Assembly: GCA_965219695.1 (NCBI GenBank)
Contig: CBDCOJ010000032.1
Coordinates: 517,747 to 581,746, forward strand
Source of the DNA: Candidatus Poribacteria bacterium
GTDB lineage: Bacteria; Poribacteria; WGA-4E; WGA-3G
Reading direction: 5' to 3'
DNA length: 64,000 bases
Part shown: positions 1 through 64,000 of the stretch, piece after piece
Position numbering within the stretch: the first letter of the stretch is position 1
Layout of the letters: the number at the start of each line of letters is the position of its first letter
Position numbers and translations under genes: made by a program
The notes under the pieces: generated by a model
Database searches by the model: none
What the model was told of the DNA's origin: nothing
What the model saw: the letters and a program-made list of their open reading frames with translations, nothing else

Positions 1-31
1 TTTTCAAACCTTCGAATTTGCTATAGAAACT

Positions 32-877
32 ATGGTCCTCGGTGCACATGTTTCCGCTTCCGGTGGAATACACAATTCTATCAAAAATGGTGACAACCTC
101 AAGTGTGACGCAATCCAAATTTTTCTTGCGAATCCAAACCGTTGGGAGTCAAAGCCACCAACAACGGATGTCATTGAAAAGTTTTGTTCAGCATGGGAAG
201 ACTCTCCTATTCGAGACGTGATTGTTCACGATATTCATCTTAGCAACCTTGCATCTCCAAAACAGGATGTGTTAGAAAAATCACGCAACCAATTTAAACA
301 GATGATGGAGCTTTCATATAAGACGGGAATTCGCCATATCGTTACACATCTCGGGGCACATCTTGGTGAGGGAGAAGAGTTCGGGTTGAAGATGTTAAGT
401 GATAGTTTTGATTTACTATTTGAAACGACAGATGCACCAGATGTCGTGGTACTGCTTGAAACAACAGCTGGACAAGGCACAAACCTCGGCTACTGCTTTG
501 AACATTTGCGCGATGTTATCGGCATGTCAAAATATCCAGATCGGTTCGGTGTCTGTCTTGATACCTGCCACGTTTTTGCCGCTGGTTATGATATACGTAC
601 TACAGCAGATTGTGACACAACATTTAATAAATTTGACGAAATTATCGGATTGGAACGACTAAAGGCATTTCATATCAATGACGCGAAATCGGAGTATCAG
701 AGCCGCGTAGATAGACATGAACATATCGGTGAAGGAAATATCGGCGCAACAGCATTTGCTTATATCCTTAACGATCCGCGCTTTGCACAAACGCCACTCA
801 TTATTGAAACGCCGAATATGAATACAATGCACGGAAAAAACCTAAAAGCACTACGCGGTTTAGTGAAAAATAATTGA
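32..877 (+). CDS. nfo: deoxyribonuclease IV (endonuclease IV, AP endonuclease family 2)
   Basis: 281-aa ORF. The TIM-barrel Nfo pattern (HxxY...metal-binding His/Asp/Glu) is visible in the translation. The gene starts about 30 nt into the window. Confidence 0.8.
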   Translation: MVLGAHVSASGGIHNSIKNGDNLKCDAIQIFLANPNRWESKPPTTDVIEKFCSAWEDSPIRDVIVHDIHLSNLASPKQDVLEKSRNQFKQMMELSYKTGIRHIVTHLGAHLGEGEEFGLKMLSDSFDLLFETTDAPDVVVLLETTAGQGTNLGYCFEHLRDVIGMSKYPDRFGVCLDTCHVFAAGYDIRTTADCDTTFNKFDEIIGLERLKAFHINDAKSEYQSRVDRHEHIGEGNIGATAFAYILNDPRFAQTPLIIETPNMNTMHGKNLKALRGLVKNN

Positions 878-893
878 CCATTCTGTAGTCTCA

Positions 894-1124
894 GTGTTTT
901 GTCCGCACCACTTAACGGAATCTAAGAAAATGCAGATCGGTCTATGGGAGGTAGCGTTTCTTATCCTCCTGCTTCTGGGAATAATATTGGTATCTCGGAT
1001 AGCAACGAATTTACAGACGAAACGCGTATGCCCTGATTGTGGATTAGCAATGCGCACATATTTACCAAGTTGCCCTTCATGTGGACGGAATTTGCCGTTA
1101 AAGGGTAAAAGAAAGTCAGAATAA
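894..1124 (+). CDS. small membrane protein with C-terminal zinc-ribbon (CPDC...CPSC)
   Basis: 76-aa ORF with one hydrophobic helix and a CxxC-x14-CxxC motif. It lies directly downstream of nfo. Confidence 0.35.
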   Translation: MFCPHHLTESKKMQIGLWEVAFLILLLLGIILVSRIATNLQTKRVCPDCGLAMRTYLPSCPSCGRNLPLKGKRKSE

Positions 1125-1304
1125 TTGAATTTATTTTCTTAATTATAAAGGAATTGGAATTTGGGAACGTTTTCCTTGACTATTGGGATACATTGAGGGA
1201 ATCTAACAATATAGGAAACACATCTATTCCGGTATGATTTTATAATAGTACTTAACATGCGGGCCTGTCCTACGGACAGACGCAATTTAGATAAGGAAGA
1301 GGAC

Positions 1305-2225
1305 ATGTCAACAAAAATTAAACTAAAAATTCAAGAGATGTCTTATCAGCACTCTGTCAAAACGAGGACAGATGTTCTGACAGAGCTTCAAGGTGTTAAA
1401 CAGGCAACGGTTGACCTTTGTAATAATGGGACAGTGATGAATTTGGACACTTCTCGTATCACCACAAAAAACATAACGAAATCAGGGTTTAAAGCGATAG
1501 AGAAATTTGAAAATATCTCGTTGCAATTTCTCAGTGCAGTCCTAATCCTATTTCTTGGCGTAATCGGCTGTTCCGATGTGCCTTACTCAGGTCCAATACT
1601 ATCGGTTGACCATGTTGACCGGTATCTTGACTCGGTAGGTGAAGATACAATCTGTCTCCAAGATGGATTTGATTCTATTTGCCTAAAAGAAATTCCGGGA
1701 GAATACGAAGCAGGCGACAACGTACCTATCGTCAACGTGCATCCAACAAGCCTTGTTTTTATGTTCTATTATGAAGACAGGCTGTTGTTGCGGGCGGAAA
1801 GATTAATGGATACCAGTCAGATTGTGCAAGAGATGATAGATTCTGGACAGGTCCAATCGCCAATTATCAATGGTACTAATGGAAATGTCCCAGAGGAGTG
1901 GGTAATCCAAATATACTATCCAGATTCATTTCCCGAAGCAAAACGAGGAAAAACACCCAATACCAGCGGATTTGACATTAAGGTCGCAAAGGGAATGAAG
2001 CAAAATATTAATAACCAACAAGAACTAAAAATAAAGAACTTTACCCAAATAAACGTAACTGATGGTACCCGAGGTATTCAATTCTCTATTGAAACTGAAG
2101 CTAAGGATATAACAATTCAAGTAGACAAATTAGTTTCTGGGTATACAGCAAAGTTCTATATCAATGCAGACGGCGTAGCATCTGATGAAGGTACTAATAT
2201 TCTTCAATTGATACCTCTACAGTAG
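1305..2225 (+). CDS. paralog A of tandem lipoprotein family (N-domain + WIVWIYYP C-domain, no linker)
   Basis: The ORF track frame is 1257..2225. ATG 1305 is preceded by aaggaagagg. A hydrophobic segment is followed by the lipobox LGVIGC-SD. The N- and C-terminal domains align with ORFs 2230..3396 and 3695..5341. The start is uncertain, with an alternative ATG at 1437. Confidence 0.6.
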   Translation: MSTKIKLKIQEMSYQHSVKTRTDVLTELQGVKQATVDLCNNGTVMNLDTSRITTKNITKSGFKAIEKFENISLQFLSAVLILFLGVIGCSDVPYSGPILSVDHVDRYLDSVGEDTICLQDGFDSICLKEIPGEYEAGDNVPIVNVHPTSLVFMFYYEDRLLLRAERLMDTSQIVQEMIDSGQVQSPIINGTNGNVPEEWVIQIYYPDSFPEAKRGKTPNTSGFDIKVAKGMKQNINNQQELKIKNFTQINVTDGTRGIQFSIETEAKDITIQVDKLVSGYTAKFYINADGVASDEGTNILQLIPLQ

Positions 2226-2247
2226 TCTCTTGGGAAGGAGTAACATC

Positions 2248-3396
2248 ATGGGAATGGGAAAAAGAATCGGTGGCATATTCCGTCAACGCTGTAGAAATAA
2301 AGTGGCGGATGCACTGGCAGAAAAGGCAAATGTTTTACGTGGAGGCGTGAACCTGCGTTGTAGTAATCAGGGAAGTTATCTTAATACATCGCGTAGTCCT
2401 AATTTCTTCCTTATAACGGCAATAATGAGAAAAGGTTTTGAAGCAGCCAAGCGAACCGTCCCTTTTTTACTAAGTTTGATCGTAAGTATTTTTATAGTAC
2501 TTTTAAACATAACCGGTTGTTCTGACAATCCTTATACAGGTTCAATGCTGCAACCCGGCGATGTAGATAACTATATTTTTTCACCTGGTGGCGGAAGAAT
2601 TTGTCTTACCAATGGGATAGAGACAGCTTGTGTAACACTTGTACCAAAAGGAAGAGATGGCACCTTACCCCTTATTTACATCTATTCATCAAGTATTGCA
2701 CATGTGTTCTATCATGAAGGTATGCCTATTATACGTGCAGAAAGAGAGACTGACACCTCAGGTATTATAAAAGAGATTACAGGAGGCACTGGCACACAAT
2801 CTGGCGGTGGTCCCGACAGCGGCATCGGACCTCGTGATGATGGCGGTCAACAACCCGGTGGTGGCACATCCGGCGGCGGAAATAACAACGGCAACGACGG
2901 AAACAACAATAATGGTGGCGGAAATAACAACGGCGGTACACCACCTACTGGTACACCACCCGGTGGTGGCCAAACGCAAGGGGATAATACTGGCGGTGAC
3001 AACAATGCTGGCACACCTCCTAACGATGGTGGTACTCCGCCTAATGACGATAGTCCTCCCAATAATATTGTTTCACATTACGTTTTTAGTAATCCCCCGA
3101 ATAACTTGTCCGGAGACGAATGGATAGTGTGGATATACTACCCGGATAACTATAGTGGGCCACGTGGGTTACCAAATTCCCCTGATGGATACGGGTTTAC
3201 TATTACCGTAGATGGTGGTGAAACAACAGAGTTTGCACAAGTTACTGGAGGCGAACGCGGATCCGGTGTTAGACTCGTCATTCGAACAAATCAGCCAGAA
3301 ACATATATCACCATAACATGGAATCCGCCCTATACTGATCGTTCCGCAACATTCACCCTTAAAAGTGATATTGACCTAAAAGATTATGACTTATGA
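2248..3396 (+). CDS. paralog B of tandem lipoprotein family (Gly/Asn/Pro/Thr-rich ~110 aa linker)
   Basis: ATG 2248 follows the RBS gggaaggag. The track start at 2230 is TTG in the same frame. Lipobox LNITGC-SD, conserved N-domain with the two-Cys motif RICLTNG..TAC, a G/N/D/P/T low-complexity region, and the conserved C-domain EWIVWIYYPDNY...ITITWNPPY. Confidence 0.7.
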   Translation: MGMGKRIGGIFRQRCRNKVADALAEKANVLRGGVNLRCSNQGSYLNTSRSPNFFLITAIMRKGFEAAKRTVPFLLSLIVSIFIVLLNITGCSDNPYTGSMLQPGDVDNYIFSPGGGRICLTNGIETACVTLVPKGRDGTLPLIYIYSSSIAHVFYHEGMPIIRAERETDTSGIIKEITGGTGTQSGGGPDSGIGPRDDGGQQPGGGTSGGGNNNGNDGNNNNGGGNNNGGTPPTGTPPGGGQTQGDNTGGDNNAGTPPNDGGTPPNDDSPPNNIVSHYVFSNPPNNLSGDEWIVWIYYPDNYSGPRGLPNSPDGYGFTITVDGGETTEFAQVTGGERGSGVRLVIRTNQPETYITITWNPPYTDRSATFTLKSDIDLKDYDL

Positions 3397-3694
3397 TCAG
3401 ATTCAAGGAATGTCCTGTTATCTCAAAGTATGCAGCAAACTATTAACAAGGTGAGTTTGATAACAGAATTCAATTTGGATTCCTCTAAATCGTGGAGTCA
3501 AGTTCACTTTCAATATTATTCAGGACAGATGTAAACTTGGTAAAAAAGAGTATATTTGGACACGAATCAAGTAAGCAAATTGGTCACTGGGTATACGGCA
3601 AAGTTCTATATCAATGCAGAGGGTGTCCCGTTTTGTGAAGTATAAACACCTTAGAATTGCTGCTGCTACGGTAACCTCTTAGAGGAGTAACACC

Positions 3695-5341
3695 ATGGCA
3701 AAAATAAAATTCGGAATCGGTAATATCTTCTGTCTCATAGCAGAAATAATGAAAAAAGGCATTGAAGCAGTCAAAAACCTCTTACCTCTATCACTAAGAT
3801 TAATAGGAGCAATCTTAATTATAATTCTTGGTATAACCGGATGTTCCGACAACCCTTATACAAGTTCAATGCTGCAACCCAGTGATGTAGATAAATATAT
3901 CTTTTCAAGTGGCGGCAGAATTTGCCTTACCAATGGGTTTGAGACAGCTTGCTTAACACTTGTACCGAAACGAAATAATCGCAATTTACCTGTAATCCAT
4001 TTTTATCCGTCAAGCATTGCCTATGTGTTTTATTATGAAGGTGTGCCTGTCGTACGTGCAGAAAGACCGATGGACACAACTGAAATAGTGGAACAGATAA
4101 CAGGCACAGGAACAGATACAGGAGGGGGAAATCAACCGCGCGATAGTGGCATTCGCGTGGTAGATATACCGCCTCCTGCAGATCCCCCACCTCCAGCGGA
4201 TCCGCCTCTACCTGAGACAGACGTTAGTCTTGATCCCGAAAAGACTGTTATTGACGTCAATCAAGATCCGCCTCTACCTGAGACAGACGTTAGTGGTCAG
4301 CAACCCGATAATACTGGTGGCAGTGGTCAACAACCTCGTGGCAATACTGGTGGCGGTACGAATCCGAACCCTAATTTTAATCCGTTGCCTATTCAACCGC
4401 CGACTGATCAACAACCCCCTGGCAGTCAGCAACCTCCTGGCGGTCAAACACCTGGCGACAACGGCGACGACGACAATAATGGCGGTCAAACACCTGGCGA
4501 CAACGGCGACGATGACAATAATGGCGGTCAAACACCTGGCGACGACGACAATAATAATGGCGGTCAAACACCTGGCGACAACGGCGACGACGACAATAAT
4601 AATGGCGGTCAAACACCTGGCGACAACGATAACAACGGTGATCAAACGCCTCCCGGTAATAACAATCCACCAGTCAATAACAATCCACCAGTCAATAACA
4701 ATCCACCAGTCAATAACAATCCACCAGTCAATAACAATCCACCAGTCAACACTCCGAACCCGAGTGGACACAACCCACCCGACAATGCTCTTTCACATTT
4801 AGTTTACGGGCACGCTGATGACGATCCTGCCCACCCTACACACGTAGATGGATGGATAGTGTGGATATACTACCCGCACAACTACGCTGAGCAAGGGCAT
4901 CCGCGTGGATTAGGCATTGAGCCGTTTAGTAAACAGACTGGTCCACGTTCAGTTGATGATCCCTTAACAGATTATAGAGATGATTACGGGTTTACATTGA
5001 GCGTAAGCGGTGGTGAGGTCACAGGATTTTCGCAAACTGAAGGAGACTGCATTGACGAACGTATCGGTCCTCCTACCTTTGAAATTGAAGACAACCGTGA
5101 GATGGGTCGAGACCAACGTGATGATATTGACGACACTCCATGCAGCGCAAGCGGGAACAACTATAGCGTTCAGCTCTTCATTAAAACGAATGCGGAAAAA
5201 ATAACGCTTACTATACAGTGGACTCACGGTATGTATGCTCCCCAGACTCAGAAATTCAACATAATGAAAGAAATTAGCATGAAAGATTGGGATGAGGCGG
5301 GGTACGACCCAGGTCATACTAACCAAGAAAGATGGGATTAG
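3695..5341 (+). CDS. paralog C of tandem lipoprotein family (~250 aa repeat-encoded linker)
   Basis: RBS gaggag then ATG 3695. Lipobox LGITGC-SD. N-domain about 80% identical to paralog B. The linker is built from 5 x GGQTPGDNGDDDNN and 5 x NNNPPV units. C-domain GWIVWIYYPHNY...ITLTIQW. Confidence 0.7.
   Translation: MAKIKFGIGNIFCLIAEIMKKGIEAVKNLLPLSLRLIGAILIIILGITGCSDNPYTSSMLQPSDVDKYIFSSGGRICLTNGFETACLTLVPKRNNRNLPVIHFYPSSIAYVFYYEGVPVVRAERPMDTTEIVEQITGTGTDTGGGNQPRDSGIRVVDIPPPADPPPPADPPLPETDVSLDPEKTVIDVNQDPPLPETDVSGQQPDNTGGSGQQPRGNTGGGTNPNPNFNPLPIQPPTDQQPPGSQQPPGGQTPGDNGDDDNNGGQTPGDNGDDDNNGGQTPGDDDNNNGGQTPGDNGDDDNNNGGQTPGDNDNNGDQTPPGNNNPPVNNNPPVNNNPPVNNNPPVNNNPPVNTPNPSGHNPPDNALSHLVYGHADDDPAHPTHVDGWIVWIYYPHNYAEQGHPRGLGIEPFSKQTGPRSVDDPLTDYRDDYGFTLSVSGGEVTGFSQTEGDCIDERIGPPTFEIEDNREMGRDQRDDIDDTPCSASGNNYSVQLFIKTNAEKITLTIQWTHGMYAPQTQKFNIMKEISMKDWDEAGYDPGHTNQERWD
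4439..4645 (+). repeat. in-frame 42-bp tandem repeat, ~5 copies (ggcggtcaaacacctggcgacaacggcgacgacgacaataat)
   Basis: Near-perfect head-to-tail copies are visible in the sequence. Copy lengths are 36/42/45 bp, all multiples of 3. Confidence 0.9.
4658..4747 (+). repeat. in-frame 18-bp tandem repeat x5 (aataacaatccaccagtc = NNNPPV)
   Basis: Five perfect consecutive copies are visible in the sequence. Confidence 0.9.
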
Positions 5342-5394
5342 GCAAAGAAAGTGTGGAAAGATCGAATCCTGCTCTTTTCTGAAGCGTGGTATCT

Positions 5395-6678
5395 ATGGAC
5401 ACAGCAAGAATTCAGGTCAAAGCAGGCAACGGCGGCAACGGGTGCATCAGTTTTCGTCGTGAAAAATTTGTGCCTCGCGGTGGTCCCGATGGTGGCGATG
5501 GCGGAAACGGTGGCAACGTAATCCTTGTTGCCACCCTTGGAATGAGCACCTTGATTGATTTACGTCATAACCCACGCCAAGTCGCTGAAAACGGTGGGCA
5601 CGGTGCTGGCAAGCAGCGGGACGGTGCTGATGGCGAAAACCGTATCATCAAAGTTCCCGTTGGTACTATTGTTAAAGATTTCGACACAGATGAGATGCTT
5701 GCCGATCTCACAGAACCTGATCAGACCGTTGTGGTAGCACGCGGCGGCATTGGCGGCAAAGGCAATTCTCGTTTTAAAAGCAGCACCTTTCAGGTGCCGC
5801 GCGTCGCTGAAAAAGGTGAACCCGGAGAAGAACGTGAGATTAGCCTTGAAGTCAAACTCATCGCCGATGTTGGATTAGTCGGTTATCCTAATGCTGGTAA
5901 ATCTACCCTCTTAGCTCGAAGTTCTGCCGCTACCCCCAAAATCGCTTCCTATCCATTTACAACCCTTATCCCTAATCTCGGTGTTGTCCGCATTGATCAA
6001 GAGCAGAATTTTGTGCTTGCAGATATCCCCGGACTGATAGAAGGCGCACACAAAGGCGCGGGATTGGGACACCAATTCTTGCGACATATTGAACGCACCA
6101 AGATGCTGATTCATGTCATTGACCTCAGTGCAACAGACGGTCGAGACCCCATCCAAGACTATGAACAGCTGAACCTTGAACTCGGTCACTACAATCCAAT
6201 GTTGACCGAGTTACCGCAAATTATCGCGCTCAATAAGGTTGATATACCGGAAGCGGAGGCGAATTTAGCACGCGTACAGGAATATTTCGGTAAGCGAAAA
6301 GTTTTTCCTATCTCTGCAATTACGGGTGAAGGTGTAAACGCTTTGATGCAACAGGCATACCGTTCCTTACAATATCTTGAAGCAAAGGCACGGGAACAAA
6401 CTGAAACAACAATCACTTTTGAACATGAATTACCCTCTGAACCGCGTGCCCGGTTTGAACTCCATAAAACTGAAAAAGGATTTGTCGTCACTGGTGATGA
6501 ACCGAGACGCGCTGTTGTTATGACCGACATGGAAAACGAACAAGCGTTAATGATGCTGTTTCGGAAATTAAAAAAGATGGGGGTAATAAACGCTCTTGCC
6601 CGTTCTGGCGTCAAAGAGGGTGATACAATTCAGATTGATGAATTCGAATTTACCTATAGTCCGAAAATGATTAAATAA
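5395..6678 (+). CDS. obg: GTPase Obg/CgtA
   Basis: Obg N-terminal glycine-rich fold (IQVKAGNGGNGCISFRREKFVPRGGPDGGDGGNGG). G-domain with GYPNAGKST and DIPG motifs, plus a C-terminal TGS-like tail. ATG 5395 is the likely start; the track frame begins at GTG 5386. Confidence 0.9.
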   Translation: MDTARIQVKAGNGGNGCISFRREKFVPRGGPDGGDGGNGGNVILVATLGMSTLIDLRHNPRQVAENGGHGAGKQRDGADGENRIIKVPVGTIVKDFDTDEMLADLTEPDQTVVVARGGIGGKGNSRFKSSTFQVPRVAEKGEPGEEREISLEVKLIADVGLVGYPNAGKSTLLARSSAATPKIASYPFTTLIPNLGVVRIDQEQNFVLADIPGLIEGAHKGAGLGHQFLRHIERTKMLIHVIDLSATDGRDPIQDYEQLNLELGHYNPMLTELPQIIALNKVDIPEAEANLARVQEYFGKRKVFPISAITGEGVNALMQQAYRSLQYLEAKAREQTETTITFEHELPSEPRARFELHKTEKGFVVTGDEPRRAVVMTDMENEQALMMLFRKLKKMGVINALARSGVKEGDTIQIDEFEFTYSPKMIK

Positions 6679-6689
6679 AGTGACACAGA

Positions 6690-7886
6690 ATGGAAAATAC
6701 CGGAGAGATCTTCACCCAGACACAATCGCACCGACAAGCCAACAGTATGGATCAACATAAGCGGGTTCAAGATCGTGAATGTTTATCTAATGTCCAACGC
6801 ATTGTCGTGAAAGTTGGCAGCAGCACAATTTCAGACAACCTGCGCATCAATGAAGCCGCACTTGATGGACTTGTCCACGATTTAGCAACTGTTAAACAAA
6901 ATGGAGTTGAAGTTATCTTGGTCACGTCGGGAGCGATTGCAGCAGGTTGGCCTTATCTCGGGCTTAGCACAAAACCACAGACGTTACCCGAGTTGCAAGC
7001 ATCTGCGGCTGTCGGACAGATTCGATTGATGGCTGCCTACGAAGAACGTTTCCGCCACTATCAACAAGTGTGCAGCACACATTTGCTCACACAGGATGAT
7101 TTCTCTGATAGGAAACGTTACACCCGTATGAACGATGCCCTGCAGGCGCTACTTCAACTTGACGCCATTCCGATTATCAATGAAAACGACAGTGTCGCTG
7201 TAGACGAAATTAAGGTTGGCGATAACGATACGCTTTCAGCCTACGTAACCAATCTTGTTCAGGCTGATCTCCTTGTTATCCTTTCCGATCAACATGGTTT
7301 TTTTACCGAGGACCCAAGACAAAATCCAGATTCGGAATTAATCCACACCGTAAACGTTATTTCGGAGGAAATGTGGAAAGCCGCGGGGCAAGCTGGCACA
7401 ACCAGTGGGACTGGTGGGATGATCACAAAGTTACGCGCCGCTGAAATTGTTACCGCTTCCGGTGAGATGGTAGTGATTGCCTATGGGCGAGAACCGCTTA
7501 TAGTTACGCGTCTCCTGAAAGGCGAACTACTCGGCACCCTTTTTCTTCCCAATACCCGTATCTCCGGGCGCAAACGCTGGATTGCCTATTCGCGTCCACC
7601 TAAAGGTTACCTTGTTGTAGATAACGGTGCCCGAAACGCGCTGATTCAAGGTGGAAAAAGTTTATTACCGGCTGGTGTTCAAGGCGTGGAAGGGCACTTT
7701 AATTATAGTGATACGGTTTCATGTTTCACTGAAAATGGAGTTGAATTTGCTCGCGGTTTGATAAACTATAACTCCACAGAGACTTCAAAACTCGCTGGTA
7801 AGCAGACACAAGACATTGAAAAAATTCTCGGTTACCACGATTATGATGAAATCATACATCGGGATAACCTCGTTTTGCTTGGTTGA
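6690..7886 (+). CDS. proB: glutamate 5-kinase (with PUA domain)
   Basis: Amino-acid kinase motifs (RIVVKVGSS..., GDNDTLSA) and a C-terminal PUA domain. The start may instead be the ATG at 6747. Confidence 0.85.
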   Translation: MENTGEIFTQTQSHRQANSMDQHKRVQDRECLSNVQRIVVKVGSSTISDNLRINEAALDGLVHDLATVKQNGVEVILVTSGAIAAGWPYLGLSTKPQTLPELQASAAVGQIRLMAAYEERFRHYQQVCSTHLLTQDDFSDRKRYTRMNDALQALLQLDAIPIINENDSVAVDEIKVGDNDTLSAYVTNLVQADLLVILSDQHGFFTEDPRQNPDSELIHTVNVISEEMWKAAGQAGTTSGTGGMITKLRAAEIVTASGEMVVIAYGREPLIVTRLLKGELLGTLFLPNTRISGRKRWIAYSRPPKGYLVVDNGARNALIQGGKSLLPAGVQGVEGHFNYSDTVSCFTENGVEFARGLINYNSTETSKLAGKQTQDIEKILGYHDYDEIIHRDNLVLLG

Positions 7887-7983
7887 TTCAAGATCTCTAT
7901 ATCAACAATTGTAAAACGAGAGGGCAGAACAAGTTGCGATTTAGCCTCAATGTATGTTATAATTGGTCTGAAAATGGAGAATA

Positions 7984-8271
7984 ATGAACATTCGTTTTTA
8001 TCAGGATCCAGAAACCGGATTGCCTCATATTTACAATCATAATGTCAACGAAGATGAGGTAGAACAAGTTTTACTAAACCCTGGTGAAGATTGGAAGGGC
8101 AGTAGAAACGCTCGGAATGCACTCGGGCAAACACAAAATGGACGCTATCTACAAGTTGTCTATGTTCAAGACTCGCAACCTAACAGTGTTTTTGTGATTA
8201 CGGCTTACGAATTAACAGGAAAGCCCTTGAAGGGATACCGGCGACGGCAACGAAGGAGTGGCAAACGATGA
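7984..8271 (+). CDS. BrnT-like (DUF497/COG2929) toxin of type II TA pair
   Basis: 95-aa protein. Its N-terminus (FYQDPETG...NHNVNEDEVEQVL) and C-terminus (RYLQVVYVQDSQPNSVFVITAYELT) resemble BrnT (FEWD..KHGVSFEEA...LLVVVHTER..IRIISAR). Its stop overlaps the start of the next ORF (atga at 8268). Confidence 0.5.
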   Translation: MNIRFYQDPETGLPHIYNHNVNEDEVEQVLLNPGEDWKGSRNARNALGQTQNGRYLQVVYVQDSQPNSVFVITAYELTGKPLKGYRRRQRRSGKR

Positions 8272-8477
8272 AGCAGAACAAATTTCCCCCCGGTTGGGAT
8301 GAAAAACGCGTGCAGAATGTCATCGCTTACTATGATCAGCAAACAGAGGATGAAGCTGTTGCTGAAGCTGAAGATGCTTTACAGAATGAACATAGCACGT
8401 TGATGGCGATTCCTACAGAATTGGTGCCTGCTGTTCTTGAATTGATTGATAGACATGTGGCTAAGGAACATTTGTAA
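8268..8477 (+). CDS. putative cognate antitoxin of BrnT-like toxin
   Basis: 69-aa acidic protein, translationally coupled to the upstream toxin-like ORF. Identified by position and size only. Confidence 0.4.
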   Translation: MKQNKFPPGWDEKRVQNVIAYYDQQTEDEAVAEAEDALQNEHSTLMAIPTELVPAVLELIDRHVAKEHL

Positions 8478-8511
8478 TATATAGTGTTGCCAATAGATAA
8501 AAAGGAATAAT

Positions 8512-9774
8512 ATGGACAGAAACATCCAAAACATGATCCAATCAAAAGCCAAAAAAGCAAAAGCAGCAATGCGCGTTTTATCGCGCAGCTCCGCCGATAT
8601 TCGAAACAACGCGCTTTTAGCAATGGCAGAAAACATCCTTAAAGCAAAAGACGATATTCAGGAAGTAAACCGCTTTGACCTTGAAAACGGTAAAAAAACA
8701 GAACTTGCTGCACCGCTCATGCAGCGTCTCCTAATTGACGACCAAAAAATTGAGCGAATGGCGGACAACTTACGCCAAGTTGCAGCACTACCGGACCCCA
8801 TCGGTGAAGTCATAAGTATGGGGGAACGTCCCAACGGACTCAAAATCGGCACAGTGCGTGTCCCTATCGGTGTTGTCGGCGTGGTGTACGAGTCGCGTCC
8901 CGATGTAACAGTTGAGGTGTCGGCACTCTGCATCAAATCTGGAAACGGGGTTATTTTGCGAGGTGGTTCCGAAGCGATTCATTCTAACACGATACTCGCT
9001 CGCATCCTCAGCGATACCGCAGCAGCTGAAGGTGTACCAGATGCCATTCAGTTTGTTGATACCACTGACCGACAGGCAGTTTATGAACTCATCCGTCTAC
9101 CTGAATATATTGACCTTGTTATTCCGCGTGGCAGTAACGAATTCGTCCAATTTTTAATGCGGGAATCGGATATACCAGTGCTTGGACATGCTGATGGTAT
9201 CTGCCATATCTATGTTGACGAAGCCGCTGACCTTGAGATGGCAACTAAACTTTGCATGAATGCAAAAGTAGGGTATAAAGTCGGTGTTTGTAATGCTGTG
9301 GAAACTTTATTGGTTCACGAAGTAGTTGCTGAAGAATATCTACCTGTTATCTGCGATGCGTTGCAAGATGCTGAAGTTGAAATCCGCGGATGTGATCGGA
9401 CGCAGCAGATTTACGCCGCTGCGAAACCTGCGACCGAAGAAGATTGGCGTACAGAATACCTTGATTACATCTTGTCAATCCGAGTCGTTGATAGCATGAA
9501 CACAGCCATAGACCATATTGAGACGTACGGTTCACATCATTCAGATGCTATTATTACAGAAAGTTACAGCGCAGCAGAACGTTTCCTCAAAGAGGTTGAT
9601 TCTGCTGCTGTCTACGTCAACGCCAGCACCGTTTTTACCGATGGCTATGAATTTGGGTTAGGGGCAGAAGTTGGCATTAGCACGCAAAAACTCCATTCTC
9701 GCGGCCCAATGGGACTTGAAGGTTTGACGAGTTACAAGTATATTATCTATGGGGATGGTCAGGTGCGTGAGTAG
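8512..9774 (+). CDS. proA: gamma-glutamyl phosphate reductase
   Basis: 420-aa protein of the aldehyde-dehydrogenase fold, with ProA-typical segments (VPIGVVGVVYESRPDV, catalytic Cys in GVCNAVETLLVH). Confidence 0.9.
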   Translation: MDRNIQNMIQSKAKKAKAAMRVLSRSSADIRNNALLAMAENILKAKDDIQEVNRFDLENGKKTELAAPLMQRLLIDDQKIERMADNLRQVAALPDPIGEVISMGERPNGLKIGTVRVPIGVVGVVYESRPDVTVEVSALCIKSGNGVILRGGSEAIHSNTILARILSDTAAAEGVPDAIQFVDTTDRQAVYELIRLPEYIDLVIPRGSNEFVQFLMRESDIPVLGHADGICHIYVDEAADLEMATKLCMNAKVGYKVGVCNAVETLLVHEVVAEEYLPVICDALQDAEVEIRGCDRTQQIYAAAKPATEEDWRTEYLDYILSIRVVDSMNTAIDHIETYGSHHSDAIITESYSAAERFLKEVDSAAVYVNASTVFTDGYEFGLGAEVGISTQKLHSRGPMGLEGLTSYKYIIYGDGQVRE

Positions 9775-9822
9775 GAGCGGATAAAACTGAGAACGTAATT
9801 TCAAGCACTCTTAAATATAGAC

Positions 9823-10674
9823 TCATCGACGCCGTCTCCGTTTTTGGGGGCGGGGTGCTACTGTTTCAGGTTCTGGAGTTTCGGATTCAATACCCACCTC
9901 CACTCTTGGTCGCTTGGACATCCACACCATAAAATAGATTCCAAAACAGAACAGGATAATACTGACAAGCTGCGGTGATGTCAACCACGACAAAGACGAC
10001 GTTTCAGGAAACACACGCGGTGTCAACCGCCAAAATTCTACGATAAATCTCTCCACGGCAAGCAGGACAAGACTTGCACCAAAGAGTAACCCTGGGATTG
10101 CCGCAAATTTTTTGCGTTGTGACCAGAGGATACCGAAGAACATAAATGAAATCAGGGTTTCATAGATAGGTGTCGGGTGAACAGGGACGTTTGTTGGAAC
10201 GGTGCCCTTTGGAAATGCCATTGCCCACGGCACATCGGAAGGCGGTCCGTAATCGCCATCACCTGCAAGCAAGCACCCAATGCGTCCAATACCATACCCA
10301 AGTAATAGGAGCGGTCCGATAACGTCAACAGTCGGAAGAAAAGGATTGGGCGAGCGATGGATAACCCAACTAATTGTCGCACTGCCACCGATTAATCCAC
10401 CATACCAGACTAATCCGGCCGGACTAAAGAGATCGCTTATTGAAAAATGTTCTACGATGAACAGTACATAATAGATTTTTGCGCCGAGTATCCCACCGAT
10501 AGCACCTGCAGCGACGATAGCAGTAGCTACCTCTCCTTGAAAACCCCTACGATTCAATTCACGTTGTATCATCACACTACATGTAATGAATGCAGTGGCT
10601 AACATAACGCCGTAGCTATGAATACCGATGGGAATAGAAAAGATCGTTCCCAAATCAATAAGCGTGGGATACAT
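9823..10674 (-). CDS. lgt: prolipoprotein diacylglyceryl transferase
   Basis: 283-aa polytopic membrane protein carrying the Lgt signature HPTPIYETL. C-terminal basic tail. Confidence 0.8.
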   Translation of the reverse strand: MYPTLIDLGTIFSIPIGIHSYGVMLATAFITCSVMIQRELNRRGFQGEVATAIVAAGAIGGILGAKIYYVLFIVEHFSISDLFSPAGLVWYGGLIGGSATISWVIHRSPNPFLPTVDVIGPLLLLGYGIGRIGCLLAGDGDYGPPSDVPWAMAFPKGTVPTNVPVHPTPIYETLISFMFFGILWSQRKKFAAIPGLLFGASLVLLAVERFIVEFWRLTPRVFPETSSLSWLTSPQLVSIILFCFGIYFMVWMSKRPRVEVGIESETPEPETVAPRPQKRRRRR

Positions 10675-10679
10675 CTATA

Positions 10680-11387
10680 TTATTCTCCAAGATACGCTTG
10701 TCTCACCCGCTCATCTGCCAAGAGATCGGTAGAAGCACCTTCAATTGTTATTTCACCTGTTTCCATCACATACCCTCTATTTGTTACGTTCAAAGCAAGT
10801 TGTGCGTTCTGTTCAACTAAGAGAATTGTTGTTCCCTCTTCATTAATTTGCTGGATAATTTCAAAAATCTGTTTGACAATAAGCGGCGCAAGCCCTAAAG
10901 AAGGTTCATCCAAAAGTAGAAGTCTTGGATTTGACATAAGTGAGCGTCCAATTGCTAACATCTGTTGCTCACCACCGCTAAGGCTGCCGCCTCGCTGTTT
11001 CCGTCGCTCCGCCAACACAGGAAAATAATCGAAAATTCTATTTAAATCCGATTTTATTCCCGTAGAATCATTTCTTATATAAGCACCGAGTTCAAGGTTT
11101 TCTAGTACCGTCATATCAGGAAAAATTAGACGGCCTTCAGGCACCTGAGAAATACCGAGGGCGACTCGCTGCTCTGCTGAAGTCGTTGTAATATCTTCAT
11201 CTTCAAAATATATACTTCCCTCTGCCGGTACGTGAACACCAGAAACGGTCATGAGTGTGGTAGATTTGCCCGCACCATTTGCGCCAATCATACACACCTT
11301 TTCGCCAGCGTTAACCTCAATTGAAATCCCGCGCACCGCGCGGATATTCCCATAATACGTATGAATGTCTCTAAGTTCAAGCATCAT
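10680..11387 (-). CDS. livF: ABC transporter ATP-binding protein, LivF-like (branched-chain amino acid type)
   Basis: Walker A GANGAGKST, signature LSGGEQQ, Walker B LLLDEP. About 235 aa, typical of LivF. Confidence 0.8.
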   Translation of the reverse strand: MMLELRDIHTYYGNIRAVRGISIEVNAGEKVCMIGANGAGKSTTLMTVSGVHVPAEGSIYFEDEDITTTSAEQRVALGISQVPEGRLIFPDMTVLENLELGAYIRNDSTGIKSDLNRIFDYFPVLAERRKQRGGSLSGGEQQMLAIGRSLMSNPRLLLLDEPSLGLAPLIVKQIFEIIQQINEEGTTILLVEQNAQLALNVTNRGYVMETGEITIEGASTDLLADERVRQAYLGE

Positions 11388-12165
11388 CAGATGTTCCTAA
11401 ATATGCTGCAATAACACGTTCATCGTTTTGCACATCTACGGGTTGCCCCTCGCTAATTTTTTCGCCATGGTCCAACACAGTAACCCAATCGGAAATTTGC
11501 ATCACCACTTTCATATCATGTTCAATCAGTAGGACAGAGATTCCCCGTTCGCGGATGGTATAAATCAGTGAAATAAGATCACGTGTTTCTTGCGGATTCA
11601 TACCTGCAGCGGGTTCGTCGAGGAGAAGAAGTAAAGGTTTTGTCGCCATCGCTCTGGCGATCTCAACGCGGCGTTGGTCTCCATAGGATAGATTTCCTGC
11701 TGTCTGATTACTAACGTCTGCTAATCCGACAAATTTTAGCATCTCCTCGGCGTATTCTTTAATTTCCTTTTCTTCTCGTTGTTGTCTCTTGGTTCGAAAT
11801 ACCGCGCCTACAAAGGTAGCAGAGGTACGCGGGTGCCTCCCGATTTTGACGTTATCCAGCACCGTCAGTTCGGTGAAAAGTCTTATATTCTGAAACGTCC
11901 TCGCAACACCAAGTCCTGTAACCTCATCCGGACGTAAACCTGTAATTTGTTTCCCCAAAAAATTAACTTTACCCAACGTGGGTTTATCTAATCCGGTAAC
12001 ACAGTTGAACAGTGTTGTTTTCCCCGCACCGTTGGGGCCTATCAAACTGGAAATTTGTCCAGCACGCACCTGAACTGTAACTTTAGATAATGCTATGACA
12101 CCGCCGTAATGTCGACTCAATTCCCGTGTTTCAAGGATGTTTATAGGTTCATTTGCCATCTTCAT
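11377..12165 (-). CDS. livG: ABC transporter ATP-binding protein, LivG-like
   Basis: Walker A GPNGAGKTT, signature LSYGDQRR, LLLLDEPAAG. Overlaps the downstream ATPase by 11 nt. Confidence 0.8.
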   Translation of the reverse strand: MKMANEPINILETRELSRHYGGVIALSKVTVQVRAGQISSLIGPNGAGKTTLFNCVTGLDKPTLGKVNFLGKQITGLRPDEVTGLGVARTFQNIRLFTELTVLDNVKIGRHPRTSATFVGAVFRTKRQQREEKEIKEYAEEMLKFVGLADVSNQTAGNLSYGDQRRVEIARAMATKPLLLLLDEPAAGMNPQETRDLISLIYTIRERGISVLLIEHDMKVVMQISDWVTVLDHGEKISEGQPVDVQNDERVIAAYLGTSDDA

Positions 12166-12425
12166 CTCTCCTGATACAATTATCTCTTTAAATAAGATAC
12201 CTTAAAAAGCACGAAAGTGTCAACTGATTTCTATACCGCAATTATTGAATCCATGAAATCAAATTGGACGGGTTGGGATTTTAGCCTCTTTTCGATTGAA
12301 AAAATTGCTAATATGTGTTACATTATTTGTAAAATAAAAGACATTGTAAATTTTCTGGAACTGAAATTTCTATTTTGTAAATTCCAGTTTTAAATTAATA
12401 TCGTTGAAGAATTCTTGCTGTCAGT

Positions 12426-13394
12426 ATGTCTCATTCAACCGAAACAAATGAAAAAAAACATCGGGAATACTTGTTTGCGCTTGCTTCAATTAAAGAAATT
12501 GGTGCGGTACGCCTCAAACGTTTGTTAACACGGTTTGGTAGTGTTGAGCGCATTTTTGATGCGGAGCTGGTTGAAATAGCACAGTTGCCACACTTCAATC
12601 CGATCTTAGCATCACGGATACTGACTGTACGCAATAGGTTTGCCGAATTGCGTCAGAAATTAGAGGCACTAAATAACCAAGGTATAGAAGTTATCTTTCC
12701 AGAAGATGCTGAATATCCTGCCGTTTTGAAATCAGTGCCAGACGCGCCAACAGTCCTTTGCAGAATCGGTGAATTATCTGAGATGAATGAACAGTGCGTT
12801 GCAATTGTGGGAAGCAACCGTCCGACAGTTGACAGTATTAATGTAACACTTGGACTTTCAATCCGCTTAGCTGAAGCAGGTTTTACAATAGTGAGCGGAC
12901 TTGCAAGTGGTATAGATACGAATGCACATTACGGCGCGTTAGGCGTAAATGGAACAACTATTGGTGTTGTATCAACTGATCTCTCGTCTATCTATCCGCC
13001 TGAAAATCATGAACTTGCTATGAAAATATGTGAAACCGGATATGTTTTTTCAGAACACCCGTTTCCTGCCTCACCGACACCTGCGAATCTTGTTTTACGC
13101 AATCGGATTATCAGTGGACTTTCTAAGGCAATAGTGGTAGTTGAAACCTCCAAAGAAGGAGGGGCAATGCACACTGCACGATACGCGCAACTACAAGACC
13201 GCCCTGTTTTGGCATGTCAGTGGAACTCACACAGTCAACATAGCGAAGGAACACGTCAACTCATTAGAAGTGGTGCTTTGCCTTTTTTACCCGACCAACT
13301 TGATACAGTTGTTGATATACTAACGCACCCCGAACGTCTTCAAAACCACATTATTGGAACCTCAATTGAACAGATGACACTCTTTGAACATTAG
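12426..13394 (+). CDS. dprA: DNA-processing protein DprA (Smf)
   Basis: Rossmann-like DprA core (VAIVGSNRPT...IVSGLASGIDTNAH...GAMHTARYAQ), 322 aa. Confidence 0.8.
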   Translation: MSHSTETNEKKHREYLFALASIKEIGAVRLKRLLTRFGSVERIFDAELVEIAQLPHFNPILASRILTVRNRFAELRQKLEALNNQGIEVIFPEDAEYPAVLKSVPDAPTVLCRIGELSEMNEQCVAIVGSNRPTVDSINVTLGLSIRLAEAGFTIVSGLASGIDTNAHYGALGVNGTTIGVVSTDLSSIYPPENHELAMKICETGYVFSEHPFPASPTPANLVLRNRIISGLSKAIVVVETSKEGGAMHTARYAQLQDRPVLACQWNSHSQHSEGTRQLIRSGALPFLPDQLDTVVDILTHPERLQNHIIGTSIEQMTLFEH

Positions 13395-13908
13395 AAAAGC
13401 TAAATATCTCCAAATTTGCAAGATTTTAATGGATAATGTGTCATTTTTACTTGATATACGTTTTAATTTATGTTAATCTATAGCAAATTTATTAAAATTT
13501 TGATTTTCGCTTTACAAAAAAAACAAAATTTTGTATAATAATCAGCGAAAATCGATTTTTACCTTTACAGATTTTGCAAATTTTGCTAAACTTGAAGGTA
13601 CAGAATTTGGGTGTTGACTTTCGGAACTGAAAACAACCTATCCAATGGTATTAAGTTAAAAGGTGACGGTTCCACAGAAAGTTTTATCCTCAAAGCGTCG
13701 CCTATCCTCTGGACTCTGCGGAGGAAGGGCAAACGAAATAGTCTGAAGATTACTTGACTTAACATGGGCATGATGGCAGGTCCGGCACTATCGTAGAAAT
13801 TAACATATAACGACACGGAAATGTCATCTATATATGAAGTTTTTAATCTGTGCCCGATTTTCGGGTACCTTACATTCTGATAAACCTTAATTAAGGAGTT
13901 ACCTACTC

Positions 13909-14568
13909 ATGAAACTTTTTTTTAGAACCTTGGCAATAGTCATGGCAGCCTTGTTTGCCGTTTATATGGTCGGTTGTGGTGATGGGGAGACTGACCCCGA
14001 ACCTGAAGCTGCAGCGTTTGTAAGTGCTACACCCGCAAGTGGTGGTGAGCTCGCAGCAAACGGTACTATCAGTGTCACATTTGACAACAACCCGGGTGAA
14101 GTCACAGTAACTGGAGGCGGTACAGTCTCAACATCTGGTAAAACTCGGAATATCTCACCCCCCGCGGCTGGATATCCTGCTGGTGCCCTTGCTATTACAT
14201 TAACCTGGGTAAACGGTGATGGTAGCCATACACTAAACTATACCGTCGTCGCAGCAGATGAAGCCGCGCCGGAAGTCACAGGTAGTAATCCTAAAGATGG
14301 TGCTGAAGGCGTTGATCCCGCGAAGGTGTTTGAAGATGGTATAGAAGTTACCTTCAACGAACCCGTCACCGGAGATCTTATGCTGATGGATGGCGATGAT
14401 GATGTTGGTTGGACATCCAATGCGGATGGCAACAAAATCATGCTACAAGGAAATGCCGGCCAAGAACTCAGCAACGAAACCGAGTACGAAATTGCAGGTA
14501 CGGTCTCAGACGGTGCTGGAAACGAAGCCGAAATTAGCCTTACTTTTGTTACTAAAGCTAAAGAGTAA
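13909..14568 (+). CDS. lipoprotein with Ig-like (SbsA/Big_5-type) domains
   Basis: Signal peptide plus lipobox MVGCGD. Two beta-rich repeats of the form 'PA/GS...I.VTF..PV' are followed by an intrinsic terminator. Confidence 0.5.
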   Translation: MKLFFRTLAIVMAALFAVYMVGCGDGETDPEPEAAAFVSATPASGGELAANGTISVTFDNNPGEVTVTGGGTVSTSGKTRNISPPAAGYPAGALAITLTWVNGDGSHTLNYTVVAADEAAPEVTGSNPKDGAEGVDPAKVFEDGIEVTFNEPVTGDLMLMDGDDDVGWTSNADGNKIMLQGNAGQELSNETEYEIAGTVSDGAGNEAEISLTFVTKAKE

Positions 14569-14589
14569 ATTTCTGACTATTTCGATTAA

Positions 14590-14628
14590 AAGGACAGCGT
14601 ATCTTAGATACGCTGTCCTTTTTTATGG
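14590..14628 (+). terminator. rho-independent terminator (aaaggacagcgtatc-ttag-atacgctgtccttttttatgg)
   Basis: A perfect 13-bp stem followed by a T-run, 20 nt after the stop at 14568. Confidence 0.8.
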
Positions 14629-14888
14629 ATGCAAGCTTTGAAGTAGAATAACAAATGGGTATGTAAAGTTTTTTTCAAAGTTAACACACTCCAGATTGTA
14701 GGAACCACCCTACAGTAAAAAACGCAATGACCCCTTTGCAAATTGAATCAAAGTGACAATATATTACACCCCCTTACAAGTCACTTTTTTTAACACAAAT
14801 AATCAATATATGCTATAATGTTTGAAGAAAATTGAACGGTTTTTGAAATAGCGTTGTCTAACATATAGAAGCCAAAGGAGATTTTTTC

Positions 14889-15476
14889 GTGGAAAGGACT
14901 GAAGCCTTACTCATTGACCATCTTCGTGAAGGAGATGAAACAGCATTAGCACCGTTGGTTGAAAAATATAAACGAATGGTGCACCGTCTCGCGATGCAAA
15001 TCACCAAAAATTACGAGGATGCTAATGATGTAATGCAGGAAACCTTTATAAAGGTGTATCAGTCAATTCATACCTTTCGGCAAGAGGCAGCTTTTGAAAC
15101 CTGGGTGTATAAAATAGCTGTCAATGAGGCACTCAATTTCGTCAAACGGCGCAAACGTCGTCGTGAATCTCCGCTTGTTACTACAGATGAATCCGAATTT
15201 CATTCAGATGTGCGACAAAAAGCAGAGATGGCGAGTGATCCACAAATACAAGCGGAGAAAGCTGAACTACGGCACTGGGTAACGAAGGCGGTCAACAGTC
15301 TCTCACTTAAACATCGGATTGTAGTTATTCTTCATGAATTAGAAGGGTTAACGCATCCCGAAATAGCGTCAATATTAAATTGTTCCGAGGGGACAGTCCG
15401 ATCACGTTTACACTATGCCCGAAAACATCTCAGAACGTTGTTAAAACCGTATGTTGATGCAAACTCCGATTTTTAA
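14889..15476 (+). CDS. ECF (sigma-70 family, group 4) RNA polymerase sigma factor
   Basis: Region 2 (ETFIKVYQSI..FETWVYKIAVNEALN) and region 4 (LEGLTHPEIASILNCSEGTVRSRLHYARKHL) are recognisable. GTG start. Confidence 0.85.
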   Translation: MERTEALLIDHLREGDETALAPLVEKYKRMVHRLAMQITKNYEDANDVMQETFIKVYQSIHTFRQEAAFETWVYKIAVNEALNFVKRRKRRRESPLVTTDESEFHSDVRQKAEMASDPQIQAEKAELRHWVTKAVNSLSLKHRIVVILHELEGLTHPEIASILNCSEGTVRSRLHYARKHLRTLLKPYVDANSDF

Positions 15477-15581
15477 CACGTTTTCCCACTATTGTCGGTA
15501 AAATTGAATAAATTAGGACTTACGCAATTTTCGATATTTTTGCAATAATTATGGTCAGAATGGCGTAATTTTTAGCAGAAT

Positions 15582-15602
15582 TTTAACTTACCGGCGCGTT
15601 TA
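15582..15602. repeat. family A palindromic repeat copy (ggcgcgtttacaaaacgcgcc)
   Basis: A perfect 9-bp stem with an aca loop, located between the ECF sigma and anti-sigma genes. Identical to the copies at 23123 and 23170. Confidence 0.8.
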
Positions 15603-15706
15603 CAAAACGCGCCTACCATTCGTGCGTAAGCCCTATAAATGTTTAAAAAATTCTTGTGGGAGCGGTTTCCAATAAGTGTAACAAAACGAGGAAACCGGCA
15701 AAAATT

Positions 15707-16645
15707 ATGAAACTGAAATGTAACGCTATACAACGTTTTATATCAGACTACATAGATGATACGCTTTCAGCACGCGACACTGCAAAGGTTGAAGCACATC
15801 TCCAGTTTTGTTTAGTATGTCAACATGAAGTCAATGCTCTCAAAAAGACGCGTGATCTTGTTGTTGATTTTTATGTTGAACCCGAGACACCTGATAGTTA
15901 TTTTCATCAATTTGAGGTAGAATTGCACCGTTGTATTGAAAATAAGGGGCCTATCCCGCTAAACCAGCGACTAAAGACCTCGTTGTTGCAGTTTACTTGG
16001 TCTTTGCTAACGCAACTTCGTCAAAGTTTTGGGCGATATAGCTTCATCAGGATGAATGCGTTACCGTTAGGTGTGCTTTTAGTGTTAATAACTACAGGAT
16101 TTATGGTAACGCATCTACTGAAACAGGAAGTTTCACCACCGCCTAAGGTATATCTACAACAGGGAGGTGAAGCAGCTCTATCCAATGAATCAGTTACTGT
16201 CAACGCAAAATCAAAGTTGCGGCAAGGCATTTACAATGATCGTAAAACCAAACGGAAGACACCTGAAGAAGTTAGTTCACCAACTCTCGCAGCAGATGCA
16301 GAGAAAGTAGGCTATTGGAAATTGACAGAGCCTTTAACTACTGAAACCGAAGGGCATATTATTGTTATGCATATCAGTAATGATCGTTCTGTTCCGAGTG
16401 AAGCGGCTGATTCTGAACTGATTGTTTATGCACAACCTGACATCTTAAGCAGGGAATCACCTTTACAAGAGGATAATTATGCCGCGCTTCCGTTGGAACT
16501 TCAAGTTGCCCCCTTTTCAGAGAAATACCAGCGAAAGCACCTTAAATTACCACGGTTTGTCAACAAATTCATGAACGTATCTTCAGAAAACGTATCTTCA
16601 GAAGTACTTACTATGCCAGAGCTCTACGACTTAAGTAAATTGTAA
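15707..16645 (+). CDS. putative zinc-finger anti-sigma factor (membrane-spanning)
   Basis: It lies immediately downstream of the ECF sigma gene. N-terminus HLQFCLVCQHE (HxxxCxxC zinc-finger anti-sigma motif), a central TM helix (LPLGVLLVLITTGFMV) and an extracytoplasmic tail. The start is taken at the internal ATG; the track ORF begins at 15656. Confidence 0.55.
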   Translation: MKLKCNAIQRFISDYIDDTLSARDTAKVEAHLQFCLVCQHEVNALKKTRDLVVDFYVEPETPDSYFHQFEVELHRCIENKGPIPLNQRLKTSLLQFTWSLLTQLRQSFGRYSFIRMNALPLGVLLVLITTGFMVTHLLKQEVSPPPKVYLQQGGEAALSNESVTVNAKSKLRQGIYNDRKTKRKTPEEVSSPTLAADAEKVGYWKLTEPLTTETEGHIIVMHISNDRSVPSEAADSELIVYAQPDILSRESPLQEDNYAALPLELQVAPFSEKYQRKHLKLPRFVNKFMNVSSENVSSEVLTMPELYDLSKL

Positions 16646-16825
16646 CTACTTTCAAATCAAACGAAGTGTTTTGATACTTCATAATATAGTCTTGATGTGC
16701 TATCAAGACAGATTTACAAAAGACAGGGCGGTTATTGTATTCCGTCCATATTTTGAAAAATCAATGGGCGGAAGATTTTCTTAGTTCCCCCAACTTTTCT
16801 TTATCTATATCCAAAGGAGAATGTA

Positions 16826-19800
16826 ATGAATCCAAGAATTTTGGGCATTATTGGTGGTCTCGCCCTTATCGTTGCTCTACTCTCGCCTTTTATGATGGGA
16901 AGTTCTAAAAAGGTAGAGCGACTCTATTTATCTGCTAAAGGACTATATGAACAAGCAGATTATGAAGGGGCGATAGCCAAGTATACTGAGGCACTTGAAG
17001 AGTCGACAAAACGCGGTGTGAAAACCGAAGTGATTGACAAAGATTTTACGACGCTTGCTAATTTTCAAATTGCTGTTTCTTATTCTCGCCTTGCTGAGCA
17101 GACAGGTGATGTTAACCACTATGATACAGCGCTTGAGTATATTGAAAAAGTGGCTCCTAACGCTACTATAGCTAAACATCAAGAAGGGTTAACATACCTC
17201 TGGGGACATATTCTATATAGAACGGAACAGTATGAACTTGCTGAAGCAAAGTTCACACAGTTGATTGATAATTTCCCTAACAGTCTACAAGTAGAGAACG
17301 CGTGGTATGCTATCGGTCAATTGAACTATAAGTTAGGAAATTACGAGAGTTCTCGAACCGCTTTTAACAATATTCTTGTCGGTTTTCCTAACTCTGAATT
17401 CAAGGATGACGCGCAGCTTCTCATCGCTCAATCCTTCCTTGACGAAAGCAATTACGAACAAGCTTACCCGGAATTTGATAAATTTGCCACTGATGAGTTT
17501 AAGAATTTTCCAGAACTGCATGCCGAAGCGATGTATAAAGCCGCTTTCTGTTTGAATCAACTTAATAGAGACGATGAAGCGATCAGTCGTTATACAAACT
17601 TCATTACACAATTTCCAGAACATCAGCTTGTTACGGCGGCATATTTCGACCAAGGCCATATTTATGCTAAACAGAAAGACTATGACAATGCACGCGTTAA
17701 CTTTGAGTTAGCACTCCAAAATACAGCAGACCGTGGCCTCCAATCCGAAATTCAGTTTGCCATTGGGGAAACATACTTTGATCAAGCTGACTATGAAAAC
17801 GCGATTGTATCTTACACAAAACTGTTAGACGAATATCCAGAGAGTGCATTCATCGGTGATGCAAAACTCGGTGTAGCCGACAGTCAGTTCCGATTGGATC
17901 GTTGGAGTGATGCTATCACTTCATATCAATCGGTTATTGAACACGAAAAAAGTGAAATGCAATCCGAAGAAGGTTCTGAACTCAGTTTAACACCTTATTG
18001 CTCTTTACAAGTTGGCGAAGCATTTTACAAACTTGGAACTAATCAACGCGATGCTGGTCAGATGCAGGAAGCGGATGCAACGCTTGAACTCGCGTTAGAA
18101 TGGTACCTGAAAACCGTTGACGATTTTCCGGAAAACCCTGTTGTGCCGCATGCATTATATGGTGCAATCTGGACATTGAATGACTTGGGACGCAAGGAAG
18201 AATTGGAGAAAATTGCGAGCGAGTTTATTGAAAAAAATCGTAACGATAACGAGTTTGATATCCTTGCTGCAGAGGTACAACTCCGCTTTGCTGACATAAA
18301 ACGCACCGAATTTAAGCAATATGTTGAAGCCGCAGAAGAATACGCTCAATTGTGGGAATACCGTCCACTTCCCAAATTCCATCTTATCAAGTTAATGGGC
18401 AAATTCTTTGAAGGTCGTTCCTACTATGAAGCCGCAAAACCTGAAGGTTATCAAGAAGGCGATACTACCACAAATTTCAATGCGGAATATCTCCAAAAAT
18501 CTGTTGGGGCATACCAAGACGCTATCAACATGTTTTCTGATGAATCTTTTCGTCCTGGCATTGAAGAAGGACGCTACCAAGACTTCTCAGAACGTATTGC
18601 ACAGGTTGAAGCATGTCTCATGAACGAAGCACTCTCACACGAGATGCTCGGGGCATGGGATATAGCGCGACAACGCTACGCTATGATTCCTGAAGCCAGT
18701 AACTACTATGAACGTGCACTTTTGCTCACCGCAAACAGTTATGTAAGGCAGGGGGACAAATCCCAAGCTATCACTTATTACAATTCAATAATGTCAAAAC
18801 TTGCAGACAAAAACAATCTTTCATTGGCAGAGATTAAGCTTGCAGATCTGCTGCGTGCTGAAGAACGGTTTGAAGAAGCGGCAGCCGAATACCAAGATGT
18901 TGTTGATGGTAACCCAACAGGTGAATATGCAGATGATGCGTTGTACTTTGTAGGTCTTTGCTACTATCATGCTTCATCGGAGAAACCTGAGCTTATTGAA
19001 AAAGCTGCAGAGGCTTTCAATAAGGTTGTGATGGAATACGCGGATAGTCCAAACGCCATTGAAGCCTATTATGGCTTGGCACTTGTTTACCAAGATGCTG
19101 CTAAAAAACATGGTGATACGACGAAGTGGTCCCTTATCGTTCAGACGGCAGACGCAGCAACCGAAAAATTCGCTGACAGTAGTGAAGAGTTGGTTCTCCA
19201 AACACTCGGACAAATTGATCTCATCAAAGCAACAGCCCTTGAAAACATAAACGCTGATGATATTGAAGGTCTTGTCGCGAGTCTACAGCAAGTTGTTAAT
19301 AACTCTGGAGCACGCGAAGATGCTCGCATCCGATCACAGCTTAAGATTGGGCATACTTACTACAGTAAAGAGCGTTTTGAAGAAGCTCTCGCTGCGTATA
19401 AATTATTCGTCGAAAAATTTCCGAATAGCGAAATTGCACCAACTGCACAATTTCAATCTGCTGTCTGTTATTACCAGATAGCCCAGAAGGCTAAAGATGC
19501 CGATGCAGCACAACTCGCGTATACCAATGCTGCCAGTGAAGCAGAGAAGGTTACCGAAATGACGGATAACGTTGATAACCTCATTAGCGCAAATTATACG
19601 CTCGGTTTATCAAAATTTGGGCTAAAGGATACGCAAGGTGCAATTGATGCCTTCAAGCAGGTCACTTCCTTTGAAGGTCAAACCGAGGACGAAAATCGCA
19701 AAAATCTCATCTCTCAAGCACACTCGCGACTTGCTGAATTATTCAGCAATGTTGGCAATCATGAGGACGCTGTGAAAGAGTATCAGTACATTATCGCTAA

Positions 19801-21538
19801 TACCGAAGATGATGACTTGCGAGGACGTTCCTATTTTGCGATGGCTTATGCACAAGACGAACATCTTAAGATGTATGATGATGCATTGACAAACTATCAG
19901 AACGCTATTCAGTTAGCTGATAATCTGGTGAAGGCACAGTCCTATTATAGGACAGGTTTGATTTATCAAGAAAAACTCAACAATCTTGATAAAGCATTGG
20001 AAGTTTTCCAAAACTTGATTGCCAACTATAGTACGGAACAGAATACCGGTGTTGCTTCTATGGTTGCTGACGCGAGTCTACGGCGTTCTGAACTGTTTGT
20101 GAAATTGGGGCGCTTAGACGAGGCTATCGCTGATTCAATAAGTTCAGTAGAAGCACTTAAGACAAGCCCGACTGCAACTGTTGCGCAAAAAGTTGCTGCA
20201 TTATATACCCTCGGATTTCTCTATTCAGATAAAGCACGCACCCACTATCCTGAGGATCTGCCCCAAGGATTTGATCTTAAGCCCTATATTGAAACGAGTG
20301 GGTTAGCCGCTTCTTCTTTCTTTGAAGTTAGCAAACTTGCTGCGCCTGTAGAGAAGGCGGATAAACAAACGGTCATTCCGTATGTACAAAATTCGCTTTT
20401 CCAAGCCGGCCAGATATACTATTCACTGGGTGCTGGATTTAAGCGGCGCGCAGAGTTGTTACTCGCCATTGATCCGCTTACAGAGTTTGTTAAATATGCG
20501 GATGCAGGTATATTCGCTGCCTCAAAGGATCTACCAGGAGACGTGGAGACTTCATTAACCTATTTAGCCTCTGCTAACTTTGACTTGGGGCGGATGCAAG
20601 TTGGATTAGACGAAGAGATGTCTCCGCAAGCTGTTGCTTATTTCGACGCTTCTGTTAAGGTTTTCAACGATCTTGTCAAACGCTATCCAAATGCCAAAGA
20701 TGCAGCACTCTGGCAGTATCAAGCTGGCGAAGCTTACTATACAACAGAGCAGTTTGAAAAAGCTATTGTTGAATATGATAAGGTCAGACGGGTTAATAAG
20801 ACGCATGAAAAAGCTCCTGAATCCTTATACGCTATCGCTACTTGTTATCAATTTCTCTCTGAAACAGCGAAAGACGCAGGCAATACAGATGCTGAAAAAG
20901 CGTTTCTTGACAAACTATTTGAAACAAACGAGATACTTGTCAAGGAATATAACAATAGCAAGTTCGCTGGCGAGGCGTTTATCAACATTGGTAATAAGCA
21001 CTATAACGCCGCTTTGGATCCAGAACTTGAGGCAACTGAGCAAATCGATCTCTTCCGACAAGCGATTGAAAACTACAAGCGAGCACTTGCAGCGCCCGGT
21101 CTCAGTGCAGAGTCCAAAAACACTGCAGAGGGTTTCCTTAATGAGACCGAGAGTTTTCTTGCACATAATGAATATAAGTATGCTATCACATCACTTGGCA
21201 AGGCTCAAAGAGCATCTGAAAAGTCTGACATTGAAGAAGCAATTGATCTCTTCAAAGCCATCACGAAAGCTTATTCAGAAACCAAGTATGGCGATCTTTC
21301 TTACGGTAAGTTAGGAGAAGCATATACAATGCTCGCGAATAAAGAGGAAAGCTATTATCCGTATGCATTGTATTACTTCCAGTTCTTGCCTAAGAAATAT
21401 GCAAGAATAGAACCTGCTGACTCTCAGGTCCAGGATGCAATTAACTACTGTATTCTTAAGTCTAATGAGATTCAAGCTTACATGAAGTCTAAGAATATTG
21501 AGCCACTTCAGGGAGAACCTGAAGATGGTAACGAATAA
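16826..21538 (+). CDS. giant tetratricopeptide-repeat (TPR) protein with N-terminal membrane anchor
   Basis: 1570-aa protein. An N-terminal TM helix is followed by tens of 34-residue TPR-like units (recurring A..Y..A...F..FP.S). A terminator hairpin lies downstream. Confidence 0.8.
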   Translation: MNPRILGIIGGLALIVALLSPFMMGSSKKVERLYLSAKGLYEQADYEGAIAKYTEALEESTKRGVKTEVIDKDFTTLANFQIAVSYSRLAEQTGDVNHYDTALEYIEKVAPNATIAKHQEGLTYLWGHILYRTEQYELAEAKFTQLIDNFPNSLQVENAWYAIGQLNYKLGNYESSRTAFNNILVGFPNSEFKDDAQLLIAQSFLDESNYEQAYPEFDKFATDEFKNFPELHAEAMYKAAFCLNQLNRDDEAISRYTNFITQFPEHQLVTAAYFDQGHIYAKQKDYDNARVNFELALQNTADRGLQSEIQFAIGETYFDQADYENAIVSYTKLLDEYPESAFIGDAKLGVADSQFRLDRWSDAITSYQSVIEHEKSEMQSEEGSELSLTPYCSLQVGEAFYKLGTNQRDAGQMQEADATLELALEWYLKTVDDFPENPVVPHALYGAIWTLNDLGRKEELEKIASEFIEKNRNDNEFDILAAEVQLRFADIKRTEFKQYVEAAEEYAQLWEYRPLPKFHLIKLMGKFFEGRSYYEAAKPEGYQEGDTTTNFNAEYLQKSVGAYQDAINMFSDESFRPGIEEGRYQDFSERIAQVEACLMNEALSHEMLGAWDIARQRYAMIPEASNYYERALLLTANSYVRQGDKSQAITYYNSIMSKLADKNNLSLAEIKLADLLRAEERFEEAAAEYQDVVDGNPTGEYADDALYFVGLCYYHASSEKPELIEKAAEAFNKVVMEYADSPNAIEAYYGLALVYQDAAKKHGDTTKWSLIVQTADAATEKFADSSEELVLQTLGQIDLIKATALENINADDIEGLVASLQQVVNNSGAREDARIRSQLKIGHTYYSKERFEEALAAYKLFVEKFPNSEIAPTAQFQSAVCYYQIAQKAKDADAAQLAYTNAASEAEKVTEMTDNVDNLISANYTLGLSKFGLKDTQGAIDAFKQVTSFEGQTEDENRKNLISQAHSRLAELFSNVGNHEDAVKEYQYIIANTEDDDLRGRSYFAMAYAQDEHLKMYDDALTNYQNAIQLADNLVKAQSYYRTGLIYQEKLNNLDKALEVFQNLIANYSTEQNTGVASMVADASLRRSELFVKLGRLDEAIADSISSVEALKTSPTATVAQKVAALYTLGFLYSDKARTHYPEDLPQGFDLKPYIETSGLAASSFFEVSKLAAPVEKADKQTVIPYVQNSLFQAGQIYYSLGAGFKRRAELLLAIDPLTEFVKYADAGIFAASKDLPGDVETSLTYLASANFDLGRMQVGLDEEMSPQAVAYFDASVKVFNDLVKRYPNAKDAALWQYQAGEAYYTTEQFEKAIVEYDKVRRVNKTHEKAPESLYAIATCYQFLSETAKDAGNTDAEKAFLDKLFETNEILVKEYNNSKFAGEAFINIGNKHYNAALDPELEATEQIDLFRQAIENYKRALAAPGLSAESKNTAEGFLNETESFLAHNEYKYAITSLGKAQRASEKSDIEEAIDLFKAITKAYSETKYGDLSYGKLGEAYTMLANKEESYYPYALYYFQFLPKKYARIEPADSQVQDAINYCILKSNEIQAYMKSKNIEPLQGEPEDGNE

Positions 21539-21565
21539 CTTGGGCTAACGAACACTTTATTCGTA

Positions 21566-21600
21566 GGGACAGGTCTTATACCTGTCCCTATCCTATTTTA
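21566..21600 (+). terminator. rho-independent terminator (gggacaggtcttatacctgtccc + T-rich)
   Basis: A 9-bp perfect stem followed by tatcctatttt, about 28 nt after the TPR gene stop. Confidence 0.7.
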
Positions 21601-21737
21601 TACGTAGAGCAAATTATGCGTTCATAAACAATATCGCTTTACGTAAAATACCTACCTTATCTTTAAAACCGAATTAATTGTCTGTCTTGCGGCTGAGTCC
21701 TCAAGAGTATAAAAGGCAATCAGAGGAGTTACTGCAA

Positions 21738-22913
21738 GTGTATGATGAATTGAGAGTACCCCCGCGTATCCTACTCGGTCCGGGACCCAGCATAGCAAAC
21801 CCCCGCGTTCTCAAAGCAATGACAACCCCTATGCTCGGGTACTTAGATGCAGATTTTGTTGATGTAATGGACGATACTGTTGCCTTGATACGACAAGTCT
21901 ACGGCACTCAAAATTCCCTTACCTTTCCTGTTTCTGGTACCGGTACTGCAGGCATGGAAACAGCACTCACCAATATTATTGAACCGGAGGATTCTGTAAT
22001 CGTAGGGATTAACGGTTACTTCGGCGGCAGGATAGCAGATATTGCAGAACGATGCGGTGCTGAAGTGACACCTGTCCACGCTGAATGGGGGAATATTATT
22101 GAACCGAAACAGATTGCTGAAGCATGCAGCAAAGTCACTCCAAAACTTGTGGCAGTTGTCCATGGCGAAACCTCTACAGGCGTGCTGCAACCGTTAGAAC
22201 AGATAATTGACATTGCCAGTGAAAAGGATGCGTTGTTTCTGGCAGATTGTGTCACATCGCTTGGGGGACAACCTGTTGAACTTGATGAGCGCGGCATTGA
22301 TATTGCCTACAGTTGCACGCAAAAATGTCTGGCAGGTCCTCCCGGACTTTCACCAATAAGTTTTAGTGACCGTGCAGTCGAAGTGATTCGGAACCGTAAA
22401 ACAAAAATTCAGAGTTTCTATTTGGATGCAACACTGCTTGCAGAATATTGGTTGGGGGACTCACGAAAATATCATCATACCGTATCTATGTCCATGATTT
22501 ATGCTCTGCGCGAGGCACTACGAGTTGTAATGGAGGAAGGCGTATCGCCACGCTACCAACGACATGAACGCAATGCAAAAGCTTTGATTGCTGGTGCTGA
22601 ATCTATCGGTTTACAACCCGCCGCAACAGAAAATCATCGCGCGCCGATGCTTACTACACTGCTCATTCCAGAGGGAATTGATGATGCAACTATACGAAAA
22701 CGTCTTATTCAAGACTACGGTATTGAAATTGGTGGTGGTTTGGGAATTTTTGCTGGTAAAGCGTGGCGAATTGGACTTATGGGTGATGCTGCTAACGAAC
22801 AAAATGTCTTACTTGTTCTAAACGCAATTGAAACTCTACTTATTGAGTTCGGATACAAAGTTGATACAGGAACAGCGGTTAGTGCAGCCGCTGCAGTTTA
22901 TCAGAACAGTTGA
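21738..22913 (+). CDS. class V aminotransferase (alanine--glyoxylate / serine--pyruvate aminotransferase family)
   Basis: PLP fold type I class V. N-terminus LLGPGPS, PLP-lysine context (CTQKCLAGPPGLS). The start is taken at GTG 21738, preceded by cagaggag; the track ORF begins at TTG 21678. Confidence 0.75.
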   Translation: MYDELRVPPRILLGPGPSIANPRVLKAMTTPMLGYLDADFVDVMDDTVALIRQVYGTQNSLTFPVSGTGTAGMETALTNIIEPEDSVIVGINGYFGGRIADIAERCGAEVTPVHAEWGNIIEPKQIAEACSKVTPKLVAVVHGETSTGVLQPLEQIIDIASEKDALFLADCVTSLGGQPVELDERGIDIAYSCTQKCLAGPPGLSPISFSDRAVEVIRNRKTKIQSFYLDATLLAEYWLGDSRKYHHTVSMSMIYALREALRVVMEEGVSPRYQRHERNAKALIAGAESIGLQPAATENHRAPMLTTLLIPEGIDDATIRKRLIQDYGIEIGGGLGIFAGKAWRIGLMGDAANEQNVLLVLNAIETLLIEFGYKVDTGTAVSAAAAVYQNS

Positions 22914-22984
22914 AAATAAGGAAACACTCACCTATAGACACACTTTTTGAAGTTAAATTTGATTCGGTAAAGCCAGTTCCCCGA

Positions 22985-23400
22985 GACCGGTAAGGTGCGG
23001 TTTCCTAACTGTACCATTTACTCAGACCCAGTCGGGTGCGGTGAATCGACGACAGATGTGCTTTTGGCATTTGGCGGGAAATCGCACCATAGGTGTCAAT
23101 TTAAGGGTTTGCCACCCCGGTAGGCGCGTTTTGTAAACGCGCCGAACCCAGACATCAGACGCTATAAACGGCGCGTTTACAAAACGCCAAATCAACGGTA
23201 TGAATGCCATTTAGGCATTCCCCGCCTACCTTGGGTAATAAATCGGGCTTAGAAAGCCCTCCAACAATGTAAGAGGCGACAAATGCCAAAAAGCGCATTT
23301 GGTGTTGATTTGGCAATGAATTGCGCGACTACAAACGCTTACATTCTTAAATTGATGCCTATGCATTTGGCGGGAAATCGCACCTACCGTAGTGTCCAAG
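22985..23400. repeat. cluster of short palindromic dispersed repeats (families A, B, D)
   Basis: Family A (ggcgcgtttacaaaacgcgcc) is at 23123-23143 and 23170-23188. Family B (gccaaatgcgc..gcatttggcg) is at 23058-23088, 23281-23314 and 23363-23389. A family D fragment (ggtaaggtgcggtttcctaac) is at 22989-23015. The region is non-coding. Confidence 0.8.
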
Positions 23401-23415
23401 TAATTATAGATTTTA

Positions 23416-24156
23416 CTATAAAGCATGTTTGGCTGCTGTTTGGATAGCCATCAGATGTGCAGCGATTCGTGTTTCCCAGTCAAGCTGCGTTGGTGTTTCA
23501 AGAATTAAGCACCGCGTATTTACGTGTTCAGCTAAATACCTTCCGCGTGTCCACCCCTTAGTCGTAACTTGATCCAGCAGTGTGACCACTCCATTCTCGT
23601 TGTGATGACCTTCTATCAACGGTTCTTGATTGATAGAACATAATCCTGCTACGTTTTTCACAATCACATTGCCAATTGGTAGACATTGTGAAGTGCGACG
23701 TTCCCACAAATAAAATCCATTGCTATCACTATCTTCATGTAAGTCTAACGCAAGTTCAATTCTTCCTCTTTTCGTCATAGTATTGTTACTACGTCTATTT
23801 TGCGGATGCACGCACTGTTTGTGCTGGAGTGACTCTGCGATGAACGCTGTTTCTGGACACTGGGTTGGTGTTTCAAACATCCGATTAAGGTCAAGTCCAG
23901 CAGCGTTTTCACGGATGTCTCGTTCATATCCATAAGGATTGTCACAAGGTGAGATAAGCCAATTGTATTCGTTTAATGGAAATGGGGAAAAGTTGTGTCG
24001 CCCCTCATCGGTAAGTAGTTCAACAAGGCGCAGCGCACATTCAACACCCGCAGGTTCATCACCGTGGATCCCTGCTGATATATAAATTAGAGAGGAATTA
24101 TTTTGTTTAGCCGTGTAACATAAACAGTATAAAGGATAAGTGGAAGCAGTATACGC
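23416..24156 (-). pseudogene. decayed succinylglutamate desuccinylase/aspartoacylase (AstE/AspA) family gene
   Basis: Minus-strand translation of 24090..23882 gives ISAGIHGDEPAGVE...DLNR (the zinc-binding GxHGxE and DLNR family motifs), with no ATG/GTG/TTG start upstream before a stop. Near 23880 the frame shifts into ORF 23416..23880 (LDLHEDS...). Dispersed repeats lie adjacent. Confidence 0.45.
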
Positions 24157-24245
24157 TTAATGCCAGACTGTGAGCTGTTCAGACTTCCTAAGAGCCTCAA
24201 GGATACGATCTGTAACATCCGCATAATTCCGGACTTTCATCCGAA

Positions 24246-25787
24246 TTACTCCCATTCAATCGTGCTCGGAGGTTTTGAGCTAATGTCGTAGACAACGCGA
24301 TTGATCCCTTGAACCTCATTGATGATTCGGGTAGAAATTCTTGCTAAAACATCATCAGGGATTCTCGCCCAATCCGCTGTCATAGCATCGCTACTGGTAA
24401 CAGCACGTAAAGCAACTGCATTTTCGTACGTCCGTTCATCCCCCATCACACCAACACTCTTAACAGGTAGCAGTACTACCAACGCTTGCCAAATTTGATC
24501 GTACAATCCTGCTGCCTTAATTTCATTGATAAAAATCGCGTCGGCTAATCGTAACACTGCTAACCGTTCTGGTGTTACCTCCCCGATTATTCTCACAGCA
24601 AGCCCCGGCCCAGGAAACGGATGTCTGCCCAGCACATTGGATGGAACGTTTAATTCGGCACCAACCGCTCGCACCTCGTCTTTGAAAAGTTCACGAAAAG
24701 GTTCAATAAGTTCAAACGGCATGTCGGGTGGGAGTCCACCAACGTTGTGGTGTGTTTTAATCGTAGCGGAAGGCCCCTTGGTGGAAACACTCTCTATAAC
24801 ATCTGGGTAAAGTGTGCCTTGTGCCAGAAAACGGCAAGGTCCGAGCTGCTTCACTTTTGCCCTGAAGGTTTCAATAAACTGGGCACCGATAACTTTTCGT
24901 TTCTGTTCTGGATTCACAACACCTGCCAACGCATTCAAAAAGGATTCTGACGCATCTACGAACTCAATTTTTATTCCCAGCGCTTTACAGGTTGCTAAAA
25001 CCTGTTCTACCTCATTTTGGCGCAAAAGTCCGTTATCCACAAAAACAGGCACTAATGCATCACCTATCGCCTCATGAAGGAGTGTAGCAAGCACCATTGA
25101 GTCTATACCACCGCTGACAGCACATAGTACCCGTTCGTTCTTCACCCTTGCTTGGATGCTTGTTATGGCTTCTGCAATAAAAGTATCCATCGTCCAAGTG
25201 GCTTCACACCCACAGATATGTCGGAGAAAGTTGTGAAGGATTTTGTCAGCGTCTCGTGTATGTTCGACCTCAGGGTGAAATTGCAACCCGTACAAAGTGC
25301 CATCAGAGTTGACCATCGCTGCGATAGGCGAGTTTGGTGTTTGGGCAATCGTGTGGAACCCCGTAGGAAGCTCGTCAATTTTATCACCATGGCTCATCCA
25401 TGCAGACAATTCGGATGGCAAGTCGGTAAATAATGGGTCTGATGTGGAGATGACTTGAAGTTGTGCATTCCCATATTCCCGTTCTGTCGCGGGATGGACT
25501 TTGCCCTCTTCTAAGAGAAAAGCAATGAGCTGCATGCCGTAACAGATGCCTAACACGGGAATTCCAAGTGTGAAAAGGGATGCATCTATCTTTGGCGCAT
25601 TTTCCTCGTACACACTTGCAGGACCACCAGAAAGTATAATCCCTTTAGGTGACATTTTCTCAATGTCACTAAGCGGCAAAGTATAAGGTTGAATTTCGCA
25701 GTAAACCTGCTGCTCCCGAATGCGTCGAGCGATTAACTGCGTATATTGCGAGCCAAAGTCTAAAACGACAATAGCGTCTCGCTCCAT
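24246..25787 (-). CDS. guaA: GMP synthase (glutamine-hydrolysing)
   Basis: N-terminal class-I GATase (catalytic Cys in GICYGMQ), ATP-PPase motif SGGIDS, C-terminal dimerisation domain ending ...IEWE. Confidence 0.9.
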
Positions 25788-26004
25788 GTCTTTTCTCCAT
25801 TTTAGATATTGGATTTCGGCAGGGCTGCCAATATGAATGTTAAGGATTTAATTCGGTAATTTTCCTATAAGAACGTTTGATTATAATTGCTTCAAGCAAA
25901 TAGTATATTAACGTGAGTTCGGTATAAAAGACATGAAGAACTTCATATCTTTTCCCGGCATTTACGTTATATAGTGGACTATAGAAATAATTCTACATTT
26001 CCTC

Positions 26005-26103
26005 TGTAGGAGCGATCTCCGAACCGTGACAGAAACTTAGGAACAGTCGGGAATCGGAGTTCCCTCCCGCCAAATGCCAAAAGCGCATTTGGCGTTGATT
26101 CAC
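26005..26103. repeat. composite dispersed repeat (family C element + family B palindrome)
   Basis: 26005-26068 reads tgtaggagcgatctccgaacc...gggaatcggagttccctcc, immediately followed by the family B palindrome ccgccaaatgccaaaagcgcatttggcg. Confidence 0.8.
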
Positions 26104-26372
26104 AGTTCAGGAATGTAGCGTTAATTCTAATCTCTACCATAATAAGATTGCTTATGTTTCAGAGTTTTTAGAGTCAATCAGAAAATGAGAGAATTTGTAA
26201 TATGCTTCTATTCTTTATTAAGACTGGGTCCGCAGGCTTATCCTGACTTAAATAGTCATATTTGACTCTAAAAATTCGGATAATTTTGGCACACAGAATA
26301 ACAATGGTTTCTCGGATGCGTATTCTACCAATTTCGAAAGTTGCTTATACCGAACTCATGTTATATTATGTG

Positions 26373-26660
26373 TCACCGTTGTGGTTCGCAATCAATGATT
26401 TCCCCTGTCTCTGGTTCAAAAATTACTCCGTAATACCCGGGTGGTGCAAATTTTACATCATCCCACATCGCTAAGTCTGTATTCGCGTCCTGTAAGTAGT
26501 AGCATCCCCTGTGTGGATGTTCTTCAGATTCGATGGTCCGAACGTGGTAGCAATGGTTGTGAAACTGAATCGTGTTCCCATAAATGATGATGTATCGGTC
26601 ACCAAACAAACTGTGTGCTATCTGATTGACAACATAAGGGTCAATTTTAAGACTATGCAA
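26373..26660 (-). CDS. hypothetical small protein
   Basis: 95-aa ORF downstream of the OmpA-family gene. No recognisable motif. Confidence 0.3.
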   Translation of the reverse strand: MHSLKIDPYVVNQIAHSLFGDRYIIIYGNTIQFHNHCYHVRTIESEEHPHRGCYYLQDANTDLAMWDDVKFAPPGYYGVIFEPETGEIIDCEPQR

Positions 26661-26709
26661 TGTTTTGTTGCCTTTGCAATTCTCGGGACAGATTATTTTT
26701 GTCTAAAAC

Positions 26710-28350
26710 TCATGGCGCTTTAGAGATGATGATGTCAACTCTACGATTTTTTTCGTGAGAATTTTTGTCAATTGGCTGAGATTCACCTAAACCGATGGCA
26801 GTCAATCGTTTTGTTGGCACTTTGCCACTATTAATCAAGAATGTCTTAATTGAATTTGCTCTTTTTTCGCTGAGTGCCTGATTAGTTTTCGCGTCTCCAA
26901 GTGAATCGCTATGACCTTCAATTCTTACAACATAGTTTTTGAATTCATCTTGTAACAATATAGATGCCAATTTCATAAAGGTTGGGAAAAACGCCTCATT
27001 TAAACGCGTGCTTGTGGTTGCAAATAGGTTGCCACTAATTCTAATGAGAACCCCTTCCTCACGGTCTATGACAACTGCTTTCGGAATTTGCTTTACTGTT
27101 TCAACCAGTGTCGTCTGGGCAGAATCCTGCTGTTTTGTTTTTTCAATAGCGCGTCGGAGGTAATCATGACTTTGCTGCGATGCATCAACAGCAGCTGAGT
27201 ATTCCTTTTTTGCAAGTGCTGACTCGGCAGTTGCCAGTGCTGAAGTAGCCAATTCATATAGTTCTGGGGCAAACTGCGGCACTTTGGTCTGTGCTTGTTC
27301 TGCTATTGCTGCTTTGGCTGCTGCAACTGCTGCCTCCGCTTTTTTGATTCTTGCTGTAAGTTCCTCCTGTGCACGGCGACGATATTCGGCGACTTCAGAG
27401 ATAGTAATCGCCTTGTCTACAATCTGTTCAATCCCTTTAGCAGTTTGCCGTGCTTCTCCATAACGATTTTCTTGGAACTCTTTTTTCGCCTTATCCAATT
27501 GGTTGCGTGATTGTTGGAATTGTTGTGTAGCGTGCGTGGCTGCATTTAGAGATTCTGCTCGCTCAAGTTTCAGCTGTGCGCGTTCTATAGCAATAGACGC
27601 TGCATTTTCCGCCGCTGCACGGACCTTCTGATATTGAATTGCCAGTTCATAAAGATTATTCGCTTGTGTCAGTGCGTCTGTTGCAACTTTTTCTGCGTCG
27701 GTGAATTCTTTTCGCTCCAAGTGTGATGTTGCTAACGCAATCGCTGATTGCACACGTTCATACTCTGGTGTCTCTATAATTTCAGGATAAGTCAGTTTTG
27801 CAATGGTTACATAGATTTCTGTTCCGGACATTGGCACGCGAATTTCCGTATGACGAAGCGCATCTTTTGTTTCCGTAAGATCCGTTGTGAGTGAACCAGC
27901 ACGTTGATTTCCTGCCTCAATTTCTTTTAACTTTTGTTCAATTTCCATCGTTTTCATCTCATTGCGAATCTTTGCTATTTCTATTTCATATTCCTTTTCC
28001 GTTATCACCTCTTGGTACATCTGTTCCTGGATTGCAATGAGTTGTGCACGTGCTTGCTGCTGCTTTGCTTTATACAAAGCGATTTGTGCTACAAGTTCTG
28101 CTTGATATGCGAATTCCATGCTTTGCGCAATGTCTCCACGCTCCTGTGCTTGTTTGGCAAATCTCAGGAGCTTAACAGCGCGACTGTATTCATCGGTTGC
28201 GAGTTGTTCAGCATTGCGTTCAGCTGCACTGGAAATTGCCTTCTGCCCGTTCTGAAGTTGTGTATCAAGGAGAACACTATCAATTTCAACAGACACACAT
28301 CCGTAGCTAATTAGACATCCTATTAATAGCAGCCATCCATAAATTCGCAT
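26710..28350 (-). CDS. OmpA-family protein with long coiled-coil region
   Basis: The C-terminal OmpA-like peptidoglycan-binding domain (VVRIEGHSDSLGD...NRRVDIII) is clear. About 400 aa of heptad-like A/E/K/Q-rich coiled coil precede it. N-terminal signal sequence. Confidence 0.8.
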   Translation of the reverse strand: MRIYGWLLLIGCLISYGCVSVEIDSVLLDTQLQNGQKAISSAAERNAEQLATDEYSRAVKLLRFAKQAQERGDIAQSMEFAYQAELVAQIALYKAKQQQARAQLIAIQEQMYQEVITEKEYEIEIAKIRNEMKTMEIEQKLKEIEAGNQRAGSLTTDLTETKDALRHTEIRVPMSGTEIYVTIAKLTYPEIIETPEYERVQSAIALATSHLERKEFTDAEKVATDALTQANNLYELAIQYQKVRAAAENAASIAIERAQLKLERAESLNAATHATQQFQQSRNQLDKAKKEFQENRYGEARQTAKGIEQIVDKAITISEVAEYRRRAQEELTARIKKAEAAVAAAKAAIAEQAQTKVPQFAPELYELATSALATAESALAKKEYSAAVDASQQSHDYLRRAIEKTKQQDSAQTTLVETVKQIPKAVVIDREEGVLIRISGNLFATTSTRLNEAFFPTFMKLASILLQDEFKNYVVRIEGHSDSLGDAKTNQALSEKRANSIKTFLINSGKVPTKRLTAIGLGESQPIDKNSHEKNRRVDIIISKAP

Positions 28351-28361
28351 CGGAACTTCCT

Positions 28362-28766
28362 TTATTTTTTCTGGGCGGCGAGTTCTGCTCTAAGTTTTTC
28401 AAGATTATTCAGAACTTCTTCCGTTGCTTGTTGTCGTAACTCTAATTCAGCTTGAGCCTCTTTAACCTGTGCTTCCTGCCGAATTGCCAATGACTTCTCT
28501 GTTGCAATTCGCGCATGAAGGTACGCACGCAATGCCAATCTATACGCGCGTTCTACATCACCTGACTGCAAGGAAGAGTCAGCATTGGTAAGCATCTCCT
28601 CTGCTGAGTTAATCTCGTTCACGGCTACATCGCGCGCGCCAACGTTTTCTGCAGCAGCGATACTTATCCGAGCGTTATCTGCGGTTTCAATTGCCAATTG
28701 TTCTATTTGCTTGCTACCGCATCCCAATACAGTAACTAATATTAGGAGCGAGATTAATCTTTTCAC
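28362..28766 (-). CDS. coiled-coil lipoprotein (DUF4398-like partner of OmpA-family protein)
   Basis: Signal peptide plus lipobox LGCGS. Alpha-helical A/E/R-rich protein of 134 aa, adjacent to and on the same strand as the OmpA-family gene. Confidence 0.55.
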   Translation of the reverse strand: MKRLISLLILVTVLGCGSKQIEQLAIETADNARISIAAAENVGARDVAVNEINSAEEMLTNADSSLQSGDVERAYRLALRAYLHARIATEKSLAIRQEAQVKEAQAELELRQQATEEVLNNLEKLRAELAAQKK

Positions 28767-28883
28767 GCTAATTCCTCTTATTAAAGTTCAAGATATTACT
28801 TTATTGACTATCTAACACAATTTGACGCATAGTGCAATAAACAAAAAAGCCCCACACTCAGGTGAGGCTTTCTAAAAAACGCT

Positions 28884-29150
28884 CTAATACGCAGGACGTT
28901 CTGTGTAAACACTCACCTTACGGCGGTATTTGTCTTTTCGCTCAAACCAGACATATCCATTAATCTTTGAGAAGAGCGTATAATCCCTGCCAACGCCAAC
29001 GTTACTGCCAGCATGTAAATGCGTGCCACGCTGTCGGACAAGGATGCTTCCTGCCGTAACATAGTGTCCTGAAAACCTTTTGACACCAAGCCGTTTTCCG
29101 ATACTGTCACGACCATTACGAGTACTTCCGCCACCTTTTTTATGTGCCAT
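28884..29150 (-). CDS. rpmA: 50S ribosomal protein L27
   Basis: Translation from the internal ATG gives [28 protein letters not shown]..., the canonical L27. The track ORF 28884..29381 is a read-through extension. Confidence 0.85.
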
Positions 29151-39431: not shown

Positions 39432-40193
39432 ATGCGATTGAAAGATAAAGTTTTGTTAATCGGTGGTGCAGGCTCAAACATGAGTCGGGCATCAGCCTTA
39501 CTTTTTGCACAAGAAGGTGCGAAGGTGGCACTTGCCGCACGCACAACAGAGAAGATGGAAGAGACAGCGGAACGTATCCGCGCGAACGGTGGCGACGTGT
39601 TGACGCATCAAACCGATTTGACGGATGCCGCACAAGCGGAATCTCTTATTGATGCTGCAGTTGCGGAATTTGGTGGTATTGACTGTTTTATCCACGCTGC
39701 GGGAGGGTATTTCTCAACTGAACACGATATTACTGCCATGGATCCTGAGTATTGGGAAGGTGCGCTGCAAAACAACTTACGAACACTTTTCAACCCTGTC
39801 CGCTGTCTTGTACCGATTTTAGAGAAACAGGGTGGTGGATGTATTATCACTATATCAGCAGGTGAGCGAGTGCGGCAAGATGCGAACGCTGCTTACGCTG
39901 CAGCAAAATCGGGAATGGTGGCAACAGCAAAAAACCTTGCCAAAGAGTTGTATGATAAAAACATCCGTGTCCATGCGTTATGTCCGGGGATAATCTGGGA
40001 CCCGTTGCCAGAAGGAAAAATCGCTCCAGTCACAACGCAATTAGAACGTCTTGGTAATCCGATTGATATAGCGTATGCTGCGCTGTGGTTATGTTCAGAC
40101 GAAGCGGCGTGGGTTACAGGATTGGAGTTGACGATTGATGGTGGTGATTCGTTGTTCATTGATTCGCCAATTCGGCGGGAGGTTTTGGCTTAG
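39432..40193 (+). CDS. SDR-family oxidoreductase
   Basis: A modified glycine motif (IGGAGSNMSRA) and the catalytic YxxxK (YAAAKSG). Confidence 0.75.
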   Translation: MRLKDKVLLIGGAGSNMSRASALLFAQEGAKVALAARTTEKMEETAERIRANGGDVLTHQTDLTDAAQAESLIDAAVAEFGGIDCFIHAAGGYFSTEHDITAMDPEYWEGALQNNLRTLFNPVRCLVPILEKQGGGCIITISAGERVRQDANAAYAAAKSGMVATAKNLAKELYDKNIRVHALCPGIIWDPLPEGKIAPVTTQLERLGNPIDIAYAALWLCSDEAAWVTGLELTIDGGDSLFIDSPIRREVLA

Positions 40194-40523
40194 CGGAGTT
40201 TTTACATGTTTTTAGTGATTGGTGTTCGTTAACAACTTACCTTCGGCTATCGGCAGGTAAATAATATGTTCGAGATGCAAAGGGAACTTAGCAACTACAA
40301 GTTCTTTTTTTACTAACTATTGCGCTGATAGCCTTTTTGTTTGAAAAACTTCGTGCAGGGTGTTAAAATAGTGTGAAAAGAAATAAGATATATTGAGAAA
40401 TGAGACATACAGCAATAATTGAACTTGCAAATAACGATAGACTCAACTTAGTAAGATCAGGTTTTATGAATCCTGAAGAAGTATGTAGAATTACCGTACT
40501 AAAATAGGTAAACCGAGGGAAAT

Positions 40524-40922
40524 ATGAGGAGCGTTTTTTGTATTTTGATCATAGTGTTTATGTGTCTGATAAGCACAATAGGCGTATGTGACTTAACACC
40601 TACAGAGGTGGGACAACAAGATGCTCAACAAGATGTTCCCCGTCCGAAATGGTTTTTAGCAGGATGTATTAGTGGTGGTTTTTTCTTATGGCTTATCAGT
40701 GATAATTCTGTGGCGCGCGATGCGAAAAAACCACCAGAGGTTGACATTAATAATGTCCCACACTTGCTCGGAAAACCACCTGAATATGTTGAGAAATATG
40801 TTACATCTTACCAAGCGGAATCGGTGCGTATAAGTTCTCAATGGGCGGAATATGGTCGGATGACAGGCAGCGGAATAACAATAGCGGCTATCCTTGGTTA
40901 TATGATTAGCAAAAGTTTTTAA
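40524..40922 (+). CDS. hypothetical membrane protein
   Basis: 132-aa ORF with three predicted TM segments, followed by an AT-rich hairpin. Confidence 0.35.
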   Translation: MRSVFCILIIVFMCLISTIGVCDLTPTEVGQQDAQQDVPRPKWFLAGCISGGFFLWLISDNSVARDAKKPPEVDINNVPHLLGKPPEYVEKYVTSYQAESVRISSQWAEYGRMTGSGITIAAILGYMISKSF

Positions 40923-40976
40923 GTAGAAATTAGGTGAGTTTCGAACGCCTATTTTTAATAGGCATAGTCTAAATCA

Positions 40977-41810
40977 ATGTTCTACCTAACACGGCAATCC
41001 GCCTTTGAGGCATCCCATTACAATCGGATTCCCGAATTGAGCGATGCCGAAAACTTTGAACTGTTCGGTGCCGCAGCAAATCCAAATAGCCACGGACACA
41101 ACTACGTGCTTGAAGTGATGGTCAAAGGGGATGTAGATGCCGATGATGGAATGGTCATCAATTTAACGACGTTAGATGCGTTGTTGAAAACAGAAGTGCT
41201 TTCGAATTATGATCATAAGCACCTGAACAAACAACATCCTGTGTTCAGCAAAAATCCACTACTACAACCGACATGTGAAAACATCACAATTGAAATATGG
41301 CGACGACTCGCTCCCTCTTTCCCCGATGGATTGCTCCATCGGGTTCGGCTCTATGAAAGTTCTACGCGATTTGCCGACTATTACGGAGATGATATCATGG
41401 TTTATCTTACTAAGGTTTATGAGTTCAGTGCAGCGCATCGTCTACACAGCCATGCACTTAGTGATGAAGAAAACCGAGACATCTTCGGGAAGTGCAATAA
41501 TCCTGCTGGGCATGGGCACAACTACGTAATTGAAGTCACTGTAAAAGGTGACGTAGATGCAAAAACTGGACTGGTCGCGGGTTTGAATCTGCTTGACGAA
41601 GTAGTCGAAAAACAGGTCTATGCACGCTTTGATTACAAACACCTCAATCTTGATACGCCGGAATTTGAGAAACTTAATCCGACATCTGAAAACTTTGTAA
41701 AGGTACTTTGGGATGTGTTGGAACCGAATTTACAACCGGTGGTTTTACACCGTCTCCGCTTGCGAGAAACACCCAAAAATCATTTTGATTACTATGGAGA
41801 ATCTTCTTAA
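40977..41810 (+). CDS. tandem two-domain 6-pyruvoyl-tetrahydropterin synthase (PTPS)
   Basis: Two PTPS folds. Domain 2 carries LSDEENRDIFGKCNNPAGHGHNYVIEVTV, nearly identical to the animal PTPS active-site segment, with the catalytic Cys present. Domain 1 has FGAAANPNSHGHNY, so the His triad is kept but the Cys is lost. Confidence 0.8.
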   Translation: MFYLTRQSAFEASHYNRIPELSDAENFELFGAAANPNSHGHNYVLEVMVKGDVDADDGMVINLTTLDALLKTEVLSNYDHKHLNKQHPVFSKNPLLQPTCENITIEIWRRLAPSFPDGLLHRVRLYESSTRFADYYGDDIMVYLTKVYEFSAAHRLHSHALSDEENRDIFGKCNNPAGHGHNYVIEVTVKGDVDAKTGLVAGLNLLDEVVEKQVYARFDYKHLNLDTPEFEKLNPTSENFVKVLWDVLEPNLQPVVLHRLRLRETPKNHFDYYGESS

Positions 41811-41813
41811 TTT

Positions 41814-42404
41814 ATGAATACTGAACAAGAAAGTGAAGCTGATCATAAGCCTGAATTGTTAGAGTCTCTTTTCGGACAGATTATTGAAAATATAGGTGAA
41901 GACCCGAACCGTCAAGGTTTGGTAAAAACACCACTCCGTGCTGCAAAAGCATTAGAATTTCTTACGAGCGGCTATCATCAGGATGTTAATAAGATATTAA
42001 ACGAAGCTATCTTTGACGAGAATTGTGACGACATGGTTATCGTCAAGGATATTGAATTTTTTAGTCTCTGTGAGCACCATATCCTCCCGTTTTGGGGAAA
42101 GTGTCATGTAGGCTATCTTCCACTGAATCGGGTTATTGGTCTTAGTAAGATTCCGAGAATTGTGGATATGTTCTCTCGACGCTTGCAGGTTCAAGAACGC
42201 TTAACACGCGAAATTGCCGAAGCATTGGAGGCAGCATTGAATCCAGGAGGCGTTGCAGTCGTAATGGAGGCACAACACATGTGCATGATGGCGCGTGGTG
42301 TAGAAAAGCAAGCCTCAAAGATGACAACAAACGCTATGCGGGGCGCATTTCGGGAAGATAGTTCTACGCGCGCTGAGTTTCTTAGATGCGTCCAAGTTTC
42401 TTAA
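41814..42404 (+). CDS. folE: GTP cyclohydrolase I
   Basis: 196-aa protein with the FolE core ([12 protein letters not shown], zinc-binding Cys/His) and QERLT. Confidence 0.9.
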
Positions 42405-42420
42405 AGGTAGTAGGTCACTC

Positions 42421-42458
42421 CGCCAAATGCTATAGGCGCATTTGGCGTTAATTTGGTG
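42421..42458. repeat. family B palindromic repeat copy (ccgccaaatgctataggcgcatttggcg)
   Basis: A near-identical copy of the element at 26067-26103, in the folE/SDR intergenic spacer. Confidence 0.8.
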
Positions 42459-42488
42459 TGCCGTCCACCCTTTCTCTGTAAAAAATAA

Positions 42489-43241
42489 ATGTCCACACAA
42501 AACAAGACTAACGAATTACAAACAAATAGTCTCAAAGGAAAAGTAGCGGTTGTCACTGGTGCGTCAAAAGGCATCGGCAAAGCAATAGCAGGTGCCTTAG
42601 CAGATGCCGGAGCAAAGGTAGTCCTCGCTGCCCGTACACCTAAGACCGTAGAGCAAGCCGCAAGCAATATTAGAGAGACAGGCGCGGATGCAATCGCAGT
42701 CCCGACTGATGTCACAGACGTTGACGCTGTGCAAAACCTCATCCAACGCACATTGGATACCTATCAAAACTTGGATATATTGATAAACAATGCAGGAAGC
42801 GGTAAATTTGGAACTGTTGCTGATTTTGATCCGTCAGATTGGGATAACGTCATCAATTCCAATTTGAAGGGTGTTTACCTCTGTGCAAAATATGCGCTTC
42901 CGCATCTATTGGCACAAGGTGGCGGACAAATTATTAACGTGCTTTCTATCGCAGCGAAGGTCGCTTTTCCCGCTTCAAGCGCATATTGTGCAGCAAAAGC
43001 AGGCGCGCTTGCTTTTACAAAGGTATTGGCTGCTGAAGTGCGGGACAAAAACATACGAGTGACAGCAGTGCTACCCGGTTCCGTTGAAACACCTTTTTGG
43101 GATGATATTCCACAACATCCCGATTTTGAAAAGATGCTCAAACCGGAGCACGTAGCAAACGCTGTTCTGTCCGTATGCCAGCAACCGACTGGCATGGTAA
43201 CCGAAGAAATCGTTGTTATGCCTCCGCTCGGTATTTTATAG
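42489..43241 (+). CDS. SDR-family reductase (sepiapterin-reductase-like by context)
   Basis: TGASKGIGKA motif and catalytic YCAAKAG. It lies immediately downstream of the PTPS and folE genes. Confidence 0.7.
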   Translation: MSTQNKTNELQTNSLKGKVAVVTGASKGIGKAIAGALADAGAKVVLAARTPKTVEQAASNIRETGADAIAVPTDVTDVDAVQNLIQRTLDTYQNLDILINNAGSGKFGTVADFDPSDWDNVINSNLKGVYLCAKYALPHLLAQGGGQIINVLSIAAKVAFPASSAYCAAKAGALAFTKVLAAEVRDKNIRVTAVLPGSVETPFWDDIPQHPDFEKMLKPEHVANAVLSVCQQPTGMVTEEIVVMPPLGIL

Positions 43242-43370
43242 ATATTCCATATTCAGGTATCGGTAAAAAGAAGTTCTCCTTCTAAAACCGATAACTATTT
43301 TGTTTATAGTGGTTGCTTAAGCATTTTTAATACAGGCTTGCAAAGCTCCAAACAAAACTAAAAGTAGGTT

Positions 43371-45494
43371 ATGAAAAAGCTTAAATTTATATCAATATTA
43401 CTTTTTGCTCTATGTTTCATCAATAATAATAATGTTGCTCCAGAAGAGGAATGGATGCCAGACCCTCACTTACGGCAGGCTGTTCGTGAAGAACTCGAAA
43501 TCCCTGATGAGATACCTATACATCCCGGAGACATGCCAGGATTACATAATCTTTTCGTAATAGAAATAGAACACGATATTAGGAGTTTAAAAGGGCTTGA
43601 GTATGCGGTGAATCTTAAAGTCTTGGTTATCGACAGAAGTCAAGCCTCAGATTTAACGCCACTTGCGGGGCTTGAGAACTTAGTATCCTTGTCTGTTGTT
43701 AGAAGTGAAGTCTCAGATTTAACACCTCTGGCGGGGCTCAAGAATTTACGGGTCTTAAAGTTGGGTAAAAATCATCGCATTTCGGATATAACACCCCTCG
43801 CAGGACTGGTGAATTTAGAACGGTTGCACTTGAACGACAATAAGATTTCAGATCTCACACCCCTCACAGGACTGGTGAATTTAGAACGGTTGCACTTGAA
43901 CGACAATAAGATTTCAGATCTCACACCCCTCACAGGACTGGTGAATTTAAGATGGTTGCACTTGGAATACAATCAAATTTCAGACCTAACCCCGATAAGA
44001 AACCTAACCAAACTCGAGCAGTTGACAATAATAGGCAATCCTATTGACTATACAGAATTGGGAAATCTACCAGCAGAATTGCGCCAGTGCCTGGTGGATG
44101 CCTCCCCGTATAAAGCCCCCATTGCAGAACGCATCCAAAACAGAGTCTATCCTTCTATCGGGGTGAGAGACTACGTACTTGCGACGCGTGGTCAACGCAC
44201 TATGGAAATTTTCACGAGGTTTGACTTGGTTTTTGGAGCTCTCCCTTTTATTCCCCTTAGAGAATGGACAACAAGATGGCTAACAGCATGGGGATTTCCG
44301 CCTGTCGTCAAAAACTTATCCACACGTGTGGGACATATAGATGAAATGATAGAAATACACACCGAAGTCCTTCAACGAAATCCTAATATGATTTTGCTTA
44401 TAGGTCTGGATTTTCAGAATGGACTTTTTGAAAGGTATGGTGAAGATTGGGAGGGGTGGCTACGCGATAAAGAGGGAAATCGTCTAACATCCCGTTGGCG
44501 CACGTATACCGGGGAAGAAGACTGGGATAATCTTATCGACTTCACGAAGCCTGTCGTCATAGAACAAATTGTGCAACAGGCAAAATCGATTAGCGAGTGC
44601 GGACTCTATGATGGTATCTGGCTCGATCATTGGGGCGAAGGGAAAAGACTACAAGGAGTCTACACCGCAGAAGAAGAATATATTGCGAAGGACACAATCC
44701 TCCAACGCATCCGCGAAGTTGTTCCCGATGACTTTTTTATACTCGTTAACAACAACCGCCGTAAACTGCAGCCTCGCTGGGCACCCTATGTCAACGGTAT
44801 CTATATGGAATCAGGACGCGATTTTTTGGAGACTAGGCCGGATGGACCTGACGGCTATACCTTTGCTGGGATCCGTGACATAGAAGAGGCACTTTTGTGG
44901 AATGAAACGAAACTGAGGAAACCGACATTAAATCTTTTAGAGGGTGAAGTGTCATATACCAAAGCGATTGACGATCCCGAAGTAAAGCAAATCGTCAGGT
45001 TTTTCACGACAATGGCACTCACACATTCCAACGCATCGGTTTTTATGCTCCATTATGATGATTTTTACTGGTACCGCTTCTATGATGCCCCTTTGGGGCA
45101 ACCGATTGGTGGCGATGAAACTAAAGGCATTCTCTACGAAACCCCGAAAGGTGAGGCCATTGATGGAATGTTCATCCGGGAGTTCACCAACGGCTGGGCG
45201 GTGTATAATCGGAGTGGTGCAGCACAGGAGATAGAACTTCCGCAGGAGGTTTCCGGCTGGTCGAGCGGTGTGGAGCATCAACGCCGGCATACGTTGGCGG
45301 ATTTGGATGGCGAGATTTATTTAAAGGCTGAAACGGGGACATCTGCGGATGTCAATGGCGATGGCGTTGTGAATATCCAAGATTTGGTGATTGTTGCCAA
45401 TGCCTTTGGCGGAGCAGAACCTGATATCAATGGCGATGGCGTTGTTAATATTCAGGATTTAGTGATTGTCGCAAACGCCTTTGGAGAAAATTAA
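43371..45494 (+). CDS. secreted leucine-rich-repeat protein with central uncharacterised domain and C-terminal dockerin-like repeat pair
   Basis: Signal peptide, then about eight 22-aa LRRs (LxxLxxLxLxxNxIsDLTPLxGL, internalin-like). A roughly 400-aa central domain follows. The C-terminus has two DVNGDGVVNIQDLVIVANAFG segments, the dockerin type-I calcium-binding pattern. Confidence 0.75.
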   Translation: MKKLKFISILLFALCFINNNNVAPEEEWMPDPHLRQAVREELEIPDEIPIHPGDMPGLHNLFVIEIEHDIRSLKGLEYAVNLKVLVIDRSQASDLTPLAGLENLVSLSVVRSEVSDLTPLAGLKNLRVLKLGKNHRISDITPLAGLVNLERLHLNDNKISDLTPLTGLVNLERLHLNDNKISDLTPLTGLVNLRWLHLEYNQISDLTPIRNLTKLEQLTIIGNPIDYTELGNLPAELRQCLVDASPYKAPIAERIQNRVYPSIGVRDYVLATRGQRTMEIFTRFDLVFGALPFIPLREWTTRWLTAWGFPPVVKNLSTRVGHIDEMIEIHTEVLQRNPNMILLIGLDFQNGLFERYGEDWEGWLRDKEGNRLTSRWRTYTGEEDWDNLIDFTKPVVIEQIVQQAKSISECGLYDGIWLDHWGEGKRLQGVYTAEEEYIAKDTILQRIREVVPDDFFILVNNNRRKLQPRWAPYVNGIYMESGRDFLETRPDGPDGYTFAGIRDIEEALLWNETKLRKPTLNLLEGEVSYTKAIDDPEVKQIVRFFTTMALTHSNASVFMLHYDDFYWYRFYDAPLGQPIGGDETKGILYETPKGEAIDGMFIREFTNGWAVYNRSGAAQEIELPQEVSGWSSGVEHQRRHTLADLDGEIYLKAETGTSADVNGDGVVNIQDLVIVANAFGGAEPDINGDGVVNIQDLVIVANAFGEN
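43801..43932 (+). repeat. perfect 2 x 66-bp tandem repeat inside LRR gene (one LRR unit each, + diverged third copy)
   Basis: caggactggtgaatttagaacggttgcacttgaacgacaataagatttcagatctcacacccctca is repeated identically back-to-back. Confidence 0.9.
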
Positions 45495-45534
45495 ATTGAT
45501 GCTAATCTAATTGAACTCACGAATGACAAAGCAG

Positions 45535-48225
45535 TTAGGTATTGAATCTACCGAGCCGCCGCCGAATACGAATCTTCTTGATAGCCCGTGTATCGGCATC
45601 TAAAATAGTGATAACTGCATCGCCAAGTTCTAATTCTGTACCAGTTTCCGGAATTGTGCCGGTACGATCAAGAATATAACCAGCGATAGTCGTATAGTAA
45701 TCCCTTTGAGGAATTGACAGTCCATAGTGTTCTTCCAACATCTCGATCTCGGTCCTGCCTTCACATTCAAGAATCTCGGGGGCAATTAAATGGATGGAAT
45801 CAGGGTCGTCACGTTCATCATCAAATTCGCCAACGATTTCTTCAATAAGGTCTTCAACAGTCACAAGACCGACAATGCCACTGTATTCATCAACAGCAAA
45901 TACCATCGTATGCTGTGTATTTTGAATTTCTTTCAAGAGAGCGTTAATATTTTTTGATTCAGGGACAACATGTATATCTGTACGGATAAACGGTTCGACC
46001 GTTTCAGGTCGGTTTTCAGCATAAATAACATCTAAAAGGTTAACAATTCCAACAATGTCGTAAATACGTTCATCGTATACAGGAATTCGCGAGTAGCCAG
46101 AATCTGCGGCAATTTGTAAAAAATCCTCACATGTTGTATTTTTTTCTATGGCGACGATATCAACGAGTGGCATCATGACTTGTCTAACAGTACGGTTTTG
46201 GAAGTTAAGTAGACGGTGAATCATTTGTCGTTGTTCTGTCAGCAGGTTGCCCGATCTTTCACCCATAGTTGCGAGTAATCGTAATTCTTCACGTTGGGCA
46301 TCAGGACTGGGGGTGTTTGCACCTCTATCTATGATTCTGACGAGTATTTTTGTAACAGATTGCACAAAGTAAATTAGGGGGGCTAATACATATTCAGAAA
46401 ATCGTAAAGGATAGGCATAGCGTAGTGAAAGCGCATCTGCTTTAACACGGAAAATCGTTTTCGGCAAAATTTCTCCGAAAATAAGTAGCAAAATGGTTAC
46501 GTAAACGATAGAGATAATCCCTTGCAACTCATCTGAAACGGACAGTACTGTTTCAGTCAATCGATCACCGAATTGTGAAATTAGTACATTTGCGAGATTC
46601 GTTCCTACCAAGGTCAGCGCAAGCATCTTATCGGGAGATTCTACTAAACGGTGGATAATTTTTGCCTTTGAGTCGTTGGATTCAACAAGTTGGTTCATTC
46701 GGATTTTATTTACTGAAACGAGGGCAGTTTCTGAACCGGAGTAAAAAGCGGACAACACAAGGCATACAAGGACCGCAAATGCAAACAAGGATATGAGTAT
46801 AGCAGTCTGTGTTGCTCCGCCAGCACCGATTAAAAAGAGGGATAATAAAAGTATTTTCAAGGGAACAGCAGCACCAACTATATTCCCATTGCCAGGTTCT
46901 TCGGGTATGGGAACTCGGATAAATAGGCTTGTGATTAGGTTGCCTTCTGTGGCGGTAATTTCAAATTCTATGCCGTTTTCGTCAACGTGAGTTTCACCAA
47001 CAGAAGGAATATGTCCAAAAAGTCCGAGCGCGTAACCACCAATTGTATCTGCATCATCTTCTTGAATTTTAAGTTCAAATTGTTGGTTGAGTTCGCGAAT
47101 GCTCATGCGTCCGGTTGTTTCTATCACCAATGGATCCTCTGAATGTTTTATATACTTAGGAGCAGAATCGTCTTTATCATGTTCATCAGCGATGTCTCCC
47201 ACTACCTGCTCAACAATGTCTTCAGTCGTAACGATTCCAGAAATACCACCATATTCATCACGGAGGATCGCTATTTTGGTTTGCTCGCGTTGCAGTTGCA
47301 GCAGCAATATTCCGATTTTTCGAGTTTCAAGGACTAAAAAAGGTTCTCGGATTAGTGGCGCGTCAGGGGGAGCATTTGTAATTTTCGCCCGTTCTTCAAG
47401 AAATTCATCTATTGTAAGCGAATTTACCTCCGCACGGCGCCACTGTGGAAAATCTTTAACATAGAAAATACCACAGATTTTATCAATCTGTTCACGATAA
47501 ACCGGAATGCGTGAAAACCCATATTCTTTTGCTTGTGTCAAGGTGTCTTGGATAGTGTTTGATGTTGGCACAGCGACAACTTCAGTTCTGGGAACCATAA
47601 TTTCTTTCGCTTCAATCTCTCGCAATTGAAGGATATTACTTACGATTTCGCGTTCATCGGGGGGGAGTGTTTCCTCGTGATAGGTCTTAAAGAATTCTTG
47701 TAAATCTGTCGTAGTGAATTCTTCTTCAGATGGTGGATGTCCACCAAATATTGGGATAAGTTTGTCAATGATTTTTCGCAGTAGTGCGCGTAGAGGGGAA
47801 ATGAAAATAGAAAATATCCACAAAGGTGGTGCGGTTATTTTGGCAAAGGACTCCGCATGCTTGATTGCGTAGGTTTTCGGTGTCATTTCACCGAATATCA
47901 GCATGAGAAGCACGCTAAGTGCTGTTGCAATAACAAACTGGGTAGCGTCAGATGATTGTGGGAGGGCTCTTTTCTCCACAAGTCCCAACATGACAATCGC
48001 GAACGTAACATTAACCAGGTTGTTTCCAAGAAGGACGGTAATAAATAAACGACGTGGATTGTCAACAAAATTGACAATTGCAGACGTTTTTCCCCGTTTA
48101 AGACGGATCTTTTCAATTTGCACTCGCGTTAGAGCGCATAAAGCCGTCTCAGACCCGGAAAAAAAGCCGGAAAGGATAAGTAAACCTACCAATCCAATCA
48201 AATAAGGCAGTAGTGGAACTTCCAT
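45535..48225 (-). CDS. fused tandem CNNM/CorC-HlyC family protein (2 x [DUF21-CBS pair-CorC_HlyC])
   Basis: 896-aa protein. Two complete modules each begin with the DUF21 signature (FFSGSETAL / FYSGSETAL). Each is followed by CBS pairs and a transporter-associated C-terminal domain. Confidence 0.8.
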   Translation of the reverse strand: MEVPLLPYLIGLVGLLILSGFFSGSETALCALTRVQIEKIRLKRGKTSAIVNFVDNPRRLFITVLLGNNLVNVTFAIVMLGLVEKRALPQSSDATQFVIATALSVLLMLIFGEMTPKTYAIKHAESFAKITAPPLWIFSIFISPLRALLRKIIDKLIPIFGGHPPSEEEFTTTDLQEFFKTYHEETLPPDEREIVSNILQLREIEAKEIMVPRTEVVAVPTSNTIQDTLTQAKEYGFSRIPVYREQIDKICGIFYVKDFPQWRRAEVNSLTIDEFLEERAKITNAPPDAPLIREPFLVLETRKIGILLLQLQREQTKIAILRDEYGGISGIVTTEDIVEQVVGDIADEHDKDDSAPKYIKHSEDPLVIETTGRMSIRELNQQFELKIQEDDADTIGGYALGLFGHIPSVGETHVDENGIEFEITATEGNLITSLFIRVPIPEEPGNGNIVGAAVPLKILLLSLFLIGAGGATQTAILISLFAFAVLVCLVLSAFYSGSETALVSVNKIRMNQLVESNDSKAKIIHRLVESPDKMLALTLVGTNLANVLISQFGDRLTETVLSVSDELQGIISIVYVTILLLIFGEILPKTIFRVKADALSLRYAYPLRFSEYVLAPLIYFVQSVTKILVRIIDRGANTPSPDAQREELRLLATMGERSGNLLTEQRQMIHRLLNFQNRTVRQVMMPLVDIVAIEKNTTCEDFLQIAADSGYSRIPVYDERIYDIVGIVNLLDVIYAENRPETVEPFIRTDIHVVPESKNINALLKEIQNTQHTMVFAVDEYSGIVGLVTVEDLIEEIVGEFDDERDDPDSIHLIAPEILECEGRTEIEMLEEHYGLSIPQRDYYTTIAGYILDRTGTIPETGTELELGDAVITILDADTRAIKKIRIRRRLGRFNT

Positions 48226-48454
48226 TCTTTTGAGGGACGAATTTAATGGGATGTTCGTCCGAGGACATCTAACCTCAGTTTCTGGTGCTAAAATACAGTG
48301 TATTCGGCATTAAATATTACGTAATTTGTAATTAATTATAACATGTTAACACATTGAATGCAACAAAAAAATTGATTATATCAGAAGATTCAGATAAAAT
48401 ATGTAAACGCAATCAACTACCAAGCGGTACATAACCATTGAGAAACTAAATAAA

Positions 48455-49108
48455 ATGAGGCAGTCTATGACAAAACTGGAACAGATGCAACGTATTGAGG
48501 CATGTGGTATTGTCGCTATAATTCGTGCCAACAGTTCAAATGAACTAATTGACGCGGCAGCGGCTATTCAAACTGGAGGCGTTGACGTTATTGAAATAAC
48601 GATGACAACACCCGATGCGTTACGGGTGATCAGCGAGGTGTCAACCCGATTAGGCGATGCGGTCATAGTCGGTGTCGGATCGGTTCTGGATGCAGAGACA
48701 GCGCGTGCAGCAATGCTCGCTGGTGCTGAATTTGTCGTCAGTCCCGTTACGAAGTCAGACGTAATCGAAATCTGCAATCGGTATGGCAAAGTGGTTATAC
48801 CGGGTGCATTCACGCCTACAGAAATCTTGTCAGCATGGGAAATAGGTGCTGATTATGTGAAAGTCTTCCCCGCAAGTGGAGTCGGTCCCTCCTACATTAA
48901 GGATATAAAAGCACCCCTTCCACAGATTCCACTTATTCCGACTGGCGGCATCAATGCGGAAAATGCAGCGGAATTCATCAATGCTGGTGCATCAGCATTA
49001 GGTGTCGGCAGTTCATTGGTTAGTAGTTCTCTCCTTGAATCTGGTGATTTTGTTTCGCTCACAGAAAGAGCAAAAAAAATGATCGCTGCTGTCAAATCAA
49101 CCAGATGA
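48455..49108 (+). CDS. eda: KDPG/KHG aldolase (2-dehydro-3-deoxyphosphogluconate aldolase)
   Basis: 217-aa TIM barrel with the Eda-typical GVDVIEITMTT, the Schiff-base Lys context (DYVKVFPA) and PTGGI. Confidence 0.8.
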   Translation: MRQSMTKLEQMQRIEACGIVAIIRANSSNELIDAAAAIQTGGVDVIEITMTTPDALRVISEVSTRLGDAVIVGVGSVLDAETARAAMLAGAEFVVSPVTKSDVIEICNRYGKVVIPGAFTPTEILSAWEIGADYVKVFPASGVGPSYIKDIKAPLPQIPLIPTGGINAENAAEFINAGASALGVGSSLVSSSLLESGDFVSLTERAKKMIAAVKSTR

Positions 49109-49405
49109 TTAATAAACAAAAATAGTGCTGTAAACGTCTCACAAGTAATTTAGTCTTAACTTGTGGTTAGATGTTCCTTTTTCCAATTATAGGAAATTTT
49201 AGAATTGACAATACACCTTTGATCTACGTTGCAAGTTTACAAATATGACAACCAATTCCTTAACAACTTTAATTCATATAACATACCACATTAATACTGT
49301 TTTTTACGTTGACAGTTGATTTTATTTTTGCTAATTTTTTAAACAGAGACAATAAACCCCACAGAGATTTATCCAAAACGAGACATAACTTAGCGAATAA
49401 TCGTT

Positions 49406-51382
49406 ATGAAGATTAACGAATTGATATTAGGTAAATATAGGTTGCTTGAGTACCTCAGCTCAGGCAGCTTTTCGTCTGTCTTTCGTGCCCGCGAAGAGAT
49501 GACGAACCGTATTGTTGCGATCAAAGCTCTTTCCAAAGATGCGTATCCTGCAGATAGAATGCGGTATCTTCTTACCGAACTTGAAGCAATGTCAAATATA
49601 TGGGGACACCCTAATATCGTTTCAATCCATACGGTTGAACCGGGCAAGGACAACTATATTGCCTGGATAGTGATGGAATATATTAAAGGCACTAACCTAC
49701 ATCAACTCGTTCAGCAGGGGGATTTAACTCTAAATGATGTTCTCAATATTGGTTTAGATATTTGCAACGGTTTAAAAGCTGCGCATGCACACAATATCTT
49801 ACACCGCGATATTAAACCACAAAATATATTACTCACTCCTGAAAAAGAGGCGAAAATTGCGGATTTCAGTATCGCACGTATTTTTGGGGAATCAACCGAG
49901 TTCGCCGTAACCATGACCGGTACCCGACGCTACATGGCACCAGAACAACACTATGGGGCTTATGATTTTCGAGCTGATCTCTACGCTACAGGTTTAGTTC
50001 TTTATGAGGCACTCACAAAACAATTTCCTTTTTCTGGTGAAGCCGACGAAATTGATAAAAAGAAGGCTTCAGGTGAAATAGAGAACCTTGAAAATTGCCC
50101 AGAGGAATTCCGAAATTTTGCGATAAAAGCACTCCATCGAGATGTTGATAAACGGTACCAAACAGCAACTGAAATGTACAATGAACTTGACCGAATTCGC
50201 CGTTGGCAGTACGAACAACAAGCCTCTATCCTAATTGCAGAAAGCTCTAATTCCCCGGCAACCGAATTGGCAGGTGCACTTGAACGGTGCCGAAAGACCT
50301 TTCGATTACAAATTGATATTGCCGAGCAAATCAATCAGAACCTCTTCTTTGAAATGCGCAGTAAAGTCGAAAAGGAGAATAAAGAAAAGCTGAAAATTCA
50401 ACTCATGCAGCACTATACTGAAGCGATTGAATGTGCACGCAACGGAGACACAGATGAAGCATTTCGCGAACTGCATAAAGCACATACCCTCTGTTTGCAG
50501 GATACAGAACTCGTTGCCCAAGCGGATGCACTGTTCAAGGAAACGAGTACAGCAGCACCGCTTTCAAATACTTTGGCAGTTCAAGATATTACTGCATTGG
50601 TTGAAAATCTCTCCGAAACAGAAAAATCAATTTTGCTTGATGCGTTGACTGTATCGGAAGTTCAGATTGAACCTGAAGTTGACTATAAAGAGCCTGAAGT
50701 TTATCCCGAAGAATTGGATATGCCTGTTGCACCCAAAACCCAGGTGCAACAGGCGGAAAATTACCGTGTCTTAATAGAAGAAGCGTCCCCTGAATTCCTA
50801 TTAGATAAAGTCCACGAAGATGTTCAATACCCACATGAAGAAGAAGCTGCCTACATCTTTCAACAAGCACAAATTTTTACACAACAAGAAAACATACGCA
50901 GGTGTTACTCGCAATATAAAAGACTCGGTGCTTTTTACCACAGACATGCCAAACGATTTATTAGAATGGACGAGATAGAACTTGTTGCGAATTGTTATAC
51001 ACGTGCGCGGTTTGCTTATGCAGCAGCGAAAAAACAACGAGAGGCAAAAAGGAACGCAAGAAACGGTGCAGCGTACTATGTTCATCTGGCGCGTCAACTG
51101 GAATTACAGCGTTCATGGATAGAAGCAGGTAAATCTTATATTCTTGCCGCGGACAATTACCGTTTTGCACAACTGATTTTAGAAGTAGAAAAGTGTGAGT
51201 CTTCGGCAACTGTATGTTATTTCAATGCCGCTGAAAGTGCACATCTCATCGGAGATATCCAAACAGCGTACAATTACTATATGTCGATTATAACGATAGG
51301 TAAAAACCTTCCAAGTCCACCAAGAGCTGTGCATGAAGCGCAAAAATTGCTTGATGAAATTCGGAAAGGGAATTACGAATAA
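49406..51382 (+). CDS. Hanks-type serine/threonine protein kinase with C-terminal helical-repeat region
   Basis: VAIK, HRDIKPQNILL and MAPEQ are present. The Gly-loop is degenerate (SSGSFSSV) and the DFG motif reads DFS. About 400 aa of C-terminal alpha-helical, TPR-like sequence follow. Confidence 0.8.
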   Translation: MKINELILGKYRLLEYLSSGSFSSVFRAREEMTNRIVAIKALSKDAYPADRMRYLLTELEAMSNIWGHPNIVSIHTVEPGKDNYIAWIVMEYIKGTNLHQLVQQGDLTLNDVLNIGLDICNGLKAAHAHNILHRDIKPQNILLTPEKEAKIADFSIARIFGESTEFAVTMTGTRRYMAPEQHYGAYDFRADLYATGLVLYEALTKQFPFSGEADEIDKKKASGEIENLENCPEEFRNFAIKALHRDVDKRYQTATEMYNELDRIRRWQYEQQASILIAESSNSPATELAGALERCRKTFRLQIDIAEQINQNLFFEMRSKVEKENKEKLKIQLMQHYTEAIECARNGDTDEAFRELHKAHTLCLQDTELVAQADALFKETSTAAPLSNTLAVQDITALVENLSETEKSILLDALTVSEVQIEPEVDYKEPEVYPEELDMPVAPKTQVQQAENYRVLIEEASPEFLLDKVHEDVQYPHEEEAAYIFQQAQIFTQQENIRRCYSQYKRLGAFYHRHAKRFIRMDEIELVANCYTRARFAYAAAKKQREAKRNARNGAAYYVHLARQLELQRSWIEAGKSYILAADNYRFAQLILEVEKCESSATVCYFNAAESAHLIGDIQTAYNYYMSIITIGKNLPSPPRAVHEAQKLLDEIRKGNYE

Positions 51383-51553
51383 AGTTAATCTCTGAAGGAA
51401 TTCGGCAATAGCATCAGAATGTGATTGTAGTGAATGAGAAAATAAGTTAGCATTTTCACCATGAGTATGTTTTGATGTGTATTGAAAGTTGTCATAAAAA
51501 ACAAAGTCTATGGAGTCTAACTAATTCAGTTTCTTCAATATAGGTCAGATATA

Positions 51554-52561
51554 ATGGAAACCTATGATATTCTTGCTATTGGTCGCAGCTCCATAGACCT
51601 GTACTCTAACGATGTCGGAAGTTCGTTTCCTGAGATTACAAGTTTCGGCGCGTTTGTCGGAGGATGCCCCACTAATATTAGTGTAGGGACGCGTCGTCTT
51701 GGACTAAAGTCAGCTCTGCTCACAGCAGTTGGTGATGATCCAGTCGGAGAATTCCTACTCAAGTTTTTGAATGATGAAGGCGTTGAAACGCATTTTATCG
51801 TCAATAAACCGGGGCACCGAACAAGTGCTGTTGTACTCGGAATTGAGCCACCTGATCGATTTCCACTCATCTATTACCGTGATAACTGTGCGGATATTGA
51901 ACTTACCATTGATGACGTTATTGCTTCACCGATTGCTGAAAGTCGCTCCATCCTGATATCCGGAACAGGTCTCAGTAAAGAACCGAGTCGTAGTGCTACA
52001 ATTTATGCTACGGAACAAGCAAAAGCGATGGAACGCATGGTGTTTCTGGATTTAGATTTTCGCGCAGACCAGTGGCATGATCCTCGCGCTTTTGGTGTAA
52101 GTGTTCGATCCGCCTTACACAACGTCAACATTGCTATCGGAACTGAAGAGGAGATAAAAGCAGCATCACTCACCGATATCTCACAGATGTCAATAGAACA
52201 TTCCCAAATATCAAATCCGAATATTGAAGGGGACAGGGACTCTGCCATTGCAACCATTCTAAATGCTGGACCTGAGGCATTGGTAGTAAAACGCGGTAGC
52301 GATGGCGCAGACATCTATTTAAAACATGGAGAAGTCATCCATGCACCACCCTTTCCAGTTGAAATCTATAATACACTCGGCGCAGGCGATGCATTTGCAA
52401 GCGGTTTTATCTATGGCATACTAAACGGATGGGATTGGCGAAAATCCGCTCGACTTGGTAATGCGACTGGGGCAATTGTTGTGACACGGCACGGGTGCGC
52501 AAACTTTATGCCTACGATGGCAGAAGTCAACGCATTTGTAGAACAAAGAGGTGAACTATAA
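51554..52561 (+). CDS. iolC: 5-dehydro-2-deoxygluconokinase (PfkB family)
   Basis: Alignable with B. subtilis IolC over its full length (DILAIGRSSIDL...FVGGCPTNISVG...GAGDAF). Confidence 0.75.
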   Translation: METYDILAIGRSSIDLYSNDVGSSFPEITSFGAFVGGCPTNISVGTRRLGLKSALLTAVGDDPVGEFLLKFLNDEGVETHFIVNKPGHRTSAVVLGIEPPDRFPLIYYRDNCADIELTIDDVIASPIAESRSILISGTGLSKEPSRSATIYATEQAKAMERMVFLDLDFRADQWHDPRAFGVSVRSALHNVNIAIGTEEEIKAASLTDISQMSIEHSQISNPNIEGDRDSAIATILNAGPEALVVKRGSDGADIYLKHGEVIHAPPFPVEIYNTLGAGDAFASGFIYGILNGWDWRKSARLGNATGAIVVTRHGCANFMPTMAEVNAFVEQRGEL

Positions 52562-52598
52562 TTTATTCTAAGCGACACAGAGATAAAGGATTATTAAA

Positions 52599-54467
52599 AT
52601 GAAAACTCAAGAATTGACTATGGGACAAGCCATTGTCCAATTTCTCACGCAGCAATACGTTGAACGTGATGGAATTGAGAGGGCTTTTTTCGCAGGCATG
52701 TTCGGTATCTTCGGACACGGGAACGTAGCAGGAATTGGGCAAGCACTGCACCAATATTCCGATGTCTTCCGTTTTTATCAAACGCGTAATGAACAATCTA
52801 TGGTGCATACTGCTGCCGCTTACGCCAAGATGTCTAACCGGCTCAGTGCCTTTGCTTGCACCACTTCTATCGGACCGGGGGCAACGAACATGCTCACTGG
52901 TGCTGCAGGGGCGACAATTAACAGACTACCTGTGCTTCTATTGCCGGGGGATATTTTCTCAACACGTTTGGTTGCTCCTGTTTTGCAGCAACTGGAATCT
53001 CCAGATTCACAAGACTTTTCTGTCAACGATTGTTTCAAACCGATTTCTCGTTACTGGGACCGTATCAATCGTCCCGAGCAGATAATTACTGCGTTGCCAG
53101 AAGCGATGCGTGTGCTTACCTCACAATCTGAAACAGGAACCGTGACATTAGCCTTGCCTCAAGATGTTCAAGCGGAAGCATTTCCTTATCCTGAACAACT
53201 CTTTGAAAAACGAGTCTATACCATTCCAAGACCGCGTGCTGATGTGAATCTGCTTAACCGTGCTGTAGAATGGATTTCAAATAGCGAAAGACCACTAATC
53301 ATTGCTGGCGGTGGTGTTATCTACAGTGAGGCAACGGAGCAGTTAGCAAAATTTGCTGATCAAACCGGTATCCCTATCGGTGAGACCTTTGCTGGCAAAG
53401 GTTCGCTAAGGTATGATCACCCACAAAACCTTGGCGCAATCGGTGCTACTGGCACGCCCGGTGCCAATATCGCTGCGCGTGAAGCCGACTTAGTTATAGC
53501 CATCGGAACGCGATTGAGCGACTTTACGACTGCTTCTAAAACCGCTTTCCAAAATCCGAATGTTCGGTTTATCGCTATTAACATTGCAGAGTTTGATGCT
53601 GCGAAACACGCAGCCCTTCCGTTAGTTGCGGACGCTCGTGCCACGTTGTCTGAGTTATCAGATGCTATTGGCACCTATAGAATTAATGGCGATTACGCAA
53701 CACAGATTGAAAATTACCGAGATGCGTGGGAAGAAGAAGTAGAAAGACTCTTCCGTCTTGACCATCGTCCCTTGCCCAGTCAAAGTGAAGTTATCGGGGT
53801 GGTTAATGAATTTTCGCGTCCCGAAGATGTTGTTGTCTGTGCTGCGGGAAGTTTGCCCGGTGATCTACATAAGTTGTGGCGCACGCGTAATCCGAAGCAG
53901 TTCCATCTGGAATACGGCTATTCCTGTATGGGATATGAAATCGCTGGAGGATTAGGTATTAAAATGGCTGATCCCACCCGCGATGTCTATGTGCTGGTTG
54001 GAGACGGTTCATATCTGATGTTAGCACAAGAAATCATTACCTCAATTCAGGAAGGCTATAAATTGATTATTGTGCTTATCAATAATGATGGACACAGCAG
54101 TATTGGTGGGTTATCGCAGGCAACAGGCGCACAAGGTTTTGCTACCCGATTCCGATACCGTGATGATAATACCGGCGAATTGAAGGGAAATATTTTACCC
54201 GTTGACCTTGCAGCGAATGCGGAAAGCCTCGGTGCAAACGTCATTGAAGCAACAACGACACAAAATTTAAAAGCCGCACTACAGGAAGCGCGTGAAAGTG
54301 ACCGTACTACTGTTGTCAAGATTGATGTAGATTTTGACACAAGGGTTCCACAGTACGAATCGTGGTGGGATGTTCCTGTTGCGGAAGTTTCAGAGGTAGA
54401 TTCTGCAAAACAAGCATATCAAGAGTATAAAGAAGCAAAGCAGAAAGAGCGATATTTCCTCGGATAG
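52599..54467 (+). CDS. iolD: 3D-(3,5/4)-trihydroxycyclohexane-1,2-dione acylhydrolase (ThDP-dependent)
   Basis: 622-aa protein, collinear with B. subtilis IolD (FGIFGHGNVAGIGQAL, CAAGSLPGDLHKLW, EYGYSCMGYE, SWWDVPVAEVSE). Confidence 0.85.
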   Translation: MKTQELTMGQAIVQFLTQQYVERDGIERAFFAGMFGIFGHGNVAGIGQALHQYSDVFRFYQTRNEQSMVHTAAAYAKMSNRLSAFACTTSIGPGATNMLTGAAGATINRLPVLLLPGDIFSTRLVAPVLQQLESPDSQDFSVNDCFKPISRYWDRINRPEQIITALPEAMRVLTSQSETGTVTLALPQDVQAEAFPYPEQLFEKRVYTIPRPRADVNLLNRAVEWISNSERPLIIAGGGVIYSEATEQLAKFADQTGIPIGETFAGKGSLRYDHPQNLGAIGATGTPGANIAAREADLVIAIGTRLSDFTTASKTAFQNPNVRFIAINIAEFDAAKHAALPLVADARATLSELSDAIGTYRINGDYATQIENYRDAWEEEVERLFRLDHRPLPSQSEVIGVVNEFSRPEDVVVCAAGSLPGDLHKLWRTRNPKQFHLEYGYSCMGYEIAGGLGIKMADPTRDVYVLVGDGSYLMLAQEIITSIQEGYKLIIVLINNDGHSSIGGLSQATGAQGFATRFRYRDDNTGELKGNILPVDLAANAESLGANVIEATTTQNLKAALQEARESDRTTVVKIDVDFDTRVPQYESWWDVPVAEVSEVDSAKQAYQEYKEAKQKERYFLG

Positions 54468-54571
54468 GTGCGGTTACAATCATAGATGTTAATTTAGAGT
54501 TTTTTGTTGGACTTCGCTTTACCCAACCTACACGTTAGTCGAAATTAAATTTCAAGGAGAATTTTACGTTT

Positions 54572-54811
54572 ATGAAAGCATCAGAACTATTATCAAAACT
54601 TAAAGAGGGTGATGCCATTCCTTGCGGTAATTGCGATGGCACAATTCCTGCTGACGAGATGATGCGTTTTGTCTTTAAATTAGGAAAACTCGCGCCGCGC
54701 ATGGAAAATGCAAATGTTGGCGACATCACTTGTGTTCAGTGCCAAGCAGACGACCCTGATATTAAGATTACACCGCGTGGTCCTGATGTCAAATTTACTC
54801 GTGGAGATTAG
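54572..54811 (+). CDS. small zinc-ribbon-like hypothetical protein
   Basis: 79-aa ORF with CGNC...CVQC. RBS aaggag upstream. Confidence 0.4.
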   Translation: MKASELLSKLKEGDAIPCGNCDGTIPADEMMRFVFKLGKLAPRMENANVGDITCVQCQADDPDIKITPRGPDVKFTRGD

Positions 54812-54861
54812 ATTGACTCAAACAATTTCTGTTTTGTATACTTTTCTGATGAGGGATCCGT

Positions 54862-55599
54862 ATGTCGGAACAAATTGTTGGTAGAAATCCCGTTATGGAA
54901 GCACTACGGAGTGGCGCGCGGCAGATAGAAAAAATCTTGATTGTTCAAGGCAGTGAACATTCTCGTCTCCGACAAATAATTGATGCTGCTGAGCGCAAAG
55001 GTATTCCCTATCAACGTTGTCCAAGACACCATCTGGATACCCTGCAGCCGAATCATCAAGGTGTGATCGCATATATCAGTGAGTTTCAGTATACAGAGCT
55101 GCCAACGCTTTTGAAAAAAATTGAGAACAATAAAGATGTACCTGCTCTCTTAATAATGTTAGATCAGATTCATGATCCAAGAAATTTAGGTGCGATTCTA
55201 CGAACTGCCAACGCAACAAATACGGATGGGTTGCTAATCCCCAAAAACAACGCTGCTGAAATTACCGCAGCTGTCCATAAAGCAGCTGCGGGTAGCACAG
55301 AATGGACACCGATTACGAAGGTAACAAACCTTGCACAAACTATTGAAAAACTGAAGTCTGTTGGGATGTGGATCGTTGGCACTGCTGAGGACGCAGAACT
55401 TACATATAATTCTGCTGATTTTACAGTGCCGTTATGCATCGTTTTGGGCAACGAGGGAAAAGGAATTCGGAGGCTCGTCAAAGAGAAATGTGATTATCTC
55501 GTGCATCTACCTATGTTAGGTCAAATTCGTTCCTTAAACGTGTCTGTCACAGCAGGAGTGTTGTTATACGAAGTGCTTCGGCAACGTGGTGTTAAATAA
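54862..55599 (+). CDS. rlmB: TrmH/SpoU-family 23S rRNA (guanosine-2'-O)-methyltransferase, RlmB-like
   Basis: N-terminal L30e-like substrate domain followed by the SPOUT motifs (ILGNEGKGI, SLNVSVTAGVLLYE). Confidence 0.75.
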   Translation: MSEQIVGRNPVMEALRSGARQIEKILIVQGSEHSRLRQIIDAAERKGIPYQRCPRHHLDTLQPNHQGVIAYISEFQYTELPTLLKKIENNKDVPALLIMLDQIHDPRNLGAILRTANATNTDGLLIPKNNAAEITAAVHKAAAGSTEWTPITKVTNLAQTIEKLKSVGMWIVGTAEDAELTYNSADFTVPLCIVLGNEGKGIRRLVKEKCDYLVHLPMLGQIRSLNVSVTAGVLLYEVLRQRGVK

Positions 55600-56341
55600 C
55601 GCCTTCCTCTTTTAAGCTATAGAAGATACCATCACCGATAATAATATGGTCTAATACTTTGATGCCGACATAGTTACCGGCTTCAATCAATTGTTTAGTA
55701 GCACGGATATCCTCTTGACTTGGCTGTGGATCGCCAGATGGGTGGTTATGAGCAAGAACAATGGAGTTAGCGGACTCCTCAATAGCGAATCGAAAAATCT
55801 CACGTGGATGAAAAACGCTGGCGTTTAACGTGCCTTCAAACACTGTATCTTCAGAAAGTAGTTTTTTGCCCCACTGAATCTCGTTATCGGAGTCTCCGGC
55901 AATGCCTTGCGTTGTAACGCCGCCTTTGGTGTCAAGACACATAACGCAAACCACTTCTTTTCGGAGGTCACGCATAAGCGGCATTAACATGTCAGCCACA
56001 TCACTCGGAGAGCTAATCTTAACCCGGTCAGCATGGGAGCGAGCTAAACGCCTCCCCAATTCAAACGCGGCAACCAGTTGTGCAGCTTTGGCTGAACCAA
56101 CACCTTTGATAGACTCGAATTGTTTCGGTCGGTTCTCTGCCATCCGCTTGAGATCGTTATTATATTCAGTCAGTATCTGTTCGCCGAGTTGAACAGCAGT
56201 CGTGCCTTTGAAACCGCTTTTGAGAATAAGTGCCAGCAGCTCTGAGGTTTTTAAATGTGAGGGGCCGTGTTTGTAAAGTCGTTCACGAGGGCGTTCATCT
56301 TTTGGAAGGTCTTTGATTCGTAATCTGTCAACGGAGTACAT
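55592..56341 (-). CDS. radC: RadC-family JAB/MPN domain protein (UPF0758)
   Basis: HhH N-terminal region and the JAMM motif HNHPSGDPQPSQED. 249 aa. Confidence 0.8.
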   Translation of the reverse strand: MYSVDRLRIKDLPKDERPRERLYKHGPSHLKTSELLALILKSGFKGTTAVQLGEQILTEYNNDLKRMAENRPKQFESIKGVGSAKAAQLVAAFELGRRLARSHADRVKISSPSDVADMLMPLMRDLRKEVVCVMCLDTKGGVTTQGIAGDSDNEIQWGKKLLSEDTVFEGTLNASVFHPREIFRFAIEESANSIVLAHNHPSGDPQPSQEDIRATKQLIEAGNYVGIKVLDHIIIGDGIFYSLKEEGVI

Positions 56342-56678
56342 TTCGTTCCTTTCAATTTATTGATGGGCATTCTATCTTGATTTTAAGTATAGTTAATTTA
56401 ACCTGCAAAGGCAAGTGAATTTGTCAGAACCTTAACGGTTTGAGGTCTATTCAGATTTTGAATCAACATCCTGATACAGAATTGTCTTAACTTCAGGATG
56501 CTTAGCCTTTTACAAATTGACAAAAAACCGTAAACATATATTCATCCAAATCGTTAACAAACTAAAACCGTTGAATACGTTTTGTAATTCCCTTGACAAA
56601 ATAAATAAAAATTACATATAATAGAAACAGAATTAGGAGAAATGGCGTATAACTTAAAAACAGATAAGGGAGAAAAAC

Positions 56679-57026
56679 ATGGCAACTACGGTTCGCTACA
56701 AAGATGGTGTCACAATTTTGGAACCATCAGGTAAAATTATGGGTGCTGGGGTATCCGAACTGAGAGAAGTGATCACAGCAGAGGTAGATGCCTCCGATGT
56801 CCCGAAGATACTTATTGACTTTGAAAAGGTCAATATGATGGATAGTTCCGGTCTGGGAACACTGATGGGGGCACATGTCACTATTACTCGGCAGGGTGGT
56901 AGGGTCGGCGTTCTCAATGTCGGAAAAAATATCAAAAACTTAATTGTGCGGAGTCGGCTTGCAAGTATTTTTGAACACTTCAATACCGAAGATGAAGCTG
57001 TCTCAGCGTTAAGCGGCGATGCCTAA
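56679..57026 (+). CDS. STAS-domain anti-sigma-factor antagonist (SpoIIAA/RsbV-like) #1
   Basis: 115-aa protein with the phospho-Ser motif MMDSSGLGTL. Confidence 0.75.
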   Translation: MATTVRYKDGVTILEPSGKIMGAGVSELREVITAEVDASDVPKILIDFEKVNMMDSSGLGTLMGAHVTITRQGGRVGVLNVGKNIKNLIVRSRLASIFEHFNTEDEAVSALSGDA

Positions 57027-57065
57027 GGCACATTTCATAACCGCAGCAACCTGGAGGCTGCACTA

Positions 57066-57431
57066 ATGGCGATCACTCAATCAGAGCGGGATGGCGTTTT
57101 CATTTTTAAACTTGATGGTAGAATTATCGCATCTGATGTCCAAGACTTAACAGATACCGTTCAAGATACCCTTTCACAGGCAAATGACTCACCGAAACTC
57201 GTTTTTGACTTTAAAGACGTTACCAGCATGGATAGTTCAGGGCTTGGGGCTTTGATGAAAATCTATGCCGATATTCATCCACTCGGTGGAACAATTGCTG
57301 TGATTAATGTTAATAAACATGTCAAAAACCTCATTGTGATGGCAAGACTTATCACTGTCTTCCGGAACTTTGAAAGTGAAGACGAAGCAATCTGGGCATT
57401 ATTGAATCCGCCATCCGAATCGCCACAATAA
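57066..57431 (+). CDS. STAS-domain anti-sigma-factor antagonist #2
   Basis: 121-aa paralog with SMDSSGLGAL. Confidence 0.75.
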   Translation: MAITQSERDGVFIFKLDGRIIASDVQDLTDTVQDTLSQANDSPKLVFDFKDVTSMDSSGLGALMKIYADIHPLGGTIAVINVNKHVKNLIVMARLITVFRNFESEDEAIWALLNPPSESPQ

Positions 57432-57447
57432 TTTGTAAGGCTGTCTC

Positions 57448-58209
57448 ATGATAAAAAATATCCTCGTTTCTATAGGCGATACCGATTACGAAAAAAATGC
57501 CTTTGATTACGCAGGACAATTAGCTGTTCTTTTAGGGACACACCTCTCTTGTGTATTTTTTCAGGATAGTTCCCACGGTGGAAGTGCTGAAGTCGCAGAA
57601 ACGGTGCTGCGTCGAACCGAAAAAGAATGTGCACTTTACGATTTTTTAGATTACCATATTGAAGCTGTCGCAGGAAACCCGCGGCAGATGATTTGTCAAA
57701 AGGCGCATTCTGCCGATTTAGTCGTGGTCGGACTCCCTGAAGATATTAAAACGCGCGGTCTAAAACTCATTCAAAACCAAATTGATGATGTCCTTGCACA
57801 CATTACGAAGCCTATTATCGTCGTCCATGAACAGTGTACCCTATTACGAAAGATTTTAGTTGTTAATCATGGCGATATTTATTCTGACCATGTGCTCTCA
57901 CTTTCAGCAGAAATTGGTGAATTAACTAAATCTGAAATTCTTGGCTTAGCACTTTCAAATACCACCCAAGAAGCAACAGAGATTAAGCAACAAATGGAAG
58001 CTTACCTGCAATTCTACGATGTCCCGACTGAATTTTTGACTGCCCTCGGATTTACAGTAACAAACATCTTGGAAAACGCAGAAGCCAATGACTGTGATTT
58101 AATTGCCCTCAGCGCCAGCCATCACGGGCGATTATACGAGATGGTTTTCCAAAGCACTACACAAACCGTTGTTAAGCTTGCTAATCGTGCCGTTTTGGTC
58201 ACCAAATAA
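57448..58209 (+). CDS. universal stress protein family (tandem Usp)
   Basis: 253-aa protein with two UspA-like alpha/beta halves. Confidence 0.55.
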   Translation: MIKNILVSIGDTDYEKNAFDYAGQLAVLLGTHLSCVFFQDSSHGGSAEVAETVLRRTEKECALYDFLDYHIEAVAGNPRQMICQKAHSADLVVVGLPEDIKTRGLKLIQNQIDDVLAHITKPIIVVHEQCTLLRKILVVNHGDIYSDHVLSLSAEIGELTKSEILGLALSNTTQEATEIKQQMEAYLQFYDVPTEFLTALGFTVTNILENAEANDCDLIALSASHHGRLYEMVFQSTTQTVVKLANRAVLVTK

Positions 58210-58221
58210 TGGGGAACTCAC

Positions 58222-64000: not shown

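What the first reader, a model, noticed from the sequence alone, without database searches (positions are those of the whole stretch)
1257..5341. Tandem array of three paralogous lipoproteins with conserved end domains and hypervariable low-complexity stalks
Three consecutive same-strand genes share three parts. After a lipobox (L/I-x-G-C-SD) comes a roughly 90-aa N-terminal domain (GCSDNPYTxSMLQPxDVDxYIFSxGGRICLTNGxETACxTLVP...RAER.MDT..I) with a conserved Cys pair. At the other end is a roughly 110-aa C-terminal domain (EWIVWIYYPxNY...GYGFTxxVxGGExTxFxQ...ITxTW). Between them sits a G/N/D/P/T/Q-rich linker of about 0 aa in copy A, 110 aa in copy B and 250 aa in copy C. I do not recognise either conserved domain as a named family. 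The architecture reads as a membrane anchor, a flexible stalk and a beta-rich head, which points to a surface-displayed binding or adhesin-like module. The stalk length is tuned by repeat expansion. The locus sits in a housekeeping context (nfo ... obg-proB), which suggests a lineage-specific, rapidly evolving surface-protein family. Start sites are ambiguous. The conserved RBS+ATG lies 18-60 codons upstream of the signal-like helix, so these could alternatively be type-II (N-in) anchored proteins rather than lipoproteins.
Basis: seen in the sequence. Interest (0 to 1): 0.8.

Follow-up and report, generated by a model that had tools for sequence, protein, structure and literature searches.

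The report
Poribacteria stalked lipoprotein pair, decayed copper domain
Three neighbouring genes encode a Poribacteria-only family of envelope proteins (membrane signal with a lipid-attachment site, small base domain, variable-length floppy stalk, beta-sandwich head); their front ends are decayed remains of a CopZ-type copper-binding domain that related genomes keep intact just ahead of the lipid-attachment signal, an arrangement for which I found no precedent.

Summary
Genes A (1305-2225), B (2248-3396) and C (3695-5341) share a hydrophobic signal ending in a lipobox, a ~90-aa N-domain with an invariant Cys pair, and a beta-sandwich C-domain. The spacers are ~20, ~120 and ~258 aa, built from in-frame tandem repeats.

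New points:
- The family occurs only in Candidatus Poribacteria: 160 hits among 1.84 billion representatives, with no Pfam, NCBIfam or PDB match.
- The conserved unit is a pair, a short A-type gene followed directly by a stalked B-type gene (80 of 82 loci). The window array is A-B-psiA-C, with a relic of a second A at 3409-3627.
- The puzzling N-terminal extensions are decayed CopZ-like HMA domains. Related genomes keep GMSCQHC intact in both A and B under strong purifying selection (omega 0.11). Here the metal ligands are lost.
- HMA-intact precursors still carry a perfect lipobox and a 14-residue h-region. They look like prolipoproteins with a folded cytoplasmic domain in the signal's n-region.
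- In relatives the stalk position holds four Big_1 Ig domains or collagen repeats, which supports a spacer-plus-head design.

Function is inferred, not shown. I rate it a new variant of a known kind, of moderately high interest.

The parts
1305..2225 (+). Gene A (306 aa), short A-type member: decayed HMA, signal with lipobox, N-domain, ~20-aa spacer, C-domain
   Evidence: ORF. The start at 1305 is supported by the SD and by orthologues that start MSGKIKLKIQGMSCQHC. 100% match to P0001. 90% identical to P0002.
1305..1502 (+). A: decayed HMA (CopZ-like) domain, aa 1-66; the metal motif GMSCQHC has become EMSYQHS
1503..1571 (+). A: basic linker, 19-residue uncharged h-region and lipobox V-I-G-C (Cys codon 1569-1571)
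   Evidence: Cys invariant in 96 of 96 family members. Matches the PS51257 core pattern.
1569..1844 (+). A: N-domain (aa 89-180) with invariant Cys117/Cys126, DGF and RAERxMDT
   Evidence: AF2 pLDDT is ~50 for aa 89-137 and ~90 for aa 140-180.
1899..2222 (+). A: C-domain (aa 199-306), Ig-like beta-sandwich starting WVIQIYYP
2248..3396 (+). Gene B (382 aa), stalked B-type member
   Evidence: ORF. SD GGAAGGAG-N7-ATG. P0004 and P0123 are the same protein called from other starts.
2248..2424 (+). B: vestigial HMA-derived extension (aa 1-59), motif GIFRQRC
   Evidence: Family HMA HMM 23 bits. Aligns to A's HMA. omega 0.43-0.58 with no frameshift against L005 and L001. The L001 orthologue lacks the internal Met.
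2425..2520 (+). B: signal (MRKGFEAAKR + 21 uncharged residues) and lipobox I-T-G-C (Cys codon 2518-2520)
2518..2757 (+). B: N-domain
   Evidence: 63% identical to C's N-domain. AF2 pLDDT 80-90 for aa 130-178.
2758..3120 (+). B: disordered G/N/P/T/D-rich stalk (121 aa)
   Evidence: Composition G29 N17 P12 %. pLDDT below 50 with no secondary structure. Weak 15- and 21-bp repeats. Length 121-150 aa among close orthologues.
3121..3393 (+). B: C-domain head (WIVWIYYP...), beta-sandwich
3409..3627 (+). psiA: stop-interrupted relic of the C-terminal domain of a second A-type gene
   Evidence: tblastn A aa 240-307, E 2e-6. Core 3567-3626 is 87% nt-identical to A 2117-2176, E 2e-17; protein 18/22 identical. 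A-B-A-B arrays exist in L016 and L060.
3695..5341 (+). Gene C (548 aa), long-stalked B/C-type member
   Evidence: ORF. SD AGAGGAG-N7-ATG. Orthologues in L005 and L001, and P0056, P0132.
3695..3844 (+). C: internally deleted HMA remnant (MAKIKFGIGNI...), signal and lipobox I-T-G-C (Cys codon 3842-3844)
   Evidence: Alignment. 14-residue h-region and PS51257 core match.
3842..4078 (+). C: N-domain
4079..4852 (+). C: disordered P/N/G/D-rich stalk (258 aa), containing in-frame tandem repeats at 4199-4294 (33 bp), 4438-4628 (42 bp x4.6) and 4658-4749 (18 bp x5.1, perfect)
4853..5338 (+). C: enlarged C-domain head (WIVWIYYP...) with a Cys-flanked insertion and a DPGHT tail
   Evidence: Only 75% (L005) and 43% (L001) identical, against 89-90% for its N-domain.

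Best explanation
The locus encodes a Poribacteria-specific envelope module whose conserved unit is a gene pair: a short 'base' protein (A-type) followed by a stalked partner (B-type). Here the pair was duplicated to A-B-A'-C, and A' has decayed to a relic.

Each protein is made with an N-in signal. A basic stretch and a 14-21-residue hydrophobic segment end in a lipobox with an invariant Cys. My best reading is that the ectodomain is translocated, the Cys is lipid-modified by Lgt (encoded 4.5 kb downstream), and LspA cleaves before it. This would leave a lipid-anchored protein made of a membrane-proximal N-domain (a disulfide-type Cys pair plus a beta/alpha core), a spacer and an Ig-like beta-sandwich head.

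In A the spacer is ~20 aa, so the head sits at the membrane. In B and C an intrinsically disordered G/N/P/D-rich spacer (121 and 258 aa here, 48-519 aa in relatives) holds the head away from the membrane. The spacer length changes by slippage of in-frame tandem repeats. I infer that A and B/C act together through their homologous N-domains, and that the heads bind an envelope or external ligand.

Ancestrally, both A and B carried a functional cytoplasmic CopZ-type Cu(I)-binding HMA domain in front of the signal. In this genome that domain is being lost: A has lost its ligands, B keeps a vestige, and C has an internal deletion. The ectodomains remain under purifying selection.

Shown: the anatomy, homology, pairing rule, synteny, HMA decay, selection pattern and stalk variability. 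Inferred: lipidation and cleavage, location, A-B interaction and ligand binding.
For: Paralogy and anatomy.

Family restricted to Poribacteria: all named hits, all 80 GTDB loci, and only 160 hits at E<=1e-3 in 1.84e9 representatives.

Pair rule: AB in 69, ABB/ABBB in 9, ABAB in 1 and BBA in 1 of 82 loci, with A-to-B ORF gaps mostly within +/-40 nt. It holds both at the nfo-znr-[pair]-obg-proB site and at a second syntenic site.

psiA relic.

Lipobox: Cys invariant in 96 of 96. [LVIFMA][ASTVILG][GAS]C is present in 162 of 168 family genes, and the PS51257 core in 28 of 28 HMA-intact genes with a median 14-residue h-region. Many relatives are plain textbook prolipoproteins with the Cys at residue 15-35. 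lgt is in the window.

Start sites: the SD sits before the upstream ATGs only, and the extension has omega 0.43-0.58.

HMA. Intact GMSCQHC in orthologues of A and of B. omega 0.11 for HMA against 0.18 for the ectodomain in intact lineages, and HMA is the most conserved region between A and B paralogues (70-80% against 48-57%). In the window lineage dN is 7-fold higher in HMA than in the ectodomain, and G, C and C of the motif are replaced.

Stalk: disordered in AF2, repeat-built and hypervariable. The same position is occupied by 4x Big_1 or by collagen repeats in relatives.

Head: confident beta-sandwich with only generic Ig-like or adhesin-like fold matches.
Against: There is no experimental evidence for lipidation, cleavage, localisation or expression. 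With the SD-supported starts the Cys is at residue 89 (A), 91 (B) and 50 (C). This is outside the 15-35 range of the PROSITE lipoprotein rule, so standard predictors would call A and B signal-anchored. B fails the strict PS51257 core because of Asn at -4.

The A-B physical interaction is inferred only from invariant adjacency and shared N-domains. No complex model could be made. The first ~45 residues after the Cys are modelled poorly (pLDDT ~50).

Confidence: 0.55

Rival explanations
1. These are uncleaved type-II (N-in, C-out) signal-anchored membrane proteins. The hydrophobic segment is a permanent anchor, the HMA domain or its remnant is a cytoplasmic tail physically coupled to the ectodomain (for example metal-dependent signalling or clustering across the membrane), and the conserved Cys serves another purpose.
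For: The SD-supported starts put 49-90 residues before the Cys. The extension is translated and weakly constrained (omega 0.43-0.58). In intact lineages HMA is strongly constrained (omega 0.11), which is easiest to explain if it stays attached to something. The uncharged run reaches 19-21 residues in A and B, and AF2 draws one long helix at residues 53-90 in B.
Against: The Cys and its G at -1 are invariant or nearly so across about 170 genes, including all HMA-intact ones, and always sit in a lipobox context. HMA-intact members have a median h-region of only 14 residues, short for a stable anchor. Repeated independent loss of HMA yields textbook prolipoproteins with no change to the signal, which suggests the signal already worked as an SPase-II signal. 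The ectodomain stays under purifying selection after HMA decay, so the two functions are separable.
Confidence: 0.25
2. This is a copper (heavy-metal) trafficking or resistance module. The HMA domain hands Cu(I) to, or senses Cu for, a periplasmic metal-binding ectodomain. The window copies are degenerating because the function has been lost.
Against: Apart from the Cys pair, no His, Met or Cys is conserved across both the A and B/C ectodomains, and HVH is absent from B and C. No cop, cus or mer genes flank either syntenic locus. Most lineages and all secondary loci lack a metal site yet keep the ectodomains constrained. Stalks, Big_1 arrays and collagen rods are not features of metal chaperones.
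Confidence: 0.1
3. These are decaying or non-functional paralogues, or gene-calling artefacts of low-complexity DNA. The array is evolutionary debris next to obg.
For: A true pseudogene relic lies in the array. The HMA parts are decaying. Low-complexity repeats spawn spurious ORFs on other frames and on the opposite strand.
Against: All three ORFs are intact with strong SD sites. Ectodomain omega is 0.15-0.19 in the N-domains and ~0.5 in the B head. Orthologues of A, B and C with the same layout exist in several species. All repeat units are multiples of 3 bp.
Confidence: 0.05

Closest known systems
Bacterial prolipoproteins (Lgt/LspA substrates, PROSITE PS51257)
   Same: A basic n-region, an uncharged h-region of 14-21 residues and a lipobox [LVI][ASTVI][GAS]C with an invariant Cys. 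Many family members are textbook cases with the Cys at residue 15-35. lgt is present in the window.
   Different: In A, B and C, and in all HMA-bearing relatives, the n-region is extended by 30-75 residues that form, or once formed, a folded HMA domain. The Cys therefore lies at residue ~50-98, outside the range the rule allows.
[quoted passage not shown]
   Same: The ancestral N-terminal domain has the beta-alpha-beta-beta-alpha-beta fold and the GMSCQHC Cu(I) site. The window A copy still matches the fold.
   Different: It is fused in front of a signal or lipobox and an extracytoplasmic protein, not free-standing and not fused to a P-type ATPase. The three window copies have lost the CxxC ligands.
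CupA of Streptococcus pneumoniae (membrane-anchored Cu chaperone; PMC7558416)
   Same: A cytoplasm-facing copper-binding domain tethered to the membrane by a single helix. This is what an uncleaved or cleaved HMA-plus-helix piece would resemble.
   Different: CupA has a cupredoxin fold, its helix is N-terminal to the domain, and it has no ectodomain or lipobox.
Stalked surface adhesins: invasin/intimin (Big_1 rod + head) and bacterial collagen-like proteins such as Scl1, Lcl and Pasteuria CLPs (PMC3022705, PMC6460258, 10.1101/2023.07.14.549037)
   Same: The architecture is anchor, extended spacer, then a C-terminal globular and polymorphic head. Spacer length varies through repeats. Family relatives literally use Big_1 arrays or collagen repeats as the spacer.
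Lipoproteins with long disordered linkers that reach across the envelope (LpoB, RcsF; from my own knowledge)
   Same: A lipid anchor followed by an intrinsically disordered tether that positions a small globular domain at a distance from the membrane.
   Different: Their tether starts immediately after the Cys and is much shorter. Here a folded N-domain precedes the tether, which is 120-520 aa long. There is no sequence or fold relationship.
Enterococcal sex pheromones cut out of lipoprotein signal peptides by Eep (PMC4173765)
   Same: This is the only precedent I found for a lipoprotein signal peptide that is itself a functional gene product after SPase-II cleavage.
   Different: Those products are 7-8-residue peptides from the h-region. 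Here the candidate by-product would be a ~65-residue folded metal-binding domain.

Membership tests
Bacterial lipoprotein (Lgt/LspA substrate; PROSITE PS51257) | Lipobox [LVI][ASTVI][GAS]-C | tested here: met
   A has V-I-G-C; B and C have I-T-G-C. The Cys is invariant in 96 of 96. 162 of 168 family genes match.
Bacterial lipoprotein (Lgt/LspA substrate; PROSITE PS51257) | Full PS51257 core {DERK}(6)-[LIVMFWSTAG](2)-[LIVMFYSTAGCQ]-[AGS]-C | tested here: inconclusive
   Met by A and C. Not met by B, which has Asn at -4. Met by 28 of 28 HMA-intact relatives.
Bacterial lipoprotein (Lgt/LspA substrate; PROSITE PS51257) | Cys within about residues 15-35 of the N-terminus, with a short basic n-region | tested here: not met
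   With the SD-supported starts the Cys is at residue 89 (A), 91 (B) and 50 (C). The feature is met by many relatives, with the Cys at 15-35. Basic residues do directly precede the h-region.
Bacterial lipoprotein (Lgt/LspA substrate; PROSITE PS51257) | Signal-peptide-length h-region (about 7-22 uncharged residues) | tested here: met
   19 (A), 21 (B) and 14 (C) residues; the median is 14 in HMA-intact members.
Bacterial lipoprotein (Lgt/LspA substrate; PROSITE PS51257) | The organism has the modification pathway | tested here: met
   Lgt (PF01790, E 3e-48) at window 9826-10674 (-). lspA was not looked for, as it is not in this window.
Bacterial lipoprotein (Lgt/LspA substrate; PROSITE PS51257) | Diacylglyceryl modification and SPase-II cleavage | not testable with these tools
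   This needs labelling, globomycin treatment or mass spectrometry.
HMA / CopZ (Pfam PF00403) | Ferredoxin-like beta-alpha-beta-beta-alpha-beta fold | tested here: met
HMA / CopZ (Pfam PF00403) | GMxCxxC metal-binding motif | tested here: not met
   A has EMSYQHS, B has GIFRQRC, and the motif is absent in C. Orthologues have GMSCQHC.
HMA / CopZ (Pfam PF00403) | Pfam or NCBIfam score above the curated cutoff | tested here: not met
   No PF00403 hit for A, B or C at E<=1. NCBIfam CopZ 28.3 bits against a cutoff of 95. Orthologue P0012 scores 55.9 bits against a cutoff of 24.8.
Invasin/intimin-type Big_1 adhesins | Big_1 / Invasin_D3 Ig-like domain array | tested here: not met
   None in A, B or C. 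Present in relatives P0152, P0155, P0170 and P0253 at the stalk position.
Bacterial collagen-like proteins (Scl/Bcl/Lcl) | Gly-X-Y collagen triple-helix repeats | tested here: not met
   None in A, B or C. Present in relatives P0201, P0207 and P0249 after the first 45 aa of the N-domain.
Membrane-bound anti-sigma factors (cytoplasmic metal-binding domain - TM - periplasmic domain) | Anti-sigma (zf-HC2/RskA-type) N-terminal domain and an adjacent ECF sigma gene | tested here: not met
   The N-terminal domain is HMA, not zf-HC2. No sigma gene flanks the pair at either syntenic locus.

The most novel reading that the evidence does not exclude
The ancestral and still widespread form of this family is a two-in-one precursor. 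A fully folded, selectively maintained CopZ-type Cu(I)-binding domain forms the n-region of a lipoprotein signal peptide. After Lgt/LspA processing, one gene would yield (i) an envelope lipoprotein and (ii) a released HMA domain carrying only a 14-residue hydrophobic tail, that is, a membrane-associated or (after signal-peptide-peptidase cleavage) soluble copper chaperone. It would be made in fixed stoichiometry with, or as a copper-dependent gate on export of, the envelope protein. The window would capture a lineage that has dispensed with product (ii). This would be a kind of functional bacterial signal peptide not described before.
Probability: 0.2. Interest if true: 0.85.

Novelty: new variant of a known kind. 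Interest (0 to 1): 0.62.

Why it matters
Poribacteria are dominant, uncultivated sponge symbionts whose cell envelope and host interface are almost unknown. This work defines a phylum-wide, two-locus, paired envelope-protein module with two undescribed domains, and a spacer position that evolution has filled in three different ways: a disordered repeat, an Ig-domain rod and a collagen rod. That gives a concrete handle on how these cells present something at a set distance from their membrane.

More generally, a strongly conserved CopZ-type domain sits directly in front of a perfect lipobox. This raises a testable question about bacterial protein export: can a lipoprotein signal peptide carry a folded, functional cytoplasmic domain, and what happens to it after cleavage? 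The family offers natural controls in the form of intact, decayed, truncated and absent HMA versions.

Tried and rejected
- Pfam and NCBIfam scans of A, B and C gave nothing for the ectodomains.
- A profile search of all PDB sequences gave 0 hits at E<=10.
- The AlphaFold-DB library was not available.
- The promoter and terminator scan of 800-5500 was at the shuffle level and uninformative. It found no terminator-like site on the + strand, which is compatible with read-through to obg but proves nothing.
- My first regex-based census of loci missed many genes, so I replaced it with domain HMMs.
- Neighbourhood analysis at the secondary locus found conserved but housekeeping-type neighbours (a PQQ propeller, an Mrp/ApbC ATPase and a zinc-ribbon/PCP_red protein) with no obvious functional link.
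- Literature searches for an HMA-lipobox fusion or for this Poribacteria family found nothing.
- I rejected internal Met starts for B and C because they have no SD and the Met is not conserved in the L001 orthologue.
- I rejected an anti-sigma-factor reading because the fold is wrong and there is no sigma gene.
- I did not file the copies under HMA, because the defining metal motif is absent.

Full report
**1. The observation**

The window holds three consecutive + strand ORFs at 1257-2225, 2230-3396 and 3695-5341.
- a hydrophobic segment ending in V/I-I/T-G-C-S-D;
- a ~90-aa N-domain with two invariant cysteines and an RAER.MDT motif;
- a C-terminal domain that opens with W-(V/I)-(I/V)-(Q/W)-I-Y-Y-P;
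- between the two domains, a spacer of about 20 aa (A), 121 aa (B) and 258 aa (C).

tblastn within the window gives E 1e-20 to 1e-46 for the N-domains and 1e-5 to 1e-13 for the C-domains. It finds no other copy in the 64 kb. The spacers are G/N/P/D/T/Q-rich. In C they consist of in-frame tandem repeats: 42 bp x4.6, a perfect 18 bp x5.1 and 33 bp x2.9. B has weaker 15- and 21-bp repeats. The flanks are nfo (AP_endonuc_2) upstream and obg, proB and proA downstream.

**2. Gene starts**

Textbook Shine-Dalgarno sites precede the upstream ATGs: GGAAGGAG-N7-ATG at 2248 (B), AGAGGAG-N7-ATG at 3695 (C) and AAGGAAGAGGA before ATG 1305 (A). The internal Mets at 2425 and 3749, which would give classical short signal peptides, have no SD. 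The orthologue of B in genome L001 has no Met at that position. B's upstream extension shows omega 0.43-0.58 with no frameshifts against two species. The extensions are therefore translated. The Cys lies at residue 89 (A), 91 (B) and 50 (C).

**3. What the extensions are**

Homologues settle the matter. The canonical A-type protein begins M-x-K-x-K-L-K-I-x-GMSCQHCVKTVTD and carries Pfam HMA (55.9 bits). In several genomes the stalked partner also has an intact GMSCQHC HMA domain.

The three window copies compare as follows:
- A has EMSYQHS. Against a 90%-identical relative (P0002), about 20 of the 30 differences fall in the first 72 residues and replace the G, C and C of the motif. dN is 0.171 in HMA and 0.024 in the ectodomain.
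- B keeps only a vestige (23 bits with a family HMA HMM).
- C has an internal deletion.

Where the CxxC is intact, the HMA domain is the most constrained part of the protein. Median omega is 0.11, against 0.18 for the ectodomain. It is also the region most conserved between A and B paralogues of one genome, at 70-80% identity against 48-57% for the N-domain. The HMA domain is therefore functional ancestrally and is being abandoned in the window's lineage.

**4. Family, distribution and the real unit**

- A word-indexed search found 190 relatives, and every named one is Candidatus Poribacteria.
- An exhaustive HMMER scan of 1.84 billion cluster representatives with an ectodomain-only profile found only 160 proteins at E<=1e-3.
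- A scan of one genome per GTDB species found 96 loci. The 80 kept are all Poribacteria MAGs, apart from three unnamed MAGs with the same synteny, and there are often two or three loci per genome.
- The exact A protein is on an NCBI/ENA contig of 0.9 Mb. The closest species representative is OZ241980.1.

I made a domain-HMM census of all ORFs in 82 non-redundant loci. Almost every locus has a short A-type gene (spacer 15-32 aa) immediately followed on the same strand by a stalked B-type gene (spacer up to 519 aa). The counts are AB 69, ABB or ABBB 9, ABAB 1, BBA 1 and singletons 2. The A-stop to B-ORF distance is mostly within +/-40 nt.

The pair occurs at the nfo-(zinc-ribbon ORF)-pair-obg-proB-proA site. 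It also occurs at a second, independently syntenic site.

In the window, the 298-bp gap between B and C contains a stop-riddled relic of the C-terminus of an A-type gene. tblastn gives E 2e-6, and a 60-nt core is 87% identical to A at E 2e-17. The array is therefore A-B-psiA-C, a duplicated pair that lost its second A. Intact A-B-A-B arrays exist in L016 and L060.

**5. Lipoprotein or type-II anchor?**

- The Cys is invariant in 96 of 96 aligned members, and the Gly before it is nearly so.
- A lipobox is present in 162 of 168 family genes.
- All 28 HMA-intact genes match the PROSITE PS51257 core. They have a median of only 14 uncharged residues before the Cys, which is signal-peptide-like and short for a stable anchor.
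- Many relatives lack any extension and are textbook prolipoproteins, for example MKKLLFAIFVISVSVIGC.
- Intact CxxC is confined almost entirely to the nfo/obg locus.
- Where HMA has decayed or been lost, the signal is left unchanged.
- Lgt is encoded at 9826-10674 on the minus strand.

I therefore favour a prolipoprotein whose n-region carries a cytoplasmic domain. The caveat is that the Cys position violates the positional part of the lipoprotein rule, and nothing here has been tested experimentally.

**6. Ectodomain structure and the stalk**

The AF2 model of A was built on a 96-sequence alignment. Residues ~140-306 are confident (pLDDT ~90): three strands and a helix of the N-domain core, followed by an all-beta C-domain. 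The first ~45 residues after the Cys are poor, at about 50.

The AF2 model of B shows one long helix over the signal, a confident N-domain core, a 105-residue segment with pLDDT below 50 and no secondary structure, and a confident beta head.

The strongest functional clue comes from relatives. At the stalk position, P0152, P0155, P0170 and P0253 carry up to four Big_1/Invasin_D3 Ig domains. P0152 has the same C-type head and the same DP.HT tail as window C. P0201, P0207 and P0249 carry collagen triple-helix repeats after the first 45 residues of the N-domain. Three unrelated extended elements at one position argue that the position works as a spacer that projects a distal module.

Between close orthologues the domains are 89-95% identical with no gaps. 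The stalks are 64-79% identical with 16-85 gap columns. The C-type head diverges much faster than its N-domain, at 43% against 89% relative to L001.

**7. Best explanation and rivals**

My best explanation (confidence about 0.55) is a paired envelope lipoprotein module:
- A is a membrane-proximal base.
- B and C are partners whose heads are held at a repeat-adjustable distance by a disordered tether.
- The pair is inferred to associate through the shared N-domains.
- The ligand is unknown.
- The ancestral cytoplasmic Cu(I)-binding HMA domain has decayed in this genome.

The rivals are:
- An uncleaved type-II anchor with a cytoplasmic HMA tail (0.25). The invariant lipobox, the 14-residue h-region and the repeated clean loss of HMA weaken it.
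- A copper-trafficking module (0.10). No metal ligands are conserved across the ectodomains apart from the Cys pair, there are no cop genes at either locus, and the ectodomains stay constrained after HMA loss.
- Decaying or artefactual genes (0.05). Intact ORFs, SD sites, omega below 1 and conserved orthologues argue against it.

**8. Comparison with what is known, and novelty**

The proteins work like stalked surface or envelope proteins: invasin/intimin, bacterial collagen-like proteins, and lipoproteins with long linkers such as LpoB or RcsF. They are members of none of these, because every defining domain I tested is absent from the window copies.

They meet the sequence definition of the lipobox and h-region of bacterial lipoproteins but fail the positional criterion. 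They derive from HMA/CopZ domains but fail the defining metal motif.

I found no description of the family, and none of an HMA domain in front of a lipobox. The nearest concepts are the membrane-anchored chaperone CupA (PMC7558416) and the enterococcal pheromones carved from lipoprotein signal peptides (PMC4173765).

I rate this a new variant of a known kind. The most novel reading still open is that a folded copper chaperone is encoded as the n-region of a cleavable lipoprotein signal, so that one gene gives two products. I put its probability at about 0.2.

Noticed in passing
window 930-1124 (+): A 64-aa ORF with one TM helix and a double zinc ribbon (CPDCG...CPSCG) lies directly upstream of gene A. 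It is almost identical in genome L001, where A is only ~75% identical, and it is present at most nfo/obg loci but not at the secondary loci. Only weak Pfam DZR hits.
   Followed up: partly
window 7984-8271 and 8268-8477 (+): Two small overlapping ORFs are wedged between proB and proA (a weak DUF4258 hit plus an unannotated partner). In L002 the same gap holds an NTP_transf_2/HEPN gene, so the gap looks like a hot spot for toxin-antitoxin-like inserts.
   Followed up: partly
window 9826-10674 (-): Prolipoprotein diacylglyceryl transferase Lgt (PF01790, E 3e-48) lies 4.5 kb downstream of the array, in the same position as in L001.
   Followed up: yes
window 13909-14565 (+), 15656-16642 (+), 16826-21535 (+), 12426-13391 (+): A CopC + Big_5 domain protein, a zf-HC2 anti-sigma factor, a 1570-aa TPR protein and DprA. 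The CopC protein is the only copper-related gene seen near the array.
   Followed up: no
L037-L040, L067, L070 and about 20 other loci, around position 10000: The family's second genomic locus is also syntenic across Poribacteria. Upstream on the same strand lie a PQQ-like beta-propeller, an Mrp/ApbC-type ATPase and a small zinc-ribbon + PCP_red protein. So a small zinc-ribbon protein directly precedes the pair at both loci.
   Followed up: partly
window 1305-1502 versus L004: Synonymous divergence of A's HMA region from its closest relative is three times that of the ectodomain (dS 0.387 against 0.129). This may be recombination or gene conversion, or small-sample noise.
   Followed up: no
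window 2758-3127 and 4230-4802, other frames and the minus strand: Several 70-190-aa mechanical ORFs overlap the stalk-coding repeats. They are by-products of the low-complexity, stop-poor sequence, not genes.
   Followed up: partly
P0201, P0207, P0249 (relatives, not in the window): The first ~45 residues after the lipobox Cys (CxxPYTGPxLTVDxVDRY...C..DGF..C) occur as a free-standing module fused to collagen repeats and unrelated C-termini. This mini-module is the most widely shared piece of the family, yet AF2 models it poorly.
   Followed up: partly

What the first reader, a model, noticed from the sequence alone, without database searches (positions are those of the whole stretch)
4439..4747. 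Linker of paralog C is built from perfect in-frame tandem DNA repeats (42-bp x5, 18-bp x5)
The 42-bp unit encoding GGQTPGDNGDDDNN occurs five times with only 3-bp indels. It is followed directly by five perfect 18-bp units encoding NNNPPV. A separate 30-bp unit (gatccgcctctacctgagacagacgttagt) appears twice, at 4199-4228 and 4265-4294. Such near-identical repeats are prone to slipped-strand or recombinational expansion and contraction. That implies length polymorphism of the protein stalk between cells or strains, a contingency-locus-like behaviour. The D/N-rich repeats also resemble calcium-binding acidic spacers.
Basis: seen in the sequence. Interest (0 to 1): 0.6.

Follow-up and report, generated by a model that had tools for sequence, protein, structure and literature searches.

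The report
Repeat-encoded variable linker, Poribacteria envelope protein
The repeats are real and encode a floppy, acidic spacer between two folded domains of a membrane-anchored protein found only in sponge-associated Poribacteria; related genomes show the spacer is rebuilt quickly by gain and loss of whole repeat units, a familiar kind of evolution and not an on/off switch.

Summary
Observation confirmed. ORF C (3695-5341, 548 aa) carries in-frame DNA repeats. Five GGQTPGD-type units start at 4439, 4481, 4523, 4559 and 4604 (42, 42, 36 and 45 bp; the fifth diverges after 27 nt). Five perfect 18-bp NNNPPV units lie at 4658-4747. An exact 30-bp pair lies at 4199 and 4265.

The repeats form part of a ~216-aa linker predicted to be disordered. 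It joins a conserved membrane-proximal domain to a fast-evolving beta-rich C-terminal domain. The family is undescribed and every source-named member is Candidatus Poribacteria. It occurs here as three tandem paralogs with short (A), ~85-aa (B) and ~216-aa (C) linkers.

Related genomes support unit-wise turnover. Two genomes with 95-97% identical neighbouring genes have linkers 99.5% identical in sequence that differ by 96 nt of whole-unit indels. A third has replaced the dominant unit. Orthologs carry about 1, 1, 3 or 5 copies at the NNNPPV site.

The "contingency locus" reading is only partly supported. Every repeat period is a multiple of 3. One related strain is identical in two samples. 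No same-species data exist. Paralog length classes are conserved. Calcium binding has no support beyond net acidity. Verdict: a new member of a known kind, the size-variable repeat spacer of envelope proteins.

The parts
1257..2225 (+). Paralog A. It has a degenerate HMA-like N-terminus without CxxC, a TM helix with lipobox VIGC, the conserved N-domain, only ~4 aa between domains, and an A-type C-domain. The likely start is ATG 1305, which has an SD-like sequence upstream.
   Evidence: (CopZ-like E 1e-6, below cutoff)
2230..3396 (+). Paralog B. It has the same architecture with an ~84-aa G/N/P/T-rich linker. The likely start is ATG 2248, preceded by AGGAG.
   Evidence: Its close ortholog P0025 starts at the equivalent Met.
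3695..5341 (+). Paralog C, the host gene of the finding (548 aa). ATG 3695 is preceded by GAGGAG.
3695..3841 (+). N-terminal remnant of an HMA domain (internally deleted) plus a hydrophobic helix ending in the lipobox-like ILGITG|C.
   Evidence: Comparison with HMA-bearing relatives P0030-P0034. AF2 predicts a helix at residues 9-49. The strict PS51257 pattern is matched.
3842..4105 (+). Conserved membrane-proximal N-domain (CSDNPY...RAER...), beta-rich, with two invariant internal Cys. There is no Pfam or PDB match.
   Evidence: (125 representatives among 1.84 billion)
4106..4753 (+). Inter-domain linker of 216 aa. Composition is P 20%, N 19%, G 16%, D+E 15%, with net charge -29. It has no predicted secondary structure and low confidence (per-10-residue mean pLDDT mostly below 50; one block at 62).
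4199..4294 (+). Exact 30-bp pair (4199-4228 and 4265-4294) encoding DPPLPETDVS, that is, an imperfect 66-bp duplication.
4408..4453 (+). Small 18-bp repeat of ~2.2-2.6 copies (QQPPGS-type).
4439..4651 (+). GGQTPGD-type array: units of 42, 42, 36 and 45 bp plus a diverged fifth unit. The 18-nt core GGCGGTCAAACACCTGGC is shared with the L001 ortholog.
4658..4747 (+). Five perfect 18-bp units (NNNPPV). This is a lineage-specific expansion: orthologs have about one copy or a different unit.
4754..5338 (+). C-terminal beta-rich domain (NPNPSGHNPPDN...WIVWIYYP...), fast-evolving, with no significant fold or sequence match.

Best explanation
The repeats encode most of the C-terminal half of an intrinsically disordered, polar and net-acidic spacer. 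The spacer joins two folded domains of a membrane-anchored envelope protein.

The protein belongs to an undescribed family whose source-named members are all Candidatus Poribacteria. Its architecture is: (HMA or its remnant) - TM helix ending in a lipobox - conserved N-domain - low-complexity linker - variable beta-rich C-domain.

Inferred mechanism: the linker DNA behaves as a set of in-frame minisatellites. Replication slippage or unequal recombination adds and removes whole units. Selection removes out-of-frame products and keeps the composition (G/N/D/P/Q/T, almost no hydrophobic or basic residues) and a rough, paralog-specific length class. It does not keep the sequence. The window's arrays are young expansions of older motifs.

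Inferred function: the linker most likely acts as a flexible tether that sets how far the C-domain can reach from the membrane-proximal N-domain. The three tandem paralogs would offer three reaches (~0, ~85 and ~216 residues).

Shown: the repeats, the frame, the architecture, the predicted disorder, unit-wise turnover between related genomes, and the length classes.
Inferred: the slippage mechanism, the tether function, the cellular location, and any adaptive value of length change.
For: - Repeats are real, in frame and far beyond chance.
- The linker is flanked in the same frame by two domains conserved across the family.
- AF2 gives no secondary structure and low confidence (pLDDT mostly below 50) across residues ~137-364. 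It predicts beta domains on both sides.
- The C-domain alone reaches pTM 0.64.
- Family-wide, 70 of 77 members of at least 250 aa have a polar low-complexity region of at least 30 aa (median 109, maximum 337).
- Family linkers are hydrophobic-poor (0-14% hydrophobic residues, most under 6%) and always net negative.
- Every TRF array in the family genes of the fetched loci has a period divisible by 3. Arrays reach 18 bp x 34 and 15 bp x 33.
- L010 versus L013: obg and proB are 95-97% identical. The C-gene N-domain is 100% identical. The linker is 99.5% identical over 654 nt yet differs by 96 nt of whole-unit indels. L011 has a different dominant unit (GGGDN x ~40) at similar total length.
- At the NNNPPV site orthologs have about 1 (P0009, P0001), about 3 of a 15-bp variant (P0002), about 0-1 (L001) and 5 (window) copies.
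- The GGQTPG core 18-mer is shared at DNA level with L001, which is ~12% diverged. The window's copies differ by a single synonymous change, so they were amplified or homogenised recently.
- Length classes are conserved in the nfo-obg locus of every genome fetched: A 4-20, B 81-91, C mostly 200-285 aa.
- Only B and C carry such a segment in the 64-kb window.
Against: - No same-species or read-level comparison was possible, so polymorphism within this organism's population is not shown.
- A related strain is identical across two samples (L011 = L012), so change is not fast on that timescale.
- The full-length model is poor (mean pLDDT 50). Low pLDDT is only indirect evidence of disorder.
- The tether function is an analogy. 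Topology is unresolved between an uncleaved signal anchor with a cytoplasmic HMA remnant and a processed lipoprotein.
- Neither domain has a recognisable fold or homolog of known function.
- C-type linkers range 59-340 aa across the phylum, so any length constraint is loose.
- Paralog A does without a linker.
Confidence: 0.7

Rival explanations
1. Size-variable surface shield or antigen, or a phage-receptor variant. The protein is exposed on the cell surface. Repeat-number change is itself the selected trait, altering the accessibility or recognition of the cell by the sponge host or by phages, as in the size-variable mycoplasma and ureaplasma lipoproteins.
For: - The layout is comparable to Ureaplasma MBA: a conserved N-terminal anchor plus in-frame tandem units, where unit gain and loss by slipped-strand mispairing gives size variants (PMC3637154).
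- The distal C-domain evolves fast: dN/dS is 0.28-0.49 against 0.05-0.14 for neighbours. In the L010/L011/L013 trio its dS is 2-4 times that of neighbours, suggesting allele exchange.
- The C-domain type is swapped in L002.
- The linker is rebuilt between genomes of 95-97% identity.
Against: - Surface exposure is untested.
- In relatives, an intact cytoplasmic HMA domain ahead of the TM helix points to an inner-membrane anchor.
- The linker is identical in two samples of one strain.
- Length classes are conserved per paralog.
- dN/dS stays below 1.
Confidence: 0.2
2. Neutral low-complexity drift. The linker only has to be non-folding and soluble. The repeats, their turnover and their length are by-products of slippage under relaxed constraint and have no adaptive meaning.
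For: - Linker sequence is not conserved even between close relatives.
- C-type length spans 59-340 aa.
- Paralog A has almost no linker.
- 7 of 77 longer members lack such a region.
Against: - The presence and composition class of the linker persist across the family.
- Length classes A, B and C do not overlap in syntenic loci.
- L011 and L013 linkers are largely made of different units yet differ by only 15 nt in net length.
- Basic and hydrophobic residues are excluded throughout.
Confidence: 0.25
3. True contingency (phase-variable) locus. Repeat instability switches production of the distal domain on and off.
For: In a second family locus of other Poribacteria, the linker carries frameshifts that separate the N-domain from the C-domain. 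L014 has two G7 runs. L015 has two adjacent 14-bp units in place of 15-bp units, the same 1-bp deletion copied.
Against: - In the window all units are multiples of 3 and the ORF is intact.
- The window's linker contains no long homopolymer (direct reading).
- The L014 shifts sit in homopolymers and may be sequencing errors.
- Many split gene calls come from assembly gaps; L016 has a 100-N gap in the linker.
- There is no population evidence.
Confidence: 0.05
4. Calcium-binding acidic spacer. The D/N-rich units bind Ca2+ and fold or stiffen.
For: Net charge is -29 to -30 in the window's linker. All family linkers are net acidic. The organism is marine, where Ca2+ and Mg2+ are abundant (general knowledge).
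Against: - No RTX, EF-hand, thrombospondin-type or other Pfam match at E <= 1.
- The units lack the hydrophobic positions of a beta-roll (direct reading).
- The closest ortholog has N where the window has D, and D+E ranges only 7-19% among C-type linkers. Acidic residue positions are therefore not conserved.
Confidence: 0.07
5. Assembly artefact. The repeat number in the window is wrong, collapsed or expanded.
For: These linkers do break short-read assemblies: there is a 100-N gap in L016 and many C-domain-only gene calls.
Against: - The window is contiguous.
- The frame is preserved through all arrays.
- The arrays are short: 90 bp perfect, and ~210 bp with distinguishing variants.
- Larger arrays of the same kind occur in closed genomes whose contig names carry 15-85x coverage tags, and reproducibly in two samples.
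Confidence: 0.05

Closest known systems
Ureaplasma multiple banded antigen (MBA) and the Mycoplasma Vlp/Vsa size-variable lipoproteins
   Same: They have a conserved N-terminal membrane anchor followed by in-frame tandem units. Unit gain and loss, attributed to slipped-strand mispairing, changes protein size between isolates (PMC3637154; Vlp/Vsa from my own knowledge).
   Different: - In those proteins the repeats are the exposed C-terminal end of the protein. Here they form an internal linker between two folded domains.
- There is no sequence relationship (no Pfam hit).
- The organism is a diderm sponge-associated bacterium, not a wall-less pathogen.
- Within-population size variation is demonstrated there and is untested here.
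Ser-Asp repeat 'stalk' (R region) of staphylococcal Clf/Sdr adhesins
   Same: Both are an acidic low-complexity spacer encoded by an 18-bp DNA repeat, variable in length between strains, that projects a folded ligand-binding domain away from the anchor (my own knowledge).
   Different: - Those proteins are wall-anchored at the C-terminus by sortase in Gram-positives.
- Their composition is a dipeptide SD repeat.
- The top Foldseek hit of the C-domain to SdrG is not significant (E 0.09, TM 0.18), so no homology is implied.
Neisseria H.8/Lip and Laz (AAEAP pentapeptide-repeat lipoproteins)
   Same: They have a lipobox Cys followed by a 15-bp-unit low-complexity linker that tethers a folded domain, azurin in the case of Laz (my own knowledge).
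   Different: - Their linker follows the lipidated Cys directly. Here a folded N-domain intervenes.
- The composition differs (A/E/P-rich).
- Homology was not tested beyond the absence of Pfam hits.
Periplasm-spanning spacers: TonB/TolA domain II and the disordered linkers of E. coli lipoproteins (RcsF, Pal, NlpD)
   Same: The layout is membrane anchor, then a long Pro-rich or disordered segment of very variable length, then a globular C-terminal domain. TonB domain II is 40-245 residues and TolA domain II is 110-335 residues (PMC12204202). For RcsF, an artificial linker restores outer-membrane targeting only if it is of similar length and disordered (bioRxiv 10.1101/2021.01.05.425367).
   Different: - There is no SHLS motif in the TM helix.
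- No exbBD/tolQR-like genes lie nearby (neighbours are nfo, obg, proB, proA, lgt and ABC ATPases).
- An extra conserved N-domain is present.
- The linker is N/G/D-rich and built of recent DNA repeats.
Classical simple-sequence contingency loci (phase variation by repeat-number change)
   Same: Both have a mutable tandem repeat tract inside a gene for an envelope protein.
   Different: Units here are 15-45 bp and all multiples of 3, so changes alter length rather than expression. High-frequency reversible switching is not shown.

Membership tests
Simple-sequence contingency locus | A tandem repeat tract within or next to a gene, with copy number differing between close relatives | tested here: met
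   Arrays at 4439-4651 and 4658-4747. Whole-unit differences occur between L010 and L013 at 95-97% neighbour identity.
Simple-sequence contingency locus | Copy-number change shifts the frame or the promoter spacing, so expression switches on and off | tested here: not met
   All units in the window and all TRF periods in the family genes are multiples of 3. The arrays lie inside the ORF, far from its start.
Simple-sequence contingency locus | High-frequency, reversible variation within a clonal population | not testable with these tools
   No reads are available and no same-species sequence was found. The only same-strain pair available, L011 and L012, is identical.
Size-variable repeat (lipo)protein of the MBA/Vlp kind (functional class, not a homology family) | A conserved N-terminal anchor region plus in-frame tandem units whose number differs between strains | tested here: met
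   For the window's own species, strain comparison was not possible.
Size-variable repeat (lipo)protein of the MBA/Vlp kind (functional class, not a homology family) | Surface exposure of the repeat region | not testable with these tools
   Topology is unresolved. An HMA domain ahead of the TM helix in relatives suggests an inner-membrane anchor.
Bacterial lipoprotein (PROSITE PS51257 rule) | The lipobox pattern {DERK}(6)-[LIVMFWSTAG](2)-[LIVMFYSTAGCQ]-[AGS]-C | tested here: met
   C matches with ILIIILGITGC and A with VLILFLGVIGC. B fails at -4 (N). A lipobox-like [LIVM]x[GAS]C followed by S-D is found in most family members (92 of 110 proteins with the N-domain motif).
Bacterial lipoprotein (PROSITE PS51257 rule) | Cys at position 15-35 of the precursor, with K/R in the first 7 residues | tested here: not met
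   With the SD-supported starts the Cys is at position 50 (C), 91 (B) and 89 (A). It would be 32 only from internal ATGs that lack an SD-like sequence.
Bacterial lipoprotein (PROSITE PS51257 rule) | Lipidation by Lgt and cleavage by signal peptidase II | not testable with these tools
   This needs experiment (globomycin, mass spectrometry). lgt lies nearby at 9823-10674, which proves nothing.
HMA domain proteins (PF00403) | An HMA fold with the GMxCxxC metal-binding motif | tested here: not met
   Paralog C has no hit and only remnants of the first strand and the last segment. A has weak CopZ hits below cutoff and MSYQHS in place of CxxC. Relatives P0030 and P0033 do meet it (E 1e-13, GMSCQHC).
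Calcium-binding repeat proteins (RTX beta-roll, EF-hand, thrombospondin type 3) | A match to the family profile or motif | tested here: not met
   Pfam scan of C found 0 families at E <= 1. Acidic positions are not conserved in orthologs.
TonB/TolA-type force transducers | A TM helix with the SHLS motif and adjacent ExbBD/TolQR motor genes | tested here: not met
   The TM sequence is LLPLSLRLIGAILIIILGITGC. No motor genes appear among the neighbours in the window or in syntenic loci.

The most novel reading that the evidence does not exclude
The locus encodes a set of envelope 'rulers'. One conserved membrane-proximal module is fused, through repeat-built disordered tethers of three maintained length classes (~15, ~85 and ~230 aa), to interchangeable distal beta-sandwich modules.

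In this reading the repeat tract also serves as the recombination joint that lets distal domains be swapped between alleles and paralogs. In ancestral forms, an N-terminal cytoplasmic HMA metal-binding domain sits ahead of a lipobox. One precursor could then yield two products, or couple cytoplasmic metal status to a periplasmic or surface reach.
Probability: 0.15. Interest if true: 0.6.

Novelty: new member of a known kind. Interest (0 to 1): 0.35.

Why it matters
Repeat-encoded, length-variable spacers are a well-known way for bacteria to tune envelope proteins, so the finding itself is not surprising.

What is new is the carrier. It is an undescribed protein family with 125 representatives among 1.84 billion proteins, all source-named members of which are Candidatus Poribacteria. 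It has no Pfam, PDB or literature match for either conserved domain. It is present as two or three tandem paralogs next to obg-proB-proA, with non-overlapping linker-length classes.

Several long-read Poribacteria genomes that are named as circular are available for comparison. The family therefore offers a clean natural experiment on two questions: how fast in-frame minisatellites turn over relative to point substitution, and whether linker length is under stabilising selection in uncultured symbionts.

It also carries a practical warning. These linkers split gene calls and break short-read assemblies, so the family is under-annotated.

Tried and rejected
**Same-species comparison (failed)**
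- Exact-protein look-ups of C from both possible starts found nothing.
- Both JGI metagenome scans returned nothing (peptide patterns; degenerate NPNPSGHNPPDN DNA pattern).
- The linker-free C-domain search found nothing closer than 75% identity.
- Within-population polymorphism therefore could not be tested.

**Function by homology (failed)**
- Pfam and NCBIfam scans of the three paralogs and of relatives found only HMA in relatives.
- Profile searches of both domains against PDB sequences found nothing.
- Foldseek of the C-domain model against PDB had a best E of 0.09 and TM below 0.3, with generic Ig-like hits only.
- The N-domain alone was not modelled well enough to search (pLDDT 45-60).

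**Other negative results**
- The N-domain profile search in the word-indexed database added only short fragments.
- Promoter and terminator scans were at chance level.
- Rfam found nothing in the window.
- No paper was found describing the family.

**Considered and rejected**
- An RTX-like reading of GGGDN and GGQTPGD units: no profile hit and no hydrophobic positions.
- A TonB/TolA relationship: no motif and no motor genes.
- The alternative-frame ORF (4230-4802 +) and the antisense ORFs (4274-4771 - and 4389-4670 -): they are stop-free by-products of the repeats. Only the frame of ORF C is continuous with conserved domains on both sides.
Full report
**1. The observation**

ORF C runs from 3695 to 5341 on the + strand and encodes 548 aa.
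- The 18-mer AATAACAATCCACCAGTC occurs five times, perfect and contiguous, at 4658-4747. It encodes NNNPPV x5. Chance expectation in shuffles is 0.01.
- The 21-nt core GGCGGTCAAACACCTGGCGAC starts five units at 4439, 4481, 4523, 4559 and 4604, against 0.00 expected.
- The units measure 42, 42, 36 and 45 bp. The fifth keeps only 27 nt before diverging. Units 1 and 2 differ by one synonymous C/T.
- TRF scores this array as 4.6 copies with 86% matches.
- The 30-mer is an exact pair at 4199 and 4265.

The corrections are minor: the indels are -6 and +3 rather than only 3 bp, the fifth unit is diverged, and a 6-bp spacer precedes the 18-bp array.

**2. What the gene is**

ORFs 1257-2225 (A), 2230-3396 (B) and 3695-5341 (C) are tandem paralogs. 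They share four parts:
- a hydrophobic helix ending in a lipobox-like [LIV]x[GS]C followed by S-D;
- a ~90-aa N-domain with two invariant Cys;
- a variable low-complexity segment;
- a C-terminal domain built around WIVWIYYP, YGFT.SV.GG, F.Q, YSVQ.F and ITIT.W.

Neither domain has a Pfam or NCBIfam model, and neither matches PDB sequences.

Every homolog that a source names, and every genome hit, is Candidatus Poribacteria. An exhaustive HMMER search with the N-domain profile found only 125 representatives among 1.84 billion proteins. In nearly all of them the domain sits just after the N-terminal anchor.

Some relatives begin with a genuine HMA domain carrying GMSCQHC (PF00403, E 1e-13). In the window this domain is degenerate:
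- A keeps the fold signature but has lost both Cys.
- B is further decayed.
- C retains only its two ends.

SD-like sequences (AGGAG, GAGGAG) precede the far-upstream ATGs at 1305, 2248 and 3695. They do not precede the internal ATGs that would give a textbook signal peptide. The lipobox Cys therefore sits at precursor position 89, 91 or 50. The lipobox pattern is met, but the positional rule for lipoproteins is not. Whether the helix is a cleaved lipoprotein signal or an uncleaved signal anchor remains open.

**3. The linker**

HMM boundaries place C's linker at 4106-4753, 216 aa.
- Composition is P 20%, N 19%, G 16% and D+E 15%, with K+R 2% and net charge -29.
- In the AF2 model built with the family alignment, residues ~137-364 have no secondary structure and low confidence (pLDDT mostly below 50).
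- Beta-rich domains are predicted on both sides.
- The model as a whole is weak, with mean pLDDT 50.
- The C-domain alone gives pTM 0.64, with core strands at pLDDT 72-89.
- The C-domain has no significant structural neighbour: best Foldseek E is 0.09, TM is below 0.3, and hits are generic Ig-like sandwiches.

Within the 64-kb window only B and C carry such a segment.

Across the family, 70 of 77 members of at least 250 aa have a polar low-complexity region of at least 30 aa (median 109, maximum 337). Linkers have few hydrophobic residues (0-14%, most under 6%) and are always net negative, from -4 to -51.

**4. Evidence for repeat-driven turnover**

The linkers of different Poribacteria use different units: TNQPD, TNTPD, GGGDN, GGGIPP, GDPNN, DDTTI, GGTNN and IDPPVDV.

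At the DNA level these are high-identity tandem arrays. Examples are 18 bp x 33.7 in L004, 15 bp x 33.5 in L008 and 195 bp x 2.1 in L002. Every period reported by TRF in every family gene fetched is a multiple of 3.

The closest available genome is OZ241980.1 (L001/L003, a 5.08-Mb chromosome-level MAG).
- It is syntenic: nfo-A-B-C-obg-proB-proA-lgt.
- Its housekeeping neighbours are 86-89% identical in DNA to the window's.
- Its C ortholog is also 548 aa, by coincidence.
- Its linker shares only the PP.PETD and GGQTPG motifs with the window's. It lacks the NNNPPV array and is N-rich where the window's is D-rich.
- The 18-nt GGQTPG core is shared at DNA level, so that unit predates the split.
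- The window's copies are nearly identical to one another, so they were amplified or homogenised recently.

At the NNNPPV position, orthologs show about one copy (P0009, P0001), about three copies of a 15-bp variant (P0002), about 0-1 (L001) and five (the window).

The sharpest test comes from three closed genomes, L010, L013 and L011, which share the locus.
- Their obg and proB genes are 94.6-97% identical.
- L010 versus L013: the C-gene N-domain is 100% identical. The linker is 99.5% identical over 654 nt yet differs by 96 nt of whole-unit indels (GGGIPP x4 against x3, GGGNN x2 against x4, and different TNQPD/TNTPD counts).
- L011 carries GGGDN x ~40 where the others carry TNQPD.
- Unit gain and loss thus outpaces substitution.
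- Conversely, L011 and an independent 3x contig from another sample (L012) are 100% identical through the whole gene. The arrays are therefore stable over short spans.

**5. Length is not free**

In every genome's nfo-obg locus the first paralog has 4-20 aa between its domains, B has 81-91 aa, and the last paralog usually has 200-285 aa. When all available proteins are classed by C-domain type:
- A-type linkers are 4-23 aa (n=18).
- C-type linkers are 59-340 aa with median 229 (n=27).

L011 and L013 linkers are largely built of different units yet differ by only 15 nt in net length. This suggests, but does not prove, stabilising selection on a length class with free sequence turnover. It fits a spacer or tether role better than length variation as a bet-hedging device.

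For scale, TonB and TolA domain II range over 40-245 and 110-335 residues (PMC12204202). In E. coli RcsF, an artificial linker restores outer-membrane targeting only if it is of similar length and disordered (bioRxiv 10.1101/2021.01.05.425367).

**6.

Length differences between strains and species are supported.

'Contingency-like' behaviour is supported only in the weak sense of a mutable tract.
- There is no frame-switching unit in the window.
- There are no population data.
- One strain shows identity across two samples.

Frameshifts inside linkers do occur in a second family locus of other Poribacteria. L014 has two G7 runs. L015 has two adjacent 14-bp units that copy the same 1-bp deletion. 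These may be errors or pseudogenes, and they are not in the window.

The calcium idea has no positive support. There is no profile match, and acidic positions are not conserved. Only net acidity is general.

**7. Artefact check**

The window is contiguous and in frame through short arrays. Larger arrays of the same kind occur in closed genomes whose contig names carry 15-85x coverage tags. Short-read scaffolds do break in these linkers; L016 has a 100-N gap there. Read-level confirmation is therefore still desirable.

**8. Comparison and novelty**

The behaviour matches known size-variable repeat regions of envelope proteins:
- Ureaplasma MBA (PMC3637154);
- Mycoplasma Vlp/Vsa;
- staphylococcal SD-repeat stalks;
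- Neisseria AAEAP linkers (the last three from my own knowledge).

It also resembles the disordered spacers of envelope-spanning proteins. It shows no detectable sequence relationship to any of these families. No paper describing the family was found.

I rate it a new member of a known kind, carried by an undescribed Poribacteria-restricted family. Interest is modest at 0.35.

The more novel reading has three parts: graded 'rulers', a repeat tract acting as a recombination joint, and an HMA-plus-lipobox precursor. It rests on three observations:
- the length classes;
- the mosaic pattern, with N-domain dS 0-0.02, neighbours 0.11-0.19 and C-domain 0.33-0.45;
- the C-domain swap in L002.

This reading remains speculative.

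Noticed in passing
window 1257-1520, 2248-2520 and 3695-3841; relatives P0030-P0034 and P0042: The family's ancestral N-terminus is a genuine cytoplasmic HMA metal-binding domain (GMSCQHC) placed directly before a TM helix that ends in a lipobox. This combination is unusual. In the window it is decayed: A has lost both Cys, and C has an internal deletion. SD-like sequences support the upstream starts, so the remnant is probably translated.
   Followed up: partly
L010 8001-9614, L011 8001-9605, L013 8001-9602: The gene has a mosaic history. The N-domain has dS 0-0.02, neighbours obg and proB have 0.11-0.19, and the C-domain has 0.33-0.45 with dN/dS 0.35-0.49. History changes across the linker, which suggests recombination breakpoints in or near the repeats.
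   Followed up: partly
L002 11243-13000: The syntenic 'C' gene of this genome has a C-type N-terminal part and a long linker. Its C-terminal domain, however, is of a different, shorter type that scores closest to paralog B's (the P0021 group). This looks like a domain swap downstream of the linker. P0033 and P0042 carry yet another, unrelated C-terminal domain.
   Followed up: partly
L014 ~4424 and ~4465; L015 ~4440-4470: A second family locus (PCP_red - paralog - paralog - adh_short) occurs in other Poribacteria. Its second gene is frameshifted inside the linker: at two G7 runs in L014, and through two adjacent 14-bp units (in place of 15 bp) sharing the same 1-bp deletion in L015.
   Followed up: partly
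L016 4632-4731: A 100-N scaffold gap lies inside the linker of the closest C-domain relative, a Tara short-read scaffold. 12 of 13 hits to the C-domain are C-domain-only gene calls. These linkers break assemblies and gene calls.
   Followed up: yes
P0051 (147 aa): A collagen-like Gly-X-Y triplet run (GAQGPRGPQGAQGPRGPQGPQGEPGRPG) is inserted in a loop of the N-domain of one family member. Several weaker representatives (P0142, P0144, P0146) also carry collagen-like tracts.
   Followed up: no
window 4230-4802 (+, other frame), 4274-4771 (-) and 4389-4670 (-): Long stop-free ORFs in other frames and on the opposite strand overlap the repeats. They look like by-products of the low-complexity sequence, because only the frame of ORF C is continuous with conserved domains.
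   Followed up: partly
window 43371-45494, with the repeat at 43779-43984: A 66-bp x 3.1 tandem repeat (91% matches) encodes 22-aa leucine-rich repeats in a 707-aa protein with LRR domains and a C-terminal dockerin. It is a typical Poribacteria 'eukaryote-like' repeat protein.
   Followed up: partly
window 16826-21538: A 1570-aa TPR-rich protein with weak YfiO/BamD-like and Slam-TPR-like matches. Upstream, at 15656-16645, is a zf-HC2 (anti-sigma-type) protein.
   Followed up: no
window 9823-10674 (-): lgt (prolipoprotein diacylglyceryl transferase) lies just downstream of the A-B-C-obg-proB-proA block. It keeps this position in L001, L002 and L011 but not in L010 or L013. This is probably coincidental.
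   Followed up: no
window 16574-16603 and 29162-29210: Two further small exact or near-exact tandem duplications reported by TRF: 15 bp x 2 and 24 bp x 2.
   Followed up: no

Follow-up and report, generated by a model that had tools for sequence, protein, structure and literature searches.

In clostridial cellulosomes, plant cell-wall CAZymes whose type I dockerin is a duplicated F-hand module of internal two-fold symmetry are docked onto arrays of cohesins; the cohesin protein itself bears a second dockerin type, and SLH domains or sortase provide the anchor. An in-silico system from a candidate phylum, that of the Cloacimonadota member 'Ca. Stygibacter', pairs few dockerin enzymes (GH18, GH57 and peptidases) with one 3,755-aa scaffoldin that contains tandem cohesins and CBMs and ends in a T9SS-type CTD (PMC8542988).

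The GH168 endo-α-1,3-L-fucanases characterised so far, Fun168A/D/E of Wenyingzhuangia fucanilytica and PbFucA and Rho5174 of Planctomycetota, are single-domain proteins of ~370-400 aa. GH168 enzymes contain a barrel followed by a small β-sandwich subdomain (PMC11685898, PMC12534559). Listeria internalins (InlA, InlB, InlH) combine LRRs of the 22-residue type with a helical N-cap. In EndoS of Streptococcus pyogenes a secreted glycosidase is joined to LRRs, a precedent for LRRs helping an endoglycosidase to engage its glycoprotein substrate.

Few uncultivated sponge symbionts are as abundant as Poribacteria. Their numerous LRR, WD40 and 'Por-tail' proteins figure in the literature as 'eukaryote-like' factors, with no mechanism attached (PMC3909097). 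A literature search retrieved no mention of a dockerin or cohesin of Poribacteria in the sense of a docking system.

The gene described here lies in a 64-kb stretch of poribacterial DNA that was analysed as a whole (the window). The window is syntenic with OZ244563.1 (Poribacteria); taxon and synteny identify the organism as a sponge symbiont, in agreement with the first-pass annotation, which had noted that LRR proteins are typical of host-associated bacteria. Taken together, the data are best explained if the gene, one of a large multigene family, encodes a modular enzyme exported by Sec and composed of LRRs, a glycosidase of a group sister to GH168 and a cohesin-docking dockerin, a combination that is considered probable as a whole (Table 1). 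A large share of poribacterial LRR proteins is now tied to a GH168-related barrel, a dockerin and nearby cohesin proteins. This turns the vague 'host-interaction repeat protein' into testable biochemistry, with a candidate new glycoside hydrolase family.

Table 1. Features of the gene and its product, in coordinates of the 64-kb window.
Feature	Position	Strand	Description
Whole CDS	43371..45494	+	707 aa and TAA stop
Probable Sec signal peptide	43371..43439	+	MKKLK, FISILLFALCFI and NNNNVA, read from the sequence
LRR N-terminal cap	43440..43538	+	EEWMPDPHLRQAVREEL...; helix 32-42, pLDDT >90 (AF2)
LRR solenoid	43539..44075	+	Seven full 22-23-aa units and a C-terminal capping unit
Perfect period-66 tract	43801..43949	+	Exact identity over 83 positions, ~2.26 units
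Identical LRR units 5 and 6	43815-43880, 43881-43946	+	Each encodes LERLHLNDNKISDLTPLTGLVN
(β/α)8 barrel, GHL15/GH168-like putative catalytic domain	44118..45125	+	AF2, Foldseek and profiles
Asp419 codon (in WLDHW)	44625..44627	+	Predicted nucleophile; aligns to PbFucA D184 (chain D165)
Glu480 codon (in YMES)	44808..44810	+	Predicted acid/base; aligns to PbFucA E254 (chain E235)
C-terminal cassette (β-sandwich and dockerin)	45126..45491	+	Conserved; descent decoupled from the barrel
C-terminal β-sandwich subdomain	45126..45326	+	FIREFTNGWAVYNRSG...DLDGEIYLK; AF2 strands pLDDT >90 (domain model)
Dockerin	45345..45485	+	Two F-hand Ca2+-binding segments (DVNGDGVVNIQDLVIVANAFG twice), 4-residue linker

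Domain layout and the LRR solenoid

The 707-aa reading frame is uninterrupted. An exact-sequence look-up of the protein returned zero records; it has more than 4,500 homologues, and every named one belongs to Candidatus Poribacteria. A scan for promoters and terminators around the gene yielded nothing above the shuffled expectation. The cleavage site of the probable signal peptide is uncertain, and AF2 places a helix at residues 2-17 at low pLDDT. Relatives carry other signal peptides, yet share an identical mature start, EDWMPDP. A lipoprotein N-terminus was ruled out, as the Leu at position -1 of Cys15 leaves no lipobox. Residues W28, P30, D31 and L34 of the following cap are invariant in 83 sequences.

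The solenoid is structured from eight β-strands at ~22-residue spacing (residues 60-63, 84-90, 106-112, 128-132, 151-155, 173-177, 195-199 and 217-221), modelled by AF2 with pLDDT of 90-97. Pfam LRR_4 matches at 8.6e-26, LRR_8 also matches, and a phmmer search with the whole protein reaches InlA in the PDB at 1e-84, all of which bears out the initial assignment of the repeats to the 22-residue internalin type. The repeat type and the helical N-cap are common to the Listeria internalins, but the protein is without their LPXTG or GW anchor and carries a predicted catalytic barrel and a dockerin instead. Class 1 internalin membership was ruled out: the NCBIfam internalin models NF033188 and NF033189 score 107 and 101 bits, far from their cut-offs of 1050 and 1600, and the protein is therefore not an internalin. 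The Pfam LRR_EndoS model matches at 2.1e-7. Like the window protein, a predicted secreted glycosidase, EndoS has an LRR domain, but its catalytic domain is of the unrelated family GH18, its LRRs come after that domain and it has no dockerin. The solenoid is likely the targeting or binding arm of the enzyme.

Two successive 66-bp stretches within the solenoid (43801-43866 and 43867-43932) match with 0 mismatches in 66, exactly as first reported. TRF delimits a period-66 array at 43779-43984 (3.1 copies, score 328). The second-longest exact period-66 run in the whole 64 kb is 30 nt, so the duplicated tract is far beyond chance, and the units flanking the duplicated one show 23 and 27 differences per 66 nt. 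The first-pass annotation had seen in the repeat a sign that the LRR array had expanded very recently. The perfect identity stands, but the array length is not new: the extra unit is also present in two relatives (L001 and L002), in which 6 and 3 nt, respectively, distinguish the two copies. Three syntenic or related copies (L003, L004 and L005) have exactly one unit fewer at this tract. The identity thus reflects recent homogenisation or re-duplication and not the first expansion, and the perfect repeat is better read as the outcome of recent gene conversion or re-duplication. Either unequal recombination or gene conversion would have erased the differences between two adjacent LRR units.

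The central barrel and its relationship to GH168

With the whole protein as query, phmmer against the PDB returned LRR matches only and none for the centre, for which a trimmed family profile was needed. The central region is a (β/α)8 barrel followed by a β-sandwich (AF2 domain model, pLDDT 87.8, pTM 0.90). The top 17 Foldseek matches are all GH168 structures (9f9v, 8rg3, 9joc, 8ya6 and others; E 1e-12 to 1e-9), with TM of 0.46-0.64 and sequence identity of 11-16%. The family profile matches PbFucA with E of 2.4e-6 and 9nhf with 2.8e-4; hhalign of the family against a 28-sequence GH168 profile gives a probability of 95.7% and E of 8.4e-9 over 231 columns, with the N-terminal third of the barrel unaligned. 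Pfam GHL15 (PF14885), present in all close PbFucA relatives, matches the window protein at 3e-5 and 24.5 bits, under the 27-bit cut-off, which some paralogues exceed (for example, L058 at 35.6 bits).

The centre had been described at first reading as possibly hydrolase-like, and the barrel gives this substance. The motifs GIWLDHWGEG and YVNGIYMESG are both present and hold the predicted catalytic residues, Asp419 and Glu480, respectively. The published catalytic pairs of PbFucA (D184/E254), Fun168A (D206/E264) and WfGH168_II (D172/E243) (PMC11685898, PMC12534559) all align to this pair, and the GH168 arrangement of the Asp nucleophile on β4 and the Glu acid/base on β6 has its counterparts here. 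Across 83-85 family members neither D419 nor E480 varies. Asp is found at position 419 in 60 of the 62 dockerin-bearing members and Glu at position 480 in 61, and both residues are kept in 104/108 members that are not fused to a sigma factor. Retention of the nucleophile and the acid/base suggests that the barrel is most likely a retaining endo-glycosidase, a distant sister of the GH168 endo-α-fucanases. Compared with the single-domain enzymes of that family, the window protein adds the LRR arm and the dockerin.

The barrel could alternatively be that of a bona fide GH168 endo-α-1,3-fucanase acting on 2-O-sulfated fucans (fucoidan, echinoderm fucan), the LRRs and the dockerin being accessory. 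GH168 enzymes are its best structural and sequence relatives and share its layout and catalytic pair, the GH168 residue Asn218 has a counterpart in N460 (Asn in 108/130 family ORFs), and sulfatase genes recur near family members. This assignment is nevertheless considered distinctly unlikely, given the low identity to GH168, the GHL15 score under the cut-off and the mere 37% identity among paralogue barrels, which implies many specificities. It is also opposed by the residues that GH168 conserves. The Glu-Lys 'polar knuckle' is invariant in the GH168 alignment (E60-K61); its strictly conserved Lys is K66, next to E65, in WfGH168_II (PMC12534559). The corresponding region of the family profile is unaligned, with no invariant Lys or Glu-Lys apparent after β2; instead, the sequence profiles place D285 where the strand begins. 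The FYWN motif of GH168 (Tyr99/Asn101, 2-O-sulfate at subsite -1) falls on Leu/Gly or gaps. As neither the polar knuckle nor the sulfate-binding Tyr/Asn is conserved, the barrel family is, as judged by sequence profiles, a sister group of GH168 and not a member.

The absence of the sulfate-binding and polar-knuckle residues argues against the 2-O-sulfated α-1,3-fucan of GH168 as the substrate, which is probably a complex host or algal glycan, possibly fucose-rich or sulfated. Activity on sulfated or fucosylated glycans of the sponge matrix or of algae would make the enzymes relevant to carbon turnover in the sponge holobiont and to enzyme discovery for recalcitrant marine polysaccharides.

The barrel also occurs fused to sigma factors, and only 2/22 of these fusions keep both catalytic residues. 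Such catalytically dead barrels indicate that the fold is usable for binding alone, as would be expected if the window protein had no catalytic function and manipulated the sponge (for example, in phagocytosis evasion) as an LRR adhesin or effector of the 'eukaryote-like' kind, with the barrel serving as a lectin. Poribacteria abound in LRR_4 and WD40 proteins, for which a role as host-interaction factors has been proposed (PMC3909097). A purely adhesive role is nonetheless very unlikely here: the pair that is lost in the sigma fusions is kept in nearly all members with a dockerin, which argues that catalysis is selected in the dockerin class.

The C-terminal cassette and candidate cohesin partners

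The C-terminal pair of repeats, annotated as dockerin-type at the outset, scores as such. Pfam Dockerin_1 (PF00404) matches residues 659-703 at 35.5 bits against a gathering cut-off of 22.9, whereas EF-hand models stay below theirs (EF-hand_1 at 19.8 bits versus 25.4); a local family dockerin HMM gives 4.8e-27. Each segment consists of a 12-residue Ca2+ loop (D-x-N-x-D-G-x-x-N-x-x-D) and a helix. The first reads D660 V N G D G V V N I Q D671 and the second D685 I N G D G V V N I Q D696, both followed by LVIVANAFG, and both hold every Ca-ligand position when read from the sequence. AF2 places the helices at residues 669-679 and 694-705, where pLDDT of the full-length model is low (50-64). The linker is shorter than in classical dockerins, and the underlying DNA repeats (45348-45409 and 45423-45484) are 87% identical. 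The local HMM found no second dockerin in the 64-kb window.

Together with the β-sandwich, the dockerin forms a cassette that gave 272 blastn matches at 80-86% identity in 75 loci. Identity among paralogues is 79% in the dockerin and 72% (median) in the β-sandwich, compared with 37% in the barrel. The cassette shows dN of ~0.1 at dS of 0.7-1.0, which indicates an old module under purifying selection with occasional exchange. These values rule out recent gene conversion as the sole cause of its conservation.

The first-pass annotation had held that the dockerin implies a cohesin-bearing partner. Within the 64-kb window this is not borne out, as neither Pfam on the 30 other ORFs nor a six-frame search with a poribacterial cohesin HMM detected a cohesin; in the lineage it is. 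Cohesin proteins adjoin paralogues in ~20 related Poribacteria genomes, and the SAG WGA-3G contains both a cohesin-bearing protein and a 91% relative of the window gene. The partner candidates combine a bona fide cohesin with a dockerin of a second type and a sorting domain of the T9SS type. In three of the loci (L049, L018 and L021) the cohesin matches Pfam PF00963 at 39-47 bits (cut-off 24.1), the poribacterial cohesin profile matches the solved cohesins of ScaB (3l8q, 2.4e-14) and SdbA (4.5e-6), and TIGR04183 (T9SS type A sorting domain) reaches 38.3 bits on the cohesin protein against a cut-off of 23. The 75 loci contain 24-25 cohesin ORFs, each with a single cohesin, and no multi-cohesin scaffoldin was found among them. 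The dockerins fall into two distinct sequence types, one borne by enzymes and the other by scaffolds.

This evidence points to a cellulosome-like docking system, hitherto undescribed in Poribacteria, and provides a candidate cohesin-dockerin pair from a Gram-negative candidate phylum. The compact, internally symmetric dockerin most likely serves to attach the enzyme to PSCyt1-LRR-cohesin-dockerin proteins through their single cohesin. These large proteins, encoded beside paralogues in related genomes, end in the T9SS type A sorting domain, and docking would display many interchangeable enzymes on the cell surface. The anchoring step is doubtful, since Kamke et al. (2014; PMC3909097) detected no Por/T9SS structural genes in poribacterial SAGs.

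The proposed system resembles the clostridial cellulosomes in its enzyme-borne, duplicated and internally symmetric F-hand dockerin, in cohesins that match ScaB and SdbA, and in a second dockerin type on the cohesin protein. Unlike the clostridial systems, it has one cohesin per protein rather than arrays, and a T9SS type A CTD takes the place of SLH or sortase as the candidate anchor. LRR-GH168-like enzymes, GHL10/DUF6259 barrels and WD40 propellers make up the cargo instead of plant cell-wall CAZymes, and the host is a Gram-negative sponge symbiont. The Stygibacter system likewise combines dockerin enzymes with a cohesin protein carrying a T9SS-type CTD, but Poribacteria have many single-cohesin proteins and one massively expanded LRR enzyme family.

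The dockerin-like module might not bind a cohesin at all, and might instead be a tail stabilised by Ca2+, a tag for export or retention, or a module that binds some other surface component, the enzyme being freed into the sponge mesohyl. The window is without a cohesin, and dockerin genes outnumber those for cohesins by ~6 to 1 in the sampled loci (148 versus ~24). Some orthologues have a YWTD propeller and a T9SS-type CTD in place of the dockerin, or nothing after the β-sandwich, which is how a localisation module open to exchange would behave. Partnerless dockerin-like modules are also widespread outside cellulosomes, according to Peer et al. (2009) as cited in PMC8542988. A cohesin-independent tail is still rather unlikely. 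Genuine cohesins are encoded in the same genomes directly beside family members, the enzyme-type dockerin is conserved over hundreds of paralogues (79%, dN ~0.03-0.1), as expected for one shared partner, and the separate scaffold-borne type mirrors the cellulosomal type I/type II split. Docking onto a cohesin is therefore preferred.

A broader scheme can be put forward only tentatively, at less than even confidence. Poribacteria would possess an undescribed cohesin-dockerin display in which hundreds of LRR glycosidases, with WD40 and other cargo, are held by single-cohesin, T9SS-tagged proteins and cut sponge or algal glycoconjugates; the window gene would encode one such cargo, with its modules reshuffling. 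Expression would be controlled by membrane-tethered ECF sigma factors that sense through an extracytoplasmic, catalytically dead copy of the LRR-barrel, a possible sigma-factor sensor made from a pseudo-enzyme.

Mosaic descent and genomic setting

The barrel family comprises 523 copies, often in tandem arrays, and in the present scans is confined to Poribacteria-labelled genomes and one Chloroflexi-labelled bin. Both flanks of the window gene are collinear with L004 for ~10 kb, and the gene itself is L004-like in its first and last ~60-190 nt. L001 and L002, the 89-92% relatives, were rejected as simple orthologues, because their flanks are paralogue arrays and not the housekeeping genes of the window, and because their signal-peptide and C-terminal regions diverge. 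The identity profile of the gene falls at ~45081-45170; against the closest relative, L001b, dS is 0.74 in the C-terminal cassette and 0.08 in the barrel. The gene is thus a mosaic, with a cassette equally far from the closest relative and from the paralogues. LRR number, signal peptide and C-terminal cassette are all swapped between members of the family.

Hundreds of similar copies with cassettes of 80-86% identity invite chimeric joins, and the perfect 132-bp repeat, or the whole mosaic gene, might then have arisen through misassembly of a multi-copy family within a metagenome. Such an origin is most improbable in view of the intact reading frame and the short exact repeat tract (149 bp). 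L001 and L002, from independent assemblies, have as many LRR units as the window gene at this position, with the 6 and 3 nt differences noted above, and the collinear flanks and L004-like gene ends argue in the same direction. A genuine mosaic is the preferred reading.

Several genes recur beside family members: an M16-inactive peptidase (23 loci), a sulfatase (8 loci), xylose-isomerase-like barrels, TonB receptors and TnpB. They give weak hints of the substrate.

Fold of the central barrel and its catalytic pair

The window gene is an uninterrupted 707-aa ORF at 43371–45494 (+). An AF2 model of residues 236–657, built from the family alignment, shows a (β/α)8 barrel followed by a β-sandwich (pLDDT 87.8, pTM 0.90). 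When the PDB was searched with Foldseek, the top 17 matches were all GH168 endo-α-1,3-fucanases (E 1e-12 to 1e-9, TM 0.46–0.64, identity 10–16%), including Rho5174 (9F9V), PbFucA (8RG3/8RG5), Fun168D (9JOC), Fun168A (8YA6) and a Muricauda enzyme (9NHF). By sequence alone, the trimmed family profile detected PbFucA at E 2.4e-6 and 9NHF at 2.8e-4; a profile-profile comparison with 28 PbFucA-like GH168 sequences gave 95.7% probability (E 8.4e-9, 231 columns). Pfam GHL15 is present in all close PbFucA relatives and matches the window protein at 3e-5, slightly below its cut-off.

The published catalytic pairs, D184/E254 in PbFucA, D206/E264 in Fun168A and D172/E243 in WfGH168_II, sit on β4 and β6 (PMC11685898, PMC12534559). 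They align with D419 (in WLDHW) and E480 (in YMES), which are invariant across 83–85 family members, and GH168 N218 is equivalent to N460. D419 and E480 fall within the two motifs from which the first-pass annotation had proposed a hydrolase-like centre; the structural and profile matches bear this out as a GH168-like barrel with a conserved Asp/Glu pair. The barrel and β-sandwich fold, the catalytic pair and the N218 equivalent are thus common to both groups, whereas two GH168 features have no conserved counterpart in the poribacterial family: the Glu-Lys 'polar knuckle' (invariant as E60-K61 in the 28 GH168 sequences) lies in the N-terminal third, which is not alignable, and the sulfate-binding Tyr/Asn (FYWN) are aligned to Leu/Gly or gaps. 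Because the catalytic pair is kept while other GH168 hallmarks are missing, we place the barrel as a sister group of GH168 inside the GHL15 superfamily. The barrel most likely shares the GH168 retaining mechanism, acting on a different substrate.

The related loci contain 130 barrel ORFs of full length, of which 22 start with an ECF sigma factor (TIGR02937, 102.8 bits) followed by one TM helix, LRR and barrel, and carry no dockerin. Both catalytic residues are kept in two of these 22 fusions versus 104 of the 108 remaining members; Asp419 is changed to Gly or Asn, and Glu480 to Ala, Asn, Lys or Gln. The fusion therefore looks like a membrane-tethered sigma factor with a putative pseudo-glycosidase sensor. 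It frequently heads a three-gene cluster, followed by LRR-barrel-YWTD-CTD and PSCyt1-LRR-cohesin-dockerin-CTD genes.

The N-terminus, the LRR arm and its 66-bp repeat

The N-terminus looks like a Sec signal peptide; a lipobox was ruled out. In the cap that follows, W28, P30, D31 and L34 are invariant. The repeats had been described as internalin-like 22-aa LRRs, and this is correct as to repeat type, given Pfam LRR_4 at 8.6e-26, a PDB match to InlA at 1e-84 and the 22-residue strand spacing. Membership of the internalins was rejected, as the NCBIfam internalin models score about 10-fold under their cut-offs; repeat type alone is held in common.

The internal 132-bp duplication is real and non-random. 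Nucleotides 43801–43866 and 43867–43932 are identical base for base, and period-66 identity continues exactly over 83 positions to give a perfect tract at 43801–43949, within a period-66 TRF array of 3.1 copies (43779–43984). No other exact run of that period in the window exceeds 30 nt, and the duplicated unit differs from the flanking LRR units at 23–27 of 66 nt. Relatives of ~80% identity (P0002–P0009, sequences compared over the array, and L003, L004 and L005, loci from other genomes) have one LRR unit fewer exactly at the duplication site, L004 being syntenic with the window. The unit count of the window gene is common to L001, L002 and P0012, so the extra unit is not unique to this genome; the two corresponding units differ by 6/66 nt in L001 and 3/66 nt in L002. 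Of the very recent expansion suggested earlier, the identity of the units stands, but the extra unit itself is also found in L001 and L002. The perfect identity indicates a recent event, either gene conversion or loss-and-reduplication, as is usual in the dynamics of LRR arrays. Because the family is large and the window gene an ordinary member of it, the repeat is a routine LRR polymorphism.

Features of the window protein and of related proteins (L numbers denote loci from other genomes)
Feature	Position	Strand	Remarks
Probable Sec signal peptide	Protein N-terminus	+	MKKLK, then 12-residue hydrophobic core; exact cleavage site uncertain
Conserved N-terminal cap	Residues ~24–56	+	EDWMPDPxLR
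LRR solenoid	Residues 57–235	+	Eight β-strands spaced 22 residues; pLDDT 90–97
Identical LRR units, codon and LRR register	43815–43880 and 43881–43946	+	Each encodes LERLHLNDNKISDLTPLTGLVN
Mosaic segments compared with L001, L002, L004	43371–43460 and 45081–45494	+	
Cohesin proteins	L018:8575-12708, L049:7322-11608, L021:461-3256		~21 further ORFs
Other enzyme-type dockerin carriers	L062:414-2417, L053:886-4707, L008:7363-9291, L033:7431-9326		WD40 or TIM-barrel proteins
Sigma-LRR-barrel fusions	L018:2722-5181, L001:5156-7675, L030:2297-5008, L009:2780-5239		18 more ORFs

Dockerins and cohesin proteins

The paired C-terminal dockerin repeats were recognized correctly in the first pass: the last 47 residues match Dockerin_1 (35.5 versus a Pfam gathering threshold of 22.9), and EF-hand models stay below their thresholds. 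Both segments have the full D-x-N-x-D-G-x-x-N-x-x-D loop and helix; their protein sequences are nearly the same, and their DNA is 87% identical. Internal symmetry of this sort accompanies dual-mode binding in classical type I dockerins. This enzyme-type dockerin (DVNGDGVVNI[QL]DLVIVANAFG twice, 3–4-residue linker) differs from the type on cohesin proteins (DVNRDGQVSILDMVLVARHLG, 9-residue linker, DLNGDGIVNILDLILVSQNMG), a division recalling cellulosome types I and II. The dockerin tags several poribacterial protein classes, since the enzyme type also occurs on WD40 propellers (one with two dockerins) and GHL10/GHL6/DUF6259-like TIM barrels. In some barrel proteins it is swapped for a YWTD propeller and T9SS CTD, and others terminate directly after the β-sandwich.

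Neither a cohesin nor a second dockerin was found within the 64-kb window. The 75 related loci contain 154 ORFs with the barrel, 148 with a dockerin and 102 with both. A recurrent neighbour of ~930–1430 aa combines PSCyt1 (haem c), LRR, cohesin, dockerin and FlgD_ig/Por_Secre_tail; its cohesin scores 39–47 bits with PF00963 (cut-off 24.1), and a profile of these cohesins finds ones of known structure (ScaB 3L8Q at 2.4e-14; ~1e-6 for SdbA and others). The 24–25 cohesin ORFs are spread over ~20 genomes; in the SAG WGA-3G, one such protein (L021) occurs alongside a relative of the window gene at 91% (L003). Candidates for the anticipated cohesin partner thus exist in related genomes, but not in the window; in its main lines the initial reading was largely right and the finding is real. 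Each protein has one cohesin, and dockerins far outnumber cohesins in the related loci. The scaffold-type dockerin begins only ~5 residues past the cohesin, an order that could allow chaining or self-binding.

The cohesin proteins end in a sorting domain of T9SS type A (TIGR04183, 38.3 bits versus a cut-off of 23). In poribacterial SAGs, Kamke et al. (2014) detected TIGR04183 tails but did not find Por-secretion structural genes (PMC3909097). A comparable system, with dockerin enzymes and a cohesin scaffoldin bearing a T9SS CTD, has been proposed in silico for Cloacimonadota (PMC8542988). Our literature search on Poribacteria or sponge symbionts with dockerin or cohesin returned nothing relevant. 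Neither the family nor its presumed cohesin partners appear to have been described, and both are mechanistically interesting; the kinds involved, cohesin-dockerin display and the GH168/GHL15 superfamily, are known.

The sequences and models show the architecture and fold, the conserved catalytic pair, the presence and adjacency of cohesins at the level of the lineage, the two dockerin types and the modular evolution; from these we infer activity, substrate, cohesin binding and anchoring as follows. The window protein would be exported by Sec, and its dockerin would engage the cohesin of a PSCyt1-LRR-cohesin protein at the surface or associated with the outer membrane. A protein or glycoconjugate target would be bound by the LRR arm, much as in EndoS, where an LRR assists an endoglycosidase. 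The barrel would then hydrolyse a glycan with α-linkages, possibly rich in fucose or sulfated, via a retaining Asp/Glu mechanism.

Modular evolution and genomic setting

The window gene is a mosaic, with its signal-peptide end and extreme 3' end L004-like and its barrel like the array copies of L001 and L002. The first ~90 nt are ~50% identical to L001/L002 and 78% to L004 (87% by blastn over the first 190 nt); the barrel (44181–44900) is 96–100% identical to L001/L002 and 86–97% per 90-nt bin to L004 (92% by blastn over 44076–45125); the last 54 nt (45441–45494) are 69–76% and 94% identical, respectively. Against the closest relative (L001b), dS is 0.08 for the barrel, 0.17 for the LRR and 0.74 for the C-terminal β-sandwich-dockerin cassette (45126–45491). 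The mosaicism implies recombination at conserved module junctions, with an assembly chimera as a less likely source.

Across 102 paralogues, median identity is 37% for the barrel, 72% for the β-sandwich and 79% for the dockerin, and the low barrel value suggests many specificities. The cassette is ~85% identical to 272 cassettes across all loci, with dN ~0.1 at dS 0.7–1.0, which shows a docking end kept by strong purifying selection and exchanged between copies. Such a conserved, exchanged end fits one shared partner.

When 185,579 species-representative genomes were scanned by pattern, 523 barrel copies were confirmed, and an exhaustive representative search gave 891 clusters (50% identity) at E ≤ 1e-3 and 343 at E ≤ 1e-30. 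Of the 74 loci retrieved, all but one carry a Poribacteria label. The remaining one, L066 (VXPS01000334.1), is on a contig assigned to 'Chloroflexi bacterium SB0662_bin_61'; it may be mis-binned, as the distribution is otherwise Poribacteria-only. Isolate names (IRC4, RHO, WGA-3G) suggest a marine-sponge origin for several records. The window is collinear with L004 (OZ244563.1) over ~10 kb at ~87% nt identity, and is therefore poribacterial chromosome.

Here the gene is single and flanked by housekeeping genes (PTPS, FolE and SDR upstream, a CNNM/CBS/CorC transporter downstream); in other genomes, close relatives stand in tandem, with two to four paralogues per array. Recurrent array neighbours include Peptidase_M16 inactive-domain proteins (28 ORFs, 23 loci; L014:7181-8488 type), among them an ECF sigma factor fusion in L001, as well as sulfatases (PF00884 + SGSH_C; L075:7204-8616 type, 8 loci) and IS605 OrfB/TnpB-like genes (L060:21-1073 type, 4 loci).

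The stretch directly upstream of the window gene, 40977–43241 (+), resembles a compact cluster for pterin biosynthesis of the tetrahydrobiopterin or queuosine type: it encodes a tandem-domain 6-pyruvoyl-tetrahydropterin synthase (two PTPS domains within 277 aa) together with GTP cyclohydrolase I and an SDR. Syntenic L004 has this cluster too. The 896-aa ORF at 45535–48225 (−) has two complete CNNM-CBS-CorC/HlyC modules in tandem, and its predicted product is an internally duplicated Mg/Co-efflux-type transporter. A Pfam scan gave no match for the 548-aa ORF at 3695–5341 (+). Its product starts with a hydrophobic anchor, and exact tandem repeats (18-bp unit ×5.1 at 4658–4749, NNNPPV; 42/78-bp units at 4438–4635, GGQTPGDNGDDDNN) make up part of a low-complexity region of Pro, Asn, Asp and Gly. 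The 1570-aa TPR-rich protein at 16826–21538 (+), with YfiO/BamD-like and Slam-like TPR matches, is of the large repeat kind abundant in Poribacteria (PMC3909097). At 32149–35225 (−), two overlapping genes, one for a 535-aa fusion of response regulator and PglZ domain and the other for a HATPase_c protein of 494 aa, form an unusual two-component pair.
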